Notes under the pieces: model-generated
The model's input: only the letters and a program-made list of their open reading frames with translations
Database searches by the model: none
What the model was told of the DNA's origin: nothing
Shown here: positions 1 to 21,284 of the stretch, piece by piece
How positions within the stretch are numbered: the first letter of the stretch is position 1
Layout: each line of letters begins with the position of its first letter
Source of the DNA: Escherichia phage vB_EcoS-606R9
Strand: one strand, 5' to 3'
Sequence record: ON470581
Length of the DNA stretch: 21,284 bases
Position numbers and translations under genes: made by a program

Positions 1-15
1 TTTGTGGGGTCAGCA

Positions 16-480
16 ATGAACAGAGTAACCGCGATTATCTCCGCTCTGGTTATCTGCATCGTCGTCTGCCTGTCATGGGCTGTTAATCATTACCGTGATA
101 ACGCCATCGCCTACAAAGAACAGCGCGACAAAAATGCCAGAGAACTGAAGCTGGCGAACGCGGCAATTACTGACATGCAGATGCGTCAGCGTGATGTTGC
201 TGCGCTCGATGCAAAATACACGAAGGAGTTAGCTGATGCGAAAGCTGAAAATGATGCTCTGCGTGATGATGTTGCCGCTGGTCGTCGTCGGTTGCACATC
301 AAAGCAGTCTGTCAGTCAGTGCGTGAAGCCACCACCGCCTCCGGCGTGGATAATGCAGCCTCCCCCCGACTGGCAGACACCGCTGAACGGGATTATTTCA
401 CCCTCCGGGAACGACTGGTAATGATGCAGGCCCAACTTGAAGGTGCTCAGCAATACATAACCGAGCAGTGTTTAAAGTAA
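16..480 (+). CDS. Rz: Rz-like inner-membrane spanin (i-spanin) of the lysis cassette
   Basis: Starts [23 protein letters not shown] (one N-terminal TM helix) followed by a charged coiled-coil region; closely matches lambda Rz as I recall it (about 153 aa). ATG at 16 chosen; the track ORF begins upstream at 4. Carries an embedded +1-frame lipoprotein ORF, the Rz/Rz1 signature. Confidence 0.85.
236..421 (+). CDS. Rz1: Rz1-like outer-membrane lipoprotein spanin (o-spanin), wholly embedded in Rz in a different frame
   Basis: 61-aa ORF with signal peptide and lipobox (LPLVVVGC|TSK) and proline-rich tracts (PPPPP, PPP), as in lambda Rz1; the embedded-gene architecture is characteristic. Confidence 0.85.
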
Positions 481-617
481 AATCTTAACTACAATATGAT
501 TCATTTTGATGATTGTTTCATAAGGAACAGTGAAGTAAGATCTAAGAGGAGTTAAATTTTATACAGTATAATCATAATATTGCAGCAAGGTGGTTATAAT
601 TGAAAGAATATTTAGAT

Positions 618-2075
618 ATGAATACATCTCATGTAAGAGTTGTTACTCATATGTGTGGGTTCCTGGTTTGGCTCTATAGTCTTTCAATGTTGCCACCAAT
701 GGTTGTAGCATTGTTTTATAAAGAAAAAAGCCTGTTCGTTTTCTTTATAACTTTCGTTATATTTTTTTGCATTGGTGGCGGAGCGTGGTATACAACTAAG
801 AAATCTGGCATTCAATTACGTACCCGTGATGGGTTTATTATAATTGTAATGTTTTGGATTTTGTTTTCTGTTATTAGTGCATTCCCTTTATGGATTGACT
901 CAGAACTTAATTTAACGTTCATTGATGCTCTGTTTGAAGGGGTTTCTGGAATAACAACAACAGGAGCAACTGTAATTGATGATGTTAGTTCATTACCTCG
1001 GGCATATTTGTACTATCGGTCACAGTTAAATTTTATAGGTGGTTTAGGAGTTATTGTTCTGGCGGTTGCTGTATTGCCATTATTGGGTATTGGTGGTGCA
1101 AAGCTTTATCAGTCAGAAATGCCGGGGCCATTTAAGGATGACAAACTCACTCCCCGCCTGGCCGATACGTCACGGACACTGTGGATAACTTATTCTTTAT
1201 TAGGTATTGCTTGTATTGTCTGTTATAGACTTGCAGGAATGCCTTTGTTTGATGCTATTTGTCACGGGATTTCCACAGTTTCGCTTGGTGGTTTCTCAAC
1301 TCATAGCGAGAGTATCGGATATTTTAATAACTATTTGGTTGAGCTGGTGGCTGGTTCTTTTTCCCTGCTATCGGCTTTCAACTTCACTCTTTGGTATATT
1401 GTTATTAGCAGGAAAACGATAAAACCTTTAATCAGAGATATTGAACTTCGTTTCTTTCTGTTAATAGCCTTAGGGGTGATCATTGTTACCTCTTTCCAGG
1501 TCTGGCATATAGGTATGTATGACTTGCATGGAAGTTTTATTCATTCGTTTTTTCTTGCCAGCTCCATGCTCACTGATAATGGTTTAGCTACGCAGGATTA
1601 TGCAAGTTGGCCCACGCACACGATAGTGTTTTTGCTGTTGTCAAGTTTCTTTGGGGGATGTATAGGTTCAACTTGTGGTGGAATTAAGTCACTTCGATTT
1701 CTTATACTTTTCAAACAAAGCAAACACGAGATAAATCAGCTTTCTCATCCCAGAGCGTTGTTGAGTGTAAATGTAGGAGGGAAGATAGTTACAGATCGTG
1801 TAATGAGGTCTGTATGGAGTTTCTTTTTTCTTTATACTCTCTTCACGGTGTTTTTTATACTGGTGTTAAATGGTATGGGATATGATTTTCTTACATCATT
1901 TGCAACAGTGGCTGCATGTATTAATAATATGGGATTAGGTTTTGGGGCTACTGCATCGTCATTCGGAGTGCTTAATGACATTGCAAAATGTTTAATGTGC
2001 ATAGCTATGATTCTTGGTCGCCTTGAAATTTATCCTGTTATTATATTGTTTTCAGGTTTTTTTTGGCGCTCCTAA
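618..2075 (+). CDS. trkG: TrkG-type potassium uptake membrane protein (TrkH/TrkG family), prophage moron
   Basis: 485 aa from ATG 618 (track ORF starts at TTG 600); strongly hydrophobic multi-pass protein with repeated glycine-rich P-loop-like segments (GVSGITTTGATV, IGGLGVIVLAV, GGFSTHS, NNMGLGFGA). Begins MNTSHVRVVTHMCGFLVW, which matches E. coli Rac-prophage TrkG from memory. Markedly AT-rich compared with the flanking phage genes. Confidence 0.85.
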   Translation: MNTSHVRVVTHMCGFLVWLYSLSMLPPMVVALFYKEKSLFVFFITFVIFFCIGGGAWYTTKKSGIQLRTRDGFIIIVMFWILFSVISAFPLWIDSELNLTFIDALFEGVSGITTTGATVIDDVSSLPRAYLYYRSQLNFIGGLGVIVLAVAVLPLLGIGGAKLYQSEMPGPFKDDKLTPRLADTSRTLWITYSLLGIACIVCYRLAGMPLFDAICHGISTVSLGGFSTHSESIGYFNNYLVELVAGSFSLLSAFNFTLWYIVISRKTIKPLIRDIELRFFLLIALGVIIVTSFQVWHIGMYDLHGSFIHSFFLASSMLTDNGLATQDYASWPTHTIVFLLLSSFFGGCIGSTCGGIKSLRFLILFKQSKHEINQLSHPRALLSVNVGGKIVTDRVMRSVWSFFFLYTLFTVFFILVLNGMGYDFLTSFATVAACINNMGLGFGATASSFGVLNDIAKCLMCIAMILGRLEIYPVIILFSGFFWRS

Positions 2076-2161
2076 TATATGGCTGATTTATAATTGTGAG
2101 TTTAATATTATGTTGACTCACTCATTGATCCAATACCTAACTTTACCAGCAACCCCTCCGT

Positions 2162-2196
2162 CCCCAGTAGCACTGGCTGCTGGGGTGCGTTTTATT
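2162..2196 (+). terminator. Putative intrinsic terminator downstream of trkG
   Basis: Inverted repeat CCCCAGTAGC / GCTGCTGGGG (about 10 bp stem with one G-U, 4-nt loop) followed by TGCGTTTTATT; sits at the AT-rich to GC-normal transition. Confidence 0.45.
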
Positions 2197-2212
2197 CATA
2201 AAGCAAGGCTGT

Positions 2213-3004
2213 ATGAGCGAGAAATTAAAGATAGTCTATCGCCCATTACAAGAATTGTCACCGTATGCGCACAACGCCAGGACGCACAGCCCTGAGCAGG
2301 TGGCACAACTGGTAGAAAGTATTAAGCAATTCGGCTGGACTAATCCGGTGCTGATTGACGAAAAGGGCGAAATTATTGCGGGTCACGGTCGTGTTATGGC
2401 GGCTGAAATGCTCAAAATGGATTCTGTTCCGGTCATTGTTCTGTCTGGCCTGACGGATGAGCAGAAAAAGGCGTACCGCCTGGCAGATAATCGCCTGCCG
2501 ATGAATGCTGGCTGGGATGAAGATCTGTTGCGGATGGAGCTGTCGGACCTAATCAATGCTGATTTTGATGTCTCCCTGACAGGCTTCATCCCGACAGAAA
2601 TTGATGAACTGTTGACGGATGTTTTGCCCGGTACAGGAAATGAGGAGGAGCCGTATACGACGAAAATTGATACGCCTGTTTATGAGCCGTCGGGCGGTAA
2701 ACCGGATATCAGTGAACTGTACGACGATACGAAAACTCAGGAGCTGATCAGCCGGATACGTTCGGCGTCCCTTGAGCCTGATATTGAGAAATTCCTCCTG
2801 TGTGCGGCAGAACGTCACACGGTGTTTAATTTCAGCAGAATTGCGGACTATTACGCTCACGCCCCCTCTGAAATTCAGTGTTTTTTCGAGGAGTCGGCGC
2901 TGGTGATCATTGATTATCAGCAGGCTATTGAAAATGGATTTGTCCGGATGACGCAGCGCATGGTGGAGATCATGCATGGTGGTGAGGAGGAGGAATATGC
3001 GTGA
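2213..3004 (+). CDS. ParB-like nuclease domain (ParB/Srx fold) protein
   Basis: N-terminal segment KIVYRPLQELSPYAHNARTHSPEQVAQLVESIKQFGWTNPVLIDEKGEIIAGHGRVMAA resembles the ParB N-terminal domain core, including the G-x-x-R motif; acidic C-terminal half. AAGG Shine-Dalgarno 6 nt upstream of the ATG. Lies between the moron and the packaging genes. Confidence 0.6.
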   Translation: MSEKLKIVYRPLQELSPYAHNARTHSPEQVAQLVESIKQFGWTNPVLIDEKGEIIAGHGRVMAAEMLKMDSVPVIVLSGLTDEQKKAYRLADNRLPMNAGWDEDLLRMELSDLINADFDVSLTGFIPTEIDELLTDVLPGTGNEEEPYTTKIDTPVYEPSGGKPDISELYDDTKTQELISRIRSASLEPDIEKFLLCAAERHTVFNFSRIADYYAHAPSEIQCFFEESALVIIDYQQAIENGFVRMTQRMVEIMHGGEEEEYA

Positions 3005-3929
3005 TGATTTTTGCGCCTTTATTCTGACTCACGGGCGACCGGACAAAGTTCTGACTTACCGGACGTTGCGTCGTGCTGGCTATACCGGGAAAATTTTTAT
3101 CGTTGTTGATGATGAAGATAAGACACGGAATCAGTACATGGCTGAATTTGGTGAACAGGTGCTGGTGTTTTCCAAAGCCGATATCGCCAGTCGTTTTGAC
3201 GAAGCCGATAATTTCTGTGACCGCCGCTCAATTTTTTACGCCCGTAATGCCTGTTTCGACCTGGCAAAACTGGTCGGGTGTAAATACTTCATTCAGCTCG
3301 ATGATGATTATCACGAGTTCCAGTTTCGGGTGGATCGCAACTATGACCAGGCCTATTTTCCGATAAGGAAACTGGATGCGATCCTTTCTGAAATGCTGGC
3401 GTACTACGAATCAATACCTGCTCTTTCCATCGCTATGTCGCAGGGCGGGGATTTTCTTGGTGACAATGGCGGCCATGCTTCGTGGGTGAAACGCAAGGCA
3501 ATGAACAGCTTTATCTGTTCGGTTGATCGACCGTTCTCATTCATGGGGCGCATTAACGAGGATGTGAATACGTACACGAATCTCGGTCGCTGTGGTGAAT
3601 TGTTTATGACGATCGGTGCTGTCCAGTTAGGGCAGAAACAGACGCAGAAAAACAGCGGCGGAATGACCGAGCTGTATCTGGATTCCGGAACCTACGTTAA
3701 AAGTTTTTACTCCGTCATGTATGCGCCGTCGTGCGTAAAAATCTCACTGATGGGTGCCAGCCATAAACGCATTCACCATCAGGTCACCTGGAACAACGCT
3801 GCAGTAAAAATCCTTCACGAAAAATACAGGAAGAAGACACCCTGCATATCAATGGGGGTGACAAATGATTCCGTATTCGAAAGTCGAGTCTCTGGCAGCG
3901 TGCCGGATGACTGCACAACAAATCGCTGA
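2997..3929 (+). CDS. Hypothetical protein with GT-A-like features (DxD-type motif); function unknown
   Basis: 310 aa from ATG 2997, which follows a strong GAGGAGGAGG Shine-Dalgarno embedded in the 3' end of the upstream gene (8-nt overlap, translational coupling); track ORF starts at 2976. Motifs IFIVVDDED and IQLDDDYHEF suggest a Rossmann-like nucleotide-sugar-binding fold, but this is motif-level only. Confidence 0.5.
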   Translation: MRDDFCAFILTHGRPDKVLTYRTLRRAGYTGKIFIVVDDEDKTRNQYMAEFGEQVLVFSKADIASRFDEADNFCDRRSIFYARNACFDLAKLVGCKYFIQLDDDYHEFQFRVDRNYDQAYFPIRKLDAILSEMLAYYESIPALSIAMSQGGDFLGDNGGHASWVKRKAMNSFICSVDRPFSFMGRINEDVNTYTNLGRCGELFMTIGAVQLGQKQTQKNSGGMTELYLDSGTYVKSFYSVMYAPSCVKISLMGASHKRIHHQVTWNNAAVKILHEKYRKKTPCISMGVTNDSVFESRVSGSVPDDCTTNR

Positions 3930-4116
3930 CGTTCTGGATGTTGATCTGAACCGACTGAAAGAAAATCGGGAAGCAATGACAGATTTTTATGCGGCCATCC
4001 GTAAGGGCAGAGCGAAAGGTGAAGCCGAGTTACGAGCGGCATTGTTTAAGCTTGCCAGAAAAGGGGATGCCTTTGCTCTGCGCGAACTACTCAGGGTGGA
4101 TAAAAATCAGGACTAA
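3907..4116 (+). CDS. Small hypothetical protein, possible helix-turn-helix / packaging-associated
   Basis: About 70 aa from ATG 3907 (track ORF from 3865); overlaps the 3' end of the upstream gene and ends 3 nt before the small terminase start; basic, helix-rich (AAIRKGRAKGEAELRAALFKLARKG). Start is uncertain. Confidence 0.35.
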   Translation: MTAQQIADVLDVDLNRLKENREAMTDFYAAIRKGRAKGEAELRAALFKLARKGDAFALRELLRVDKNQD

Positions 4117-4119
4117 CTG

Positions 4120-5214
4120 ATGAGCAGACCGGACTGGGGGGCGTTGCAGCAGGAGTATATTGCTGAATACACCCGCTCCGGTATATCTCCGGTGGCATGG
4201 TGTGAAGCAAGGGGACTGAATTACGCAACAGCCCGTCGTTACATCAAAAAAACTCCGAAAAATGCGCAGACAGAAATGTGCAAAACTGCGCAAAAAAGTG
4301 CGCAGAAAAAATCTGCGCAGACTGCACAAAAGCGGAACGAAAAATCTCAGGAAAAAAAGCCAGTATTCGATGCGGGCCTGAATGAGGGCGACGCGGAGGA
4401 ATTTTCGTTCTGTCCCGATGAATTCGGCATTTCTGACCAGCAGGCTAAGTTTGCGATGCTTGTTGCTCAGGGTAAAAAGCCGACAGAGGCGTACCGACTA
4501 GCCGGTTATGAGGGGCAAGGTGCGACAGCTAACAGCAACGCCAGTCGTATGCTTAGAAATGCCAGGGTTTTTCGCGCTATCAGCTACTTCCGCAATCAGT
4601 ACCAGAAACGCTATACCGCAGACCTGGATTTACTAGTGAGTCAGTTGATGGCTATTGTCCTGGCCGACCCCAATCAGCTTGCACAATTTCGCCGTGTTAA
4701 CTGCCGTTATTGCTGGGGCGAGAATCATCTCTACCAGTGGCGCGATATAGCAGAATTCGACAAGGCAGCGGCGCAGGCTTCCAGAGATGGCAAACCCGAA
4801 CCGGAATATGGAGGCCTCGGCTTTGTTGATAACGCCATACCCAATCCGGACTGCCCGAAGTGCTGCGGTGAGGGAACGGGACAGCTTTATATGGCTGATA
4901 CCACTCTGCTTGATGGGGATGCGCGGCAATTATATGCAGGGGCAAAATTCGGAAAATTCGGCGTTGAGATCCTGCTGGAGGATAAGGCTGCCGCCCGGCG
5001 TGAATTGTTGCGTTTGCTTTCTGCTGGCGGGGATTTATGTGCAGATAAGCGGCTACAGGAACTGGAAATTGAACGGCGCAGAATGGAAAACCAGAAGCTG
5101 CGCAAAGAGATCGAAACGGTGGAAGATAATGAACATCCCCAGCCTGTGGCGATCAATATTAATGTGGTTGATGCCAGAGTAAGGAGTGATGAAGATGATC
5201 TCTCCGACGCTTAA
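4120..5214 (+). CDS. Putative terminase small subunit (DNA-recognition component)
   Basis: Sits immediately upstream of, and overlaps, the large terminase gene; N-terminal HTH-like segment (GISPVAWCEARGLNYATARRYIKK), a Lys/Gln-rich low-complexity linker, Cys-rich segment (CRYCW...CPKCC), C-terminal coiled coil. Assigned by position and architecture. Confidence 0.5.
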   Translation: MSRPDWGALQQEYIAEYTRSGISPVAWCEARGLNYATARRYIKKTPKNAQTEMCKTAQKSAQKKSAQTAQKRNEKSQEKKPVFDAGLNEGDAEEFSFCPDEFGISDQQAKFAMLVAQGKKPTEAYRLAGYEGQGATANSNASRMLRNARVFRAISYFRNQYQKRYTADLDLLVSQLMAIVLADPNQLAQFRRVNCRYCWGENHLYQWRDIAEFDKAAAQASRDGKPEPEYGGLGFVDNAIPNPDCPKCCGEGTGQLYMADTTLLDGDARQLYAGAKFGKFGVEILLEDKAAARRELLRLLSAGGDLCADKRLQELEIERRRMENQKLRKEIETVEDNEHPQPVAININVVDARVRSDEDDLSDA

Positions 5215-6496
5215 TGTGCCTCAGGCGCGATTTCTTTCAATGCCCCATAAATTTAAAGCCTATATTGCTGGTTTTGGCTCGGGCAAAACATGGGTTGGGT
5301 GTGGCGGCATATGCAAGGGGATTTGGGAGCATCCAGGTATAAATCAGGGATATTTTGCGCCAACGTATCCCCAAATTCGCGATATTTTTTACCCTACAGT
5401 GGAAGAAGTTGCTGCTGACTGGGGATTGAACGTAAAAATTAATGAGGGAAATAAAGAGGTTCACTTTTATTACGGACGCCAGTATCGGGGAACCACTATC
5501 TGCAGATCGATGGAGAAGCCACAAACGATCGTCGGTTTCAAAATTGGTAATGCGTTGGTGGATGAACTGGACATTTTGCCGAAGGAAAAAGCCAGAACGG
5601 CGTGGCGCAAGATAATTGCGCGTATGCGTTATAAGATTGATGGACTTCGCAACGGTATTGACGTTACAACCACGCCGGAAGGATTCAAATTTGTCTACGA
5701 GCAGTTTGTTAAAGCCGTGCGTGAAAAAACAGAGCTGGCCTCACTGTATGGTCTGGTGCAGGCATCTACTTTCGATAATGAAAAGAACCTGCCAGCAGAT
5801 TACATTCCTTCGCTTCTTGAATCATACCCTCCAGAGCTGATTAAAGCCTATCTGCGAGGACAGTTTACTAACCTGACAAGTGGTACTGTTTACCATCAGT
5901 TTGACCGGAAACTGAATAATTGCGAAGAAGTGGAGCAGCCAGGGGAGCCGATTTATATTGGGATGGATTTTAACGTTGGAAAGATGGCGGGAATCGTCCA
6001 TGTGCTGCGTTTGGGGCTTCCATGTGCGGTAACTGAAATCATCAATGCCTACGATACGCCGGATATGATCCGCATCATTAAAGAACGCTTCTGGCTGTAT
6101 GATGGGAATGATTACCGGAAAGTGAGGGAAATTTATATTTATCCAGATGCTTCCGGGGATTCCAGAAAATCAAGTAACGCAAGTACGACGGATATAGCCC
6201 AGCTTAAGCAGGCTGGTTTTAACGTTGTGGTGAACAGCTCGAACCCGCCAGTAAAAGATCGCGTTAACTCAATGAATGCAATGTTCTGCAATGCCAATGG
6301 TGAGCGTCGCTATAAAGTTAATGTGAAGCGTTGCCCGTTATATGCCGAATCTCTGGAGCAACAGGTCTGGGATGAGAAGGGGGAGCCTGATAAAAAATCT
6401 GGCAATGATCACCCGAATGATGCCGGAGGTTATTTCATCGTTAAGCAATTCCCTATTGTCAAACCGACCGGAAGAGTCACATCACTTCGGATTTAA
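5195..6496 (+). CDS. Terminase large subunit (ATPase/nuclease)
   Basis: Walker A-like YIAGFGSGKT near the N-terminus and Walker B-like ALVDELD; sits between the putative small terminase and portal genes. ATG 5195 chosen for its spacing from AAGGAG at 5181-5186; alternative starts at 5186 and 5189. Confidence 0.8.
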   Translation: MISPTLNVPQARFLSMPHKFKAYIAGFGSGKTWVGCGGICKGIWEHPGINQGYFAPTYPQIRDIFYPTVEEVAADWGLNVKINEGNKEVHFYYGRQYRGTTICRSMEKPQTIVGFKIGNALVDELDILPKEKARTAWRKIIARMRYKIDGLRNGIDVTTTPEGFKFVYEQFVKAVREKTELASLYGLVQASTFDNEKNLPADYIPSLLESYPPELIKAYLRGQFTNLTSGTVYHQFDRKLNNCEEVEQPGEPIYIGMDFNVGKMAGIVHVLRLGLPCAVTEIINAYDTPDMIRIIKERFWLYDGNDYRKVREIYIYPDASGDSRKSSNASTTDIAQLKQAGFNVVVNSSNPPVKDRVNSMNAMFCNANGERRYKVNVKRCPLYAESLEQQVWDEKGEPDKKSGNDHPNDAGGYFIVKQFPIVKPTGRVTSLRI

Positions 6497-6498
6497 TT

Positions 6499-7905
6499 AT
6501 GGCTGATATATCAACACCCAACCTCGACTATAACGATATGCTGGAGGCGTGGGATATTAACGACGCACTGATGGGCGGTACGCTTGAAATGCGCAGGCAG
6601 GGGGAAAATTATCTCCCAAAATGGCCTAACGAAGATGAAGACGCTTATAAAAAACGCCTGTCTGTGGCTACGCTACTTCCTGTGTATGAAGAAAGCATCA
6701 AGCAAAATATTGGGCGCATATTTGCAGAGCCGACAGTATTGAGTGAGGAAACGCCGGCAAAAATCAGGGAATATGCAGAAAATATCGACATGGAGGGAAG
6801 CCGACTGGATGTGTGGGCGCAGCAATTTTTCAGCCTCGCATTTCAGTATGGTGTGGCACATGCGCTGGTGGACTATCCACGAACGGATATGAAAGAGATT
6901 CGGACAAAAGCCGATGAAAACGCGGCCGGTAGTCGTCCGTACGTTACGATGCTGAATCCACGCCAGGTTATTGGATGGAAATCGAAAGTTGAAAAAGGGA
7001 AAGTTGTTCTCACTGATTTGCGTATAAAAGAGGTCATCATTATTGATGGTGATGATTTCGGGCAGAAGAAGGTGGAGCAGATCCGCCATATTATGCCCCG
7101 TCGAGTTGAAATTTATCGACGTAGCGAAGGCACTAATGGCGAATCTGTCTGGACGCTTCATGAGTCATGGAATACCAGCCGTGATGATATTCCTCTGGTA
7201 ACACTGTACACGAAGAAAACAGGATTTATGCGTGGTACACCGCCATTGCTTAATCTTGGCTTGCTGAATATCAAGCACTGGCAAAGCCAGAGCGAGCAGG
7301 ACAATATTCTTCATGTTGCCCGCGTTCCATTGCTGGTGGCCTACGGGCTGGACAGGAATGAAGAACTGACGGTTGGTGCATCCACCGCTACGATTTTTGA
7401 GGACAGAACAAAAAATGGCCTCGAATATGTTGAACATAGTGGCGCAGCGATAGAATCTGGCGAAACATCACTTGAGAAGCTGGAAAATCAGATGCGTCAT
7501 GCCGGCGCTAAACTTCTGCGTGCTGAAAATACATCCACCAAATCTGTTGATCAGACTAATGAAGAGCGAATGCAGGAAAACTCGCCGCTTTATACAATGG
7601 CGAACTCCCTCGAAGATGCCCTCGATAATATTCTCCAGATAATGGCGGAATGGATCGGAGAGAGTTGCGGTGGCAATGTGGATGTGCGCACTGAACTGGA
7701 TGTATCTGCCCAGGTGTTTGACTCATCCTCCGCGCTGGCTGTTCAGTCATTGCGTCAGGGCGGTGATATACGTCAGATTGATGCGATTCGGGTGTTGCAG
7801 GCGTTGAAATTTATCGATCAGGATTCCCGTCCAGAGGAAGTGATCGATGAATTAAAAAATCAGAGTGTAATGCTGATGGAAATCAATGATGCAAACCGTG
7901 AATGA
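6499..7905 (+). CDS. Portal protein (putative)
   Basis: 468-aa ORF starting 3 nt after the large terminase stop; size and position typical of a portal gene. No motif verified. Confidence 0.6.
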   Translation: MADISTPNLDYNDMLEAWDINDALMGGTLEMRRQGENYLPKWPNEDEDAYKKRLSVATLLPVYEESIKQNIGRIFAEPTVLSEETPAKIREYAENIDMEGSRLDVWAQQFFSLAFQYGVAHALVDYPRTDMKEIRTKADENAAGSRPYVTMLNPRQVIGWKSKVEKGKVVLTDLRIKEVIIIDGDDFGQKKVEQIRHIMPRRVEIYRRSEGTNGESVWTLHESWNTSRDDIPLVTLYTKKTGFMRGTPPLLNLGLLNIKHWQSQSEQDNILHVARVPLLVAYGLDRNEELTVGASTATIFEDRTKNGLEYVEHSGAAIESGETSLEKLENQMRHAGAKLLRAENTSTKSVDQTNEERMQENSPLYTMANSLEDALDNILQIMAEWIGESCGGNVDVRTELDVSAQVFDSSSALAVQSLRQGGDIRQIDAIRVLQALKFIDQDSRPEEVIDELKNQSVMLMEINDANRE

Positions 7906-9001
7906 ACGGCTGCGTGATGAATCAATTGCTCATGCAGTCTGGATATCCCGCTATAGCACTGGCGTGGCTGCCAGAATGGTGAAAATACTGAATGACAGCG
8001 ATGCGGAACTTACTGCTCGCCTGCTGATAGCACTGGACAGCCTCGATCCAGGTAGTTTTACCGTTAAGCGCCTGGAGTCACTTCTGGCGAGCGTCAGAGA
8101 GGTTAACCGCACTGCTATTAACAGCATGTTTACCAGTCTCTCCGGAGAGCTGAACGAGCTGGCAATTTATGAGGCTGGTTATCAGTTAAGTCTGTTTGAT
8201 TCTATGCTACCTGATTTTGTTGCTGATGTTCACCCTCTGGTTGGTATCTCTCCTGATGCACTTTATGCCGCTGCAATGGCGCGACCATTTCAGGGACGAC
8301 TGCTCAGTGAGTGGGCCTCAGATCTTGAGGCGGATCGGCTCAGACGCATAACAAATACAGTGCGTCAGGGTTTTTTGCTGGGGGATACCAATGAGCAGAT
8401 CGCAAGAAAAATTCGGGGACATGTCAGTAAGGGATTTCAGGATGGTGCATTGCAGATGAGCCGGGCTAATGCGGCCAGCATTGCAAAAACAGCGGTTGGA
8501 CATCTTGCTGCTACTGCCCGTGAGAGTTTTGCCAGCGCGAATAATGATTTGATTAAGGGTAAGCAATGGTTATCAACGCTTGATAATCGTACTACGCCAC
8601 AATGTCGAATCAGGGATCGCCTCAAATATACGCTGAATAATAAACCTGTAGGTCACAGCGTGCCTTATTTGCAGGGGCCGGGAAAAATTCATTTCTGCTG
8701 CCGCTCAACGGAAACGTTCATTCTGAAATCAGCGAAGGAACTGGGTATTGATGTTCGCGATATTTCCCCGGCTGAGCGGGCCAGCATGGATGGCGTGGTG
8801 GCCGGAGATACAACCTACAGGGAATGGTTTTTGCGTCAGCCTTACACCAGACAAAAACAGATTGTGGGGGAAACCCGAGCAAAGCTGATTCGGGATGGTG
8901 GTATGTCGCCAGATGAATTTTACACCGATAAAGGCGAATGGCTGACGCTGAAGCAGCTCCGTGAGCGTGATGCACAGGTATTCAGAAAAGCAGGGATTTA
9001 A
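7886..9001 (+). CDS. Head morphogenesis protein (MuF / SPP1 gp7-like minor head protein), putative
   Basis: 371-aa ORF overlapping the portal 3' end; a portal, MuF-like, scaffold, capsid order is typical. Assigned by position and general resemblance. Confidence 0.55.
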   Translation: MMQTVNERLRDESIAHAVWISRYSTGVAARMVKILNDSDAELTARLLIALDSLDPGSFTVKRLESLLASVREVNRTAINSMFTSLSGELNELAIYEAGYQLSLFDSMLPDFVADVHPLVGISPDALYAAAMARPFQGRLLSEWASDLEADRLRRITNTVRQGFLLGDTNEQIARKIRGHVSKGFQDGALQMSRANAASIAKTAVGHLAATARESFASANNDLIKGKQWLSTLDNRTTPQCRIRDRLKYTLNNKPVGHSVPYLQGPGKIHFCCRSTETFILKSAKELGIDVRDISPAERASMDGVVAGDTTYREWFLRQPYTRQKQIVGETRAKLIRDGGMSPDEFYTDKGEWLTLKQLRERDAQVFRKAGI

Positions 9002-9020
9002 ATAAATCATTTATTACAAC

Positions 9021-9048
9021 AGGCTACCTTCGGGTGGCCTTTTTTATT
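9021..9048 (+). terminator. Intrinsic terminator-like hairpin after the head morphogenesis gene
   Basis: AGGCTACC-TTCG-GGTGGCCT (8-bp stem with one G-U, UUCG tetraloop) followed directly by TTTTTATT. Confidence 0.65.
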
Positions 9049-9105
9049 GCTGCGATCCGGATGGTGAGCAGCGTAACTGTCGGAAGACTTAAACCAGGTA
9101 CTAAT

Positions 9106-9870
9106 ATGAAACTGAAAACGGTCGAGATTAACGGAAAACAATACGCAGAAATTGATACTGCTGGCCTGCCAGTTTATGTGCACGACGATGGTAAAGAAAT
9201 TGGCTTCGATGCACCGCTGGCGACAAAAAAAATTACAGAGCTTAATAGCGAGGCAAAAAATCATCGCCTGGCTAAAGAAGCTGCAGAGGAAAAACTGGCT
9301 AAGTTTGCCGCTATCGAAGACCCGAAGAAGGCGATCGAGGCACTGGAAATGCTGTCAAAAATCGACCAGAAAAAGCTGCTCGATGCGGGACAGGTTGACC
9401 AGGTTAAGGCAGAAATTACGAAAAATTTTCAGCAGCAATTAGATGAAGAAAAGCAACGCTCTCAGATGCTGGAGAAGCAGCTTTACGATTCTATGATTGG
9501 CGGTAGTTTTGCGGGTTCAAAATATATTGCCGATAAAATTGCGATCCCGGCAGATTTATTACAATCACGCTTCGGGCAGGCATTCAAAGTGGAAGAAGGG
9601 AGGATCGTTGCTTATGACGCTTCCGGCAACAAAATTTATTCCCGCGCGAAGCCTGGCGAACTGGCGCAGTTTGATGAGGCGCTGGAGTTCCTTGTCGAAA
9701 ATTACCCTCAGAAAGACTACATCCTGAAAGCCAGTGGCAACAATGGCGGCGGCTCCCGTCCGACACAGCATGATATTGGTCAGAAAACGATGAAACGCTC
9801 TGCTTTTGATGCACTGGATGTTGCAGGTAAGCAAAACGCATTGAAAGACGGTATCACAATCGTTGATTAA
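9106..9870 (+). CDS. Scaffolding protein (putative)
   Basis: Helical, charged, coiled-coil-like sequence (EAAEEKLAKFAAIEDPKKAIEALEMLSKIDQKKLLDAG...) immediately upstream of the major capsid gene. Track ORF starts at 9034, but that overlaps the terminator hairpin; ATG 9106 (MKLKTVEING) preferred, ATG 9061 possible. Confidence 0.5.
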   Translation: MKLKTVEINGKQYAEIDTAGLPVYVHDDGKEIGFDAPLATKKITELNSEAKNHRLAKEAAEEKLAKFAAIEDPKKAIEALEMLSKIDQKKLLDAGQVDQVKAEITKNFQQQLDEEKQRSQMLEKQLYDSMIGGSFAGSKYIADKIAIPADLLQSRFGQAFKVEEGRIVAYDASGNKIYSRAKPGELAQFDEALEFLVENYPQKDYILKASGNNGGGSRPTQHDIGQKTMKRSAFDALDVAGKQNALKDGITIVD

Positions 9871-9968
9871 CACATTTGTCAGCTTCCGGATGGGAGCTGG
9901 TGTCAGGGCTGGATAGCTCATTACTCCATCTATTCACAATTACGCAAATTTTTAAGGAATATTTAATT

Positions 9969-11108
9969 ATGGCTGGAAATACCCTGACCGGGTTGATCCC
10001 GACTATTTATACCGCCCTGGATGTTGTATCCCGTGAGCAGGTAGGTTTTATCCCTGCGGTAGCAAAAAACGCAAAAGCTGACGCCGCAGCAAAAGATCAG
10101 ACGGTAACCGCGCCAGTTGCGCCTGAGGCGAAAACCGAAGATATCGTACCGGGGCCGTCAGCTCCGAATACCGGTGATCAAAATATTGGCACTGTTGATG
10201 TAAAAATTACTAAATCCAAAATGGCACCGGTTAAATGGAATGGTGAAGAACAACTGGCTCTTGGTCCTTCAGGGACTTACAACACCATTCTGGCTGATCA
10301 GTTCAAGCAGGCTTTTCGCGCCCTTGCAAACGAGGTTGAGGCTGATCTTGGTGCGTTGTATTTCGGTGCTTCCCGCGCCGTGGGAACCGCAGGGACAACG
10401 CCGTTTGGTGTTAAAGATGATCTTTCTGATGCTGCTCTGGCTCGTCAGGTTCTGGAGGATAACGGCGCACCGACAACCGATCTGCAGATGGTGCTTGGCT
10501 CCACTGCCATTGCTAATTTGCGCGGAAAACAGTCTGTATTGTTTAAAGTGAATGAATCCGGCACTGAACAGCTACTGCGTGAGGGCGTGTTGGGGCGTCT
10601 GGAGGGATTCAATATTCACAGTTCGGCAGGTGTGAAACGAGCGCCAAAGGTTGCTGCAACTGGTTATCTCGTGAATGGAGAGAAAAAAGAAGGCGATGTT
10701 CTTATTTCCATTGATACTGGTTCGGGGAGTATTTCTGCAGGTCAGATTGTTACGTTCGCTGGTGATCCGAATCAGTATGTTGTGGCAGCAGCGACCAGCA
10801 ATCTGATTACTCTTGCAGCGCCCGGACTGCGTCAGGATCTGGCCGATGATACTGCCATCACAGTTGTTGGGGCCTTTACTGCAAATATGGCGTTTGATCG
10901 CAACGCGTTTCTGCTGGCATCCCGTACTCCGGCAATGCCGGAAGGTGGCGATAATGCTGATGATGTAATGAATGTTACGGACCCGATTTCAGGGATTACG
11001 TTCCAGATTGCACTGTATCGTCAGTATCGCCAGGTGCGCTATGAAGTTGGACTGGCATGGGGTGTTTCATCAGTGAAGCCGGCACATGGTTGTCTGATTC
11101 TTGGTTAA
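9969..11108 (+). CDS. Major capsid protein (putative)
   Basis: 379 aa from ATG 9969 with AAGGA about 10 nt upstream (track ORF begins at TTG 9876 with no RBS); follows the scaffold gene and is followed by a strong terminator hairpin, typical of a highly expressed coat gene. Confidence 0.65.
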   Translation: MAGNTLTGLIPTIYTALDVVSREQVGFIPAVAKNAKADAAAKDQTVTAPVAPEAKTEDIVPGPSAPNTGDQNIGTVDVKITKSKMAPVKWNGEEQLALGPSGTYNTILADQFKQAFRALANEVEADLGALYFGASRAVGTAGTTPFGVKDDLSDAALARQVLEDNGAPTTDLQMVLGSTAIANLRGKQSVLFKVNESGTEQLLREGVLGRLEGFNIHSSAGVKRAPKVAATGYLVNGEKKEGDVLISIDTGSGSISAGQIVTFAGDPNQYVVAAATSNLITLAAPGLRQDLADDTAITVVGAFTANMAFDRNAFLLASRTPAMPEGGDNADDVMNVTDPISGITFQIALYRQYRQVRYEVGLAWGVSSVKPAHGCLILG

Positions 11109-11118
11109 ACATTCAAAC

Positions 11119-11140
11119 GGGGCTTCGGCCCCATTTTTAA
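11119..11140 (+). terminator. Intrinsic terminator-like hairpin after the major capsid gene
   Basis: GGGGC-TTCG-GCCCC (5-bp all-GC stem, UUCG tetraloop) followed by ATTTTTAA, 11 nt after the capsid stop. Confidence 0.55.
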
Positions 11141-11150
11141 TGGGGGGCAT

Positions 11151-11327
11151 ATGGCCGGATTAACTAAAGAGCAAAGAGCACAGCGTGAAGCCGCACAAAA
11201 AACGCAAATTGAGTTAGTGGTTATGGTGACCGATTATCAGATGTTTCCCGGCGCACCAACTATCGCTAATGTTCATCCTGATGAAGTTGACAACTGGAAG
11301 GCTATGGGCTGGAAAACTCAGGAGTAA
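11151..11327 (+). CDS. Small hypothetical protein (58 aa), not in the supplied ORF track
   Basis: ATG 11151 to TAA 11325-11327, translating MAGLTKEQRAQREAAQKTQIELVVMVTDYQMFPGAPTIANVHPDEVDNWKAMGWKTQE; fills the gap between the capsid terminator and the next gene, same strand. Coding status unproven. Confidence 0.3.
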   Translation: MAGLTKEQRAQREAAQKTQIELVVMVTDYQMFPGAPTIANVHPDEVDNWKAMGWKTQE

Positions 11328-11330
11328 CAC

Positions 11331-11726
11331 ATGATCACTTACGTGACCTGTGATGACGTTGATAATGCGTTTGGGAACGCCTGGACGAGTGAGAACGCTA
11401 AAAATAAAGCTGTTTTAATGGCTAATGCCTGGCTTAATGGCTTCAACCTGAAAATTAACCCATCCCGTATTCCGGAAGAGGTAAAACTTGCGGGAGCATA
11501 TGCAGCCAGAATTGCCTCATTTGGTAAGTTGTTTCAGCAGAAAAATGATTCTGGCGTTGTTATCAGTAAAGCCGTGTCGGCTGACGGGGTCAGTGTATCG
11601 AAATCATTTTCTGAGTTGCCAGCAAACAGCACTGCATTGCTTGAACCCGATTTACAGCTTGCGATAGCACTGCTGAAACCGTACGGACTTAGTCGCTCAC
11701 AAGTCAGGGTTGTGAGGGGGGGATAA
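11331..11726 (+). CDS. Head completion / head-tail connector protein (putative, by position)
   Basis: 131-aa ORF, first of four tightly packed small genes (about 126-131 aa each) between capsid and major tail genes, with start/stop overlaps typical of head-tail joining genes. Confidence 0.4.
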   Translation: MITYVTCDDVDNAFGNAWTSENAKNKAVLMANAWLNGFNLKINPSRIPEEVKLAGAYAARIASFGKLFQQKNDSGVVISKAVSADGVSVSKSFSELPANSTALLEPDLQLAIALLKPYGLSRSQVRVVRGG

Positions 11727-12109
11727 TGGGGCTTCGTGAAGAGATTCAGTCAGAGGTTGCCGCTGCTTTTGATGAGGATTTAGCGGACGCCGTGAGTGAT
11801 TTTTCTGGTTATTACGTTACGCACCGGCACTGGGATCCTGTGACGGAAACTGGCGGCGAATCCACCGCAATCTATACCGGGCGAGGCGTGTTGACACGTT
11901 ATAAGCTGGGCAGAATTGATGGGATTAATATTTTGCATGGTGACCTTAAATTAACCGCTCTGGTATGCGAGGTTACGGATAAACCAGCTGTCGACCATAT
12001 TATTGAGATTTATGATCCTGTATCAAGGCAGTTACAACGATACGAGGTAATTACAGCAAGTTTAGATCCTTCCGCATCAGTTTACTCTATCCAGTTAAGG
12101 AGAGCGTAA
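11726..12109 (+). CDS. Head-tail joining protein (putative, by position)
   Basis: 127-aa ORF whose start overlaps the upstream stop (ATAATGG); position within the head-tail joining block. Confidence 0.4.
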   Translation: MGLREEIQSEVAAAFDEDLADAVSDFSGYYVTHRHWDPVTETGGESTAIYTGRGVLTRYKLGRIDGINILHGDLKLTALVCEVTDKPAVDHIIEIYDPVSRQLQRYEVITASLDPSASVYSIQLRRA

Positions 12110-12490
12110 ATGGCAAAGGCATGGGATATAGAACCGTCAATATTTGCCGGGATGATTGAGGAAGATGTAGGGCTGAAGATTCGCTACATCGCTATGCAGA
12201 TTCTTACTGCTATTGATATTGCTGCTCCGGTTGATACCGGACGTTTCAGAAATAACAACCTGGTGTCGTTACAGCATCCCGATTTTGGTATATCTGATAA
12301 CGTGGATCCGAACGGTACGATTGCTGTTCAGCGTGGGATCGGGGTTATTTCGAAAGCTGCAAATTACGGGGTTATTTATATCCAGAATAACCTTCCTTAT
12401 GCAGAGGCTCTTGAAAACGGTCATTCACAACAAGCGCCAACTGGCGTGTATGCCAACGCTTTTTATGGTGTTTTACAGGCTTACAAATGA
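12110..12490 (+). CDS. Tail component / neck protein (putative, by position)
   Basis: 126-aa ORF starting directly after the upstream stop; third gene of the head-tail joining block. Confidence 0.4.
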   Translation: MAKAWDIEPSIFAGMIEEDVGLKIRYIAMQILTAIDIAAPVDTGRFRNNNLVSLQHPDFGISDNVDPNGTIAVQRGIGVISKAANYGVIYIQNNLPYAEALENGHSQQAPTGVYANAFYGVLQAYK

Positions 12491-12879
12491 AGTTTACTGA
12501 AATCAGAAATACGGTTATTTCCAGAATGACGGCACAGACGATTATTGATGGAAAAGACGTATTGTATCCGAACGGGCCAACGTTCGATCCTTCCGGTAAG
12601 TTAATCTGGGCGCGGTTAAGTAATATTCCCGGGCAGGCTGGGGTTAATGAAATTGGCGCGGGGCCGGTTGTTTATCGCACGGGGATAATCATTATTCAGT
12701 TATTTGTCCCCGCAGGTTCTGGTTCAAAACTCATTACTGAGACAGCCGATAAATTGCGGGAACTGTTTGAGTTTCAGGATGACGATCGTCTCAGTTACCA
12801 GGCTGTTTCCTCAATAGCCGTCGGCGAAAAGAATGGCTGGTTCCAGCTTAATCTTCAAATTCCATATCGCGCGCTCTAG
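12487..12879 (+). CDS. Tail completion / tail terminator protein (putative, by position)
   Basis: 130-aa ORF overlapping the upstream stop (ATGA); immediately precedes the major tail gene, where lambda-like phages carry gpU-type tail terminators. Confidence 0.4.
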   Translation: MKFTEIRNTVISRMTAQTIIDGKDVLYPNGPTFDPSGKLIWARLSNIPGQAGVNEIGAGPVVYRTGIIIIQLFVPAGSGSKLITETADKLRELFEFQDDDRLSYQAVSSIAVGEKNGWFQLNLQIPYRAL

Positions 12880-12905
12880 CGCAATTAATGACATAGGAGG
12901 CTTCT

Positions 12906-13868
12906 GTGAGTTCAGGTGCAAAGGTTATCTCGGCATTTATCCGGGAGACAGTTGCAGGCACTACGCCAGCAAGTGGTGACTGGAGTTTATTAAAACGCAC
13001 AAGCTGGGGAGTAAAACCCACCCAGAATAAAGGCGAAAATAATGAGATTGGTGGCTCCCGGATGGCTCAGGGGGCGACGCCTGGCACTGTGGATGTCGGC
13101 GGTGATGTTGGTACCAAATTTCGCTGGGGTCAACATGATGATTTTCTTGCATCCTGTTTCGGCGCGGAATGGTCAGGCGATTCTCTGACAATGGGGAATG
13201 AGCGAATAACATTTTCTCTGGCGACCTATGCGTCCGATGTCGGAATTGCCTCTGTCGTCAGAGGAGCGCAGGTTGGCTCATGGAAAATGCAGATCCCTAA
13301 CGACGGCGATATTACAGCGACCGTAACCTTTGCCGGGCTGGGCTGGGAAACAAAGGCCGATGATACGAATTTTATCAAAGGCAAACCTGTGGATAGTGCA
13401 GGAAAGTTACGCTATTCGTTTAAGGAGGTTTCAGCAGTAAGCCTGAATGGTGTTGCCGGAGGTAACGGTTTTTGTATCGACAGTTTTGATATTCAGTTCG
13501 ATAACAAACTCCAGACACAGCGTTGTATCGGGACTGGCTCGCCTTATGCAGGAGCAAATATTCCGACTACTTTTACACCGTCCGGTACGGTGACGCTTTC
13601 ATGGTCTAAAGCCGCGTGGGAAATCTGGAGTAAAACACTGACTGGAGAAACAGTTCCGTTCAGCTTCACGCTTTCGAATGGAGAGGGGGCATACACTTTC
13701 AGTTTCCCGAAGGTTCAGGTGTCAGGTGAATGGCCTGATGGGGGTAATACTGACATTATCCAGGTTCAATTGAGCATTACCGCAGCAGATGAAGCACCTA
13801 CGATAACCAGAAAAAAATGCTCCCCGACTGCCGTGATCGCAAAAGCCAGTGCTGATGCGATTAGTTGA
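12906..13868 (+). CDS. Major tail (tube) protein (putative)
   Basis: 320-aa ORF with GTG start 12906, preceded by ATAGGAGG; Gly/Thr/Ser-rich beta-type composition; sits directly upstream of the G/G-T chaperone pair, as lambda V does. Confidence 0.6.
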   Translation: MSSGAKVISAFIRETVAGTTPASGDWSLLKRTSWGVKPTQNKGENNEIGGSRMAQGATPGTVDVGGDVGTKFRWGQHDDFLASCFGAEWSGDSLTMGNERITFSLATYASDVGIASVVRGAQVGSWKMQIPNDGDITATVTFAGLGWETKADDTNFIKGKPVDSAGKLRYSFKEVSAVSLNGVAGGNGFCIDSFDIQFDNKLQTQRCIGTGSPYAGANIPTTFTPSGTVTLSWSKAAWEIWSKTLTGETVPFSFTLSNGEGAYTFSFPKVQVSGEWPDGGNTDIIQVQLSITAADEAPTITRKKCSPTAVIAKASADAIS

Positions 13869-13880
13869 TTTTCCGTTATT

Positions 13881-13907
13881 CCCCCTGTGGTACTGCACTA
13901 CAGGGGG
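13881..13907 (+). promoter_or_regulatory. Hairpin upstream of the tail chaperone gene that includes its likely Shine-Dalgarno
   Basis: CCCCCTGT (13881-13888) pairs with ACAGGGGG (13900-13907), 8-bp stem and 11-nt loop, no U-tract. The GGGGGA at 13903-13908, the best SD for ATG 13917, lies in the 3' arm. Confidence 0.35.
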
Positions 13908-13916
13908 ACGCATTGA

Positions 13917-14378
13917 ATGAGGTTATGGATGTTTATTCTTAATCAGAAAATTATCATCGGTGGAGAACGCTGGTTTACGCCAATGAAGGACTTAAAACCT
14001 GTAGACGGGTTAAAACTGTTGGTGGCAAGCAGCGATAACGATCAGTATCGCTCCCGTAATGCATTAATCCGTCGTCACATTGAGAAAATGGATGCCAGTT
14101 TGCACGTCGGAACGAAGGAGTTTGATATTTCAAAGGTTTCCGAGGTAGATTCTGTTGATGATTTACTCATTGATAATGCTGCTCGTTATCTGCTGAAAGA
14201 CTGGAAAGGGGTTGGTGAACTGGTTAATGGTGCTGAGGTTGCACTGGAATATACGCCAGAACGAGGGATCGCGCTGCTTAAGCAGAATCCAGAGTTGTAC
14301 TGGCAGATCCTTGCAGAAGCAGCCAGCATCGCCCAGGGTAAAGAGCAGCAGAAGCAGGATACGATAAAAAAGCCATAG
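13917..14378 (+). CDS. G: Tail assembly chaperone (lambda gpG analogue)
   Basis: 153-aa acidic ORF between the major tail and tape measure genes, ending in the slippery heptamer A_AAA_AAG just before its TAG stop. Downstream ATGs at 13929 and 13983 are alternative starts. Confidence 0.65.
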   Translation: MRLWMFILNQKIIIGGERWFTPMKDLKPVDGLKLLVASSDNDQYRSRNALIRRHIEKMDASLHVGTKEFDISKVSEVDSVDDLLIDNAARYLLKDWKGVGELVNGAEVALEYTPERGIALLKQNPELYWQILAEAASIAQGKEQQKQDTIKKP

Positions 14379-14686
14379 CCGCCCAGCGGTGGTTATCGGA
14401 GTTCGGGGGAGAAAGGGGGGAAAAGGCAAGATGGAAGCGAGAAAAACTCAGGTTGCCACCGATACCGGAACCAGAAATAGACCCGGTGCTTAAGGAATTG
14501 TTGTACGCCTATTCGGTAATATCCCGTGCCCGACGTTATGCTGGAATGACCGGGGTGCCTTTGCCTTTATCTCTGACAGAGATAAATGAATATTTAGCCA
14601 CTCATCCGGTATTGATTGAGCGCGATGAGTTTGAAGCAGTGATCTTTGCACTGGATGACCAGTATTTTCAGGATCAGTGTGTGTAG
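13917..14686 (+). CDS. GT: Tail assembly chaperone G-T fusion made by programmed -1 ribosomal frameshift (predicted)
   Basis: The -1 frame relative to G is open from 14342 to the stop at 14684-14686; the slippery site A_AAA_AAG (14366-14372) lies in the overlap 2 codons before the G stop. Predicted fusion about 256 aa. The conserved G/G-T arrangement of lambda-like tails is established knowledge. Confidence 0.6.
14366..14372 (+). promoter_or_regulatory. -1 programmed frameshift slippery heptamer A_AAA_AAG
   Basis: In the G frame the codons are AAA (14367-14369) and AAG (14370-14372), preceded by A at 14366; this is the same heptamer as the E. coli dnaX frameshift site. Confidence 0.6.
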
Positions 14687-14810
14687 TTGTTAATTACGTA
14701 CACTCTGTTACAGAGATGTGATGGTGTCTTTAATTAAATCGATGATGCTCCTGGAGAAAAGCATTGCGTGGCCTCGTAATCGCTATATCTACTATTATGT
14801 CGCCTGAAAC

Positions 14811-14838
14811 CCACTTCGGTGGGCTTTTTGTTGTCTGG
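14811..14838 (+). terminator. Terminator-like hairpin just upstream of the tape measure gene
   Basis: CCCAC-TTCG-GTGGG (5-bp stem, UUCG tetraloop) followed by CTTTTTGTTGT; lies in the 163-nt spacer between the G-T stop (14686) and the tape measure start (14850). Confidence 0.45.
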
Positions 14839-14849
14839 AGTTTTAATAA

Positions 14850-17348
14850 ATGGCAGAGCAAACCTCGCGTCTCGCAATAATTATTGATAGCACTGGAGCA
14901 AAAAATAATGCTGACAATCTGACCTCCTCATTAGTCAAAATGACGCAGGCCGGGGAAACTGCTGCAAATAGCGCAGGGAAAGTGACTAAGGCAACAGAAG
15001 ATGAGAAGAACGCGCTCGCAAAATTAAAAGTAGCTATTGATCCAGTTGGTGCCGCAATTGATACTGTCGGTCGACGCTATTCTGAATTAAAGAAATTTTT
15101 CGATAAAGGGCTTATTGATAAAGAAGAATATGAATTTCTTGTCCGTAAACTTAATGAAACCACAGAGGAATTGAGCGGGGTTGCGCAAGCGCAGAGAGAA
15201 GCCGAGAAGGCCGGAAAACTTGCTGCCGCCCAGCAGGAAGCGCAGGCTCAGGCCTTTCAAAGAATGCTGGACAAGATCGACCCTCTGGCTGCGGCGCTAA
15301 GAAATCTTGAACAACAGCAGGATGAACTTAATGCTGCGTTTGCATCCGGGAAAATAAATGGTTCTCAGTTTGAGAATTATAGCCGAAAAATACAGGAAAC
15401 ACGGCGAGAGCTTACCGGAGAGGCTCAGGCAGAGCGAGAAGCAGCAAAAGCGCATGATGAACAGGTTGCTGCTTTGCAACGTCTGATTGCTCAACTTGAC
15501 CCTGTCGGAACTGCTTTTAATCGTCTGGTAGAACAACAGAAACAGCTCAATGAAGCAAAAGCTAAGGGGATGCTCTCTCCTGAAATGTATGAGGAACTTT
15601 CTGGAAAACTTCGTGCTATGCGGAGTGAGCTTGAGGTTACTCAATCTCAATTAAGCAAAACCGGAATGTCGGCAAAACAAACGGCTTTTGCTATGCGCAT
15701 GTTGCCTGCACAAATGACGGATATTGTTGTTGGGTTGTCCACTGGTCAGTCGCCTTTTATGGTGTTAATGCAGCAGGGCGGCCAGCTAAAAGATATGTTC
15801 GGTGGGATTGGCCCGGCGATCAAAGGTGTTGGTTCTTATGTGCTGGGATTAATTAATCCTTTTACCCTGGCCGCAGCAGCCGTTGGCGTCTTAGGGCTGG
15901 CTTACTATAAAGGCTCTCAGGAGCAGGACGAATTTAATAAATCTCTTATTCTTACCGGAAATCAGTTGGGGACAACCAGCGGGCAATTGGCCGATATAGC
16001 TCAACGTGCCGGGAATGCGGCTGATTCGACAACTGGCGCTGCGGCGGCAGTATTAAACCAGCTTGTGCGTTCGGGAAAGGTAGCGAGCAGTTCGCTGGAG
16101 CAAGTGACGACAGCGATAGTAAAAACGAGCGAAGTAACAGGAATATCAACCGAACAACTGGTTAATGACTTCAATGAAATTGCAAAGGATCCTGTCAGTG
16201 CCATATCAAAACTTAATGATCAGTACCATTTTCTGACAATTGCGACTTATAACCAGATTAAGGCGCTACAGGATGAAGGGAACCAGCAGGAGGCCGCCCG
16301 CATTGCGACAGAAGCATACTCATCCTCAATGATCCAGCGCACCAACCAGATTAAAGAAAATCTTGGTTATCTTGAGACTGCATGGAAAGCTGTCGCAGAC
16401 TCCGCAAAATGGGCATGGGATTCCATGCTGGACATTGGCCGTGAGGCCTCCCTTGATCAAAAAATCTCAGATGTTCTCCGTCAAATTGATGAAATAGAAA
16501 AAAATACCCGACCCGGAGTTTTCGGGTTAGGTGGCATTGGAGATGGCGGAGCTCAAAATAAAAGGCTGGCACGATTAAAGCAGCAATTGGGCGTACTTCA
16601 AGCAGAAAAAATTGCTCAGGACGTCCTAAATTCATCAATAAACGATTACAACAAGCGACAACAGGAAGGAATTGAACTCAGACAGAGAGCAGATGCCTTT
16701 TCAAAACAATATCAGACCCGGGAGCAGCAGAGAGCTAGTGAACTTGCAAAACTGGAAAAGCTAAAGAGTCAGTATTCAAAGGAAGAATATAATAATTTTA
16801 TCGCTCAAATAAATGAGCGTTATAAAGATCCAAAGCAACCAAAGGCGAAAGGTTATTCGGATGATGCTGCCCAACGAATGATTGATCATCTGAATCAACA
16901 GAATGCGTTACTAAGTTCACAAACTGAATTAACCGTTAAATTAAGTTCCTCTGAACAGGAACTGGTTAAGTGGCGTCAGCAGATTGCCGACCTGGAGTCA
17001 CGACCGTCATCGAAATTAACCCAGGATCAGAAATCGCTTCTCTTACACCGGGAAGAAATAACCGCGTTGATGGAGAAAAATGTTGCGATTGAAAAAAATA
17101 ACAGGCTAATCAAGGAATCCGCCGAAATAGCTGCATGGCGTGATTTATTGCAGGCTTCGATTGATAATCGTCAACAGGGGTATGATATTCAGATTGCTGG
17201 TTATGGGGTTGGCGATAAAAATCAGCAACGCCAGCAGGAATTACTGCGGATTGAACGTGAATATAACAATCAGCGTCTGCAACTTGAACGTGACTATGCA
17301 GATAAATCCCGTGGGATGTCAAATCATGTTTTTCAGGAGAAAATGTAG
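14850..17348 (+). CDS. H: Tail tape measure protein, N-terminal 832 codons ending at an in-frame TAG
   Basis: Long Ala/Gln/Glu-rich coiled-coil ORF with an internal hydrophobic glycine-rich segment, directly after G/G-T and before the M, L, K, I, J homologues. The ORF ends at TAG 17346-17348, but the same frame stays open for a further 245 codons to 18083. Confidence 0.75.
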
Positions 17349-18083
17349 GCTCTGAATGATGCTCTGGAACGAGAAAAAGAAATTGTCAGACAGAAAAACG
17401 AGCAGCTCGATATTCAGGCAGGAGACTGGGTTAGTGGTGCCTCCCAGGGATTCAATAACTGGCTGGATGACACTAAGGATATCAGTGAGCAGATAAAATC
17501 AACCACGACTCAGATGTTTGATGGAATGACCGATGCGCTGGGTGATTTTGTCACGACAGGCAAGGCAAATTTTCGTTCTTTCGCTACTTCCGTGATTTCG
17601 GATCTTAGTCGAATAGCATTAAAGGCTTCAATTACTGGGATTTTCGACAGCATTAGTAACAGTTCTTCGGGGGGGATTTTAGGAACTATCGGGAGTGCTA
17701 TTAGTAAATTTATTCCGAATGCAAAGGGCGGTGTTTATGAGTCTCCGTCATTGAACACGTATTCGAACGGTATTTATGATTCCCCGCAATTTTTTGCTTT
17801 TGCAAAAGGGGCTGGTGTTTTTGGTGAGGCTGGTCCGGAAGCCATTATGCCATTAACACGAACATCCGATGGTTCTCTTGGTGTCAGAGCTATTAATAGT
17901 AAAAGTGGTAATGGAGGCGGAGATATTACCTATGCCCCTGTATACCAAATCACTATTCAAAATGACGGCCAGAATGGAGAGATTGGCCCTCAGGCAATAA
18001 AAGCACTTATGGGGATGGTTGATCAGCGGGTGCAGGGCAATCTGTTAAATATGCGACGTGATGGGGGAATGTTAAGTGGCTAA
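17349..18083 (+). CDS. H: Tail tape measure protein, C-terminal segment downstream of the in-frame TAG (same frame, no independent start signal seen)
   Basis: Frame is continuous with 14850..17348 (both coordinates are multiples of 3); encodes ...MFDGMTDALGDFVTTGKANFRSFATSVISDLSRIALKA..., which resembles the lambda gpH C-terminal region from memory. First ATG is at 17514 with no obvious SD. The stop overlaps the M start. Confidence 0.6.
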   Translation, partial: ALNDALEREKEIVRQKNEQLDIQAGDWVSGASQGFNNWLDDTKDISEQIKSTTTQMFDGMTDALGDFVTTGKANFRSFATSVISDLSRIALKASITGIFDSISNSSSGGILGTIGSAISKFIPNAKGGVYESPSLNTYSNGIYDSPQFFAFAKGAGVFGEAGPEAIMPLTRTSDGSLGVRAINSKSGNGGGDITYAPVYQITIQNDGQNGEIGPQAIKALMGMVDQRVQGNLLNMRRDGGMLSG

Positions 18084-18414
18084 TACGGAAGAATTTCACT
18101 GGTTACCAGAGGATGGAATGAAAACAGAAAATAAACCATCGATAAAAACTGTAAGATTTGGCGATGGTTATGAGCAACGAAGTCCAAATGGACTTAATCA
18201 TTCTCTGCGCGTTTTCACCTGTGATTTCAAAGTTGAGGCGAATGAACGTGATTCATTTGAAAAATTTTTAGCCCGGCATGAAGGCTATAAATCTTTTTTT
18301 TGGCGCCCGCCTGGTATTAACAGAAAAATCAGAGTGGTGTGTCGAACGTGGTCAGCGACAGAACATATCACCTATACCGATTTTTCGTGTCAGTTTGACG
18401 AAGTGGTGATCTGA
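18076..18414 (+). CDS. M: Minor tail protein M (lambda gpM homologue)
   Basis: 112 aa from GTG 18076, overlapping the tape measure stop; contains VRFGDGYEQRSPNGLN and KSFFWRPP, matching lambda gpM (VRFGDGYSQRAPAGLN, KSFLWTPP) as I recall it; the N-terminal spacing of F, W, G, M residues also matches, which supports the GTG start over ATG 18118. Confidence 0.85.
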   Translation: MANTEEFHWLPEDGMKTENKPSIKTVRFGDGYEQRSPNGLNHSLRVFTCDFKVEANERDSFEKFLARHEGYKSFFWRPPGINRKIRVVCRTWSATEHITYTDFSCQFDEVVI

Positions 18415-19112
18415 TGCAGGACATACAACAGGAAACGCTGAATGAATGCATTCGTGCGGAGCAGTCGGCCAGCGTGGTGCTCTGGGAAATCGACCTGACC
18501 GAGGTAGGCGGGGATCGCTACTTTTTCTGCAATGAGCAGAACGAGAAAGGAGAGTCTGTCACCTGGCAGAGTCGGCAGTATCAGGCCTATCCCATTCAGG
18601 GGAGTGGATTTGAGATGAACGGCAAAGGTGCCAGTGCAAGGCCAACGCTGAAAGTCTCTAATCTGCACGGCATGGTCACCGGGATGGCGGAAGACCTGCA
18701 GAGTCTGGTCGGCGGAACGGTGGTCAGGCGTAAGGTTTACGCCCGTTTTCTGGATGCGGTGAACTTCGTCAACGGAAACAGTGACGCCGATCCGGAGCAG
18801 GAGGTGATCAGCCGCTGGCGTATTGAGCAGTGCAGCGAACTGAGCGCGGTCAGTGCCTCCTTTGTACTGTCCACGCCGACGGAAACGGACGGCGCTGTTT
18901 TTCCGGGGCGCATCATGCTTGCTAATACCTGCACCTGGACCTATCGCGGTGATGAGTGCGGTTATCACGGTCCGGCGGTCGCGGATGAATATGACCAGCC
19001 GACATCCGAAATCACGAAGGATAAATGCAGCAAATGCCTGAGTGGCTGTAAGTTCCGCAATAATGTCGGCAACTTTGGCGGCTTCCTTTCCATTAACAAA
19101 CTTTCGCAGTAA
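18414..19112 (+). CDS. L: Minor tail protein L (lambda gpL homologue)
   Basis: 232 aa, beginning MQDIQQETLNECIRAEQSASVVLWEIDLTEVGGDRYFFCNEQNEKGE and ending CSKCLSGCKFRNNVGNFGGFLSINKLSQ, near-identical to lambda gpL from memory (same length, conserved C-terminal cysteine cluster). Start overlaps the M stop (ATGA). Confidence 0.95.
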   Translation: MQDIQQETLNECIRAEQSASVVLWEIDLTEVGGDRYFFCNEQNEKGESVTWQSRQYQAYPIQGSGFEMNGKGASARPTLKVSNLHGMVTGMAEDLQSLVGGTVVRRKVYARFLDAVNFVNGNSDADPEQEVISRWRIEQCSELSAVSASFVLSTPTETDGAVFPGRIMLANTCTWTYRGDECGYHGPAVADEYDQPTSEITKDKCSKCLSGCKFRNNVGNFGGFLSINKLSQ

Positions 19113-19117
19113 ATCCC

Positions 19118-19825
19118 ATGACAGNNNNNNNNNNNNNNNNNNNNNNNNNNNNNNNNNNNNNNTCGGAAGGGGAAAGATATTTTCCCTGCGTGAATATCTC
19201 CGGTGAGCCGGAGGAGTATTTCCGGATGTCGCCGGAGGACTGGCTGCGGGCAGAGATGCAGGGTGAGATTGTGGCGCTGGTCCACAGCCACCCCGGTGGT
19301 ATGCCCTGGCTGAGTGAGACCGACCGGCGGCTGCAGGTGCAGAGTGATTTGCCGTGGTGGCTGGTTTGCCGGGGAGCGATTCACAAGTTCCGCTGTGTGC
19401 CACATCTTTCCGGGCGGCGCTTTGAGCACGGGGTGACGGACTGTTACACGCTGTTCCGGGATGCTTACCATCTGGCGGGGATTGAGATGCCGGATTTTCA
19501 TCGCGAGGATGACTGGTGGCGTAACGGTCAGAATCTCTATCTGGATAATCTGGAGGCCACAGGGCTATATCAGGTGCCGTTGTCAGCGGCGCAGCCGGGC
19601 GATGTGCTGCTGTGCTGTTTTGGTTCATCGGTGCCGAATCATGCCGCCATTTACTGTGGTGACAGCGAGCTGCTGCACCATATTCCTGAACAACTGAGTA
19701 AACGAGAGAGGTACACCGACAAATGGCAGCGACGCACACACTCCCTCTGGCGTCACCGGGCATGGCACGCATCTGCCTTTACGGGGATTTGCAACGATTT
19801 GGCCGCCGCATCGACCTTCGAGTGA
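19118..19825 (+). CDS. K: Tail tip assembly protein K (JAB/MPN plus NlpC/P60-like), interrupted near the N-terminus by an assembly gap
   Basis: JAMM-type motif HSHPGGMPWLSETD and an NlpC/P60-like Cys/His region (GVTDCYTLFRDAYH ... PNHAAIY); the last 103 nt overlap gene I, as lambda K/I do. ATG 19118 is 3 nt after the L stop; ATG 19226 would give a 199-aa product and is an alternative start. The true length of the N-gap at 19125-19162 is unknown. Confidence 0.8.
   Translation: MTXXXXXXXXXXXXXSEGERYFPCVNISGEPEEYFRMSPEDWLRAEMQGEIVALVHSHPGGMPWLSETDRRLQVQSDLPWWLVCRGAIHKFRCVPHLSGRRFEHGVTDCYTLFRDAYHLAGIEMPDFHREDDWWRNGQNLYLDNLEATGLYQVPLSAAQPGDVLLCCFGSSVPNHAAIYCGDSELLHHIPEQLSKRERYTDKWQRRTHSLWRHRAWHASAFTGICNDLAAASTFE
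19125..19162. other. Assembly gap (run of 38 N)
   Basis: Literal N characters in the sequence; a scaffolding or masked gap, not biology. Confidence 0.99.
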
Positions 19826-20370
19826 AAACGGGGTCCGAAGCCATCCGGGCGCTGGCCATGCAGATCCCGGCGTTTCGTCAGAAACTGAGCGACGGCTGGT
19901 ATCAGGTACGCATTGCCGGGCGTGATGCAGGTGAAACTGAATTATCAGCCCGTCTTAATGAACCGCTGGCAAATGGTGCCGTGATCCACATTGTGCCGCG
20001 TCTGGCGGGAGCCAAAAGTGGCGGTCTTTTTCAGGCTGTGCTGGGGGCGGCGCTGATTGCGGTGGCATGGTGGAACCCTGCAGGTTGGTTGGGGGCTGCC
20101 GCAATTACAGGAATGTATGGTGCGGGGGCCAGTATGGTGCTCGGTGGTGTGGCGCAGATGCTGGCACCGAAAGCCAGAACTCCCCGTACACAGACAACGG
20201 ATAACGGCAAACAGAACACCTATTTCTCCTCACTGGATAACATGGTTGCCCAGGGCAATGTTCTGCCGGTTCTGTACGGTGAAATGCGCGTGGGGTCACG
20301 GGTGATTTCGCAGGAGATCAGCACGGCAGATGAAGGAGATGGTGGTCAGGTTGTGGTGATTGGTCGTTGA
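19723..20370 (+). CDS. I: Tail assembly protein I (lambda gpI homologue)
   Basis: 215 aa beginning MAATHTLPLASPGMARICLYGDLQRFGRRIDLRVKTG and ending ADEGDGGQVVVIGR, matching lambda gpI from memory; overlaps the K 3' end in another frame. Confidence 0.9.
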   Translation: MAATHTLPLASPGMARICLYGDLQRFGRRIDLRVKTGSEAIRALAMQIPAFRQKLSDGWYQVRIAGRDAGETELSARLNEPLANGAVIHIVPRLAGAKSGGLFQAVLGAALIAVAWWNPAGWLGAAAITGMYGAGASMVLGGVAQMLAPKARTPRTQTTDNGKQNTYFSSLDNMVAQGNVLPVLYGEMRVGSRVISQEISTADEGDGGQVVVIGR

Positions 20371-20388
20371 TGCAGAATGTTTTGTGTG

Positions 20389-20408
20389 AAACCGCCTCAG
20401 GGCGGTTT
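20389..20408 (+). promoter_or_regulatory. Perfect 8-bp hairpin in the I-J intergenic spacer (possible attenuator or RNA structure)
   Basis: AAACCGCC-TCAG-GGCGGTTT followed by TGTCGTTTCT (moderately U-rich); lies in the 60-nt spacer between I and J. Confidence 0.4.
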
Positions 20409-20430
20409 TGTCGTTTCTGGAGCGTGAGGA

Positions 20431-21284
20431 ATGGGTAAAGGCAGNNNNNNNNNNTCCCGCGCGAAGCGAAGGACAACCTGAAATCATCCCAGATGCTGAG
20501 CGTGATAGACGCCATCAGTGAAGGGCCGATTGAAGGTCCGGTGGATGGATTAAAAAGCGTGCTGCTGAACAGTACGCCGGTGCTGGACAGTGAGGGGAAT
20601 ACCAATATCTCCGGCGTCACGGTGGTGTTCCGGGCAGGTGAGCAGGAGCAGTCACCGCCGGAGGGATTTGAATCCTCCGGTTCCGAGACGGTGCTGGGTA
20701 CGGAAGTGAAATATGAAACGCCGATCACCCGGACCATCACGTCGGCAAACATCGACCGTCTGCGCTTTACCTTCGGTGTACAGGCACTGGTGGAAACCAC
20801 CTCAAAGGGAGACAGGAATCCGTCGGAAGTCCGCCTGCTGGTTCAGATACAGCGTAACGGTGGCTGGGTGACGGAAAAAGACATCACCATTAAGGGCAAA
20901 ACCACCTCGCAGTATCTGGCCTCGGTGGTGGTGGGTAACCTGCCGCCGCGCCCGTTTAATATCCGGATGCGCAGGATGACGCCGGACAGCACCACAGACC
21001 AGCTGCAGAACAAAACGCTCTGGTCGTCATACACCGAGATCATCGATGTGAAACAGTGCTACCCGAACACGGCACTGGTCGGCGTACAGGTGGACTCGGA
21101 GCAGTTCGGCAGCCAGCAGGTGAGCCGTAATTATCATCTTCGCGGGCGCATTCTGCAGGTGCCGTCGAACTATAACCCGCAGACGCGACAATACAGCGGT
21201 ATCTGGGACGGAACGTTAAAACCAGCATACAGCAACAACATGGCCTGGTGTCTGTGGGATATGCTGACCCACCCGCGCTACGGC
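20431..21284 (+). CDS. J: Tip attachment / central tail fibre protein J, N-terminal part (continues beyond the window; reading frame broken by a 10-N gap)
   Basis: ATG 20431 with GTGAGGA SD; encodes MGKG..., then after the gap PREAKDNLKSSQMLSVIDAISEGPIEGPVDGLKSVLLNSTPVLD... through ...MAWCLWDMLTHPRYG, near-identical to the lambda gpJ N-terminus from memory. Frame before and after the gap differs, so the gap length is arbitrary. Confidence 0.9.
20445..20454. other. Assembly gap (run of 10 N) inside the 5' end of J
   Basis: Literal N characters; the apparent frame change across it is an assembly artefact. Confidence 0.99.

Follow-up and report, generated by a model that had tools for sequence, protein, structure and literature searches.

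The window analysed here is a 21,284-nt stretch of record ON470581 (Escherichia phage vB_EcoS-606R9), in which an AT-rich block of 1.66 kb (481 to about 2146) holding a single gene, trkG (618–2075), separates the lysis genes from those for packaging, with the block and its neighbouring genes on the strand shown. To the left of the block lies the last gene of the lysis cassette, an intact i-spanin gene Rz of the rzpR/rzpD type (16–480; Pfam Phage_lysis, 178.8 bits), with the o-spanin lipoprotein gene Rz1, which corresponds to K-12 rzoR, nested inside it in the +1 frame (236–421; Pfam Rz1, 69.5 bits). The PGAP label at the equivalent position of Rz is ‘lysis protein’. To the right, beyond an AT-rich 3′ tail (2076–2146) and an intrinsic-terminator-like hairpin (2162–2195), the first gene is a full-length ynaK (2213–3004) encoding a 263-aa ParB-like protein (Pfam ParB_N, phrog_620). 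The 87-aa YnaK of K-12 is an N-terminal stump of this protein, and annotation pipelines, following the K-12 ‘ynaK’, mislabel the full-length gene as partial.

The original prediction, made from the bare sequence, held that base composition falls sharply after the Rz stop and recovers near 2150, and its coordinates were right to within a few bases. Change points in GC placed by likelihood fall at 452 and 2146, and 200-nt windows drop from a GC fraction of 0.51–0.55 (1–500) to 0.32–0.44 (401–2200) before returning to 0.47–0.51 from 2101 onward. The island from 481 to 2140 has a GC content of 36.6%, while the minimum for any 1,660-nt stretch between 2213 and the end of the window is 42.2%. By segment, GC is 52.4% in Rz, 25.5% in the trkG leader (481–617), 38.1% in trkG itself (32.3% at third codon positions, GC3), 27.7% over 2076–2140, 54.2% over 2141–2212 and 48.5% in the remainder. 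Composition across the region is thus not uniform, and the change points bracket exactly one gene. Among 23 genes, trkG has the lowest GC (z = −2.5) and the lowest GC3 (z = −1.9), but its synonymous-codon score is no outlier, and codon usage was dropped as a marker of foreignness for this reason; the compositional check proposed with the prediction is borne out for GC and GC3 and not for synonymous codons. The other phage sequence in the window is heterogeneous too, ranging from 40.7 to 58.3% GC. The left edge of the island is the Rz stop, and the cassette shared with E. albertii ends just past the trkG stop, the AT-rich tail being absent from the E. albertii copy. A search for repeats flanking the island, or for duplicated target sites, returned just short, chance-like matches.

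The block contains one long open reading frame with two possible starts, TTG at 600 or ATG at 618, and a stop at 2075. As a Trk-family transporter the gene is as predicted: its 485-aa product, a membrane subunit of the Trk K+ uptake system and a paralog of TrkH, matches Pfam TrkH (PF02386) at 484.2 bits against a cutoff of 27, over profile positions 3–500 of 502, and passes TIGR00933 (415.4 bits, cutoff 331.15). Residues 7–485 align with residues 4–485 of Vibrio TrkH, for which structures are solved (3PJZ, 4J9U), with E = 1.2e-120. TrkH, the core Trk pore subunit of E. coli and Vibrio, therefore shares family and full-length alignment with TrkG, but the two are paralogs at ∼41% identity (TrkG against enterobacterial TrkH), and TrkG scores below the cutoff of the NCBIfam TrkH equivalog (449.7 versus 866). 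All 485 residues are identical to TrkG of E. coli K-12 MG1655 (b1363), and judged by these matches the window gene is the ortholog of K-12 TrkG rather than of TrkH. The ATG at 618 is backed as the start by Buttiauxella and Morganella orthologs, which begin at the equivalent codon. We rejected the TTG at 600 despite a well-spaced Shine–Dalgarno-like AAGGTGG (587–593, 6 nt before this TTG and 24 nt before the annotated ATG): the six codons it would add show no conservation at the protein level in E. albertii or E. fergusonii, and the ortholog starts point to 618. By analogy with K-12, TrkG would supply the membrane pore in a K+ uptake system of Trk type, partnered by host TrkA and by SapD, a further host-encoded partner of TrkG, and unlike its core paralog TrkH it would need Na+ for K+ uptake and would also carry Na+ itself. 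For the identical K-12 protein, a study published in 2022 on TrkG transport properties and H-NS regulation (PMC9898762) describes expression, K+ transport that is Na+-dependent, Na+ uptake and a shared TrkA subunit, and sets it apart from TrkH, which neither requires nor carries Na+ and whose gene has 53% GC and no H-NS regulation.

The 137-nt leader and promoter region of trkG (481–617) is identical to that of K-12, from which the window shows no differences between positions 175 and 736. Against the E. albertii cassette it is 83% identical overall and 95% identical over 560–600, while the synonymous sites of trkG differ at 53%. The prediction described TATAAT-like hexamers at 567–572 and 595–600 and no convincing −35; both are in fact exact TATAAT motifs, both are conserved in E. 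albertii and E. fergusonii, and a consensus scan found no acceptable −35 in the leader and no full sigma-70 consensus promoter in 500–617. Since 4.5% of shuffles of this AT-rich leader contain two TATAAT motifs (P about 0.045), the pair alone is weak evidence. The AAGGTGG element is kept in E. albertii, and in E. fergusonii, whose protein is 79% identical, the same layout appears as TATAAT ... GGAGG-TATAATTG ... ATG, with GGAGG as its version of the element. Transcription starting near 579, as expected from the TATAAT at 567–572, would keep the purine-rich 587–593 inside the leader; this hexamer is the preferred and probably the most likely −10, with 595–600 as the alternative candidate. The sole candidate of the consensus scan upstream of trkG, at 471–500, is poorly conserved and was set aside. 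A search of positions 1–2600 for Rfam matches at E ≤ 1, a riboswitch for K+ transport being among the elements sought, returned none.

Published work on K-12, with which the leader is identical, points to an active promoter. SELEX with the RpoD holoenzyme gave a peak attributed to the trkG promoter in the K-12 sequence (PMC5811629), and PMC9898762 reports activity of a lux fusion carrying the K-12 upstream fragment and a rise of trkG mRNA in hns mutants. In the literature, trkG figures as a low-GC foreign gene of Rac that has its own promoter and is partly repressed by H-NS. In a lysogen, trkG would thus be transcribed from its own sigma-70 promoter within the leader, and H-NS and StpA acting on the AT-rich DNA would, going by the literature, lower its expression and not silence it.

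A downstream hairpin terminator had also been predicted, and a strong hairpin with a T-run is indeed present, although it lies outside the AT-rich block. The stem (2162–2185) has 10 bp, seven of them G-C pairs, is followed by TGCGTTTTAT and ends, with its T-run, 18 nt before ynaK; its folding energy of −22.5 kcal/mol corresponds to z = −4.0, and none of 200 shuffles folds as well. It is situated in GC-normal DNA, outside both the AT-rich block and the segment shared with E. albertii. In ETEC1706, a relative that lacks trkG, sharp 97% homology starts at ∼2188, within the T-run, and a different hairpin with a U-run occupies the equivalent place. Because of this position, and because ETEC1706 has its own hairpin there, it is doubtful that trkG has a terminator of its own, and the terminator probably belongs to the phage backbone and not to the imported block.

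The window is collinear with Rac of K-12, as the prediction anticipated in pointing to rzpR-rzoR-trkG-ynaK-ydaY. Positions 36–2466, where K-12 homology in ynaK ends, align with rzpR-rzoR-trkG-ynaK at 99.7% identity (7 nucleotide differences over 2,431 nt), and 14027–15784 align with ydaY-ynaA at 98.5%. Between them, blastn comparison with K-12, run for the window and for L001, delimits an 11.56-kb segment deleted in K-12 Rac (2467–14026), which carries the 3′ part of ynaK and glycosyltransferase, terS, terL, portal, head and tail-tube genes. K-12 trkG (b1363) has the same protein, leader, left neighbours (rzpR/rzoR) and right neighbour (the 5′ part of ynaK) as here; the window differs in its intact Rz, in a ynaK of 263 rather than 87 aa and in the packaging, head and tail genes of the 11.56-kb segment. 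The best-matching genome is 100% identical over positions 1–4200 of the window and 99.98% identical over 1–19124. There, the element adjoins ttcA and carries intR, xisR, ralR, recET, kilR and racR, and it keeps 8.2 kb upstream that are absent from K-12, with Q-like, tRNA, holin and endolysin genes; the Rac attachment site and early region lie outside the window, and the ttcA arrangement is known from this genome. Deletions of 8.2 kb on one side and 11.56 kb on the other have left K-12 trkG on a remnant of 2.43 kb. By these alignments the element is a longer version of Rac and more than a Rac-like prophage, the K-12 copy being derived from the long form by two deletions. Strain SY3626 carries this late module too, joined there to an early region of lambda/DLP12 type. 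The prediction that the flanking late genes are largely intact holds in that the segment lost by K-12 is retained, but an in-frame TAG (amber) at 17346 interrupts the tape-measure gene, so the late region cannot count as fully intact; in the 100% identical genome, ydaU is frameshifted as well. GenBank ‘phage’ records with this region were rejected as proof of viable virions, since they are PHASTER-predicted prophage regions from draft genomes.

Among 5,426 complete E. coli genomes, 1,551 carry trkG and about 850 the long Rac form; more than 1,500 genomes hold trkG at 99% identity or above, and the Rz–trkG junction is invariant in 1,502. In IMG/VR the junction is kept in 80 of 80 loci and the right side is broken at more than 20 positions, although an argument for retention from these loci is biased because they were chosen for carrying trkG. 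High-identity trkG occurs, among 50,697 deposited phage records, only in Rac-type ones, and trkG and recE are reported to be the best-conserved Rac genes (PMC5700373). Retention is not universal, as the Shigella flexneri copy is degraded. In E. albertii, a copy with 93% aa identity and 38% GC lies in a 4.3-kb islet between sdsR/yebY and pphA, with about 35 nt of Rz left and homology to the window ending at 2079; the E. fergusonii copy, at 79% aa identity, stands beside porin genes. These chromosomal cassettes have the same gene and conserved leader layout as here, equally AT-rich in E. albertii, but unlike the Rac copy they are not in a prophage late operon. More generally, relatives at 66–79% identity lie outside recognisable prophage late operons, three being chromosomal and the Serratia copy residing in an integrative island. 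No AT-rich donor lineage emerged among the nearest non-Escherichia relatives examined, from Pectobacterium, Enterobacter, Serratia, Buttiauxella and Morganella (61–77% identity), whose genes have 43–57% GC versus 38% here, some equal to their own flanks and some lower. Between the E. coli and E. albertii copies, dN/dS is 0.047 with a dS of 0.93, and on these values the cassette is under strong purifying selection, seemingly for a benefit to the host, while the surrounding prophage decays. In the part of PMC9898762 that is available, no growth benefit of trkG was found in single mutants under the stress conditions tested.

Taken together, the block from 481 to about 2146 is very probably the trkG cargo cassette of the lambdoid prophage Rac, here in a variant that retains packaging, head and tail genes. 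The K-12-identical product, the low GC and the collinearity with Rac agree with the predicted horizontally acquired cargo, but the label of a moron fits only in part: the composition is distinct, whereas a synthetic Rz-3′/ynaK-5′ junction probe found no empty site, with both halves within ∼800 nt, in any of the 5,426 genomes, which makes insertion between formerly adjacent genes a putative event. The comparators are one-sided (ETEC1706 and phage Rac-SA53). It would be quite improbable, in our estimate, that the block is instead an ancestral AT-rich part of the Rac late module to which the moron category does not apply, even though the missing empty junction, the invariant Rz–trkG junction in the genomes and all 80 viral contigs, and the movement of the Rz-trkG-ynaK-late module as a unit in SY3626 all fit it. 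The sharp change points around exactly one gene argue against such an origin, as do the ynaK-terS module of ETEC1706, which lies behind a different lysis cassette without trkG, and thousands of prophages that share this Rz type and lack trkG; in other prophages, Rz homology stops at 405, at 458 or at the Rz stop codon plus 4 nt. In Rac-SA53, LT-IIa toxin genes (eltIIaAB) occupy the slot of trkG between endolysin and terS, and E. albertii and E. fergusonii each have the promoter-plus-gene unit by itself at another chromosomal locus. Like the morons lambda bor and Rac-SA53 LT-IIa, trkG is cargo of distinct composition that follows the lysis genes and precedes those for packaging, is expressed while the prophage is repressed and benefits the host; unlike them, it has no empty-site comparator, its terminator is probably outside the imported unit, and its product is an ion transporter of housekeeping type, not a virulence factor. 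Present in three Escherichia species at loci unrelated to one another (the late operon of Rac in E. coli, the sdsR islet in E. albertii and the porin-gene neighbourhood in E. fergusonii), each time with a conserved non-canonical leader, a compact cassette of promoter and gene (∼447–2080) may be what moves and is under selection, in place of the prophage; we regard this as a tentative and rather unlikely extension.

Since trkG has the same orientation as the late operon and no terminator is predicted between Rz and trkG, antiterminated late transcription during lytic growth should run through trkG and the hairpin at 2162–2185. This arrangement, in the late transcription unit of an element whose late genes are nearly complete, would suit a gene of primarily phage benefit, in which late-operon expression sustains cytoplasmic K+ and turgor during virion production and expression in the lysogen is incidental. 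We give this little credence, as trkG is kept in prophages incapable of making virions (K-12 with its two deletions, and tape-measure amber mutants) and in the E. albertii islet without phage genes, has a low dN/dS and has relatives outside late operons, and since Rac-type records are the only deposited phage records with a high-identity copy. Least credible of all is an origin of the low GC in AT-biased drift, with trkG a silenced gene in decay rather than a functional foreign one. Faster diversification of H-NS-bound DNA, as cited in PMC9898762, and the degraded Shigella flexneri copy would accord with drift, but the intact frame and the low dN/dS effectively refute it; in addition, the product is identical to an experimentally active K-12 protein that is expressed and transports K+, and near-identical copies persist in so many genomes. 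For the Rac cargo cassette, the selected benefit would then go to the host, the cassette persisting as the prophage around it decays.

The block is the already known trkG gene of E. coli Rac, reportedly described as a low-GC foreign gene from 1991 onward, and it adds little as a discovery. The value of the check lies mainly in showing that comparative evidence bears out the textbook ‘moron with its own promoter and terminator’ only in part, and that K-12 Rac is doubly deleted, with trkG on a 2.4-kb remnant and ynaK reduced to a stump. If the cassette is the mobile unit, trkG would offer a tractable case of cargo that outlives its prophage and escapes from it; placed in the Rac late operon, it would also be expressed in a second way, during the lytic phase, with possible consequences for the phage. 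The distribution of the cassette over several loci in Escherichia could illustrate, on a small scale, how cargo of a prophage turns into a gene of the host.

The AT-rich block at 481 to ~2146 is trkG of the Rac prophage, which is already known, and what we add here are increments only, concerning its boundaries, the ownership of the terminator, the absent empty site and the presence of the cassette (trkG plus its leader) at multiple loci. The trkG ORF (618-2075, plus strand) matches Pfam TrkH at 484 bits and clears the cutoff of TIGR00933 but not that of the TrkH equivalog, and its product from ATG-618 is identical to E. coli K-12 TrkG (485/485 residues) and can be aligned end to end with the solved Vibrio TrkH structures, which bears out the original prediction of a single TrkH/TrkG-family transporter. 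According to PMC9898762, citing Schlosser et al. 1991, the gene was called foreign on account of its low GC (38% vs 53% in trkH) and its location in rac; the same source describes K+ uptake via TrkG as requiring Na+, which TrkG also takes up, and implicates D327.

The expected likeness to E. coli Rac also held upon alignment to K-12: window 36-2466 is 99.7% identical to rzpR, rzoR, trkG and ynaK, and 14027-15784 is 98.5% identical to the ydaY-ynaA part. The genome that matches best shows 100% identity in the first 4.2 kb and 99.98% across 19 kb, and its element adjoins ttcA and carries intR, xisR, ralR, recT, recE, kilR, racR and ydaSTUV. Collinearity with K-12 and this ttcA context indicate that the window is the late region of Rac itself, longer than the K-12 copy. 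Relative to the long form, the Rac variant that keeps its packaging, head and tail genes, K-12 has one deletion of 8.2 kb upstream, from a DUF1627 gene into the first Rz codons, and a second, downstream, of 11.56 kb (window 2467-14026), which runs from the middle of ynaK almost to ydaY, with trkG the sole intact gene on the 2.43-kb remnant separating the two. Among 5,426 complete E. coli genomes, trkG is found in 1,551, nearly always as a single copy with at least 99% identity, and the long form in about 843-867; of the 1,558 places where trkG occurs in complete E. coli assemblies, 15 are on plasmid records. All nine GenBank 'phage' records that show this arrangement were predicted by PHASTER in draft genomes; none comes from sequenced virions. 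A query with 481-2212 also matched a record named 'Salmonella phage SPF_0923', at 99.6% identity to the window. Upstream of the window, the best-matching genome (L001 12790-16183) carries the anti-phage pair iteA/iteS (ATPase and S8 peptidase), which in long-form Rac is flanked by replication and Q-like regions and lies inside the 8.2 kb deleted in K-12.

The GC trough is real and its edges are sharp. GC per 200-nt window is 0.51-0.55 before 500, 0.32-0.44 over 401-2200 and 0.47-0.51 from 2101 on, and maximum likelihood places the composition change points at 452 and 2146, confirming the predicted drop after Rz and return near 2150. By feature, GC is 52.4% in Rz (16-480, plus strand), 25.5% in the 137-nt trkG leader (481-617), 38.1% in the trkG ORF (GC3 32.3%), 27.7% in the segment 3' of trkG (2076-2140), 54.2% in the segment before ynaK (2141-2212) and 48.5% in the remainder of the window. 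The phage backbone is heterogeneous too (40.7-58.3%); the island has 36.6% GC, versus a minimum of 42.2% for any other 1,660-nt stretch of the window. The GC and codon-usage check proposed with the original prediction sets the trkG ORF apart only in part: its GC and GC3 are the lowest among the 23 genes scored (z = -2.5 and -1.9), whereas its synonymous-codon likelihood is not an outlier.

At the left edge, the Rz similarity of other prophages ends at window 405 (lambda/DLP12 type) or 458, and one aligned prophage Rz stays similar as far as the stop codon plus 4 nt, beyond which divergence is complete. At the right edge, 97% homology to ETEC1706, a genome that lacks trkG and has the ynaK-glycosyltransferase-terS module behind another lysis cassette, starts at ~2188, within the T-run. 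The cassette of E. albertii is common to the window only over 438-2079 (84% nucleotide identity), a segment that takes in about the last 35 nt of Rz and ends 4 nt past the trkG stop codon. The imported unit would thus span roughly 447/481 to 2080/2146. The hairpin predicted to terminate the transporter gene is present (2162-2185, plus TGCGTTTTAT; -22.5 kcal/mol, z = -4.0), but it lies outside both the AT-rich block and the cassette shared with E. albertii, and is more likely a part of the phage backbone that precedes ynaK. ETEC1706 has another hairpin and U-run at the matching position just upstream of ynaK (L003 5935-6005; -28.3 kcal/mol, z = -2.6), which makes the pre-ynaK terminator look like a conserved backbone feature.

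The proposed label of moron has partial comparative backing. We searched for an empty site with a synthetic probe joining the Rz 3' end directly to the 5' end of ynaK, and none of the 5,426 complete E. coli genomes had the two halves within ~800 nt of each other, so the joined site expected of a classic moron was not found. The distinct composition does support cargo status, if indirectly, as do both flanks, each of which is separately known elsewhere without trkG. In phage Rac-SA53 (KU052037), which has no TrkG homolog, the slot held by trkG in the window is instead occupied by the LT-IIa heat-labile enterotoxin genes eltIIaA and eltIIaB, between endolysin and terS (L026 5687-6827). Instead of Rac recET/racR, E. 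coli SY3626 (L027 1-17000) has a lambda/DLP12-type early region (with exo, bet, gam, kil, cIII, P, ren, nin genes, quuD and a porin gene) attached to the Rz-trkG-ynaK-late block; the block therefore recombines as a module, here in a mosaic exchange of the entire late arm. Composition, trkG-less flanks, the Rac-SA53 slot and the SY3626 module indirectly argue for the trkG block being phage cargo.

The flanking late genes had been described as largely intact, and the region is indeed near-complete yet not intact: the tape-measure ORF (14850-18083) is interrupted by a single in-frame amber TAG at 17346-17348 (codon 833; CAG in SY3626), and ydaU is frameshifted in the 100% identical genome. SY3626 has an independent CAG-to-TAG change in its tape-measure gene, at codon 768. 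ynaK (2213-3004, plus strand) is a 263-aa ParB-like ORF, and the K-12 'ynaK' (87 aa) is its N-terminal stump, truncated at window 2466 by the larger of the two deletions; PGAP labels the full-length gene of long-form genomes 'partial, missing C-terminus', it seems from taking the K-12 stump as its reference. Over 2213-3929, this ParB-like gene (phrog_620) precedes a TET-associated-type glycosyltransferase, and the two stand directly upstream of terS; the glycosyltransferase is labeled PF20691 by Pfam, phrog_842 'beta-glucosyl-HMC-alpha-glucosyltransferase' and, by PGAP, 'GREB1-related'. The pair may form a DNA-modification module; TET/JBP is absent from the annotation of the best-matching genome. 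Just before terS (4120-5214, 364 aa), an 83-aa ORF (3865-4116) matches the C-terminal part of the small-terminase family phrog_309. The equivalent in Rac-SA53, a phage that also has a pertussis-like toxin pair upstream of its holins, is annotated 'gpOterS; fusion of two genes by deletion'.

In the leader, exact TATAAT hexamers occur at 567-572 and 595-600 and no acceptable -35 was found for trkG, both as predicted. Two TATAAT arise in 4.5% of AT-rich leader shuffles, so the hexamer count alone is weak evidence. The stretch 560-600, which holds both hexamers and AAGGTGG, is 95% identical in E. albertii, with the synonymous sites of the gene differing at 53%, and E. fergusonii (79% protein identity) keeps the layout TATAAT ... 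GGAGG-TATAATTG ... ATG. The trkG leader is thus under constraint, and we favor 567-572 as the probable -10 element. TTG-600 has a Shine-Dalgarno element at good spacing, but the six additional codons are not conserved as protein and the Buttiauxella and Morganella orthologs begin at the ATG-618 equivalent, so the annotated start stands. Since the window leader is identical to that of K-12, published K-12 results transfer directly: as reported in PMC9898762, citing Schlosser et al. 1991, trkG transcription increases in hns and hns stpA mutants, the wild type not being silenced, and the upstream fragment is active as a lux fusion; genomic SELEX assigned to the trkG promoter one of the few RpoD-holoenzyme peaks in K-12 prophages (PMC5811629). 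Because trkG runs in the direction of the late genes, with no predicted terminator separating it from Rz, antiterminated late transcription would be expected to read on into trkG and express it too.

The wider TrkG clade (61-79% identity) extends across Enterobacterales, and the four representatives examined each lie in a different neighborhood, with no prophage late operon. GC in this clade ranges from 42% (E. fergusonii) to 57% (Enterobacter, where it equals the flanks), and no convincing low-GC donor was found among these relatives. All 80 IMG/VR loci share one Rz-trkG junction, while breaks on the right side fall at more than 20 different positions, though these loci were selected for trkG presence, which biases evidence from junction retention. 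In Shigella flexneri SFBU0723 (L023 6001-7423), trkG in a Rac-type context is a pseudogene split into several frames, and its ynaK-to-terL neighbors are still 92-100% identical. In E. albertii NBRC 107761, a 4.3-kb islet (L007 4738-9055) is inserted next to the sRNA locus sdsR/ryeA, with yebY and pphA on its two sides; it contains trkG (93% aa identity), about 35 nt from the 3' end of Rz, plus an NleF-like ORF, and looks like the leftover of a decayed lambdoid prophage. Between E. coli and E. albertii, trkG has a dN/dS of 0.047 and a dS of 0.93, close to that of the E. albertii core neighbors yebZ, yebY and rsmF (0.72-0.92). The cassette therefore dates back to roughly the species split and is under strong purifying selection.

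Follow-up and report, generated by a model that had tools for sequence, protein, structure and literature searches.

A candidate P1-type pac site with a different hexamer in the small terminase gene of Escherichia phage vB_EcoS-606R9

Introduction

Packaging (pac) sites have been established experimentally for a handful of phages, and for most headful prophages they cannot be predicted from sequence. In phage P1, hexamers (TGATCA) form an experimentally defined pac site inside the pacA gene, and synonymous recoding of these hexamers lowered phage titre ~9-fold, showing that efficient packaging depends on them (PMC10028697).

Here we describe an array of short repeats inside terS, the small terminase gene of Escherichia phage vB_EcoS-606R9 (record ON470581), in a 21,284-nt stretch of DNA that is referred to as the window. 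Beyond P1, the locus recalls SPP1 pac (pacL/pacC/pacR, G1P), with which it shares a small subunit (TerS) of the Terminase_2 family, repeated short boxes in or next to that subunit's own gene and A-rich, bendable DNA, and with which it would share the placing of multiple HTHs of an oligomer on several boxes and headful packaging. The SPP1 boxes, however, have different sequences and are read by the Terminase_2 HTH itself, whereas TerS of the window carries an extra N-terminal domain as its likely reader, with the Terminase_2 HTH as a likely second DNA-binding element. The pac of P22 and Sf6 likewise lies inside the TerS gene of a headful enterobacterial phage, with site and domain co-inherited, but that of P22 is a single asymmetric site of ~22 bp with no hexamer array, and the TerS belongs to another fold and family (for P22 pac, see PMC10996546 and PMC11260489).

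Lambda offers two further comparisons. The R-sites of cosB are several short repeats bound by the N-terminal HTH of gpNu1, and they position the large subunit; unlike the array described here, they lie outside the gene, need IHF and belong to a system with defined cohesive ends, and the large subunit of the window (TerL) is not of the gpA type but matches Pfam Terminase_6N/6C. In lambda O and ori-lambda, the sites of the N-terminal domain are located in the flexible-linker part of its own gene, which makes O an architectural analogue, although its 18-19 bp iterons form a replication origin and the protein family is unrelated.

Results

A hexamer array in the linker-coding part of terS

The genes and domains referred to below are:

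4120..5214, plus strand: terS, small terminase gene, 364 aa, whose product joins an HTH-like domain at the N-terminus to a Terminase_2 body (two CxxC pairs) through a disordered linker rich in Lys, Gln and Ala
4120..4251, plus strand: region coding for the N-terminal three-helix domain (N-domain; AlphaFold2), 44 residues, a putative recognition domain whose helix 3 is N34-Y-A-T-A-R39-R-Y41
4252..4416, plus strand: region coding for the flexible linker (about residues 45-99, low pLDDT) between N-domain and Terminase_2 body, with the box array in its first half
5186..6496, plus strand: TerL, large terminase, the presumed nuclease/ATPase (Pfam Terminase_6N, E 4e-33; Terminase_6C, E 3e-10)

TerS matched Pfam Terminase_2 (PF03592) over residues 122-321 with 35.1 bits (cut-off 26.1) and phrog_51 with an E-value of 2e-76, and record ON470587.1 annotates it as terminase small subunit. 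Related GenBank entries are partial contigs or derive from prophages.

In the AlphaFold2 model the N-domain consists of helices at residues 6-20, 24-31 and 35-41, the block means of pLDDT are 85-87 over residues 11-40, and the linker that follows has block-mean values of 44-62 over residues 41-90, falling below 50 for most of residues 57-90. Both length and sequence of this linker are poorly conserved among homologues. When the N-domain model was searched with Foldseek, the top PDB matches were almost all HTH DNA-binding proteins or regulators, none of them significant (best E-value 0.6), and sub-threshold matches of the N-domain were to HTH_Tnp_1, IS66 TnpA and transposase PHROG families. No Pfam or NCBIfam family covers the N-domain. 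A sequence search of solved structures returned nothing for it, and its only match for TerS was a marginal one between the Terminase_2 HTH and 'Pam5 small terminase'; the same kind of search found no relative of TerL.

Within the linker-coding region, 66 bp of terS (codons 48-70, nt 144-209 of the gene) hold four exact TGCGCA boxes and two boxes with one mismatch:

4263..4268: box 1, TGCGCA, within TGCGCAGA starting at 4263; frame 2, N-A-Q; intact in 22/22 E. coli-lineage alleles
4277..4282: box 2, TGTGCA, within TGTGCAAA starting at 4277; a degenerate copy in frame 1, M-C-K; TGCGCA (M-R-K / V-R-K) in most related alleles
4287..4292: box 3, TGCGCA, within TGCGCAAA starting at 4287; T-A-Q
4299..4304: box 4, TGCGCA, within TGCGCAGA starting at 4299; S-A-Q; TGCGCG in some relatives
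4314..4319: box 5, TGCGCA, within TGCGCAGA starting at 4314; S-A-Q
4323..4328: box 6, TGCACA, within TGCACAAA starting at 4323; a degenerate copy, T-A-Q; TGCGCA in many related alleles

The clustering of these boxes is far above chance. Four of the 11 exact TGCGCA in the window fall inside 52 bp; in 300 first-order Markov simulations, a 70-nt span never reached four exact copies and reached three in 2/300, while the one-mismatch family reached at most three per 70-nt span, against six observed. The next exact TGCGCA past the array is at 5099; the window has a single array and no second set.

A first-pass annotation of this DNA had listed the repeats at nearly these positions, and two of its starts were shifted by one nucleotide (~4278 to 4277 and ~4313 to 4314). 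Its A-run after each copy was also recovered: after every box comes A or G, then a run of A, and the A content is 47% in the array region compared with 27% in the whole window. The same holds for its placing of Lys/Gln/Ala-rich coding sequence inside the small terminase gene, as the array encodes KNAQTEMCKTAQKSAQKKSAQTAQKRN of the 364-aa ORF and that ORF is assigned to Terminase_2 and phrog_51. The spacing of roughly a helical turn held loosely, with start-to-start distances of 14, 10, 12, 15 and 9 bp (mean 12) and Tandem Repeats Finder periods of 12 and 36, but it was not conserved, since distances across homologues are 7, 9, 10, 12, 14 and 16 bp. Strict helical phasing of the boxes was not supported. 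Spacings of 7-9 bp also make it unlikely that all boxes are occupied by HTH domains simultaneously.

The hexamer is conserved across reading frames

Conservation of the array was assessed in about 150 homologous loci. TGCGCA occurs in all three reading frames across these homologues, encoding x-Ala-Gln, [Leu/Val/Met]-Arg or Cys-Ala. Among loci with A-R-R-Y/H in helix 3, 71 distinct linkers contain 351 TGCGCA boxes, divided between frame 2 (262 boxes, x-A-Q/H), frame 1 (72 boxes, [L/V/M]-R-x) and frame 0 (17 boxes, C-A). One Klebsiella gene uses all three frames, and in the window itself box 2 does not share the frame of the other boxes.

Codon choice gave a matching result. Where x-Ala-Gln is encoded, it is spelled T/GCG/CAR in 244/276 cases in the linker (88%), compared with 34/328 (10%) in the rest of these loci (Fisher p 5e-92); the equivalent comparison for loci with TGCGAA boxes gave 81% in the linker and 2% elsewhere. 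The Ala codon and the last base of the codon before it do not vary, regardless of which amino acid precedes. Box density is 3.5 per 60 nt at +120..179 from the start codon and 1.2 at +180..239, as against about 0.015 per 60 nt in 3 kb of flanking DNA, which places the array ~240x above background. Klebsiella-type relatives carry a second cluster of boxes at gene nt 348-403.

These data bear on the reading of the array as a low-complexity linker only, in which a (T/S)AQK repeat arose by replication slippage, serves flexibility or non-specific DNA contacts and produces the DNA motif as a by-product. The first-pass annotation had offered such a linker as one option, and at the protein level this is true, the segment being Lys/Gln/Ala-rich and predicted to be disordered over most of residues 57-90. 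Unit-sized indels of 9, 12 and 27 nt among alleles would also fit slippage. The hexamer, however, is kept in three frames with different residues and with the preceding third base and Ala codon held constant, and Escherichia, Klebsiella, Aeromonas and Vibrio, diverged as they are, share the exact hexamer while the peptide differs. We regard a function as linker only as scarcely credible. Conservation of the peptide with free synonymous sites was considered and rejected, as the frame and synonymous-site analyses contradict it and the opposite was found.

Synonymous-site conservation across homologues, the comparison proposed for separating the two options, thus clearly favours a DNA site (88% versus 10%; three frames). 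Peptide, spacers and copy number vary among homologues while the hexamer persists, and the comparison as a whole indicates that selection acts on the hexamers themselves and not on the encoded peptide. By the same evidence, the peptide sequence of the linker is dictated by the DNA boxes, and not the reverse.

Hexamer type changes with helix 3 of the N-terminal domain

In homologous loci the array always lies directly downstream of the 44-residue HTH-like N-terminal domain, and the type of hexamer was found to pair with helix 3 without exception: A-R-R-Y/H with TGCGCA, A-K-R-Y with TGCGAA, and A-R-T-R, as found in the Stx phages 933W and VT2-Sakai, with GATCAT. TGCGCA was present in 69/69 loci with R39, and TGCGAA or its inverse, TTCGCA, in 14/14 loci with K39; Klebsiella phage RothC and Yersinia vB_YenM_29.18 have a TerS of the K class. 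No column other than residue 39 tells the TGCGCA class and the TGCGAA class apart, and the domains of loci L091 (K) and L101 (R) are otherwise 41/42 identical. Among Stx-type phages, 13 alleles with A-R-T-R carry four or five copies of GATCAT, and five others, which have A-R-R-Y but the same TerS body, carry five to seven copies of TGCGCA.

Co-inheritance by itself proves little, because N-domain and array are physically adjacent. The functional argument is carried by concerted switches of all boxes, of which perhaps only two are independent. Ten R/K switches were counted on a neighbour-joining tree of 114 nt, a count on which we do not rely, the tree being poorly resolved and possibly affected by recombination. 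In addition, P1 PacA has T-A-R-R-Y in helix 3 yet its hexamer is TGATCA, and residue 39 is therefore not the sole determinant. Some distant members of the domain family (L102 and L164; P0171, P0199 and P0200) have no obvious array.

Some other protein could in principle target the boxes, for instance a host factor, a regulator of the phage or a methyltransferase/restriction system. TGCGCA, TGCGAATTCGCA and the GATC-containing units are all palindromic, like many regulator and restriction-modification sites, TGCGCA is itself the palindrome of a type II restriction enzyme, and genes for a TET-associated glycosyltransferase and a ParB-like protein are found just upstream in the window. Against this, the array stays attached to the N-domain in loci whose neighbouring genes differ, box type follows the helix-3 sequence of TerS and not host genus, and the arrays found outside TerS genes of this kind form a minority unrelated to that of the window. 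Recognition by another protein is accordingly extremely unlikely in our assessment.

The pairing with helix 3 also weighs on a role at the RNA level, by which self-complementary UGCGCA hairpins in terS mRNA would regulate its translation or stability. Window RNA 4245-4345 folds at -29.8 kcal/mol (z = -5.1), and other linkers of the TGCGCA class have z of -2.6 to -4.0. Strong folding nevertheless follows automatically from a repeated palindrome, direct-repeat TGCGAA arrays are unstructured (Yersinia z = -0.6, Pasteurella z = +0.3), and copy number and spacing vary freely with no conserved pairing scheme. An RNA feature also cannot explain why box type pairs with a residue in the helix encoded upstream. 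RNA structure was rejected as the primary function, the strong folding being a by-product of the palindrome that is absent from direct-repeat TGCGAA arrays, and we judge this reading very unlikely.

The N-terminal domain resembles the N-terminus of P1 PacA

Profile comparison with hhalign aligned the N-domain with residues 3-40 of P1 PacA over 38 columns (probability 92.4%, E 5e-7). The N-terminal 80 residues of TerS matched both phrog_370 and phrog_1711, the PacA family, the latter over residues 6-80 (E 3.8e-5), and P1 PacA matched phrog_370 (E 7e-5). Plain HMMER hmmsearch did not report homology between N-domain and PacA, and tblastn with the PacA N-terminus recovered P1-like phages only, with no sequence bridge to the TerS family. 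Similarity to PacA over the full length was absent, the match of TerS to phrog_1711 ending at residue 80. On these data the N-domain is a remote homologue of the PacA N-terminus.

The P1 hexamers were located at pacA nt 194-233 and 324-380, in two frames and around the annotated cleavage sites. The two loci are alike in having hexamer repeats inside the small-subunit gene that begin about 20-25 codons past an N-terminal HTH-like domain, in writing these hexamers in more than one reading frame and in their relative place in the gene (nt 144-209 of terS in the window; the left hexamers of pacA at nt 194-233). Stx-phage relatives of the window TerS, like P1, use a GATC-containing hexamer (GATCAT).

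They differ in that the hexamer of the window is TGCGCA and not TGATCA/G, with no Dam site and no expected control by methylation. The window has one array of six boxes, whereas P1 has groups of four and three on either side of the cut site and an IHF site; near the array of the window, between 3294 and 6699, no match to the IHF consensus was found. Moreover, the body of the window TerS is of the Terminase_2/phrog_51 type with CxxC pairs and not the PacA body (phrog_1711), and the phage is of the lambdoid (Rac-like) kind, in contrast to the plasmid prophages of the P1 type.

Domain and array occur together on different TerS bodies

IMG/VR was searched starting from the motif alone (at least three close TGCGCA), and in 76 of 120 sampled arrays the array lay in a TerS gene with the N-domain. 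The other 44 comprised protein tandem repeats, intergenic repeats, an O-like replication initiator and phrog_1206 TerS (L335, L314), and the N-domain was detected in 0/44 of these loci. One locus (L346) encodes an O-like protein with iterons in its own gene. N-domain and array together were found on TerS bodies of phrog_51/Terminase_2, phrog_370 and phrog_32222, and the N-domains of TerS form about 190 clusters at 50% identity.

Since the site lies less than 20 bp from the helix-3 codons, domain and site would be inherited or exchanged as one cassette, which would explain the presence of the same cassette on unrelated TerS bodies. We tentatively propose, at slightly less than even confidence, a portable packaging-specificity cassette made of a PacA-type HTH and the array that it reads, shared by P1, 933W/VT2-Sakai, Rac-like prophages and the ~190 clusters of N-domains, carried on at least three unrelated TerS bodies and following a near one-residue/one-base code. 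The code appears from these comparisons to be R39 for TGCGCA, K39 for TGCGAA and R-T-R for GATCAT.

Packaging type

The nearest phage relatives of TerL are of Kagunavirus and Jerseyvirus types, and phages of both groups package by headful. The TerS body is related to that of F116-like phages, which are generalized transducers (PMC5217972). The type of TerL (Terminase_6N/6C), together with its Jerseyvirus and Kagunavirus relatives, makes a cos site unlikely for this phage.

Discussion

Taken together, reading frames, synonymous constraint, co-variation with helix 3 and homology to P1 support the array as a candidate for the terminase-binding, pac-like DNA site that the first-pass annotation had proposed. 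We consider it probable that 4263-4328 is a cis-acting recognition site of the phage's own TerS and the pac element of a headful Rac-like prophage, built on the P1 plan. The best reading of the sequence comparisons is that of a P1-type pac whose hexamer specificity is new and whose TerS is of the Terminase_2 type. That TerS binds the hexamers we infer from one line of evidence, the co-variation of helix 3 and box type, and packaging would then be initiated at the array.

The mechanism that we envisage starts from the comparisons above. Six TGCGCA-type boxes are present in linker-coding DNA immediately after the HTH-like domain of TerS. Selection keeps the hexamers, whose type switches together with helix 3 of this domain, a remote homologue of the PacA N-terminus, and pacA has the P1 pac hexamers at the corresponding place. 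An oligomeric TerS could then settle with several of its N-domains on close boxes of concatemeric DNA and form a nucleoprotein complex; this complex would recruit TerL (5186..6496), a cut would be made somewhere nearby and a headful series would start.

Binding of TerS to the array might alternatively serve autoregulation, throttling transcription of the late operon or expression of terS and terL and leaving packaging aside. All arguments for binding by the N-domain fit this equally, the site lies inside the gene and upstream of terL, and the array is single, lacking the second half-site and the IHF site of P1. The only homologous arrangement studied experimentally, P1 pacA/pac, is however a packaging site, and the cassette moves between TerS bodies with packaging specificity, as expected of a pac determinant. 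To our knowledge, every known in-gene TerS site (P22, SPP1, P1) is a pac site, which also counts against autoregulation, and we consider this alternative unlikely.

A literature search that covered few subscription journals found no paper on the TGCGCA motif or on a pac of 933W- or Rac-type TerS, and earlier descriptions may exist. As a candidate pac, the array of the P1-type reading is readable from sequence in widespread prophages of enterobacteria, Aeromonas and Pasteurella, including Rac-like elements and Stx2 phages, the latter medically important. It ties this group to the P1 paradigm and supplies a simple, testable recognition rule, relevant to the start points of generalized and lateral transduction, to the hijacking of packaging by satellites and plasmids, and to engineered phagemid-style delivery, for which recoding of the P1 hexamers is an example (PMC10028697). 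The array is also a clean example of a DNA site that dictates the amino acids encoded across it. Should the code prove real, sequence alone would allow pac sites to be predicted in a large set of enterobacterial prophages, a point mutation together with recoded boxes could re-program packaging and transduction specificity, and Dam would be expected to control the packaging of Stx phages, as it does in P1.

The hexamer array and its genomic setting

Six TGCGCA-type hexamers (boxes) lie within the small terminase gene of the window, at the following positions.

Boxes and terminase genes of the window
4263, 4287, 4299 and 4314: exact TGCGCA boxes
4277: TGTGCA near-copy
4323: TGCACA near-copy
4120..5214: TerS, small terminase (Pfam Terminase_2 above threshold; phrog_51, E 2e-76)
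5186..6496: TerL (Terminase_6N/6C), after TerS
6499..7905: portal gene, after TerL

The motif positions given in the first-pass annotation were right to within 1 nt. Neither four exact copies in 52 bp nor, counting near-copies, six in 66 bp was attained in 300 simulated sequences matched to the window's dinucleotide make-up. Spacings between boxes are 14, 10, 12, 15 and 9 bp. Escherichia phage vB_EcoS-611R4 (ON470587.1), a contig of a Rac-like lambdoid prophage, matches the window with identical coordinates.

Several neighbouring features were also observed. Directly 3′ of the array, a 12-nt inverted repeat (GAACGAAAAATC at 4335-4346 and GAATTTTCGTTC at 4399-4410, 52 nt apart) is 92% complementary. 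Length changes in the A-runs at 4292-4311 and 4351-4357 give frameshifted readings of the DNA encoding the linker (the segment following the TerS N-terminal domain), seen as many database 'proteins' of ~86 aa (P0024-P0049) and several truncated genomic ORFs (loci L094, L117, L133, L140 and L149); these may reflect errors in sequencing, pseudogenes or genuine slippage. Directly 5′ of terS, an 83-aa ORF (3865..4116) hits phrog_309, 'terminase small subunit', over its positions 145-218 (E 8e-23) and no Pfam or NCBIfam family; its product might act as another small accessory protein in DNA packaging. Two ORFs just 5′ of the terminase genes (2213..3004, 2976..3929) encode a ParB_N-like protein and a glycosyltransferase of the TET-associated type (Pfam TAGT, E 8e-35); a TrkG-like gene, a Rac hallmark, precedes them (600..2075). 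These genes may represent a DNA-modification module of the Rac-like prophage; no TET/JBP gene was seen among the ORFs examined. Masked or unresolved bases appear as strings of N in the tail-gene part, at 19125-19162 and 20445-20454.

Constraint on the linker DNA

Whether DNA or peptide is constrained was decided mainly by the sequences of relatives. The sample comprised 80 loci from one-genome-per-species bacterial assemblies, collected with the 44-residue TerS N-terminal domain (N-domain) as probe, together with 80 close relatives, 58 Stx-phage-type loci and individual phages. Klebsiella phages whose TerS is ~39% identical to that of the window carry six TGCGCA at the equivalent place, in three frames: xxT GCG CAx (Ala-Gln), tTG CGC Axx (Leu-Arg) and TGC GCA (Cys-Ala). 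The main class supplied 71 distinct linkers, whose 351 TGCGCA boxes were divided among frame 2 (262), frame 1 (72) and frame 0 (17). Box density per 60 nt was 3.5 at +120..179 from the start codon and 1.2 at +180..239, as against ~0.015 across the surrounding 3 kb. Within the linker, x-Ala-Gln was spelled T GCG CAR in 244/276 cases, irrespective of residue x, compared with 34/328 at other places in these loci; the cases lack phylogenetic independence, making the p-value too strong, while the effect size is very large. A pure peptide repeat was contradicted by these reading-frame and codon analyses.

Over the E. coli lineage, all six box positions are homologous, and alleles retain 4-7 intact boxes and vary by unit-sized indels. 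The window's TGTGCA and TGCACA boxes are TGCGCA in many of these alleles, where 'EMCK' reads 'EMRK'. The linker peptide is predicted to be disordered and is poorly conserved, which argues that the region is a linker with its sequence dictated by a DNA element.

In the Rac-SA53 'gpOterS' fusion (L002, 2412..3440), the N-domain was lost through a deletion ending within the array, and three of the four substitutions in the 63-nt remnant relative to the window hit boxes, a single anecdote consistent with relaxed constraint after loss of the putative reader domain.

Box type changes with the N-domain helix

The array always stands directly after the 44-residue domain (M)xxPDWxxLQxxFLxxHxxTGISPKDWCExxGLNYxTARRYIK. 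An AlphaFold2 model of this N-domain contains three helices (6-20, 24-31 and 35-41; block-mean pLDDT 85-87 over residues 11-40), and a Foldseek search with the model listed mostly HTH regulators, without a significant match. Sub-threshold matches to IS66 TnpA and to HTH families of transposases suggest that the N-domain may be part of a wider HTH superfamily of transposase type. Proteins P0096, P0147, P0176, P0177, P0215 and P0216 have 4-7 tandem N-domain-like units (W..E...SG.S...WC...GI...TF..W). Among the collected loci and proteins, some distant family members are missing an evident array.

TGCGCA was present in 69/69 complete domains with A-R39-R-Y/H in helix 3, and TGCGAA in 14/14 with A-K39-R-Y, often as the palindrome TGCGAATTCGCA; TGCGAA boxes likewise occur in several frames (Pasteurella phage Pmp11, for one, has Cys-Glu and Ala-Asn). 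The two classes are separated by one column only, residue 39, and apart from it their domains are as close as 41/42 identical. A third class, from Stx2 phages, is represented by the VT2-Sakai/933W TerS, which combines helix A-R-T-R with GATCAT boxes, four or five in number, repeating every 12 bp exactly. On almost the same TerS body, phage GER2 and relatives carry helix A-R-R-Y, together with five to seven TGCGCA. The cassette of domain and array is carried by no fewer than three kinds of TerS body (phrog_51/Terminase_2, phrog_370 and phrog_32222).

Physical adjacency accounts for co-inheritance of domain and array, but leaves unexplained that every box changes when the helix changes, from which we infer that the N-domain is the putative reader of the boxes. 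Independent helix/box switches may number as few as two; a short NJ tree gave 10, a count that is unreliable. P1 PacA has T-A-R-R-Y yet reads TGATCA, so any recognition 'code' would involve more than residue 39; box spacings of 7-9 bp argue against simultaneous occupation of all boxes. Binding of the boxes by another protein is unlikely, since neighbouring genes vary among loci while box type follows the TerS helix. The window's array RNA folds at z = -5.1, as would be expected if it acted as hairpins in terS mRNA; such folding, however, follows from repeating a palindrome, and direct-repeat TGCGAA arrays are unstructured, leaving an RNA role highly improbable.

A motif-first scan also gave a different TerS family, phrog_1206, in which an N-terminal HTH of distant similarity precedes three TGCGCA read as Val/Leu-Arg (L335, about 6055-6718, minus strand; L314), and a replication initiator resembling lambda O whose own gene holds iterons containing TGCGCA (L346).

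Relation to P1 pac and packaging type

The window TerS N-terminus weakly matches phrog_1711, the P1 PacA family, and the start of P1 PacA aligns with the N-domain at an hhalign probability of 92% (E 5e-7). P1 pac is a 161-bp site inside pacA with seven TGATCA/G hexamers bearing Dam sites (PMC10028697; also PMC11260489), and their synonymous recoding lowers titre ~9-fold (PMC10028697). In the annotated P1 genome, TGATCA hexamers at pacA nt 194-233 and 324-380 use two reading frames and flank both the IHF site and the cleavage positions marked there. The window follows this plan, but with a different hexamer, one array only, no GATC and a different TerS body; no IHF consensus was found near the array. 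In Klebsiella-type terS, three further TGCGCA (V-A-Q, I-A-Q, V-R-T; gene nt 348-403; L003 2869..2925, L004 2790..2834) form a second cluster, ~150 bp 3′ of the main array and absent from the window, giving a bipartite layout that recalls P1 HEX4/HEX3.

The window TerL is closest to those of Kagunavirus and Jerseyvirus, F116-like transducing phages have a TerS body related to the window's, and a published TerL classification treats 933W-type terminases as headful (PMC6029569). Together, these relationships make a cos mechanism unlikely for the window phage. TerS binding might serve autoregulation in place of packaging, which we consider improbable. The pac-site reading proposed in the first pass gains support from the synonymous-site comparison in homologues, a check suggested in that pass, together with the frame comparison, and from the P1 PacA/pac homology. 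These data support the window's array as a candidate P1-type in-gene hexamer pac site, with specificities new relative to open-access papers and bioRxiv.

The GATCAT boxes in VT2-Sakai/933W terS (L171, 2630..2690) and at L174-L212 encode the peptide IDHEIDHKTDHEIDHD, right after the variant A-R-T-R helix. Like the P1 pac hexamers, each contains a Dam GATC site, which suggests by analogy that packaging in Stx phages could be Dam-controlled. The finding of candidate P1-type hexamer pac sites spans the whole family, Stx phages included, and it suggests a testable recognition rule.

What the first reader, a model, noticed from the sequence alone, without database searches (positions are those of the whole stretch)
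9021..11140. UUCG-tetraloop terminator hairpins inside the late operon
Two hairpins share a TTCG loop and a following T-run: AGGCTACC-TTCG-GGTGGCCT after the head morphogenesis gene (9021-9048) and GGGGC-TTCG-GCCCC after the capsid gene (11119-11140). A third of the same design, CCCAC-TTCG-GTGGG, precedes the tape measure gene (14811-14838). In a Q-antiterminated late transcript these would be read through during lytic growth, but they could set stoichiometry (scaffold/capsid versus downstream genes), stabilise 3' ends, or silence late genes in the lysogen.
Basis: seen in the sequence. Interest (0 to 1): 0.4.

Follow-up and report, generated by a model that had tools for sequence, protein, structure and literature searches.

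The report
Intrinsic terminator hairpins in prophage late operon
Three small UUCG-loop RNA hairpins followed by U-runs sit between structural genes of a Rac-like E. coli prophage; they are real, conserved transcription-terminator-type signals of a kind already annotated in lambda, P22, HK97 and HK639, so the finding is sound but ordinary.

Summary
All lie on the operon strand, in intergenic gaps, and each is followed by a T-run. Shuffled sequence yields 0.014 such sites; none of 1000 shuffles reached 3.

The window is the late region of a Rac-like lambdoid prophage. A Q-like antiterminator gene lies upstream in an identical phage record.

All three positions are conserved in relatives:
- H1 keeps an invariant T-run and shows compensatory stem changes.
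- H2 (GGGGC-UUCG-GCCCC) is nearly invariant across many Enterobacterales genera.
- H3 keeps its place, but its sequence and loop turn over.

The shared UUCG design is therefore selected only at H2.

Verdict: real intrinsic-terminator-type junction hairpins, already known as a kind. Function was not tested here.

More interesting by-products are conserved GGAU-tetraloop hairpins in the scaffold and capsid leaders, and an amber codon in the tape-measure gene.

The parts
9021..9048 (+). H1: AGGCUACC-UUCG-GGUGGCCU stem-loop plus U-run (UUUUUUAUU). It lies in the 104-nt gap between the Mu-F-like head morphogenesis gene (stop at 9001) and the scaffold gene (ATG at 9106).
   Evidence: -13.2 kcal/mol; pair probability about 0.99. 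In 51 distinct homologous sequences, 95.3% of cells are paired, 4 of 8 pairs show changes on both sides, and five T of the run are invariant. The homolog in HK639 is annotated 'terminator'.
11119..11138 (+). H2: GGGGC-UUCG-GCCCC stem-loop, then A + UUUUU. It starts 10 nt after the capsid stop codon and ends 12 nt before the start codon of a conserved 58-aa ORF (11151-11327).
   Evidence: (-9.6 kcal/mol). The exact 14-mer is present in 34 of 48 distinct relatives with capsid identity of at least 70%. The stop-to-hairpin spacer takes 24 distinct forms. P22 has AGGGGC-UGCG-GCCCCU at the same place, annotated as a stem_loop.
14807..14829 (+). H3: (AAA)CCCAC-UUCG-GUGGG, then C + UUUUU. It ends about 12 nt upstream of the tape-measure Shine-Dalgarno sequence and its ATG at 14850.
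   Evidence: (-7.2 kcal/mol). A hairpin plus U-run is present at this spot in all relatives examined, but with different stems and loops. The K-12 Rac copy is CCCAC-UUCGCG-GUGGG + U6.
13880..13908 (+). Fourth junction hairpin (12 bp, loop ACUGC) between the tail tube gene and the tail assembly chaperone gene. It has no U-run in this window.
   Evidence: -22 kcal/mol, z = -3.6. Relatives carry a GCCCG...CGGGC hairpin plus T5-6 at the same junction. HK97's annotated 'putative terminator' after its major tail gene also lacks a U-run.
9106..11108 (+). The scaffold (9106-9870) and major capsid (9969-11108) genes. This is the gene pair bracketed by H1 and H2.
2162..2185 (+). Terminator-like hairpin after the trkG moron, upstream in the same operon. 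It is context only: a source of Q-independent transcription in a lysogen.

Best explanation
H1, H2 and H3 are ordinary intrinsic (Rho-independent) terminator modules. Each is a G+C-rich hairpin capped by an extra-stable C(UUCG)G tetraloop and followed by a U-run. They sit at module junctions of the late operon of a Rac-like lambdoid prophage: before the scaffold-capsid pair, after the capsid gene, and before the tape-measure gene. A fourth hairpin follows the tube gene.

Inferred mechanism:
- RNA polymerase that has not been modified by the phage Q-like antiterminator stops at these sites. Such polymerase could come from read-through out of the trkG moron, from moron promoters or from spurious starts in a lysogen. 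The structural genes therefore stay silent.
- Q-modified polymerase in lytic growth reads through.
- The hairpins then remain in the long mRNA, where they can also act as barriers to exonucleases.

H1 is a strong canonical terminator. H2 and H3 in this particular copy are weaker, with 5-bp stems and one non-U base before the U-run.

Shown: presence, non-randomness, folding, strand, positional conservation, covariation at H1, and parallels in annotated phages.
Inferred: actual termination, read-through by Q, and biological role.
For: - Anatomy and statistics.
- Nascent-RNA folding probability is at least 0.97 for all three.
- The H1 U-run has 7 of 8 T in 41 of 46 distinct relatives scored (48 regions collected). 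Five T columns are invariant and the stem shows compensatory changes.
- In relatives with at least 70% capsid identity, H2 is followed by at least 5 of 8 T in most cases. The hairpin is conserved while its flanks vary.
- At H3 a hairpin plus U-run is kept although the sequence is replaced.
- A Q-like gene (DUF1133, 357 bits; Phage_antitermQ, 27 bits) and a terminator right after it occur upstream in the identical phage ON470595.
- The same junction pattern is annotated as terminators or stem-loops in HK639, HK97 and P22. It is also visible in the lambda sequence.
- UUCG-capped hairpins are a recognised class of Rho-independent terminator (PMC3972237, citing Tuerk 1988 and d'Aubenton Carafa 1990).
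Against: - There is no transcript 3'-end evidence. The K-12 copy of H3 is not among the 3' ends in the Adams et al. 2021 supplements. That region is silent in K-12, so this is uninformative.
- H2 and H3 in this window have a non-U base between stem and U-run, and only 5-bp stems.
- Distant relatives (about 50% capsid identity, Burkholderiales and others) keep a hairpin after the capsid gene, often without a U-run.
- The hairpin after the tube gene lacks a U-run here and in HK97. This points to an RNA-level role that does not need termination.
- The generic terminator scan finds 28 sites against 19.3 +- 4.3 in shuffles, so that scan alone is weak evidence.
Confidence: 0.65

Rival explanations
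1. The hairpins act mainly at the RNA level as stability or processing elements: 3' exonuclease barriers, or protective 5' hairpins after RNase E cleavage. They would raise the lifetime of the scaffold-capsid and tube mRNA segments and so help set protein stoichiometry. Termination would be incidental.
For: - Hairpins follow exactly the two most abundant virion proteins, capsid and tube.
- The tube hairpin has no U-run here or in HK97.
- Distant relatives keep a capsid-downstream hairpin without a U-run.
- H2 is conserved as an exact 14-mer although its U-run varies: UUUGUU, UUUUCC, GCUUUACC.
- H1 and H2 bracket the scaffold-capsid pair.
Against: - The H1 U-run is essentially invariant, which is unexplained by a pure stability role.
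- H3 precedes a low-copy gene, the tape measure.
- No half-life or processing data exist.
- For lambda, relative late-gene expression was attributed to translation initiation rather than mRNA level (Sampson et al. 1988, from my memory, not checked here).
Confidence: 0.2
2. They are partial attenuators during lytic growth. A fraction of late transcription stops at each site even with Q, stepping down mRNA for downstream genes.
For: - H2 and H3 are sub-optimal terminators, as expected for partial sites.
- The same idea is offered for phage L (PMC8022706).
Against: - Q-modified polymerase in lambda is highly terminator-resistant (established knowledge, not tested here).
- H1, the strongest site, lies upstream of the two genes needed in the highest amounts. 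That is the wrong direction for a step-down.
Confidence: 0.1
3. They are chance hairpins, or non-functional scars of recombination or moron insertion.
For: In relatives, morons are inserted directly 5' of the H1 and H3 homologs. They carry terminators that repeat the H1 3' arm plus T-run, GCGGCCTTTTTTATT.
Against: - None of 1000 shuffles gives three such sites.
- The positions are conserved across many genera, with covariation at H1.
- The window itself has no moron at H1 or H3.
Confidence: 0.03

Closest known systems
Intra-operon 'putative terminators' of the HK97 late operon (RefSeq NC_002167 annotation) and of HK639 (NC_016158)
   Same: - Hairpins occupy the same junctions: before the prohead genes, after the major capsid gene, and before or after the major tail gene and tail chaperones.
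- The HK639 site after the head morphogenesis gene (AGGUCGC-UUCG-GCGGCCU + U6) is the positional homolog of H1. It is followed by the same conserved scaffold leader.
   Different: - HK97 uses other stems and loops: GAAA after the capsid gene, AGAU before the tail gene.
- HK639 is reported to use RNA-based (put-type) antitermination (my memory, not checked here). This phage encodes a Q-like protein.
Stem-loop after the major capsid gene in P22 (annotated 6102-6119, 'similar in location to stem-loops in phage HK97 and phage lambda') and in lambda (E-FI gap)
   Same: - P22 has AGGGGC-UGCG-GCCCCU + UUCUUU, the same stem as H2 with a UNCG loop.
- Lambda has AUGGCCC-UUCG-GGGCCAU + UGUUUCU, then the Shine-Dalgarno sequence of the next gene.
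   Different: The lambda stem sequence is unrelated to H2. None of these has a demonstrated function.
Intra-late-operon terminator of Salmonella phage L (PMC8022706)
   Same: [quoted passage not shown]
- The authors propose partial termination or a block to spurious, non-antiterminated transcription, and state that the roles are not known.
   Different: It is a different phage (P22-like podovirus). The prediction is purely in silico.
C(UUCG)G extra-stable tetraloop hairpins in E. coli Rho-independent terminators and T4 mRNAs (Tuerk et al. 1988; d'Aubenton Carafa et al. 1990, as cited in PMC3972237)
   Same: All three window hairpins have UUCG closed by a C-G pair and are followed by a U-run.
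   Different: Nothing is structurally different. Only H2 keeps the UUCG loop across relatives.
Moron-associated terminators of lambdoid phages (moron concept as summarised in PMC2629481)
   Same: Relatives carry morons inserted next to the H1 and H3 homologs, each with its own terminator.
   Different: In this window H1 and H3 do not flank an inserted gene. They are present whether or not a moron is there.

Membership tests
Intrinsic (Rho-independent) terminator | G+C-rich hairpin with a short loop that forms in the nascent RNA | tested here: met
   The stems are 8, 5 and 5 bp, with energies of -13.2, -9.6 and -7.2 kcal/mol. Nascent-context pair probability is at least 0.97 for all three.
Intrinsic (Rho-independent) terminator | U-rich tract directly 3' of the stem | tested here: met
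   H1 has UUUUUUAU directly after the stem. H2 has A + UUUUU and H3 has C + UUUUU, so each has one spacer base. In relatives the U-run is invariant at H1, at least 5 of 8 in most relatives at H2, and 6-8 of 8 at H3.
Intrinsic (Rho-independent) terminator | Produces transcript 3' ends or releases RNA polymerase | not testable with these tools
   Only indirect evidence is available. No 3' end at the K-12 copy of H3 appears in the Adams et al. 2021 supplements, but the region is not expressed there.
C(UUCG)G tetraloop hairpin | UUCG loop closed by a C-G pair | tested here: met
   H1 reads C-UUCG-G, H2 reads C-UUCG-G and H3 reads C-UUCG-G, read directly from the sequence.
Conserved junction terminators or stem-loops of lambdoid late operons (HK97, HK639, P22/L, lambda) | Sense-strand hairpin in the gap right after the major capsid gene | tested here: met
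   H2 begins 10 nt after the capsid stop codon. The same feature is seen in P22, lambda and HK97 and in 48 distinct relatives.
Conserved junction terminators or stem-loops of lambdoid late operons (HK97, HK639, P22/L, lambda) | Hairpins at the other module junctions (before the prohead genes, around the major tail gene) | tested here: met
   H1 lies before the scaffold gene, the 13880-13908 hairpin lies after the tube gene, and H3 lies before the tape-measure gene. These compare with the HK97 and HK639 annotations.
Terminators overridden by Q-type processive antitermination | Q-family antiterminator gene and a promoter-proximal terminator upstream of the operon | tested here: met
   This lies outside the window, in the 100%-identical record ON470595. 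The Q-like protein matches DUF1133 (357 bits) and Phage_antitermQ (27.1 bits; cut-off 26). An AACCCGCC-AUCGA-GCGGGUU + U hairpin lies about 90 nt downstream.
Terminators overridden by Q-type processive antitermination | Read-through of H1-H3 depends on Q | not testable with these tools
   This needs transcription assays.
Moron terminator | Directly follows an inserted, independently expressed gene that is absent from relatives | tested here: not met
   No extra gene lies next to H1 or H3 in the window. Relatives with and without morons all keep the hairpin.
Any Rfam family | Match at gathering score | tested here: not met
   There are no hits at gathering threshold in the whole window. Only chance-level hits (at most 21 bits) appear in 8950-10020.

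The most novel reading that the evidence does not exclude
H1 and H2 may be more than terminators. They could be the two ends of a post-transcriptionally controlled scaffold-capsid mRNA module.
- Between them lie four strongly covarying hairpins. The three best-defined are capped by a conserved GGAU tetraloop. The fourth, a 3-bp stem in this window, is capped by GGAA and reads GGAU in relatives.
- Two are in the scaffold leader (9049-9072 and 9079-9088). Two are in the capsid leader (9877-9902 and 9906-9919).
- The set is conserved from Enterobacterales to Burkholderiales and Xanthobacter and is absent from Rfam.
- They would be operator sites for an RNA-binding protein. Candidates are the scaffold protein itself, by analogy with P22 scaffold autoregulation, or CsrA-type proteins that recognise GGA in hairpin loops.
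- In this reading the UUCG hairpins protect the ends of the processed message.
Probability: 0.2. Interest if true: 0.6.

Novelty: already known. Interest (0 to 1): 0.2.

Why it matters
As terminators, these sites add little. Intra-operon terminators and the stem-loop after the major capsid gene are already annotated in HK97, HK639, P22 and L, and the lambda sequence shows one too. Their role is acknowledged as unknown.

The useful outcome is comparative:
- H1 has covariation support.
- H2 is one of the most conserved non-coding 14-mers in this head-module family. It is shared with P22 except for one loop base, which makes it a clean target for finally testing what such hairpins do.
- The shared UUCG loop is not a common design of the three sites.

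The by-product, a set of GGAU-loop hairpins in the scaffold and capsid leaders, could be a new translational control element for prohead proteins.

Tried and rejected
1. H2 as half of a switch. In a 71-nt context the minimum-energy fold pairs GCCCC with the downstream GGGGGG Shine-Dalgarno sequence of the 58-aa ORF. I rejected this as a conserved mechanism. Most relatives have GGAGG(G) there, and the alternative pairing is specific to this variant.

2. Rfam at gathering and at permissive thresholds gave nothing meaningful.

3. K-12 Term-seq supplements (Adams et al. 2021) list no 3' end at the Rac copy of H3. The locus is silent in K-12, so this is uninformative. A second Term-seq paper had no supplements held.

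4. The 58-aa protein downstream of H2 as a CsrA-like RNA binder: no Pfam match. Not pursued further.

5. Literature searches for CsrA plus phage capsid or GGA motifs, and for HK639 terminators, found nothing relevant. Tuerk 1988 and Wyckoff & Casjens 1985 are not held in the library.

6. The generic terminator scan alone is weak evidence: 28 sites found against 19.3 +- 4.3 expected.

7. My first automatic hairpin parser mis-assigned loops and let stems extend into the U-run. I replaced it with a G-C-trimmed version and exact-motif counts.
Full report
WHAT THE WINDOW IS

The window is the late (lysis end, packaging, head, tail) region of a Rac-like lambdoid prophage of E. coli. It is 99.8-100% identical over the tested segment to nine phage records. 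Eight are induced E. coli phages (vB_EcoS-683R6 and others) and one is a Salmonella phage, SPF_0923. The H3 region is present in 1076 of 5426 complete E. coli genomes.

Gene order:
- spanin end
- trkG moron, 600-2075
- ParB-like ynaK, 2213-3004
- small terminase, 4120-5214
- large terminase, to 6496
- portal, 6499-7905
- Mu-F-like head morphogenesis protein, 7886-9001
- scaffold (DUF6651), 9106-9870
- P22-type major capsid protein, 9969-11108
- a conserved 58-aa ORF, 11151-11327
- adaptor and neck genes
- tail tube, 12906-13868
- tail assembly chaperone, 13917-14378, with a -1 frame extension to 14686
- tape measure, from 14850
- tail tip genes

K-12 Rac is a deleted version of this element.

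In the identical record ON470595, a Q-like gene lies upstream of the lysis genes. It matches DUF1133 at 357 bits and Phage_antitermQ at 27 bits against a cut-off of 26. A terminator hairpin follows it.

THE OBSERVATION

All three hairpins exist as described:
- H1 is AGGCTACC-TTCG-GGTGGCCT at 9021-9040, followed by TTTTTATT.
- H2 is GGGGC-TTCG-GCCCC at 11119-11132, followed by A and TTTTT.
- H3 is CCCAC-TTCG-GTGGG at 14810-14823, followed by C and TTTTT.

Energies are -13.2, -9.6 and -7.2 kcal/mol.

They are the only G+C-rich TTCG-loop hairpins of 5 bp or more on either strand. Dinucleotide-preserving shuffles give a mean of 0.014 such terminator-like sites. None of 1000 shuffles reaches three.

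All three are on the operon strand and lie in intergenic gaps. Such gaps make up about 3.6% of the region (my count). On the opposite strand none has a U-run, so they are unidirectional (read).

In-context partition-function folding keeps H1 at about 0.99 and H3 at 0.92-0.99. H2 falls to 0.3-0.6 at equilibrium because a downstream G-run competes for its 3' arm. It is 1.0 in the nascent-RNA context that matters for termination.

COMPARATIVE EVIDENCE

I collected relatives from three sources:
- annotated phages: Klebsiella phage 5 LV-2017, ST405-OXA48phi1.3, Flyfo Tbat2_3 and HK639;
- 80 IMG/VR contigs;
- 49 loci from one genome per species.

H1. In 51 distinct sequences upstream of the scaffold gene, five T of the run are invariant columns. 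The 8-bp stem is paired in 95.3% of cells, and 4 of 8 pairs show changes on both sides, for example A-U to G-C at pair 6. Some relatives have wholly different stems, such as GGUCAC/GUGACC and GGUCGC/GCGGCC. The loop is not fixed: UCCG is commoner than UUCG, and UCAG, UCCA, UUAG, UACG and others occur. After trimming to the G-C core, 41 of 46 variants scored have 7 of 8 T downstream. H1 is a well-supported canonical terminator.

H2. Among 48 distinct relatives with at least 70% capsid identity:
- 34 carry the exact 14-mer GGGGCTTCGGCCCC;
- 39 carry GGGGC-N4-GCCCC;
- 42 carry a C-UNCG-G loop.

These relatives span Escherichia, Citrobacter, Klebsiella, Serratia, Pantoea, Erwinia, Rahnella, Tatumella, Providencia, Pectobacterium, Enterobacter, Kluyvera and others. 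The spacer between stop codon and hairpin takes 24 different forms of 4-16 nt.

Informative variants are Photorhabdus GGGGA-UUCG-UCCCC, which is compensatory, and the loops UACG, UGCG, CUCG and UUAG.

The U-run is present but variable: UUUUUUU, UUUGUUUUU, UUUUCCUUU, GCUUUACC. Relatives at about 50% capsid identity (Cupriavidus, Pararobbsia, Xanthobacter, Desulfuromonadales) still have a G+C-rich hairpin after the capsid gene, often without a U-run.

H3. Every relative examined has a hairpin plus U-run ending about 10-15 nt before the tape-measure Shine-Dalgarno sequence, but the hairpin itself turns over. Forms seen are:
- CCCAC-UUCG-GUGGG;
- CCCAC-UUCGCG-GUGGG, in K-12 and in about half of the E. 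coli copies;
- GGCCCCGC-loop-GCGGGGC, after a lom-like moron;
- AGCCCGG-CAUGU-CCGGG;
- others.

A fourth junction hairpin follows the tube gene at 13880-13908 (12 bp, -22 kcal/mol, z = -3.6, no U-run in the window). Relatives have a GCCCG...CGGGC hairpin plus T5-6 there.

The 'shared TTCG design' is thus a real, selected property only of H2. At H1 and H3 selection acts on 'stable hairpin plus U-run'.

A plausible reason for UUCG at H2 (inference): the gap is only about 40 nt and holds the next gene's ribosome-binding site. A 5-bp all-G-C stem with an extra-stable tetraloop is the most compact stable hairpin available.

WHAT IS ALREADY KNOWN

- HK639's RefSeq record annotates four 'terminator' features in its late operon. 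One is the positional homolog of H1 (AGGUCGC-UUCG-GCGGCCU + U6), followed by the same scaffold leader.
- HK97's record annotates 'putative' terminators after the portal gene, after the major head gene (GAAA loop), and before and after the major tail gene.
- P22's record annotates a stem_loop right after coat gene 5, 'similar in location to stem-loops in phage HK97 and phage lambda'. Its sequence is AGGGGC-UGCG-GCCCCU, the H2 stem with another UNCG loop.
- Lambda has AUGGCCC-UUCG-GGGCCAU in the E-FI gap.
[quoted passage not shown] It offers partial termination or a block to spurious non-antiterminated transcription (PMC8022706).
- SPP1 late gene clusters are likewise delimited by stem-loop terminators (PMC6316719).
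- UUCG-capped hairpins are a recognised class of Rho-independent terminator (PMC3972237).

The finding is therefore another instance of an annotated, though functionally unresolved, feature.

MECHANISM

Best-supported reading (confidence 0.65): these are intrinsic terminators at module junctions.
- They stop polymerase that lacks the Q modification. Such polymerase could come from read-through out of the trkG moron upstream, whose own terminator at 2162-2185 has a poor U-run. It could also come from moron promoters or spurious starts in a lysogen.
- They are read through in lytic growth.

Second reading, not exclusive (0.2): an RNA-level role as stability or processing elements.
- For: hairpins follow the two most abundant virion proteins. 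The tube hairpin here and in HK97, and the capsid hairpin in distant relatives, lack U-runs.
- Against a pure stability role: the invariant U-run of H1.

Partial attenuation in lytic growth (0.1) fits poorly, because the strongest site sits upstream of the genes needed in the largest amounts.

Chance or scars (0.03) is contradicted by the shuffles and by conservation.

Morons in relatives are inserted immediately 5' of the H1 and H3 homologs. They carry terminators that repeat the H1 3' arm plus T-run. These junctions are therefore also preferred insertion or recombination points. I read that as a consequence of their being operon-neutral sites, not as their function.

No step involving actual termination, Q read-through or RNA stability was tested.

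BY-PRODUCTS

(a) GGAU-loop hairpins in the scaffold and capsid leaders.
- The roughly 60 nt between the H1 U-run and the scaffold start is more conserved than the neighbouring coding DNA. It folds into hairpins capped by GGAU or GGAA tetraloops closed by C-G:
  - GCUGC[GAUCC-GGAU-GGUGA]GCAGC at 9049-9072;
  - GUC-GGAA-GAC at 9079-9088, which reads GGUC-GGAU-GACC in relatives;
  - in HK639-type leaders, a third hairpin, GGCC-GGAA-GGCC, beside the Shine-Dalgarno sequence.
- On 51 sequences, with the H1 stem counted in the same structure, 94.7% of cells are paired against at most 57% for slid controls. 16 of 23 pairs change on both sides against 6.2 +- 1.3 in shuffles. The GGA is invariant.
- The scaffold-capsid gap holds two more: UGUCAGCUUCC-GGAU-GGGAGCUGGUG at 9877-9902 and GGGCU-GGAU-AGCUC at 9906-9919. 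Here 96.4% of cells are paired and 11 of 16 pairs change on both sides.
- Relatives with a short 17-24 nt scaffold-capsid gap lack these two. Among those, the HK639-type ones have three hairpins in the scaffold leader.
- The motif is also present in prophages of Cupriavidus, Pararobbsia, Janthinobacterium and Xanthobacter. It is absent from Rfam.
- GGA in hairpin loops recalls CsrA/RsmA sites (my memory). However, some Burkholderia species and S. meliloti lack chromosomal csrA (PMC7366521), and the motif occurs in prophages of other Burkholderiales and of an alphaproteobacterium. A phage-encoded binder is therefore at least as likely. One candidate is the scaffold protein, by analogy with P22 scaffold autoregulation (Wyckoff & Casjens 1985; the reference was seen, the paper was not read).

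(b) The tape-measure gene carries an in-frame TAG at 17346-17348. The 99.8%-identical complete phage vB_EcoS-666R9 has CAG there and a single 1077-aa CDS.

(c) Deposited CDS starts for the scaffold (GTG 9034, inside H1) and the capsid (TTG 9876) are probably wrong. Homologs support ATG 9106 and ATG 9969.

VERDICT

As a kind of feature it is already known, so interest is low (0.2). The GGAU-hairpin leaders deserve a finding of their own.

Noticed in passing
window 9049-9072, 9079-9088, 9877-9902, 9906-9919 (+ strand): Four hairpins lie in the 5' leaders of the scaffold and capsid genes. Three are capped by a GGAU tetraloop and one (9079-9088) by GGAA; each loop is closed by a C-G pair.
- The GGA is invariant and the stems covary strongly. 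In the scaffold leader, counted together with the H1 stem, 16 of 23 pairs change on both sides and 94.7% of cells are paired. In the capsid leader 11 of 16 pairs change on both sides and 96.4% are paired. Slid controls reach at most 57%.
- The motif is conserved in prophages from Enterobacterales to Burkholderiales and Xanthobacter. It is not in Rfam.
- It is a candidate translational operator, with the scaffold protein or a CsrA-like protein as binder.
   Followed up: partly
window 17346-17348: There is an in-frame TAG inside the tape-measure gene (14850-18083). The 99.8%-identical complete phage vB_EcoS-666R9 has CAG here and one 1077-aa CDS. Four 100%-identical records share the stop and are annotated with two 'tape measure' CDS. 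This is either a nonsense mutation, giving a defective tail gene, or a site that needs suppression.
   Followed up: yes
window 13880-13908: A strong 12-bp hairpin (-22 kcal/mol, z = -3.6) lies between the tail tube and tail chaperone genes, without a U-run. Relatives have a canonical terminator at the same junction. HK97's annotated terminator after its major tail gene also lacks a U-run.
   Followed up: partly
window 9034 and 9876 (annotated CDS starts in ON470595 and similar records): The deposited scaffold CDS starts at a GTG inside hairpin H1, and the capsid CDS starts at a TTG inside the GGAU-hairpin leader. Homolog alignments and the 378-379 aa length of over 100 homologs support ATG 9106 and ATG 9969.
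   Followed up: yes
L002 5295-5828 and 11680-12543; L004 5342-5581; L063/L025/L050/L055 upstream of the tape-measure gene; L005 4786-4900: Relatives carry morons inserted exactly 5' of the H1 and H3 homologs. These include a roughly 80-aa ORF, a lom/ail-like outer-membrane protein gene, and a 38-aa hydrophobic ORF in HK639. Each has its own terminator, and the 3' arm plus T-run (GCGGCCTTTTTTATT) repeats that of H1. This suggests recombination at the terminators.
   Followed up: partly
window 11134-11148: In this variant the Shine-Dalgarno sequence of the 58-aa ORF is GGGGGG, whereas most relatives have GGAGGG. This creates an alternative CCCCAUUUUUAAUGGGG(GG) pairing that competes with H2 at equilibrium. 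It is not conserved.
   Followed up: yes
window 600-2075 and 2162-2185: The trkG potassium-transporter moron sits inside the late operon, as in K-12 Rac. It has its own 10-bp hairpin but a poor U-run (TGCGTTTTAT). It is a likely source of Q-independent transcription entering the packaging genes in lysogens.
   Followed up: no
window 14687-14809: About 120 nt of apparently non-coding sequence lies between the end of the chaperone -1 frame ORF and H3. Relatives with about 50% tape-measure identity have only about 90 nt between the end of the chaperone match and the tape-measure start codon. The stretch is conserved in K-12 Rac between ydaY and ynaA.
   Followed up: no

Follow-up and report, generated by a model that had tools for sequence, protein, structure and literature searches.

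A probable −1 ribosomal frameshift of the G/GT type, conserved in the ydaY family of phage tail assembly chaperones

Introduction

In the tail gene region of the Escherichia phage vB_EcoS-606R9 (sequence record ON470581) the gene ydaY overlaps with a second, shorter reading frame, and the question is how this second frame is translated. It can be a gene with a start of its own, or it can be reached by ribosomes that slip back one base near the end of ydaY and continue into a longer fusion protein. The latter arrangement is known from genes G and T of phage lambda (Levin, Hendrix & Casjens 1993; Xu, Hendrix & Duda 2004, 2013, 2014), which are compared here in the form in which they are summarised in PMC5009743. 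The G/GT type is taken as defined by Xu, Hendrix & Duda 2004: two reading frames that overlap, placed after the tube gene and ahead of the tape-measure gene, the second of them in the −1 frame and without a conserved start of its own. The original prediction for the locus was that it is a case of this conserved tail chaperone recoding. We followed it up in a window of 21,284 nucleotides, which is the whole stretch of DNA that was analysed and in which position 1 is the first letter.

Results and Discussion

The DNA of the window comes from a Rac-like siphovirus prophage of E. coli and represents its late (structural) region, in which the gene order is tail terminator, tube, G, T in the −1 frame, and tape measure. 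The tail terminator is found at 12487-12879 (PF13554). The major tail, or tube, gene at 12906..13868 on the + strand (PF18906 Phage_tube_2, E 1.4e-31) is situated directly upstream of G, and the next gene downstream of T is the tape-measure gene at 14850..18083, also on the + strand (PF06791 TMP_2, E 6.9e-82). G and T are the two overlapping reading frames between the tube and the tape-measure genes, as in the definition of the type. The same DNA is found in other records. Escherichia phage vB_EcoS-611R4 (ON470587) is 100% identical across the tested segment, with coordinates equal to those of the window, and a Salmonella-phage record also has the segment. Positions 13800-14900 are represented in 1075 of the 5426 complete E. 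coli genomes, and 693 of those have most of the segment. The Rac remnant of strain K-12 keeps it from about position 14027 onward, with ydaY followed by the ynaA tape-measure fragment.

Gene G, a member of the ydaY family, occupies 13929..14378 on the + strand, and its profile match and its position point to the 0-frame tail assembly chaperone. The protein is 149 aa long when read from the ATG at 13929, and 153 aa if the in-frame ATG upstream, at 13917, is used. The start at 13929 is the one annotated in GenBank (13929-14378), and the corresponding M-[LF]-I-[IL] is the start in most homologues. Searched alone, G matches PHROG 313, 'Tail assembly chaperone', with E 8.2e-47 and 161 bits over positions 13-149 of the 258 in the profile, and its homologues carry the precomputed Pfam family PF27119. 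The structure was less informative: an AlphaFold2 model of G from an 18-sequence alignment had a mean pLDDT of 47, too low to look for similar folds. When the PDB was searched with profiles from the G and T alignments, nothing significant came up, and no NCBIfam model matched either the G or the T part.

In the 0 frame, G ends with GAT ACG ATA AAA AAG CCA TAG. As read from the sequence and from its conservation, the slippery heptamer A_AAA_AAG is at 14366..14372 (+ strand), in X_XXY_YYZ register with the G frame. It supplies the codons AAA (14367) and AAG (14370), which are followed by CCA and by the TAG stop of G at 14376..14378 (+ strand), one codon past the heptamer. The −1 frame is open already 8 codons before the heptamer, past a TAA at 14339-41, so that the overlap zone upstream of the site is 14342..14365 (+ strand); relatives differ in the length of this opening. 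The original prediction gave the same heptamer, the same opening at 14342 and the same stop, and all three were confirmed by reading and translation of the DNA. So was its claim that the shifted frame runs through a purine-rich stretch to 14686, and the predicted junction, DTIKK followed by AIAAQRW, agrees with the translation of both frames.

The T segment, 14372..14686 on the + strand, is what would be coded in the −1 frame after the slip. It consists of 104 codons, beginning with AIAAQRW and ending with QDQCV, and a TAG at 14684-86. The predicted G-T fusion has 252 aa with the start at 13929 and 256 aa with that at 13917. When the 256-aa fusion was made in silico, the match to PHROG 313 extended to positions 13-245 of 258 and the score rose to 176.6 bits (E 1.4e-51); joining the frames thus both lengthens and improves the match, which implies that the profile already includes fused G-T members. 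The C-terminal 75 aa of T also match PHROG 1189 (E 6e-36). The similarity of T to the Pfam family PF23812 (Phage_TAC_18), 20.2-20.3 bits and E 6e-4 against a gathering threshold of 27 bits, is a weak resemblance below membership, and among ten diverse T sequences three match this family at E ≤ 0.01.

The purine-rich tract inside T, GGGGGAGAAAGGGGGGAAAAGG, is situated at 14405..14426 on the + strand and encodes a conserved F-G-G-E-x-G-E-K-A motif. Its G-run varies in length in a few relatives, with G7 in one locus (L041) and G5 in another (L059), where T is truncated. Behind the tract a short +1-frame reading frame begins with an ATG at 14431, and we do not consider it to be a gene. This ATG is formed by AGA-TGG, which is AAG-TGG in most other lineages, and it is therefore not conserved.

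A heptamer such as this one is not rare in itself. The string occurs 8 times on both strands of the window, as compared to 6.0 ± 2.6 times in shuffled sequences, so there is no enrichment, and a second in-register A_AAA_AAG, at 4353, leads into a −1 frame of only 10 codons. Approximately 30 in-register X_XXY_YYZ heptamers are found in the + strand reading frames, and the one at G alone opens into a long −1 frame (106 codons) other than that of the following gene. The other long −1 frame in the scan, behind G_GGG_GGA at 11717, belongs to the next gene (11726-12109), which has its Shine-Dalgarno region in the G-run. The significance of the heptamer comes from its register, position and conservation, and not from the frequency of the string. 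With the codon usage of the window, the probability that I/V-K-K is written NNA AAA AAG is about 0.035 for each independent lineage, and the slip site has fixed ATA and GTA although both are minority codons. Since E. coli genes strongly avoid A_AAA_AAG in phase (z = −10.1; PMC4066793), its fixation at this locus implies selection.

For the comparison between relatives we fetched 174 loci from the homologues of G, which contained 82 unique regions of 190 nt around the site. The loci span seven or more enterobacterial genera, with hosts in Escherichia/Shigella, Citrobacter, Klebsiella, Raoultella, Dryocola, Entomohabitans and Providencia, and include viral contigs; the identity of G ranges from 49 to 100%. 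At the homologous Lys-Lys codons all 174 loci carry a slippery heptamer in register, and in all of them the T frame is −1 relative to G. The heptamer is A_AAA_AAG in 173 of them, and in the remaining one, from Raoultella (L010), it is G_GGA_AAG, the heptamer of lambda. Its three synonymous positions are almost invariant, as compared to a variability of about 27% at third positions nearby.

The stop of the 0 frame moves from relative to relative, and the heptamer and the −1-frame protein stay fixed. Among the unique sequences, 65 have the stop 3 nt past the heptamer (as does one more, with GGGAAAG), 12 have it at 21 nt and 4 at 105 nt. In these four the TAG has become TTG and G gains a low-complexity tail of 34 residues, and the −1-frame protein is still conserved. 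It had been predicted that the site is placed two codons before the stop of the chaperone gene; this describes the present lineage well, but not the family.

More distant relatives were found by tblastn with T, which gave matches in Klebsiella, Erwinia, Pseudomonas and Acinetobacter phages. In the Pseudomonas phages phiPSA1 and Aurca01 the homologous site reads G_GAA_AAG, with T in the −1 frame, and Erwinia phage Gungnir39 has C_GCA_AAG, directly followed by TAA, also with T in the −1 frame. Both of these heptamers are non-canonical, and the sites were located by reading the DNA and from the frame of the tblastn matches. It is conceivable, if rather doubtful, that the recoding signal turns over at the homologous Lys codon within this chaperone family, the non-canonical forms of the distant relatives included. 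If this were true, G_GAA_AAG and C_GCA_AAG would imply slippage of a single tRNA, on the A_AAG tetramer or in the P site, and the slippage in the Erwinia phage is possibly driven by the adjacent stop codon.

Taken together, gene order, the match to PHROG 313, the presence of slip sites at 174 of 174 loci and a switch in codon periodicity at the heptamer (see below) support the predicted tail chaperone recoding, and the site is very probably a programmed −1 ribosomal frameshift of the phage G/GT type. From its anatomy, register, conservation and coding signature we infer the slip itself, its rate and the roles of the two proteins. Most ribosomes translating 13929-14378 would stop at the TAG at 14376 and release G (149 aa). 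A minority would slip back one base with AAA (14367) in the P site and AAG (14370) in the A site, and both the peptidyl- and the aminoacyl-tRNA-Lys would re-pair with A_AA and A_AA in a tandem −1 slip. The slipped ribosomes would then read GCC at 14372 and stay in the −1 frame to 14686, giving the 252-aa G-T protein. If the two proteins act as their lambda counterparts do, the tape-measure protein would be coated by G together with the G part of GT, the tube protein would be brought in by the T part, and the slip frequency would fix the GT:G ratio at a low value. The definition of the type further includes that the fusion is made in such a small, constant proportion, that tail assembly depends on it and that the virion contains neither of the two proteins.

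The same fusion could be made in another way. The six A's at 14366-14371 might cause the RNA polymerase to add one A, and mRNAs with the longer run would encode G-T directly. One added A gives an identical protein (ATA AAA AAA GCC and onward), and a junction peptide or a reporter alone can therefore not separate the two routes. In addition, a Providencia protein record (P0025) shows that a run that is one base longer gives the fusion product. It is an in-frame fusion with the junction ETIKK-VIEAQKW, exactly as predicted, and in this it also counts for the G/GT frameshift; another Providencia genome (L011) has the two-frame form. Efficient transcriptional slippage in bacteria needs longer runs, though, of about 9 or more. 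Furthermore, the site is kept in relatives with only 3-4 A's, as G_GGA_AAG in the Raoultella locus and in the Acinetobacter phage vB_AbaS_TRS1, as G_GAA_AAG in the Pseudomonas phages and as C_GCA_AAG in the Erwinia phage. These variants retain the A_AAG lysine slip without a long A-run, which favours ribosomal over transcriptional slippage. The X_XXY_YYZ register and the terminal G are also conserved, features that are relevant to a slipping ribosome but irrelevant to a slipping polymerase. We consider slippage of the polymerase improbable, and ribosomal frameshifting the better explanation of the site.

The codon positions show where each of the two frames is used as protein. Upstream of the heptamer the variability at the three positions of the 0 frame is 0.03/0.06/0.28. 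Beginning with the heptamer, the −1 frame has the corresponding pattern, with 0.08/0.09/0.26, and this applies also to the 80 nt ahead of the first candidate start of T. The heptamer is thus the exact point at which the high third-position variability leaves the 0 frame and appears in the −1 frame, and both frames are under purifying selection. From the first codon after the slip, the N-terminus of T is conserved across genera as A-I-[AE]-A-Q-[RK]-W-L-x-E-F-[GA]-G-E-x-G-[ED]-K-A-[RK]-W.

This conservation bears on the possibility that G and T are two independent genes, with T translated from the TTG at 14453 or the GTG at 14486 and the heptamer being incidental. It is how the locus appears in GenBank and RefSeq, where a separate 'hypothetical protein' is given at 14486-14686; PHROG 1189 is built from such stand-alone reading frames, and the alignment to Pfam PF23812 covers only the C-terminal 70 aa of T. 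However, the TTG (+87 from the heptamer) is present in 18 of 81 unique sequences and the GTG (+120) in 19, exclusively in the E. coli lineage, so that each is missing in 62-63 of the 81. A recognisable Shine-Dalgarno sequence at proper spacing was not found for either of them. The 29 codons before the TTG are conserved as protein, with third-position variability following the −1 frame, and the heptamer is invariant over lineages with otherwise diverged synonymous sites. Independent translation from the TTG at 14453, which the original prediction had named as an observation that would speak against it, is thus not supported, and two separate genes are a highly improbable explanation. T does not have a conserved start of its own, as expected for the second frame of a G/GT pair that is reached by frameshifting.

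In the window an amber codon at 17346-48 interrupts the tape-measure gene, marked 'internal stop' in the PGAP annotation, and it is a change from CAG to TAG when compared to two other strains. With such a tape-measure gene in this prophage copy, the chaperone system and its recoding may no longer be under selection in this particular genome. The idea that the entire layout is functionless, one ancestral chaperone frame split by a one-base deletion in a defective prophage, is hardly credible, since this amber codon, the evident remnant in K-12 and the T frames truncated by homopolymer indels in a few relatives (L043, L045 and L059) would agree with it, but the two frames and the slip site are found at all 174 loci, in many genera and in records of isolated or induced phages, selection is seen on both frames, and in-frame versions are rare (P0001 and P0025).

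Two candidate stimulatory elements were seen near the heptamer. Upstream, at a distance of 6 nt, the sequence contains a Shine-Dalgarno-like AGGA (14356..14359, + strand), which may be a weak stimulator. AGGA or AGGAG is present in most relatives and missing in Providencia, and the conserved Q-[DE]-T codons confound this pattern. Downstream, a hairpin of 11 bp plus 2 is predicted at 14373..14399 (+ strand) in the fold of 14373-14452, abutting the 3' side of the heptamer. The hairpin dominates the fold of the first 45 nt after the heptamer, which has about −14.7 kcal/mol in E. coli-type sequences. The 80-nt segment as a whole has a fold z-score of −0.03, which is no better than its shuffles. 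The hairpin is not conserved in the Citrobacter, Klebsiella and Providencia lineages, the folds outside the E. coli type being different or weak, and no common hairpin was found among folds of 14 diverse lineages, for which reason a conserved downstream RNA stimulator was rejected. There was also no Rfam family anywhere in the window. The predicted hairpin seems to be specific to its lineage and at most a modest stimulator. It is conceivable that in the E. coli lineage the G:GT ratio might be tuned by two features peculiar to it, the stop one codon downstream and the abutting hairpin. The heptamer appears to be the sole conserved recoding element, as in lambda.

We expect slipping to be infrequent, somewhere between a fraction of a per cent and a few per cent. 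In E. coli reporters A_AAA_AAG gave 0.29% frameshifting without a stimulator, 4.3% with the IS911 stimulators and 39% with the IS3 pseudoknot, and G_GGA_AAG was almost equally slippery, with 0.28, 3.8 and 43% in the same three settings (PMC4066793 Table S3). With the bare heptamer at about 0.3% in one reporter context, the rate at this locus could be below the few per cent of lambda.

The main value of the finding is in the annotation. In GenBank and RefSeq the locus is given as 'protein YdaY', often with an internal start and 119 aa long, and a separate 'hypothetical protein' of 66 aa, and ribosomal slippage is not marked. In the literature we found nothing that ties ydaY to frameshifting or to a chaperone role, and no proteomic or reporter data on the fusion protein of the family. 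Judging from the sequences, this is very probably a conserved −1 frameshift of the G/GT kind which was previously unannotated in the ydaY family; ydaY would become tail assembly chaperone G, and the hypothetical reading frame its T extension. No concept is changed by this, since G/GT frameshifting is textbook phage biology. The family is also a clean natural series of slip-site variants, and can be used for studying how the G:GT ratio is set.

Comparison with known systems

Frameshifting in dnaX needs a Shine-Dalgarno-like element upstream and a strong stem-loop downstream, and it is a very frequent shift into a frame that stops almost at once, which gives a shorter product. Here the shifted frame instead adds 104 residues, and a conserved stimulator was not found. 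The Shine-Dalgarno-like element of the dnaX cassette is placed about 10 nt upstream of the heptamer, as compared to the 6 nt of the AGGA described above with its conserved codons, and where dnaX has a conserved strong stem-loop about 6 nt downstream, there is here the lineage-specific hairpin. The original prediction called the site identical to that of dnaX. This is correct for the heptamer, but it does not extend to the rest of the cassette. What the two have in common is A_AAA_AAG, on which the single E. coli tRNA-Lys pairs weakly with AAG (PMC5009743).

A parallel in function is the cluster A_AAA_AAG_25 of Sharma et al. 2014, which is ECs1801, the tail assembly chaperone of the Sakai prophage Sp9 (PMC4066793 Table S4). 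Its −1 frameshifting was 'safely inferred' from conservation in E. coli prophages (PMC4066793), and its heptamer is the one found here and its role the one proposed here. We considered whether the two are the same and rejected it, as ECs1801 belongs to an unrelated protein family (BLASTP E = 1.0). The ydaY family itself is absent from the cluster list of that study (PMC4066793 Table S4).

The comparison with lambda G/T, which the original prediction had suggested, showed likeness in position and in the proposed mechanism, but sequence similarity was not detectable by BLASTP: neither protein gave an alignment with E ≤ 100 to lambda G or T, and in the Pfam search no lambda-G or lambda-T family was matched. 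In both phages a pair of overlapping reading frames comes after the major tail gene and before the tape-measure gene, the second frame is −1, an X_XXY_YYZ heptamer ending in A_AAG is found near the end of G, and the fusion is longer than G. In lambda the tape-measure protein is the binding partner of the G part, and the tube protein that of the T part (PMC5009743). The proteins are of similar size, 140 and 279 aa in lambda and 149 and 252 aa here. The lambda heptamer is G_GGA_AAG, which among the relatives is found in the Raoultella locus, as compared to A_AAA_AAG here. The 0-frame stop follows the site after one codon here and after five intervening codons in lambda, and T and the tape-measure gene are separated by a spacer of 163 nt, whereas they overlap in lambda.

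The Acinetobacter phage vB_AbaS_TRS1 has a chaperone (TRS1_18/TRS1_19) that is annotated as a joined CDS with ribosomal slippage. The site differs, it is a G_GGA_AAG in register, at another place in the alignment and 79 nt before the stop of G. The T proteins of the two phages are homologous, with approximately 35% identity, and the gene order is the same.

Start of G and the upstream stem-loop

Fold prediction places a 12-bp stem-loop (13880-13908) between the stop of the tube gene (12906-13868) and the start of G, the tail assembly chaperone gene of the ydaY family. The structure is very stable, −22 kcal/mol with a z-score of −3.7 against shuffled sequences, and no T-run follows it. One possible role is in mRNA stability or attenuation, raising the expression of the tube gene compared to the genes downstream. 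The GGGGGA that would serve as Shine-Dalgarno sequence for the upstream ATG at 13917 lies in the 3' arm of the stem-loop, which favours the ATG at 13929 as the real start of G.

RefSeq/PGAP instead begins ydaY at an internal ATG, giving 119 aa (14019-14378 in the window; loci L180 and L181), and this call is applied even to genomes with the intact, full 149-aa gene. The short call is modelled on the truncated Rac remnant of K-12, in which the frameshift cassette and the frame of T, the segment that would be read after the −1 slip, are still present.

The T/tape-measure spacer and the tape-measure gene

The spacer from the stop of T to the start of the tape-measure gene (14687-14849) is 163 nt long and holds a 28-aa ORF (14721-14807, MVSLIKSMMLLEKSIAWPRNRYIYYYVA), followed on its 3' side by a terminator-like hairpin (14810-14823) with a T-run. 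Relatives have between 38 and about 545 nt here, which gives the spacer the look of a variable insertion ('moron') site within the tail operon.

The tape-measure gene (14850-18083) contains one in-frame amber codon, TAG at 17346-17348, where strains F5505-C1 and ATCC 43896 have CAG. The gene is thereby cut into 14850-17348 and 17514-18083, and an identical copy is annotated by PGAP as a pseudogene ('internal stop'). Barring amber suppression, the prophage copy in the window is probably tail-defective. A run of 38 N at 19125-19162, in the distal tail-gene region, represents masked bases or an assembly gap.

Candidate slip sites and the integrity of T

A second in-register A_AAA_AAG is found at 4353-4359, within the ORF 4120-5214; slipping there would give a truncated product, since the −1 frame ends after 10 codons.

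A few of the relatives (L041, L043, L045 and L059) differ in the length of the G-runs in the purine tract (14405-14426 in the window), G5 or G7 as compared to G6, or carry other indels by which T is truncated, in the tract or downstream of it; these differences reflect either homopolymer sequencing errors or the decay of individual prophages.

A canonical heptamer is lacking at the homologous site in Erwinia phage Gungnir39 (L176, 1190-1205), which has C_GCA_AAG_TAA, and in the Pseudomonas phages L174 and L177, which have G_GAA_AAG about 63 nt before the stop of G. In all three, T still lies in the −1 frame and lacks a separate start at the junction, which makes these sites candidates for tetramer or stop-adjacent slippage.

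Follow-up and report, generated by a model that had tools for sequence, protein, structure and literature searches.

A spacer between the tail chaperone and tape measure genes of the Rac prophage family is probably a nearly empty cargo slot that ends in a predicted terminator

The tail operon described here raises the question of why a tail assembly chaperone gene and a tape measure gene should be separated by a long stretch of DNA. The window, by which we mean the whole stretch of 21,284 nt of Escherichia phage vB_EcoS-606R9 (sequence record ON470581) that was analysed, has a gap of 163 nt (14687-14849) between the stop codon of the G-T fusion (TAG 14684-14686) and the start codon of the tape measure gene (ATG 14850). 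The spacer is truly long, as an earlier note on this DNA had stated, because the T and H genes of lambda overlap by 8 nt; it is also long beside the 39-45 nt found in relatives that carry no cargo at this junction. The earlier note had offered three readings of the spacer, namely a regulatory insert, a remnant of a deleted gene or a small RNA. We propose that the spacer is probably the Rac-lineage, nearly empty allele of a slot for cargo (moron) genes between G-T and the tape measure gene. The slot would consist of about 123 nt of lineage-specific sequence (14687-14809), most likely inert filler and possibly the stub of a former cassette, and of a conserved right-hand boundary (14810-14849), in which a factor-independent terminator hairpin with its T-run would be directly followed by the ribosome-binding site of the tape measure gene.

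Sequence comparison places the window in the Rac prophage family. Several induced E. coli phages (vB_EcoS-611R4 and relatives) have the interval 14380-14900, inside which the spacer lies, at 100% identity. Over the same interval the identity is 98.3% with Salmonella phage SPF_0923, and also 98.3% with ydaY-ynaA of the Rac cryptic prophage in K-12. The spacer alone is 97.6% identical to its K-12 counterpart (NC_000913.3, about 1426289-1426453), inside which the K-12 record has no annotation. E. coli strain 190 contains an intact prophage with the same 521-nt interval at 100% identity, and the presence of racR, ydaS/T, recET, ralR and intR next to ttcA shows this prophage to be Rac proper. The spacer, at 80% or more of its length, is present in 1045 of 5426 complete E. 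coli genomes. The strain 190 prophage (L322, NZ_CP020520.1 2631000-2652000) also has trkG and a ynaK fragment between its lysis cassette and head genes, and a gene for a Q-like antiterminator together with tRNA-Thr and tRNA-Gly genes upstream of the lysis genes. Two runs of N in the window (19125-19162 and 20445-20454) are assembly gaps or masked bases.

The gene upstream of the spacer is a tail assembly chaperone. G (13917-14378, + strand) matches PHROG 313, 'tail assembly chaperone', with an E-value of 8.2e-47, and is the homologue of ydaY of K-12 Rac, as RefSeq names the homologous coding sequence. The 3' end of G reads A_AAA_AAG at 14366-14372 (+ strand), a -1 slippery heptamer that lies across the G-frame codons ATA AAA AAG CCA TAG. 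The -1 frame stays open over 14342-14686, and the T segment that it encodes (14372-14686, + strand) matches PHROG 1189 (E 5.6e-36) as well as the C-terminal part of PHROG 313 (profile positions 173-245 of 258); homologues of T were seen in Klebsiella and Erwinia phages. The homology, the slippery site shortly before the stop codon of G and the extension in the -1 frame are together the features of a G/G-T chaperone with a programmed -1 frameshift, and the earlier reading of this gene as G-T is sound. The C-terminal tail of T beyond the conserved ...FALDD motif differs with the allele of the slot (L066 2204, L004 2828), and the left recombination boundary of the slot would therefore lie inside T. 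At the first of these loci the tail is stopped early, ending in ...DDQYVS, and in its closest relatives it ends in ...DDQYVSQSKTVDGILIN.

To gather relatives of this junction, we searched with the N-terminus of the tape measure protein, starting from one sequence and going on to alignments headed by distant members; identity in this region goes down to about 35%. The resulting 301 loci contain 104 distinct junctions, in which the T stop codon and the tape measure ATG are between 39 and 3360 nt apart. Three distinct junctions have spacers of 39-45 nt, 18 are of the Rac type (163-165 nt) and 83 have spacers of 500 nt or more. The cargo of E. coli prophages includes an Ail/Lom outer-membrane protein of 178-185 aa (PF06316, E 6e-27), found in prophages whose T and tape measure proteins are 75% and 97% identical to those of the window. 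Other cargo consists of a KilA-N protein, membrane proteins with a zinc ribbon and several lipoprotein-like ORFs. The comparison identifies the junction as a general, highly variable cargo site across siphophage tail modules of E. coli, Klebsiella and Erwinia. Relative to the cargo-less junctions the Rac spacer is extra DNA, and to that extent the word 'insert' in the earlier note is justified.

The right edge of the slot is far more regular. A hairpin followed by a T-run that ends 20-27 nt before the tape measure ATG was detected at 102 of the 104 distinct junctions, which are related by descent and do not count as independent events, and the other two have single-mismatch versions of it. The detector required 5 bp or more in the stem, 3 or more of them GC pairs, and then a T-run, and it fired in 3.4% of 9804 other windows of 75 nt from the same 301 loci. 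More than 35 distinct stems occupy this position, including CCCAC/GTGGG (the stem of the window), CCCGC/GCGGG, CCCAG/CTGGG, CCTCGC paired with GCGGGG or GCGAGG, GCCCGG/CCGGGT, AGCCGC/GCGGCT and GCCCCGC/GCGGGGC. From the count, the variety of stems and the low background we infer that the hairpin is a conserved terminator at the right edge of the slot: many sequences with one structure at one distance are strong evidence that a terminator-type element is maintained. This claim of conservation rests on the detection of a hairpin in each sequence and on the background control and not on a formal covariation statistic; in a MAFFT alignment of 36 junctions analysed with RNAalifold, the 5' arms of the stems fall out of structural register. 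The hairpin is absent from HK639, a very distant relative. For the comparison of the G-T/H junction with lambda and relatives, which the earlier note had suggested, the outcome is an overlap in lambda and, in the relatives of the window, a variable gap with a predicted terminator at a fixed place.

The hairpin CCCAC-TTCG-GTGGG that the earlier note had reported is present in the window at 14810-14823 and is of the predicted intrinsic-terminator type, the whole element with its tail CTTTTTGTTGT covering 14810-14834 (+ strand) in a terminator scan. The stem has 5 bp with four GC pairs and a short loop, a U-rich tract lies directly 3' of it, and the structure is kept among the relatives despite changes in sequence. 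The tail reads CTTTTTGTTG, with five T after one C, where other alleles have runs of T6-T8. Taken alone the hairpin of the window is a weak or marginal match (dG -9.1 kcal/mol including flanking A/U pairs, z -1.2), and it is the comparison with relatives that makes it highly non-random. The window differs from K-12, which carries the majority allele, in three places only. The loop is TTCG and not TTCGCG, a deletion of 2 nt; position 14824 is C and not T, so that the T6 run of K-12 is interrupted; and position 14836 is T and not A, which gives TGGAG in place of the AGGAG of K-12. The K-12 hairpin has a dG of -15 kcal/mol. All three differences fall within 14815-14840, and each weakens either the predicted terminator or the Shine-Dalgarno sequence.

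The ribosome-binding site also varies little. The Shine-Dalgarno sequence GGAG (14837-14840) and the start codon at 14850 fall in 14837-14852 (+ strand), and the stretch that leads from the T-run up to the tape measure ATG (TTTTTTATTGCCCGGAGAAAGGTAAATG and its variants) is nearly invariant across relatives; 40 of 49 haplotypes read AGGAG at the Shine-Dalgarno sequence. The tape measure gene itself (14850-18083, + strand) is interrupted in the window by an amber codon at 17346-17348, where CAG has become TAG; both SPF_0923 and E. coli strain 190 have CAG. The amber codon splits a gene of 3234 nt into ORFs of 832 aa (14850-17348) and 189 aa (17514-18083), which together correspond to a single 3234-nt CDS in SPF_0923. 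One Rac-type IMG/VR contig (among L324-L388) has a tape measure gene interrupted 14 nt past the ATG (...ATGGCAGAGCAAACTGGATTTGCCCC...), which is probably the breakpoint of an insertion or rearrangement. A scaffold of 227 nt from Gleimia coleocanis (L009, NZ_DS999569.1) has 100% protein identity to a part of the E. coli tape measure gene; this is most likely a contamination of the actinomycete assembly.

Known phages provide a precedent for such a slot. The first named moron sits between the tail chaperone and the tape measure gene, and the word 'moron' was coined for this slot (PMC3594210). In HK97 the slot lies between the chaperone (gp13/gp14) and the tape measure protein (gp16) and holds gene 15, whose product gp15 is a superinfection-exclusion protein (PMC3594210). 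The HK97 record gives the order G-T stop codon, gp15, an annotated putative terminator (ACCCGCTATCAAGCGGGTTTTTTTT) and, 12 nt later, the tape measure ATG. The window, like HK97, has a terminator-type hairpin with a T-run, a short ribosome-binding site and the tape measure ATG in this order, although the two tail modules are only distantly related. HK97 has a real gene of 62 aa in the slot, whereas the window has no supportable gene or promoter there. The Ail/Lom alleles of E. coli (for example strain 357900, L004) are much closer to the window: they share the flanking G-T and tape measure genes and the sequence from the T-run to the ribosome-binding site, and their terminator is equally far from the ATG. 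They differ in holding a cassette of 746-796 nt, which has no detectable similarity to the 123-nt body of the window, and in having a different and stronger hairpin (-18.3 kcal/mol).

Our favoured reading suggests a simple working scheme. In the lysogen the terminator would stop upstream transcription from entering the tape measure and distal tail genes; such transcription would come from cargo promoters in the relatives and would be stray transcription in the window. During lytic growth, RNA polymerase modified by Q would read through the terminator. Such read-through is expected because the intact Rac prophage of strain 190 has, shortly before its lysis cassette, a gene for a Q-like antiterminator (PHROG 753, E 2e-77). 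The scheme resembles the late operons of lambdoid phages, in which terminators are read through by Q-modified polymerase and in which, as in the window, a hairpin with a T-run lies inside an essential late operon; for the phage of the window the read-through is predicted from the Q-like gene of intact Rac. Since the T-run and the ribosome-binding site are conserved, they would probably also serve as a homology anchor for the swapping of cargo.

Insulation from cargo promoters cannot be the sole role of the terminator, since it is kept in relatives that have no cargo. There the junction consists of the terminator alone, with unrelated stems in an IMG/VR contig (L164, 39 nt) and in Erwinia phage Gungnir39 (45 nt). 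These two junctions suggest a different role, in which the hairpin is a feature of the late transcript: a leaky attenuator, or a stabiliser of the 3' end, that favours the message for the major tail protein, G and G-T over that for the tape measure and distal tail proteins. The latter are needed in far fewer copies, and cargo would merely exploit a site that was already there. The fixed distance of the hairpin from the tape measure ATG fits such a role. So do the terminators annotated downstream of the major tail gene in the HK639 record, and so does a second strong terminator-like hairpin of the window, 11 nt after an ORF of 410 aa that ends at 11108 and is probably the major capsid gene. On the other hand, the Q-like antiterminator of intact Rac should make late transcription resistant to terminators of this kind. 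Most relatives moreover have strong canonical terminators, with GC-rich stems of 7-10 bp and 6-8 T, as would be expected of a full stop more than of a tuned leak, and lambda obtains these protein ratios although its genes overlap and its T/H junction lacks a terminator. We consider a late-transcript role somewhat improbable; it is nevertheless a serious rival, because the terminator survives without cargo and because of the second hairpin, and the insulating and late-transcript roles are not mutually exclusive.

A related proposal sees in the terminator an ancestral regulatory element that selection has kept in the tail module. It would act as an attenuator or as an element of RNA stability or translation and would set the dosage of the tape measure and distal tail proteins, and morons would have colonised the site later. 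We regard this as unlikely. In a lesser variant of it, the 123-nt Rac body could itself be functional as a processed RNA or a micro-protein.

The body of the spacer (14687-14809) is specific to the lineage, and none of our searches detected a function in it. When the body was compared with the lom cassette, with the T tails of relatives and with 92 kb of the relatives' cargo, neither blastn, tblastx nor local alignment under two scoring schemes gave any similarity beyond shuffle nulls. Consensus-only scanning of 14600-14850 gave no + strand promoter of the sigma-70 type; the lom cassette, too, lacks a + strand promoter in the consensus scan. Rfam gave no match at gathering thresholds and only matches with E>1 at permissive settings, and the folding z-scores (-1.07 on the + strand, -1.65 on the - strand) are within the range of shuffled sequences. 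The GC content of the spacer (0.38-0.46) lies inside the range of its flanks (0.36-0.61). The 3' hairpin is supported as a conserved terminator-type element; in the body, no promoter, gene or RNA structure could be supported.

The low variation within the body was also considered as a sign of constraint. The body has 5 variable sites in 123 nt and is identical in the window and K-12, the micro-ORF included. This reading was rejected: the coding sequence next to the body is just as poor in variation, the adjoining 3' end of T and parts of the tape measure gene being equally uniform, and the low diversity more probably reflects recent shared descent of the cassette than constraint. Derivation of the body from the lom cassette or from other cargo was rejected as well, the similarity staying within shuffle nulls. 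Two likenesses that had been noticed by eye were not significant, one between the in-frame continuation past the T stop codon (...RCDGVFN) and the longer T tail of relatives (...TVDGILIN), and one between TAGT..AATTAC..ACAC and the left flank of the lom type. The body is most simply taken as inert filler, and may be the stub of a former cargo cassette. The suggestion of a remnant of a deleted gene is in this sense plausible for the first ~120 nt of the spacer, although these show no similarity to any cargo or protein family.

The spacer does contain the micro-ORF that had been pointed out previously, one base to the left of the position first given. It has 28 codons and a stop codon (14721-14807, + strand; ATG 14721, TGA 14805-14807), or 29 aa if translation begins at GTG 14718. 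If it encoded a protein of 28 residues, the peptide would be the counterpart, as a minimal moron payload, of the 62-aa gp15 of HK97; the slot hosts small proteins elsewhere, and the stop codon lies 2 nt ahead of the terminator stem, the usual order of gene and terminator that is also seen in HK97. The variation among haplotypes speaks against this, the ATG being changed to ATA or ATT in 8 of 49 and a TGG codon being changed to TGA in one. The micro-ORF is preceded only by a weak GAG and by no promoter consensus, the peptide has no hydrophobic segment, and neither the micro-ORF nor three other small ORFs matched PHROG or NCBIfam profiles. A degenerate back-translation of eleven of its codons retrieved 66 IMG/VR viral contigs, 65 of which are nucleotide-identical and one of which has a single synonymous change; no diverged homologue was found among these copies, and the identical copies show no variation at wobble positions. 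The micro-ORF is thus present but unsupported as a gene, and that it encodes a protein is very unlikely.

We judge it equally improbable that the spacer gives rise to a small RNA ending at the terminator, whether from a promoter of its own or by processing of the 3' end of the G-T message. Such an RNA would be reasonable in its outline, with about 140 nt to the T-run, a terminal hairpin and U-tail like the 3' ends of sRNAs, and a tail of 6 U in the K-12 allele. The promoter scan, which found no + strand consensus in or just upstream of the spacer, and the Rfam search argue against it, and the fold of the whole spacer is no better than that of shuffled sequences. The K-12 tables that were searched, of 3' ends and of sRNA predictions based on RIL-seq, have no entry for ydaY/ynaA on the + strand. 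The supplementary tables of K-12 Term-seq list no + strand 3' end between ydaY and ynaA. Since K-12 does not express the Rac late operon, these absences weigh little, against the terminator as much as against a small RNA. Of the three readings offered at the outset, the small RNA is the one that these results disfavour.

The palindrome CTCTGT-T-ACAGAG is likewise real and lies at 14703-14715, one base further left than first described. Its perfect 6-bp arms would suit the binding site of a dimeric regulator, yet its frequency is that of chance: perfect inverted repeats of its class number 24 in the window and 18.6 +/- 4.2 in shuffled sequences, and about 0.18 are expected in any 163 nt. The window has no second copy, even with two mismatches allowed, and one arm is broken (A14714C) in 2 of 49 haplotypes. 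The palindrome is accordingly unsupported as a site, and a role in binding a regulator is the least likely of the readings considered here.

Judged as a moron in the sense of HK97 and HK022, the spacer is extra DNA between genes that are adjacent in related phages, and it has a terminator of its own. It has no promoter in the consensus scan, no supportable protein-coding gene and no distinct base composition, and we therefore file it as an empty or vestigial slot with a terminator and not as a moron. The ydaY-ynaA interval of K-12 Rac, where the tape measure gene is truncated and the upstream late genes are deleted, and its counterparts in about a fifth of complete E. coli genomes could be annotated in this way, and it is unnecessary to search them for small genes or small RNAs. 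The combination of a positionally fixed terminator and a near-invariant ribosome-binding site offers a simple landmark by which the cargo of prophages, for example Lom-type porins, lipoproteins and membrane Zn-ribbon proteins, can be located. The value of these results is practical and lies in annotation; they leave the view of how Rac-type phages work unchanged.

The second terminator-like hairpin of the window reads GGGGC-TTCG-GCCCC followed by ATTTTT and is located at 11119-11132, past the stop codon of the 410-aa ORF (9876-11108). It sits in a gap of its own (11109-11330), and about 200 nt follow it, where SPF_0923 annotates an ORF of 58 aa. This gap may be a second slot of the kind found between the chaperone and the tape measure gene.

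Follow-up and report, generated by a model that had tools for sequence, protein, structure and literature searches.

The locus poses the question of why the tape measure gene of an Escherichia prophage should be divided by a single amber codon, and what that codon would mean for the phage. The sequence analysed was a stretch of 21,284 nucleotides from record ON470581 (Escherichia phage vB_EcoS-606R9), hereafter called the window; coordinates are those of the window, and the features of the locus described below all lie on its + strand. The initial annotation had offered four explanations for the interruption, namely a nonsense mutation that makes a cryptic prophage tail-defective, growth in an amber-suppressor host, low-level readthrough giving short and full-length products, and a base-call error in a draft assembly. 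The first of these is supported by the comparisons reported here: very probably, the amber codon is a genuine, recently derived and clonally inherited nonsense mutation, whose truncated product is predicted to leave the prophage tail-less.

The interrupted reading frame

Translation of positions 14850-18083 gave 832 sense codons, a TAG at 17346-17348, 244 further sense codons and a terminal stop, with VFQEKM*ALNDALEREKEIV as the peptide around the internal stop, which bears out the initial description of one frame that is open throughout save for this codon. In the list of open reading frames, the first part appears as an ORF of 832 residues (14850-17348), and the next in-frame ORF with an ATG as 17514-18083. 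The first 832 codons (14850..17345) form the N-terminal part of the present tape measure pseudogene and are the sole part expected to be translated efficiently; the C-terminal 244 codons and the stop (17349..18083) would now be untranslated. The tape measure gene was also run through Tandem Repeats Finder, which detected no repeats at the DNA level.

Downstream of the TAG, the first in-frame ATG, GTG or TTG occurs at 17514, 56 codons on, where three of six Shine-Dalgarno positions are matched and where a conserved C-terminal domain (PF09718, see below) is already under way, in agreement with the earlier remark that the downstream part has no convincing start or Shine-Dalgarno sequence of its own. 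GenBank record ON470587 annotates a second 'tape measure' CDS of 189 residues from this ATG (17514..18083). As a separate gene this CDS was rejected, being considered a gene-caller artefact on account of its missing Shine-Dalgarno sequence and its start within the domain.

Relationship to lambda gpH

Pfam searches, in which all three matches exceeded the curated cut-offs, placed TMP_2 (PF06791) at residues 267-471 (E 6.9e-82) and TMP_4 (PF24622) at residues 671-748 (E 1.9e-24), both upstream of the TAG, and Tape_meas_lam_C (PF09718) at residues 25-99 of the segment that follows it (E 2.4e-27), where the domain is complete and lies wholly past the stop. Colinearity of the N-terminal part with lambda gpH starts at residue 268, and in BLASTP residues 270-1077 were colinear with gpH 57-850 (28% identity, E 1e-80); phmmer against the solved lambda chain (PDB 8iyk_H) gave an E-value of 1.4e-71. 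Codon 833 maps near gpH residue 619, and the segment past the TAG to gpH ~620-850. Since a full PF09718 domain is found there, together with an alignment to the C-terminus of gpH, the open frame past the TAG is not due to chance. Against relatives, dN/dS amounted to 0.17-0.19 for the whole gene and to 0.06-0.10 for the segment past the TAG, which marks this segment as coding sequence that was constrained through the history of the family.

With lambda gpH (PDB 8iyk, 8iyl, 8k35) the gene shares the set of domains and the conserved extreme C-terminus. It differs in its length of 1077 codons, compared with 853 for gpH, having ~210 extra N-terminal residues that are absent from lambda, and in its interruption at codon 833, whereas gpH is one continuous chain across the corresponding point. 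Domains, end-to-end colinearity and a position between a G/GT chaperone pair and gpM-L-K-I-J are all those of the gpH family; a single uninterrupted frame with a functional full-length product is lost here to the TAG at codon 833. The gene is accordingly a lambda gpH-type tape measure by descent and a pseudogene by state.

Prophage context

The window covers the late half (lysis, head and tail) of a Rac-type lambdoid prophage adjoining ttcA in Escherichia coli, with the genes in the order Rz endopeptidase, trkG, ParB-like, terminase, portal, capsid, tail tube, ydaY, tape measure, M, L, K, I and the start of J. The same element is present in the complete genome of E. coli 266917_2 (NZ_CP026723.1, annotation of 120001-170000) as a Rac-type prophage of ~48 kb beside ttcA, which has intR, xisR, ralR, recET, kilR, racR and ydaS/T/U/V on its left side and tail fibres on its right, and of which the window is the right half. 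The assignment to the Rac type follows from the ttcA site, from the intR-xisR-ralR-recET-kilR-racR-ydaSTUV series and from trkG; these, along with ynaK and ydaY, are shared with the cryptic Rac prophage of E. coli K-12 and with the full-length relatives of Rac at ttcA. From the K-12 Rac most of the head and tail genes have been lost by deletion, whereas the prophage described here retains a full late region that is damaged by point lesions.

The gene order resembles that of lambda, with a V-like tube, G/T-like chaperones and H, M, L, K, I and J. Directly upstream of the tape measure lies ydaY (13929..14378), a G-like tail assembly chaperone by annotation and by its position, which is that of lambda G; it ends in TAG. 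Just before its stop, a slippery heptamer A_AAA_AAG (14366..14372) is in the phase required for a -1 shift to an open T-like frame (14342..14686), a putative extension that would add the T-like portion to a G-T fusion chaperone, with a weak Pfam match to Phage_TAC_18 (E 4e-4) under the curated cut-off. At its 3' end, the tape measure gene is overlapped by a gene for a gpM-like minor tail protein (18076..18414; Pfam Phage_min_tail, E 1.2e-31), mirroring the H/M overlap of lambda.

Positions 1-19124 of the window are identical to GenBank ON470587 ('Escherichia phage vB_EcoS-611R4'). This record and its neighbours hold prophage regions that PHASTER predicted in draft assemblies (Illumina/SPAdes) of clinical isolates producing carbapenemase (bioRxiv 10.1101/2022.06.29.498070), and are not virion genomes. 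Among the records found there was no sequenced virion of this phage type; those relatives in the phage collection that count as intact are predicted prophage regions as well. 'Salmonella phage SPF_0923' was a candidate for a genuine virion in which the gene is intact; it was rejected as a prophage prediction because its record holds the host genes sitABCD, uspF and ompN; in the literature, this phage was found in a passing mention alone.

Origin and distribution of the amber codon

Two runs of N (19125-19162 and 20445-20454) confirm the initial impression that the window is a draft assembly (Illumina/SPAdes, scaffolded); both lie past the TAG, by ~1.8 kb and ~3.1 kb, and are unrelated to it. 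At least 25 finished E. coli chromosomes matched a query of 901 bases around the TAG at 100% identity. A 61-mer with the T at its centre had exact matches in 32 complete E. coli genomes; these carriers, sampled in many countries and sequenced by many laboratories, derive from humans, gulls, dogs, river water, sewage and shellfish. Over its whole length of 3,234 bases, the gene is identical in the window and in the complete genome of WP5-S18-ESBL-07, with 1 base differing over positions 1-19124 and 5 over the 21 kb outside the N gaps. Despite the draft nature of the window, a base-call or assembly error hiding a true CAG is thus excluded for the allele as such, and hardly conceivable for the window itself.

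In the uninterrupted relatives ON470609 and ON032529 codon 833 is CAG (Gln), and the corresponding CAG 61-mer, otherwise of the same local haplotype, was exact in 312 complete genomes, so that the TAG, with its 32, is the minority state. The closest comparison is offered by the sister strain Z142-2, which has this prophage at the identical site, the same chromosomal flank and many identical protein accessions. Its tape measure is annotated as intact, with 1077 residues and CAG at codon 833, and differs from that of the window at 3 of 3,234 bases, position 17346 among them. The amber codon (17346..17348), codon 833 of 1077, can on this comparison be traced to a single C-to-T transition at 17346 that turned CAG into TAG. 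No homologue in the comparison ends at codon 833 or possesses a separate gene downstream of it; the alignment at this site, which had been proposed as a check, consequently favours a real mutation.

For the distribution of the TAG, 10.8 kb of sequence outside the prophage, from abgR to ttcA, was used as a query against 5,405 genomes. Among the best 50 of these 5,405 genomes were 31 of the 32 TAG carriers, all at 100.0% identity; the other 19 of the best 50, Z142-2 included, are without the TAG. The carriers 266917_2 and 28Eco12 belong to ST38 and are of differing serotypes (PMC6963479). With 31 of 32 carriers on one flank haplotype and two of them documented as ST38, the simplest reading is that the TAG arose once within the ST38 lineage and was inherited vertically with the chromosome; it could then act as a simple lineage marker inside ST38. 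Another of the carriers is simply named 'ST38'.

Predicted consequence for tail assembly

In the lambda tail gpH is a trimer with its C-terminus in the tail tip, where, within the tip lumen, the gpI trimer holds a three-helix coiled coil made up of residues 818-842 (PMC10721106). These residues align with ~1045-1069 of the present frame, far past the TAG. The course of events that we propose starts with the nonsense mutation from CAG to TAG at codon 833, which would have occurred once, in the ST38 lineage, and would since have been passed on with the chromosome. Translation would stop at the TAG and yield a product of 832 residues that lacks the whole of PF09718 and the equivalent of the tip-anchored gpH coiled coil. 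From the loss of these two elements we infer that tail assembly would fail, and the prophage is predicted to form no infectious particles on its own; the tail-defective phenotype is one deduced from the lambda structure and the alignment.

Electron microscopy of a mitomycin lysate of the TAG-carrying isolate Eco_611 showed a siphovirus (bioRxiv 10.1101/2022.06.29.498070). The particle is not attributable to this prophage, as the lysate was mixed and the strain has several prophage-like regions.

Suppression, readthrough and recoding

Among the readings that compete with a plain loss of function, the one that fares best, while still unlikely, is that the amber is leaky: misreading of UAG by the near-cognate tRNA-Gln(CUG) would give a little full-length protein and with it a low ability to build tails. 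Glutamine is reportedly inserted at UAG in E. coli that is free of suppressors (Nilsson and Ryden-Aulin 2003), and with an ancestral CAG codon the product of such a leak would be exactly the wild-type tape measure. Few molecules would be needed per tail, the lambda tail holding just one gpH trimer (PMC10721106), and the other late genes are intact; the siphovirus in the Eco_611 lysate would also fit, could its EM particle be attributed. Against this reading, there is no sign of a readthrough enhancer, the 100 bases past the TAG folding no better than shuffled sequence (z = 0.09), and a suppressor tRNA was found neither in the prophage nor at the glnV/glnX locus of a carrier; surplus truncated protein might, moreover, well poison assembly. 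It is slightly less likely again that trace amounts of wild-type protein, at three copies per tail, suffice for rare infectious particles, so that the prophage would not be fully dead. Were this the case, the prophage of the ST38 clone would keep a strongly attenuated but non-zero transmission, and the Eco_611 siphovirus could be this phage. The low-level readthrough proposed initially would in this sense amount to background leakiness, and is unlikely; there is no indication of a programmed event, the stop not being conserved in relatives, no RNA structure coming after it, and TAG serving as an ordinary terminator nearby.

It is far less probable that the interruption is natural design, be it programmed readthrough, recoding of TAG to Gln, or a tape measure that is naturally split and served by its own start or by reinitiation. 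Recoding of TAG to Gln in late genes occurs in some gut phages, and GenBank annotates two 'tape measure' CDSs here. The stop is not conserved, however, the great majority of relatives and the nearest sibling having CAG, and none of RNA structure, a cognate suppressor tRNA or avoidance of TAG was found to accompany it: TAG terminates three neighbouring genes, and the one at codon 833 is the lone in-frame TAG among 23 genes. No tRNA gene is present in the window, and the sole tRNAs of the whole prophage are Thr(tgt) and Gly(tcc), neither of them a suppressor. The other objections are the position of the earliest downstream start, 56 codons on and inside a domain, and the continuity of lambda gpH.

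A conditional-lethal (sus-type) amber phage kept in a supE (glnV amber-suppressor) host can be dismissed as extremely improbable: a CAG-to-TAG change is the textbook target of supE suppression, but the element is a chromosomal prophage found in natural isolates (humans, gulls, rivers and sewage), the supE allele of glnV (anticodon CTA), exact in 155 genomes, was confined to K-12 laboratory derivatives and absent from TAG carriers among the 60 matches listed, and in the carrier 266917_2 (NZ_CP026723.1) the glnX-glnV-metU-glnW-glnU cluster has the wild-type Gln anticodons ctg (twice, glnV/glnX) and ttg (twice, glnU/glnW), in a check that covered this cluster and the prophage tRNAs. The amber-suppressor host of the initial annotation is excluded on these grounds, the suggested inspection of a host for a supE/glnV-type suppressor having turned up none in this one carrier. 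The classical amber (sus) mutants in lambda tail genes likewise changed CAG to TAG and were suppressible by supE with insertion of the original glutamine; unlike these, the present amber is of natural origin and resides in a prophage of a wild clone, without the involvement of a suppressor host.

State of decay and annotation

With a nonsense mutation as the preferred explanation, the state of the remaining late region bears on its age. Of the window's other genes, 22 were checked and none has an internal stop, so the amber is probably recent and not the outcome of long decay; secondary decay of the late operon that would confirm relaxed selection is not seen. The locus illustrates cleanly how prophage decay begins: a single point lesion has become fixed in a clinically successful clone, with the late operon otherwise intact.

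The significance of the finding is small beyond bookkeeping; the pseudogene is already annotated in RefSeq and the lesion is of a very common kind. It does call for caution in the use of databases, in which this element figures as an 'Escherichia phage' of GenBank with two tape measure CDSs, and as 'intact' according to PHASTER, although the prediction is that it builds no tails. In both carriers examined, PGAP annotates the tape measure as a pseudogene with an internal stop. Further lesions were seen in individual carriers, with ydaU frameshifted and ynaK partial in one and a tail fibre gene broken in another; together with the PGAP call, they speak for an element that is decaying.

Tail genes

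The tape measure protein carries an N-terminal region of about 210-267 residues (window 14850-15650, residues 1-267) that has no counterpart in, and distinguishes it from, lambda gpH. Within this region lie three loosely similar units of ~50-70 residues, each with Asp-Pro at its start (DPVGAAIDT..., DPLAAALRN... and DPVGTAFNR...); no DNA-level tandem repeat was found in the gene.

Directly upstream, a slippery heptamer, A_AAA_AAG, lies in phase at window 14366-14372, near the end of the G-like tail assembly chaperone gene ydaY (window 13929-14378, plus strand) and just 5' of its TAG stop codon, and the -1 frame overlapping this end is open (window 14342-14686). This arrangement looks like the conserved frameshift of G/GT tail chaperones; in both the GenBank and the PGAP annotation, the region is represented as two separate ORFs and not as a fusion.

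Assembly gaps and record quality

Both N runs of the window under-represent the missing sequence: in gene K, 38 Ns (window 19125-19162) stand in for 74 bases, and near the start of gene J, 10 Ns (window 20445-20454) stand in for 14 bases, the latter of which would introduce an artificial frameshift into gene J. A 460-residue antisense ORF (window 18390-19772, minus strand), which covers genes L and K, crosses the first of these gaps, its translation containing 13 X residues, and is probably an artefact of it.

The record ON032529, titled 'Salmonella phage SPF_0923, complete genome', ends (28143-35262) in the chromosomal genes sitDCBA, uspF, ompN and a pyruvate-flavodoxin oxidoreductase gene, which form the right-hand flank of the prophage in the E. 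coli carriers. ON032529 is thus a predicted prophage region including host DNA, and its assignment to Salmonella looks doubtful.

Accessory genes

The potassium transporter gene trkG and the ParB/Srx-like gene ynaK (window 651-3004) separate the lysis cassette from the terminase genes; ynaK (ParB-like) is intact in the window, but partial in the carrier 266917_2. The names given to the gene at window 7886-9001 disagree, with GenBank listing a NAD+--asparagine ADP-ribosyltransferase and PGAP a phage minor head protein.

In the 266917_2 chromosome (NZ_CP026723.1, L005), the parts of this prophage that lie beyond the window include, in regions 10227-11085 and 13263-16656, a frameshifted ydaU as well as the anti-phage pair iteA/iteS and the toxin genes ralR, kilR and ydaS/ydaT. 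The anti-phage and toxin genes are a cargo that could be a reason for the host to retain the prophage.
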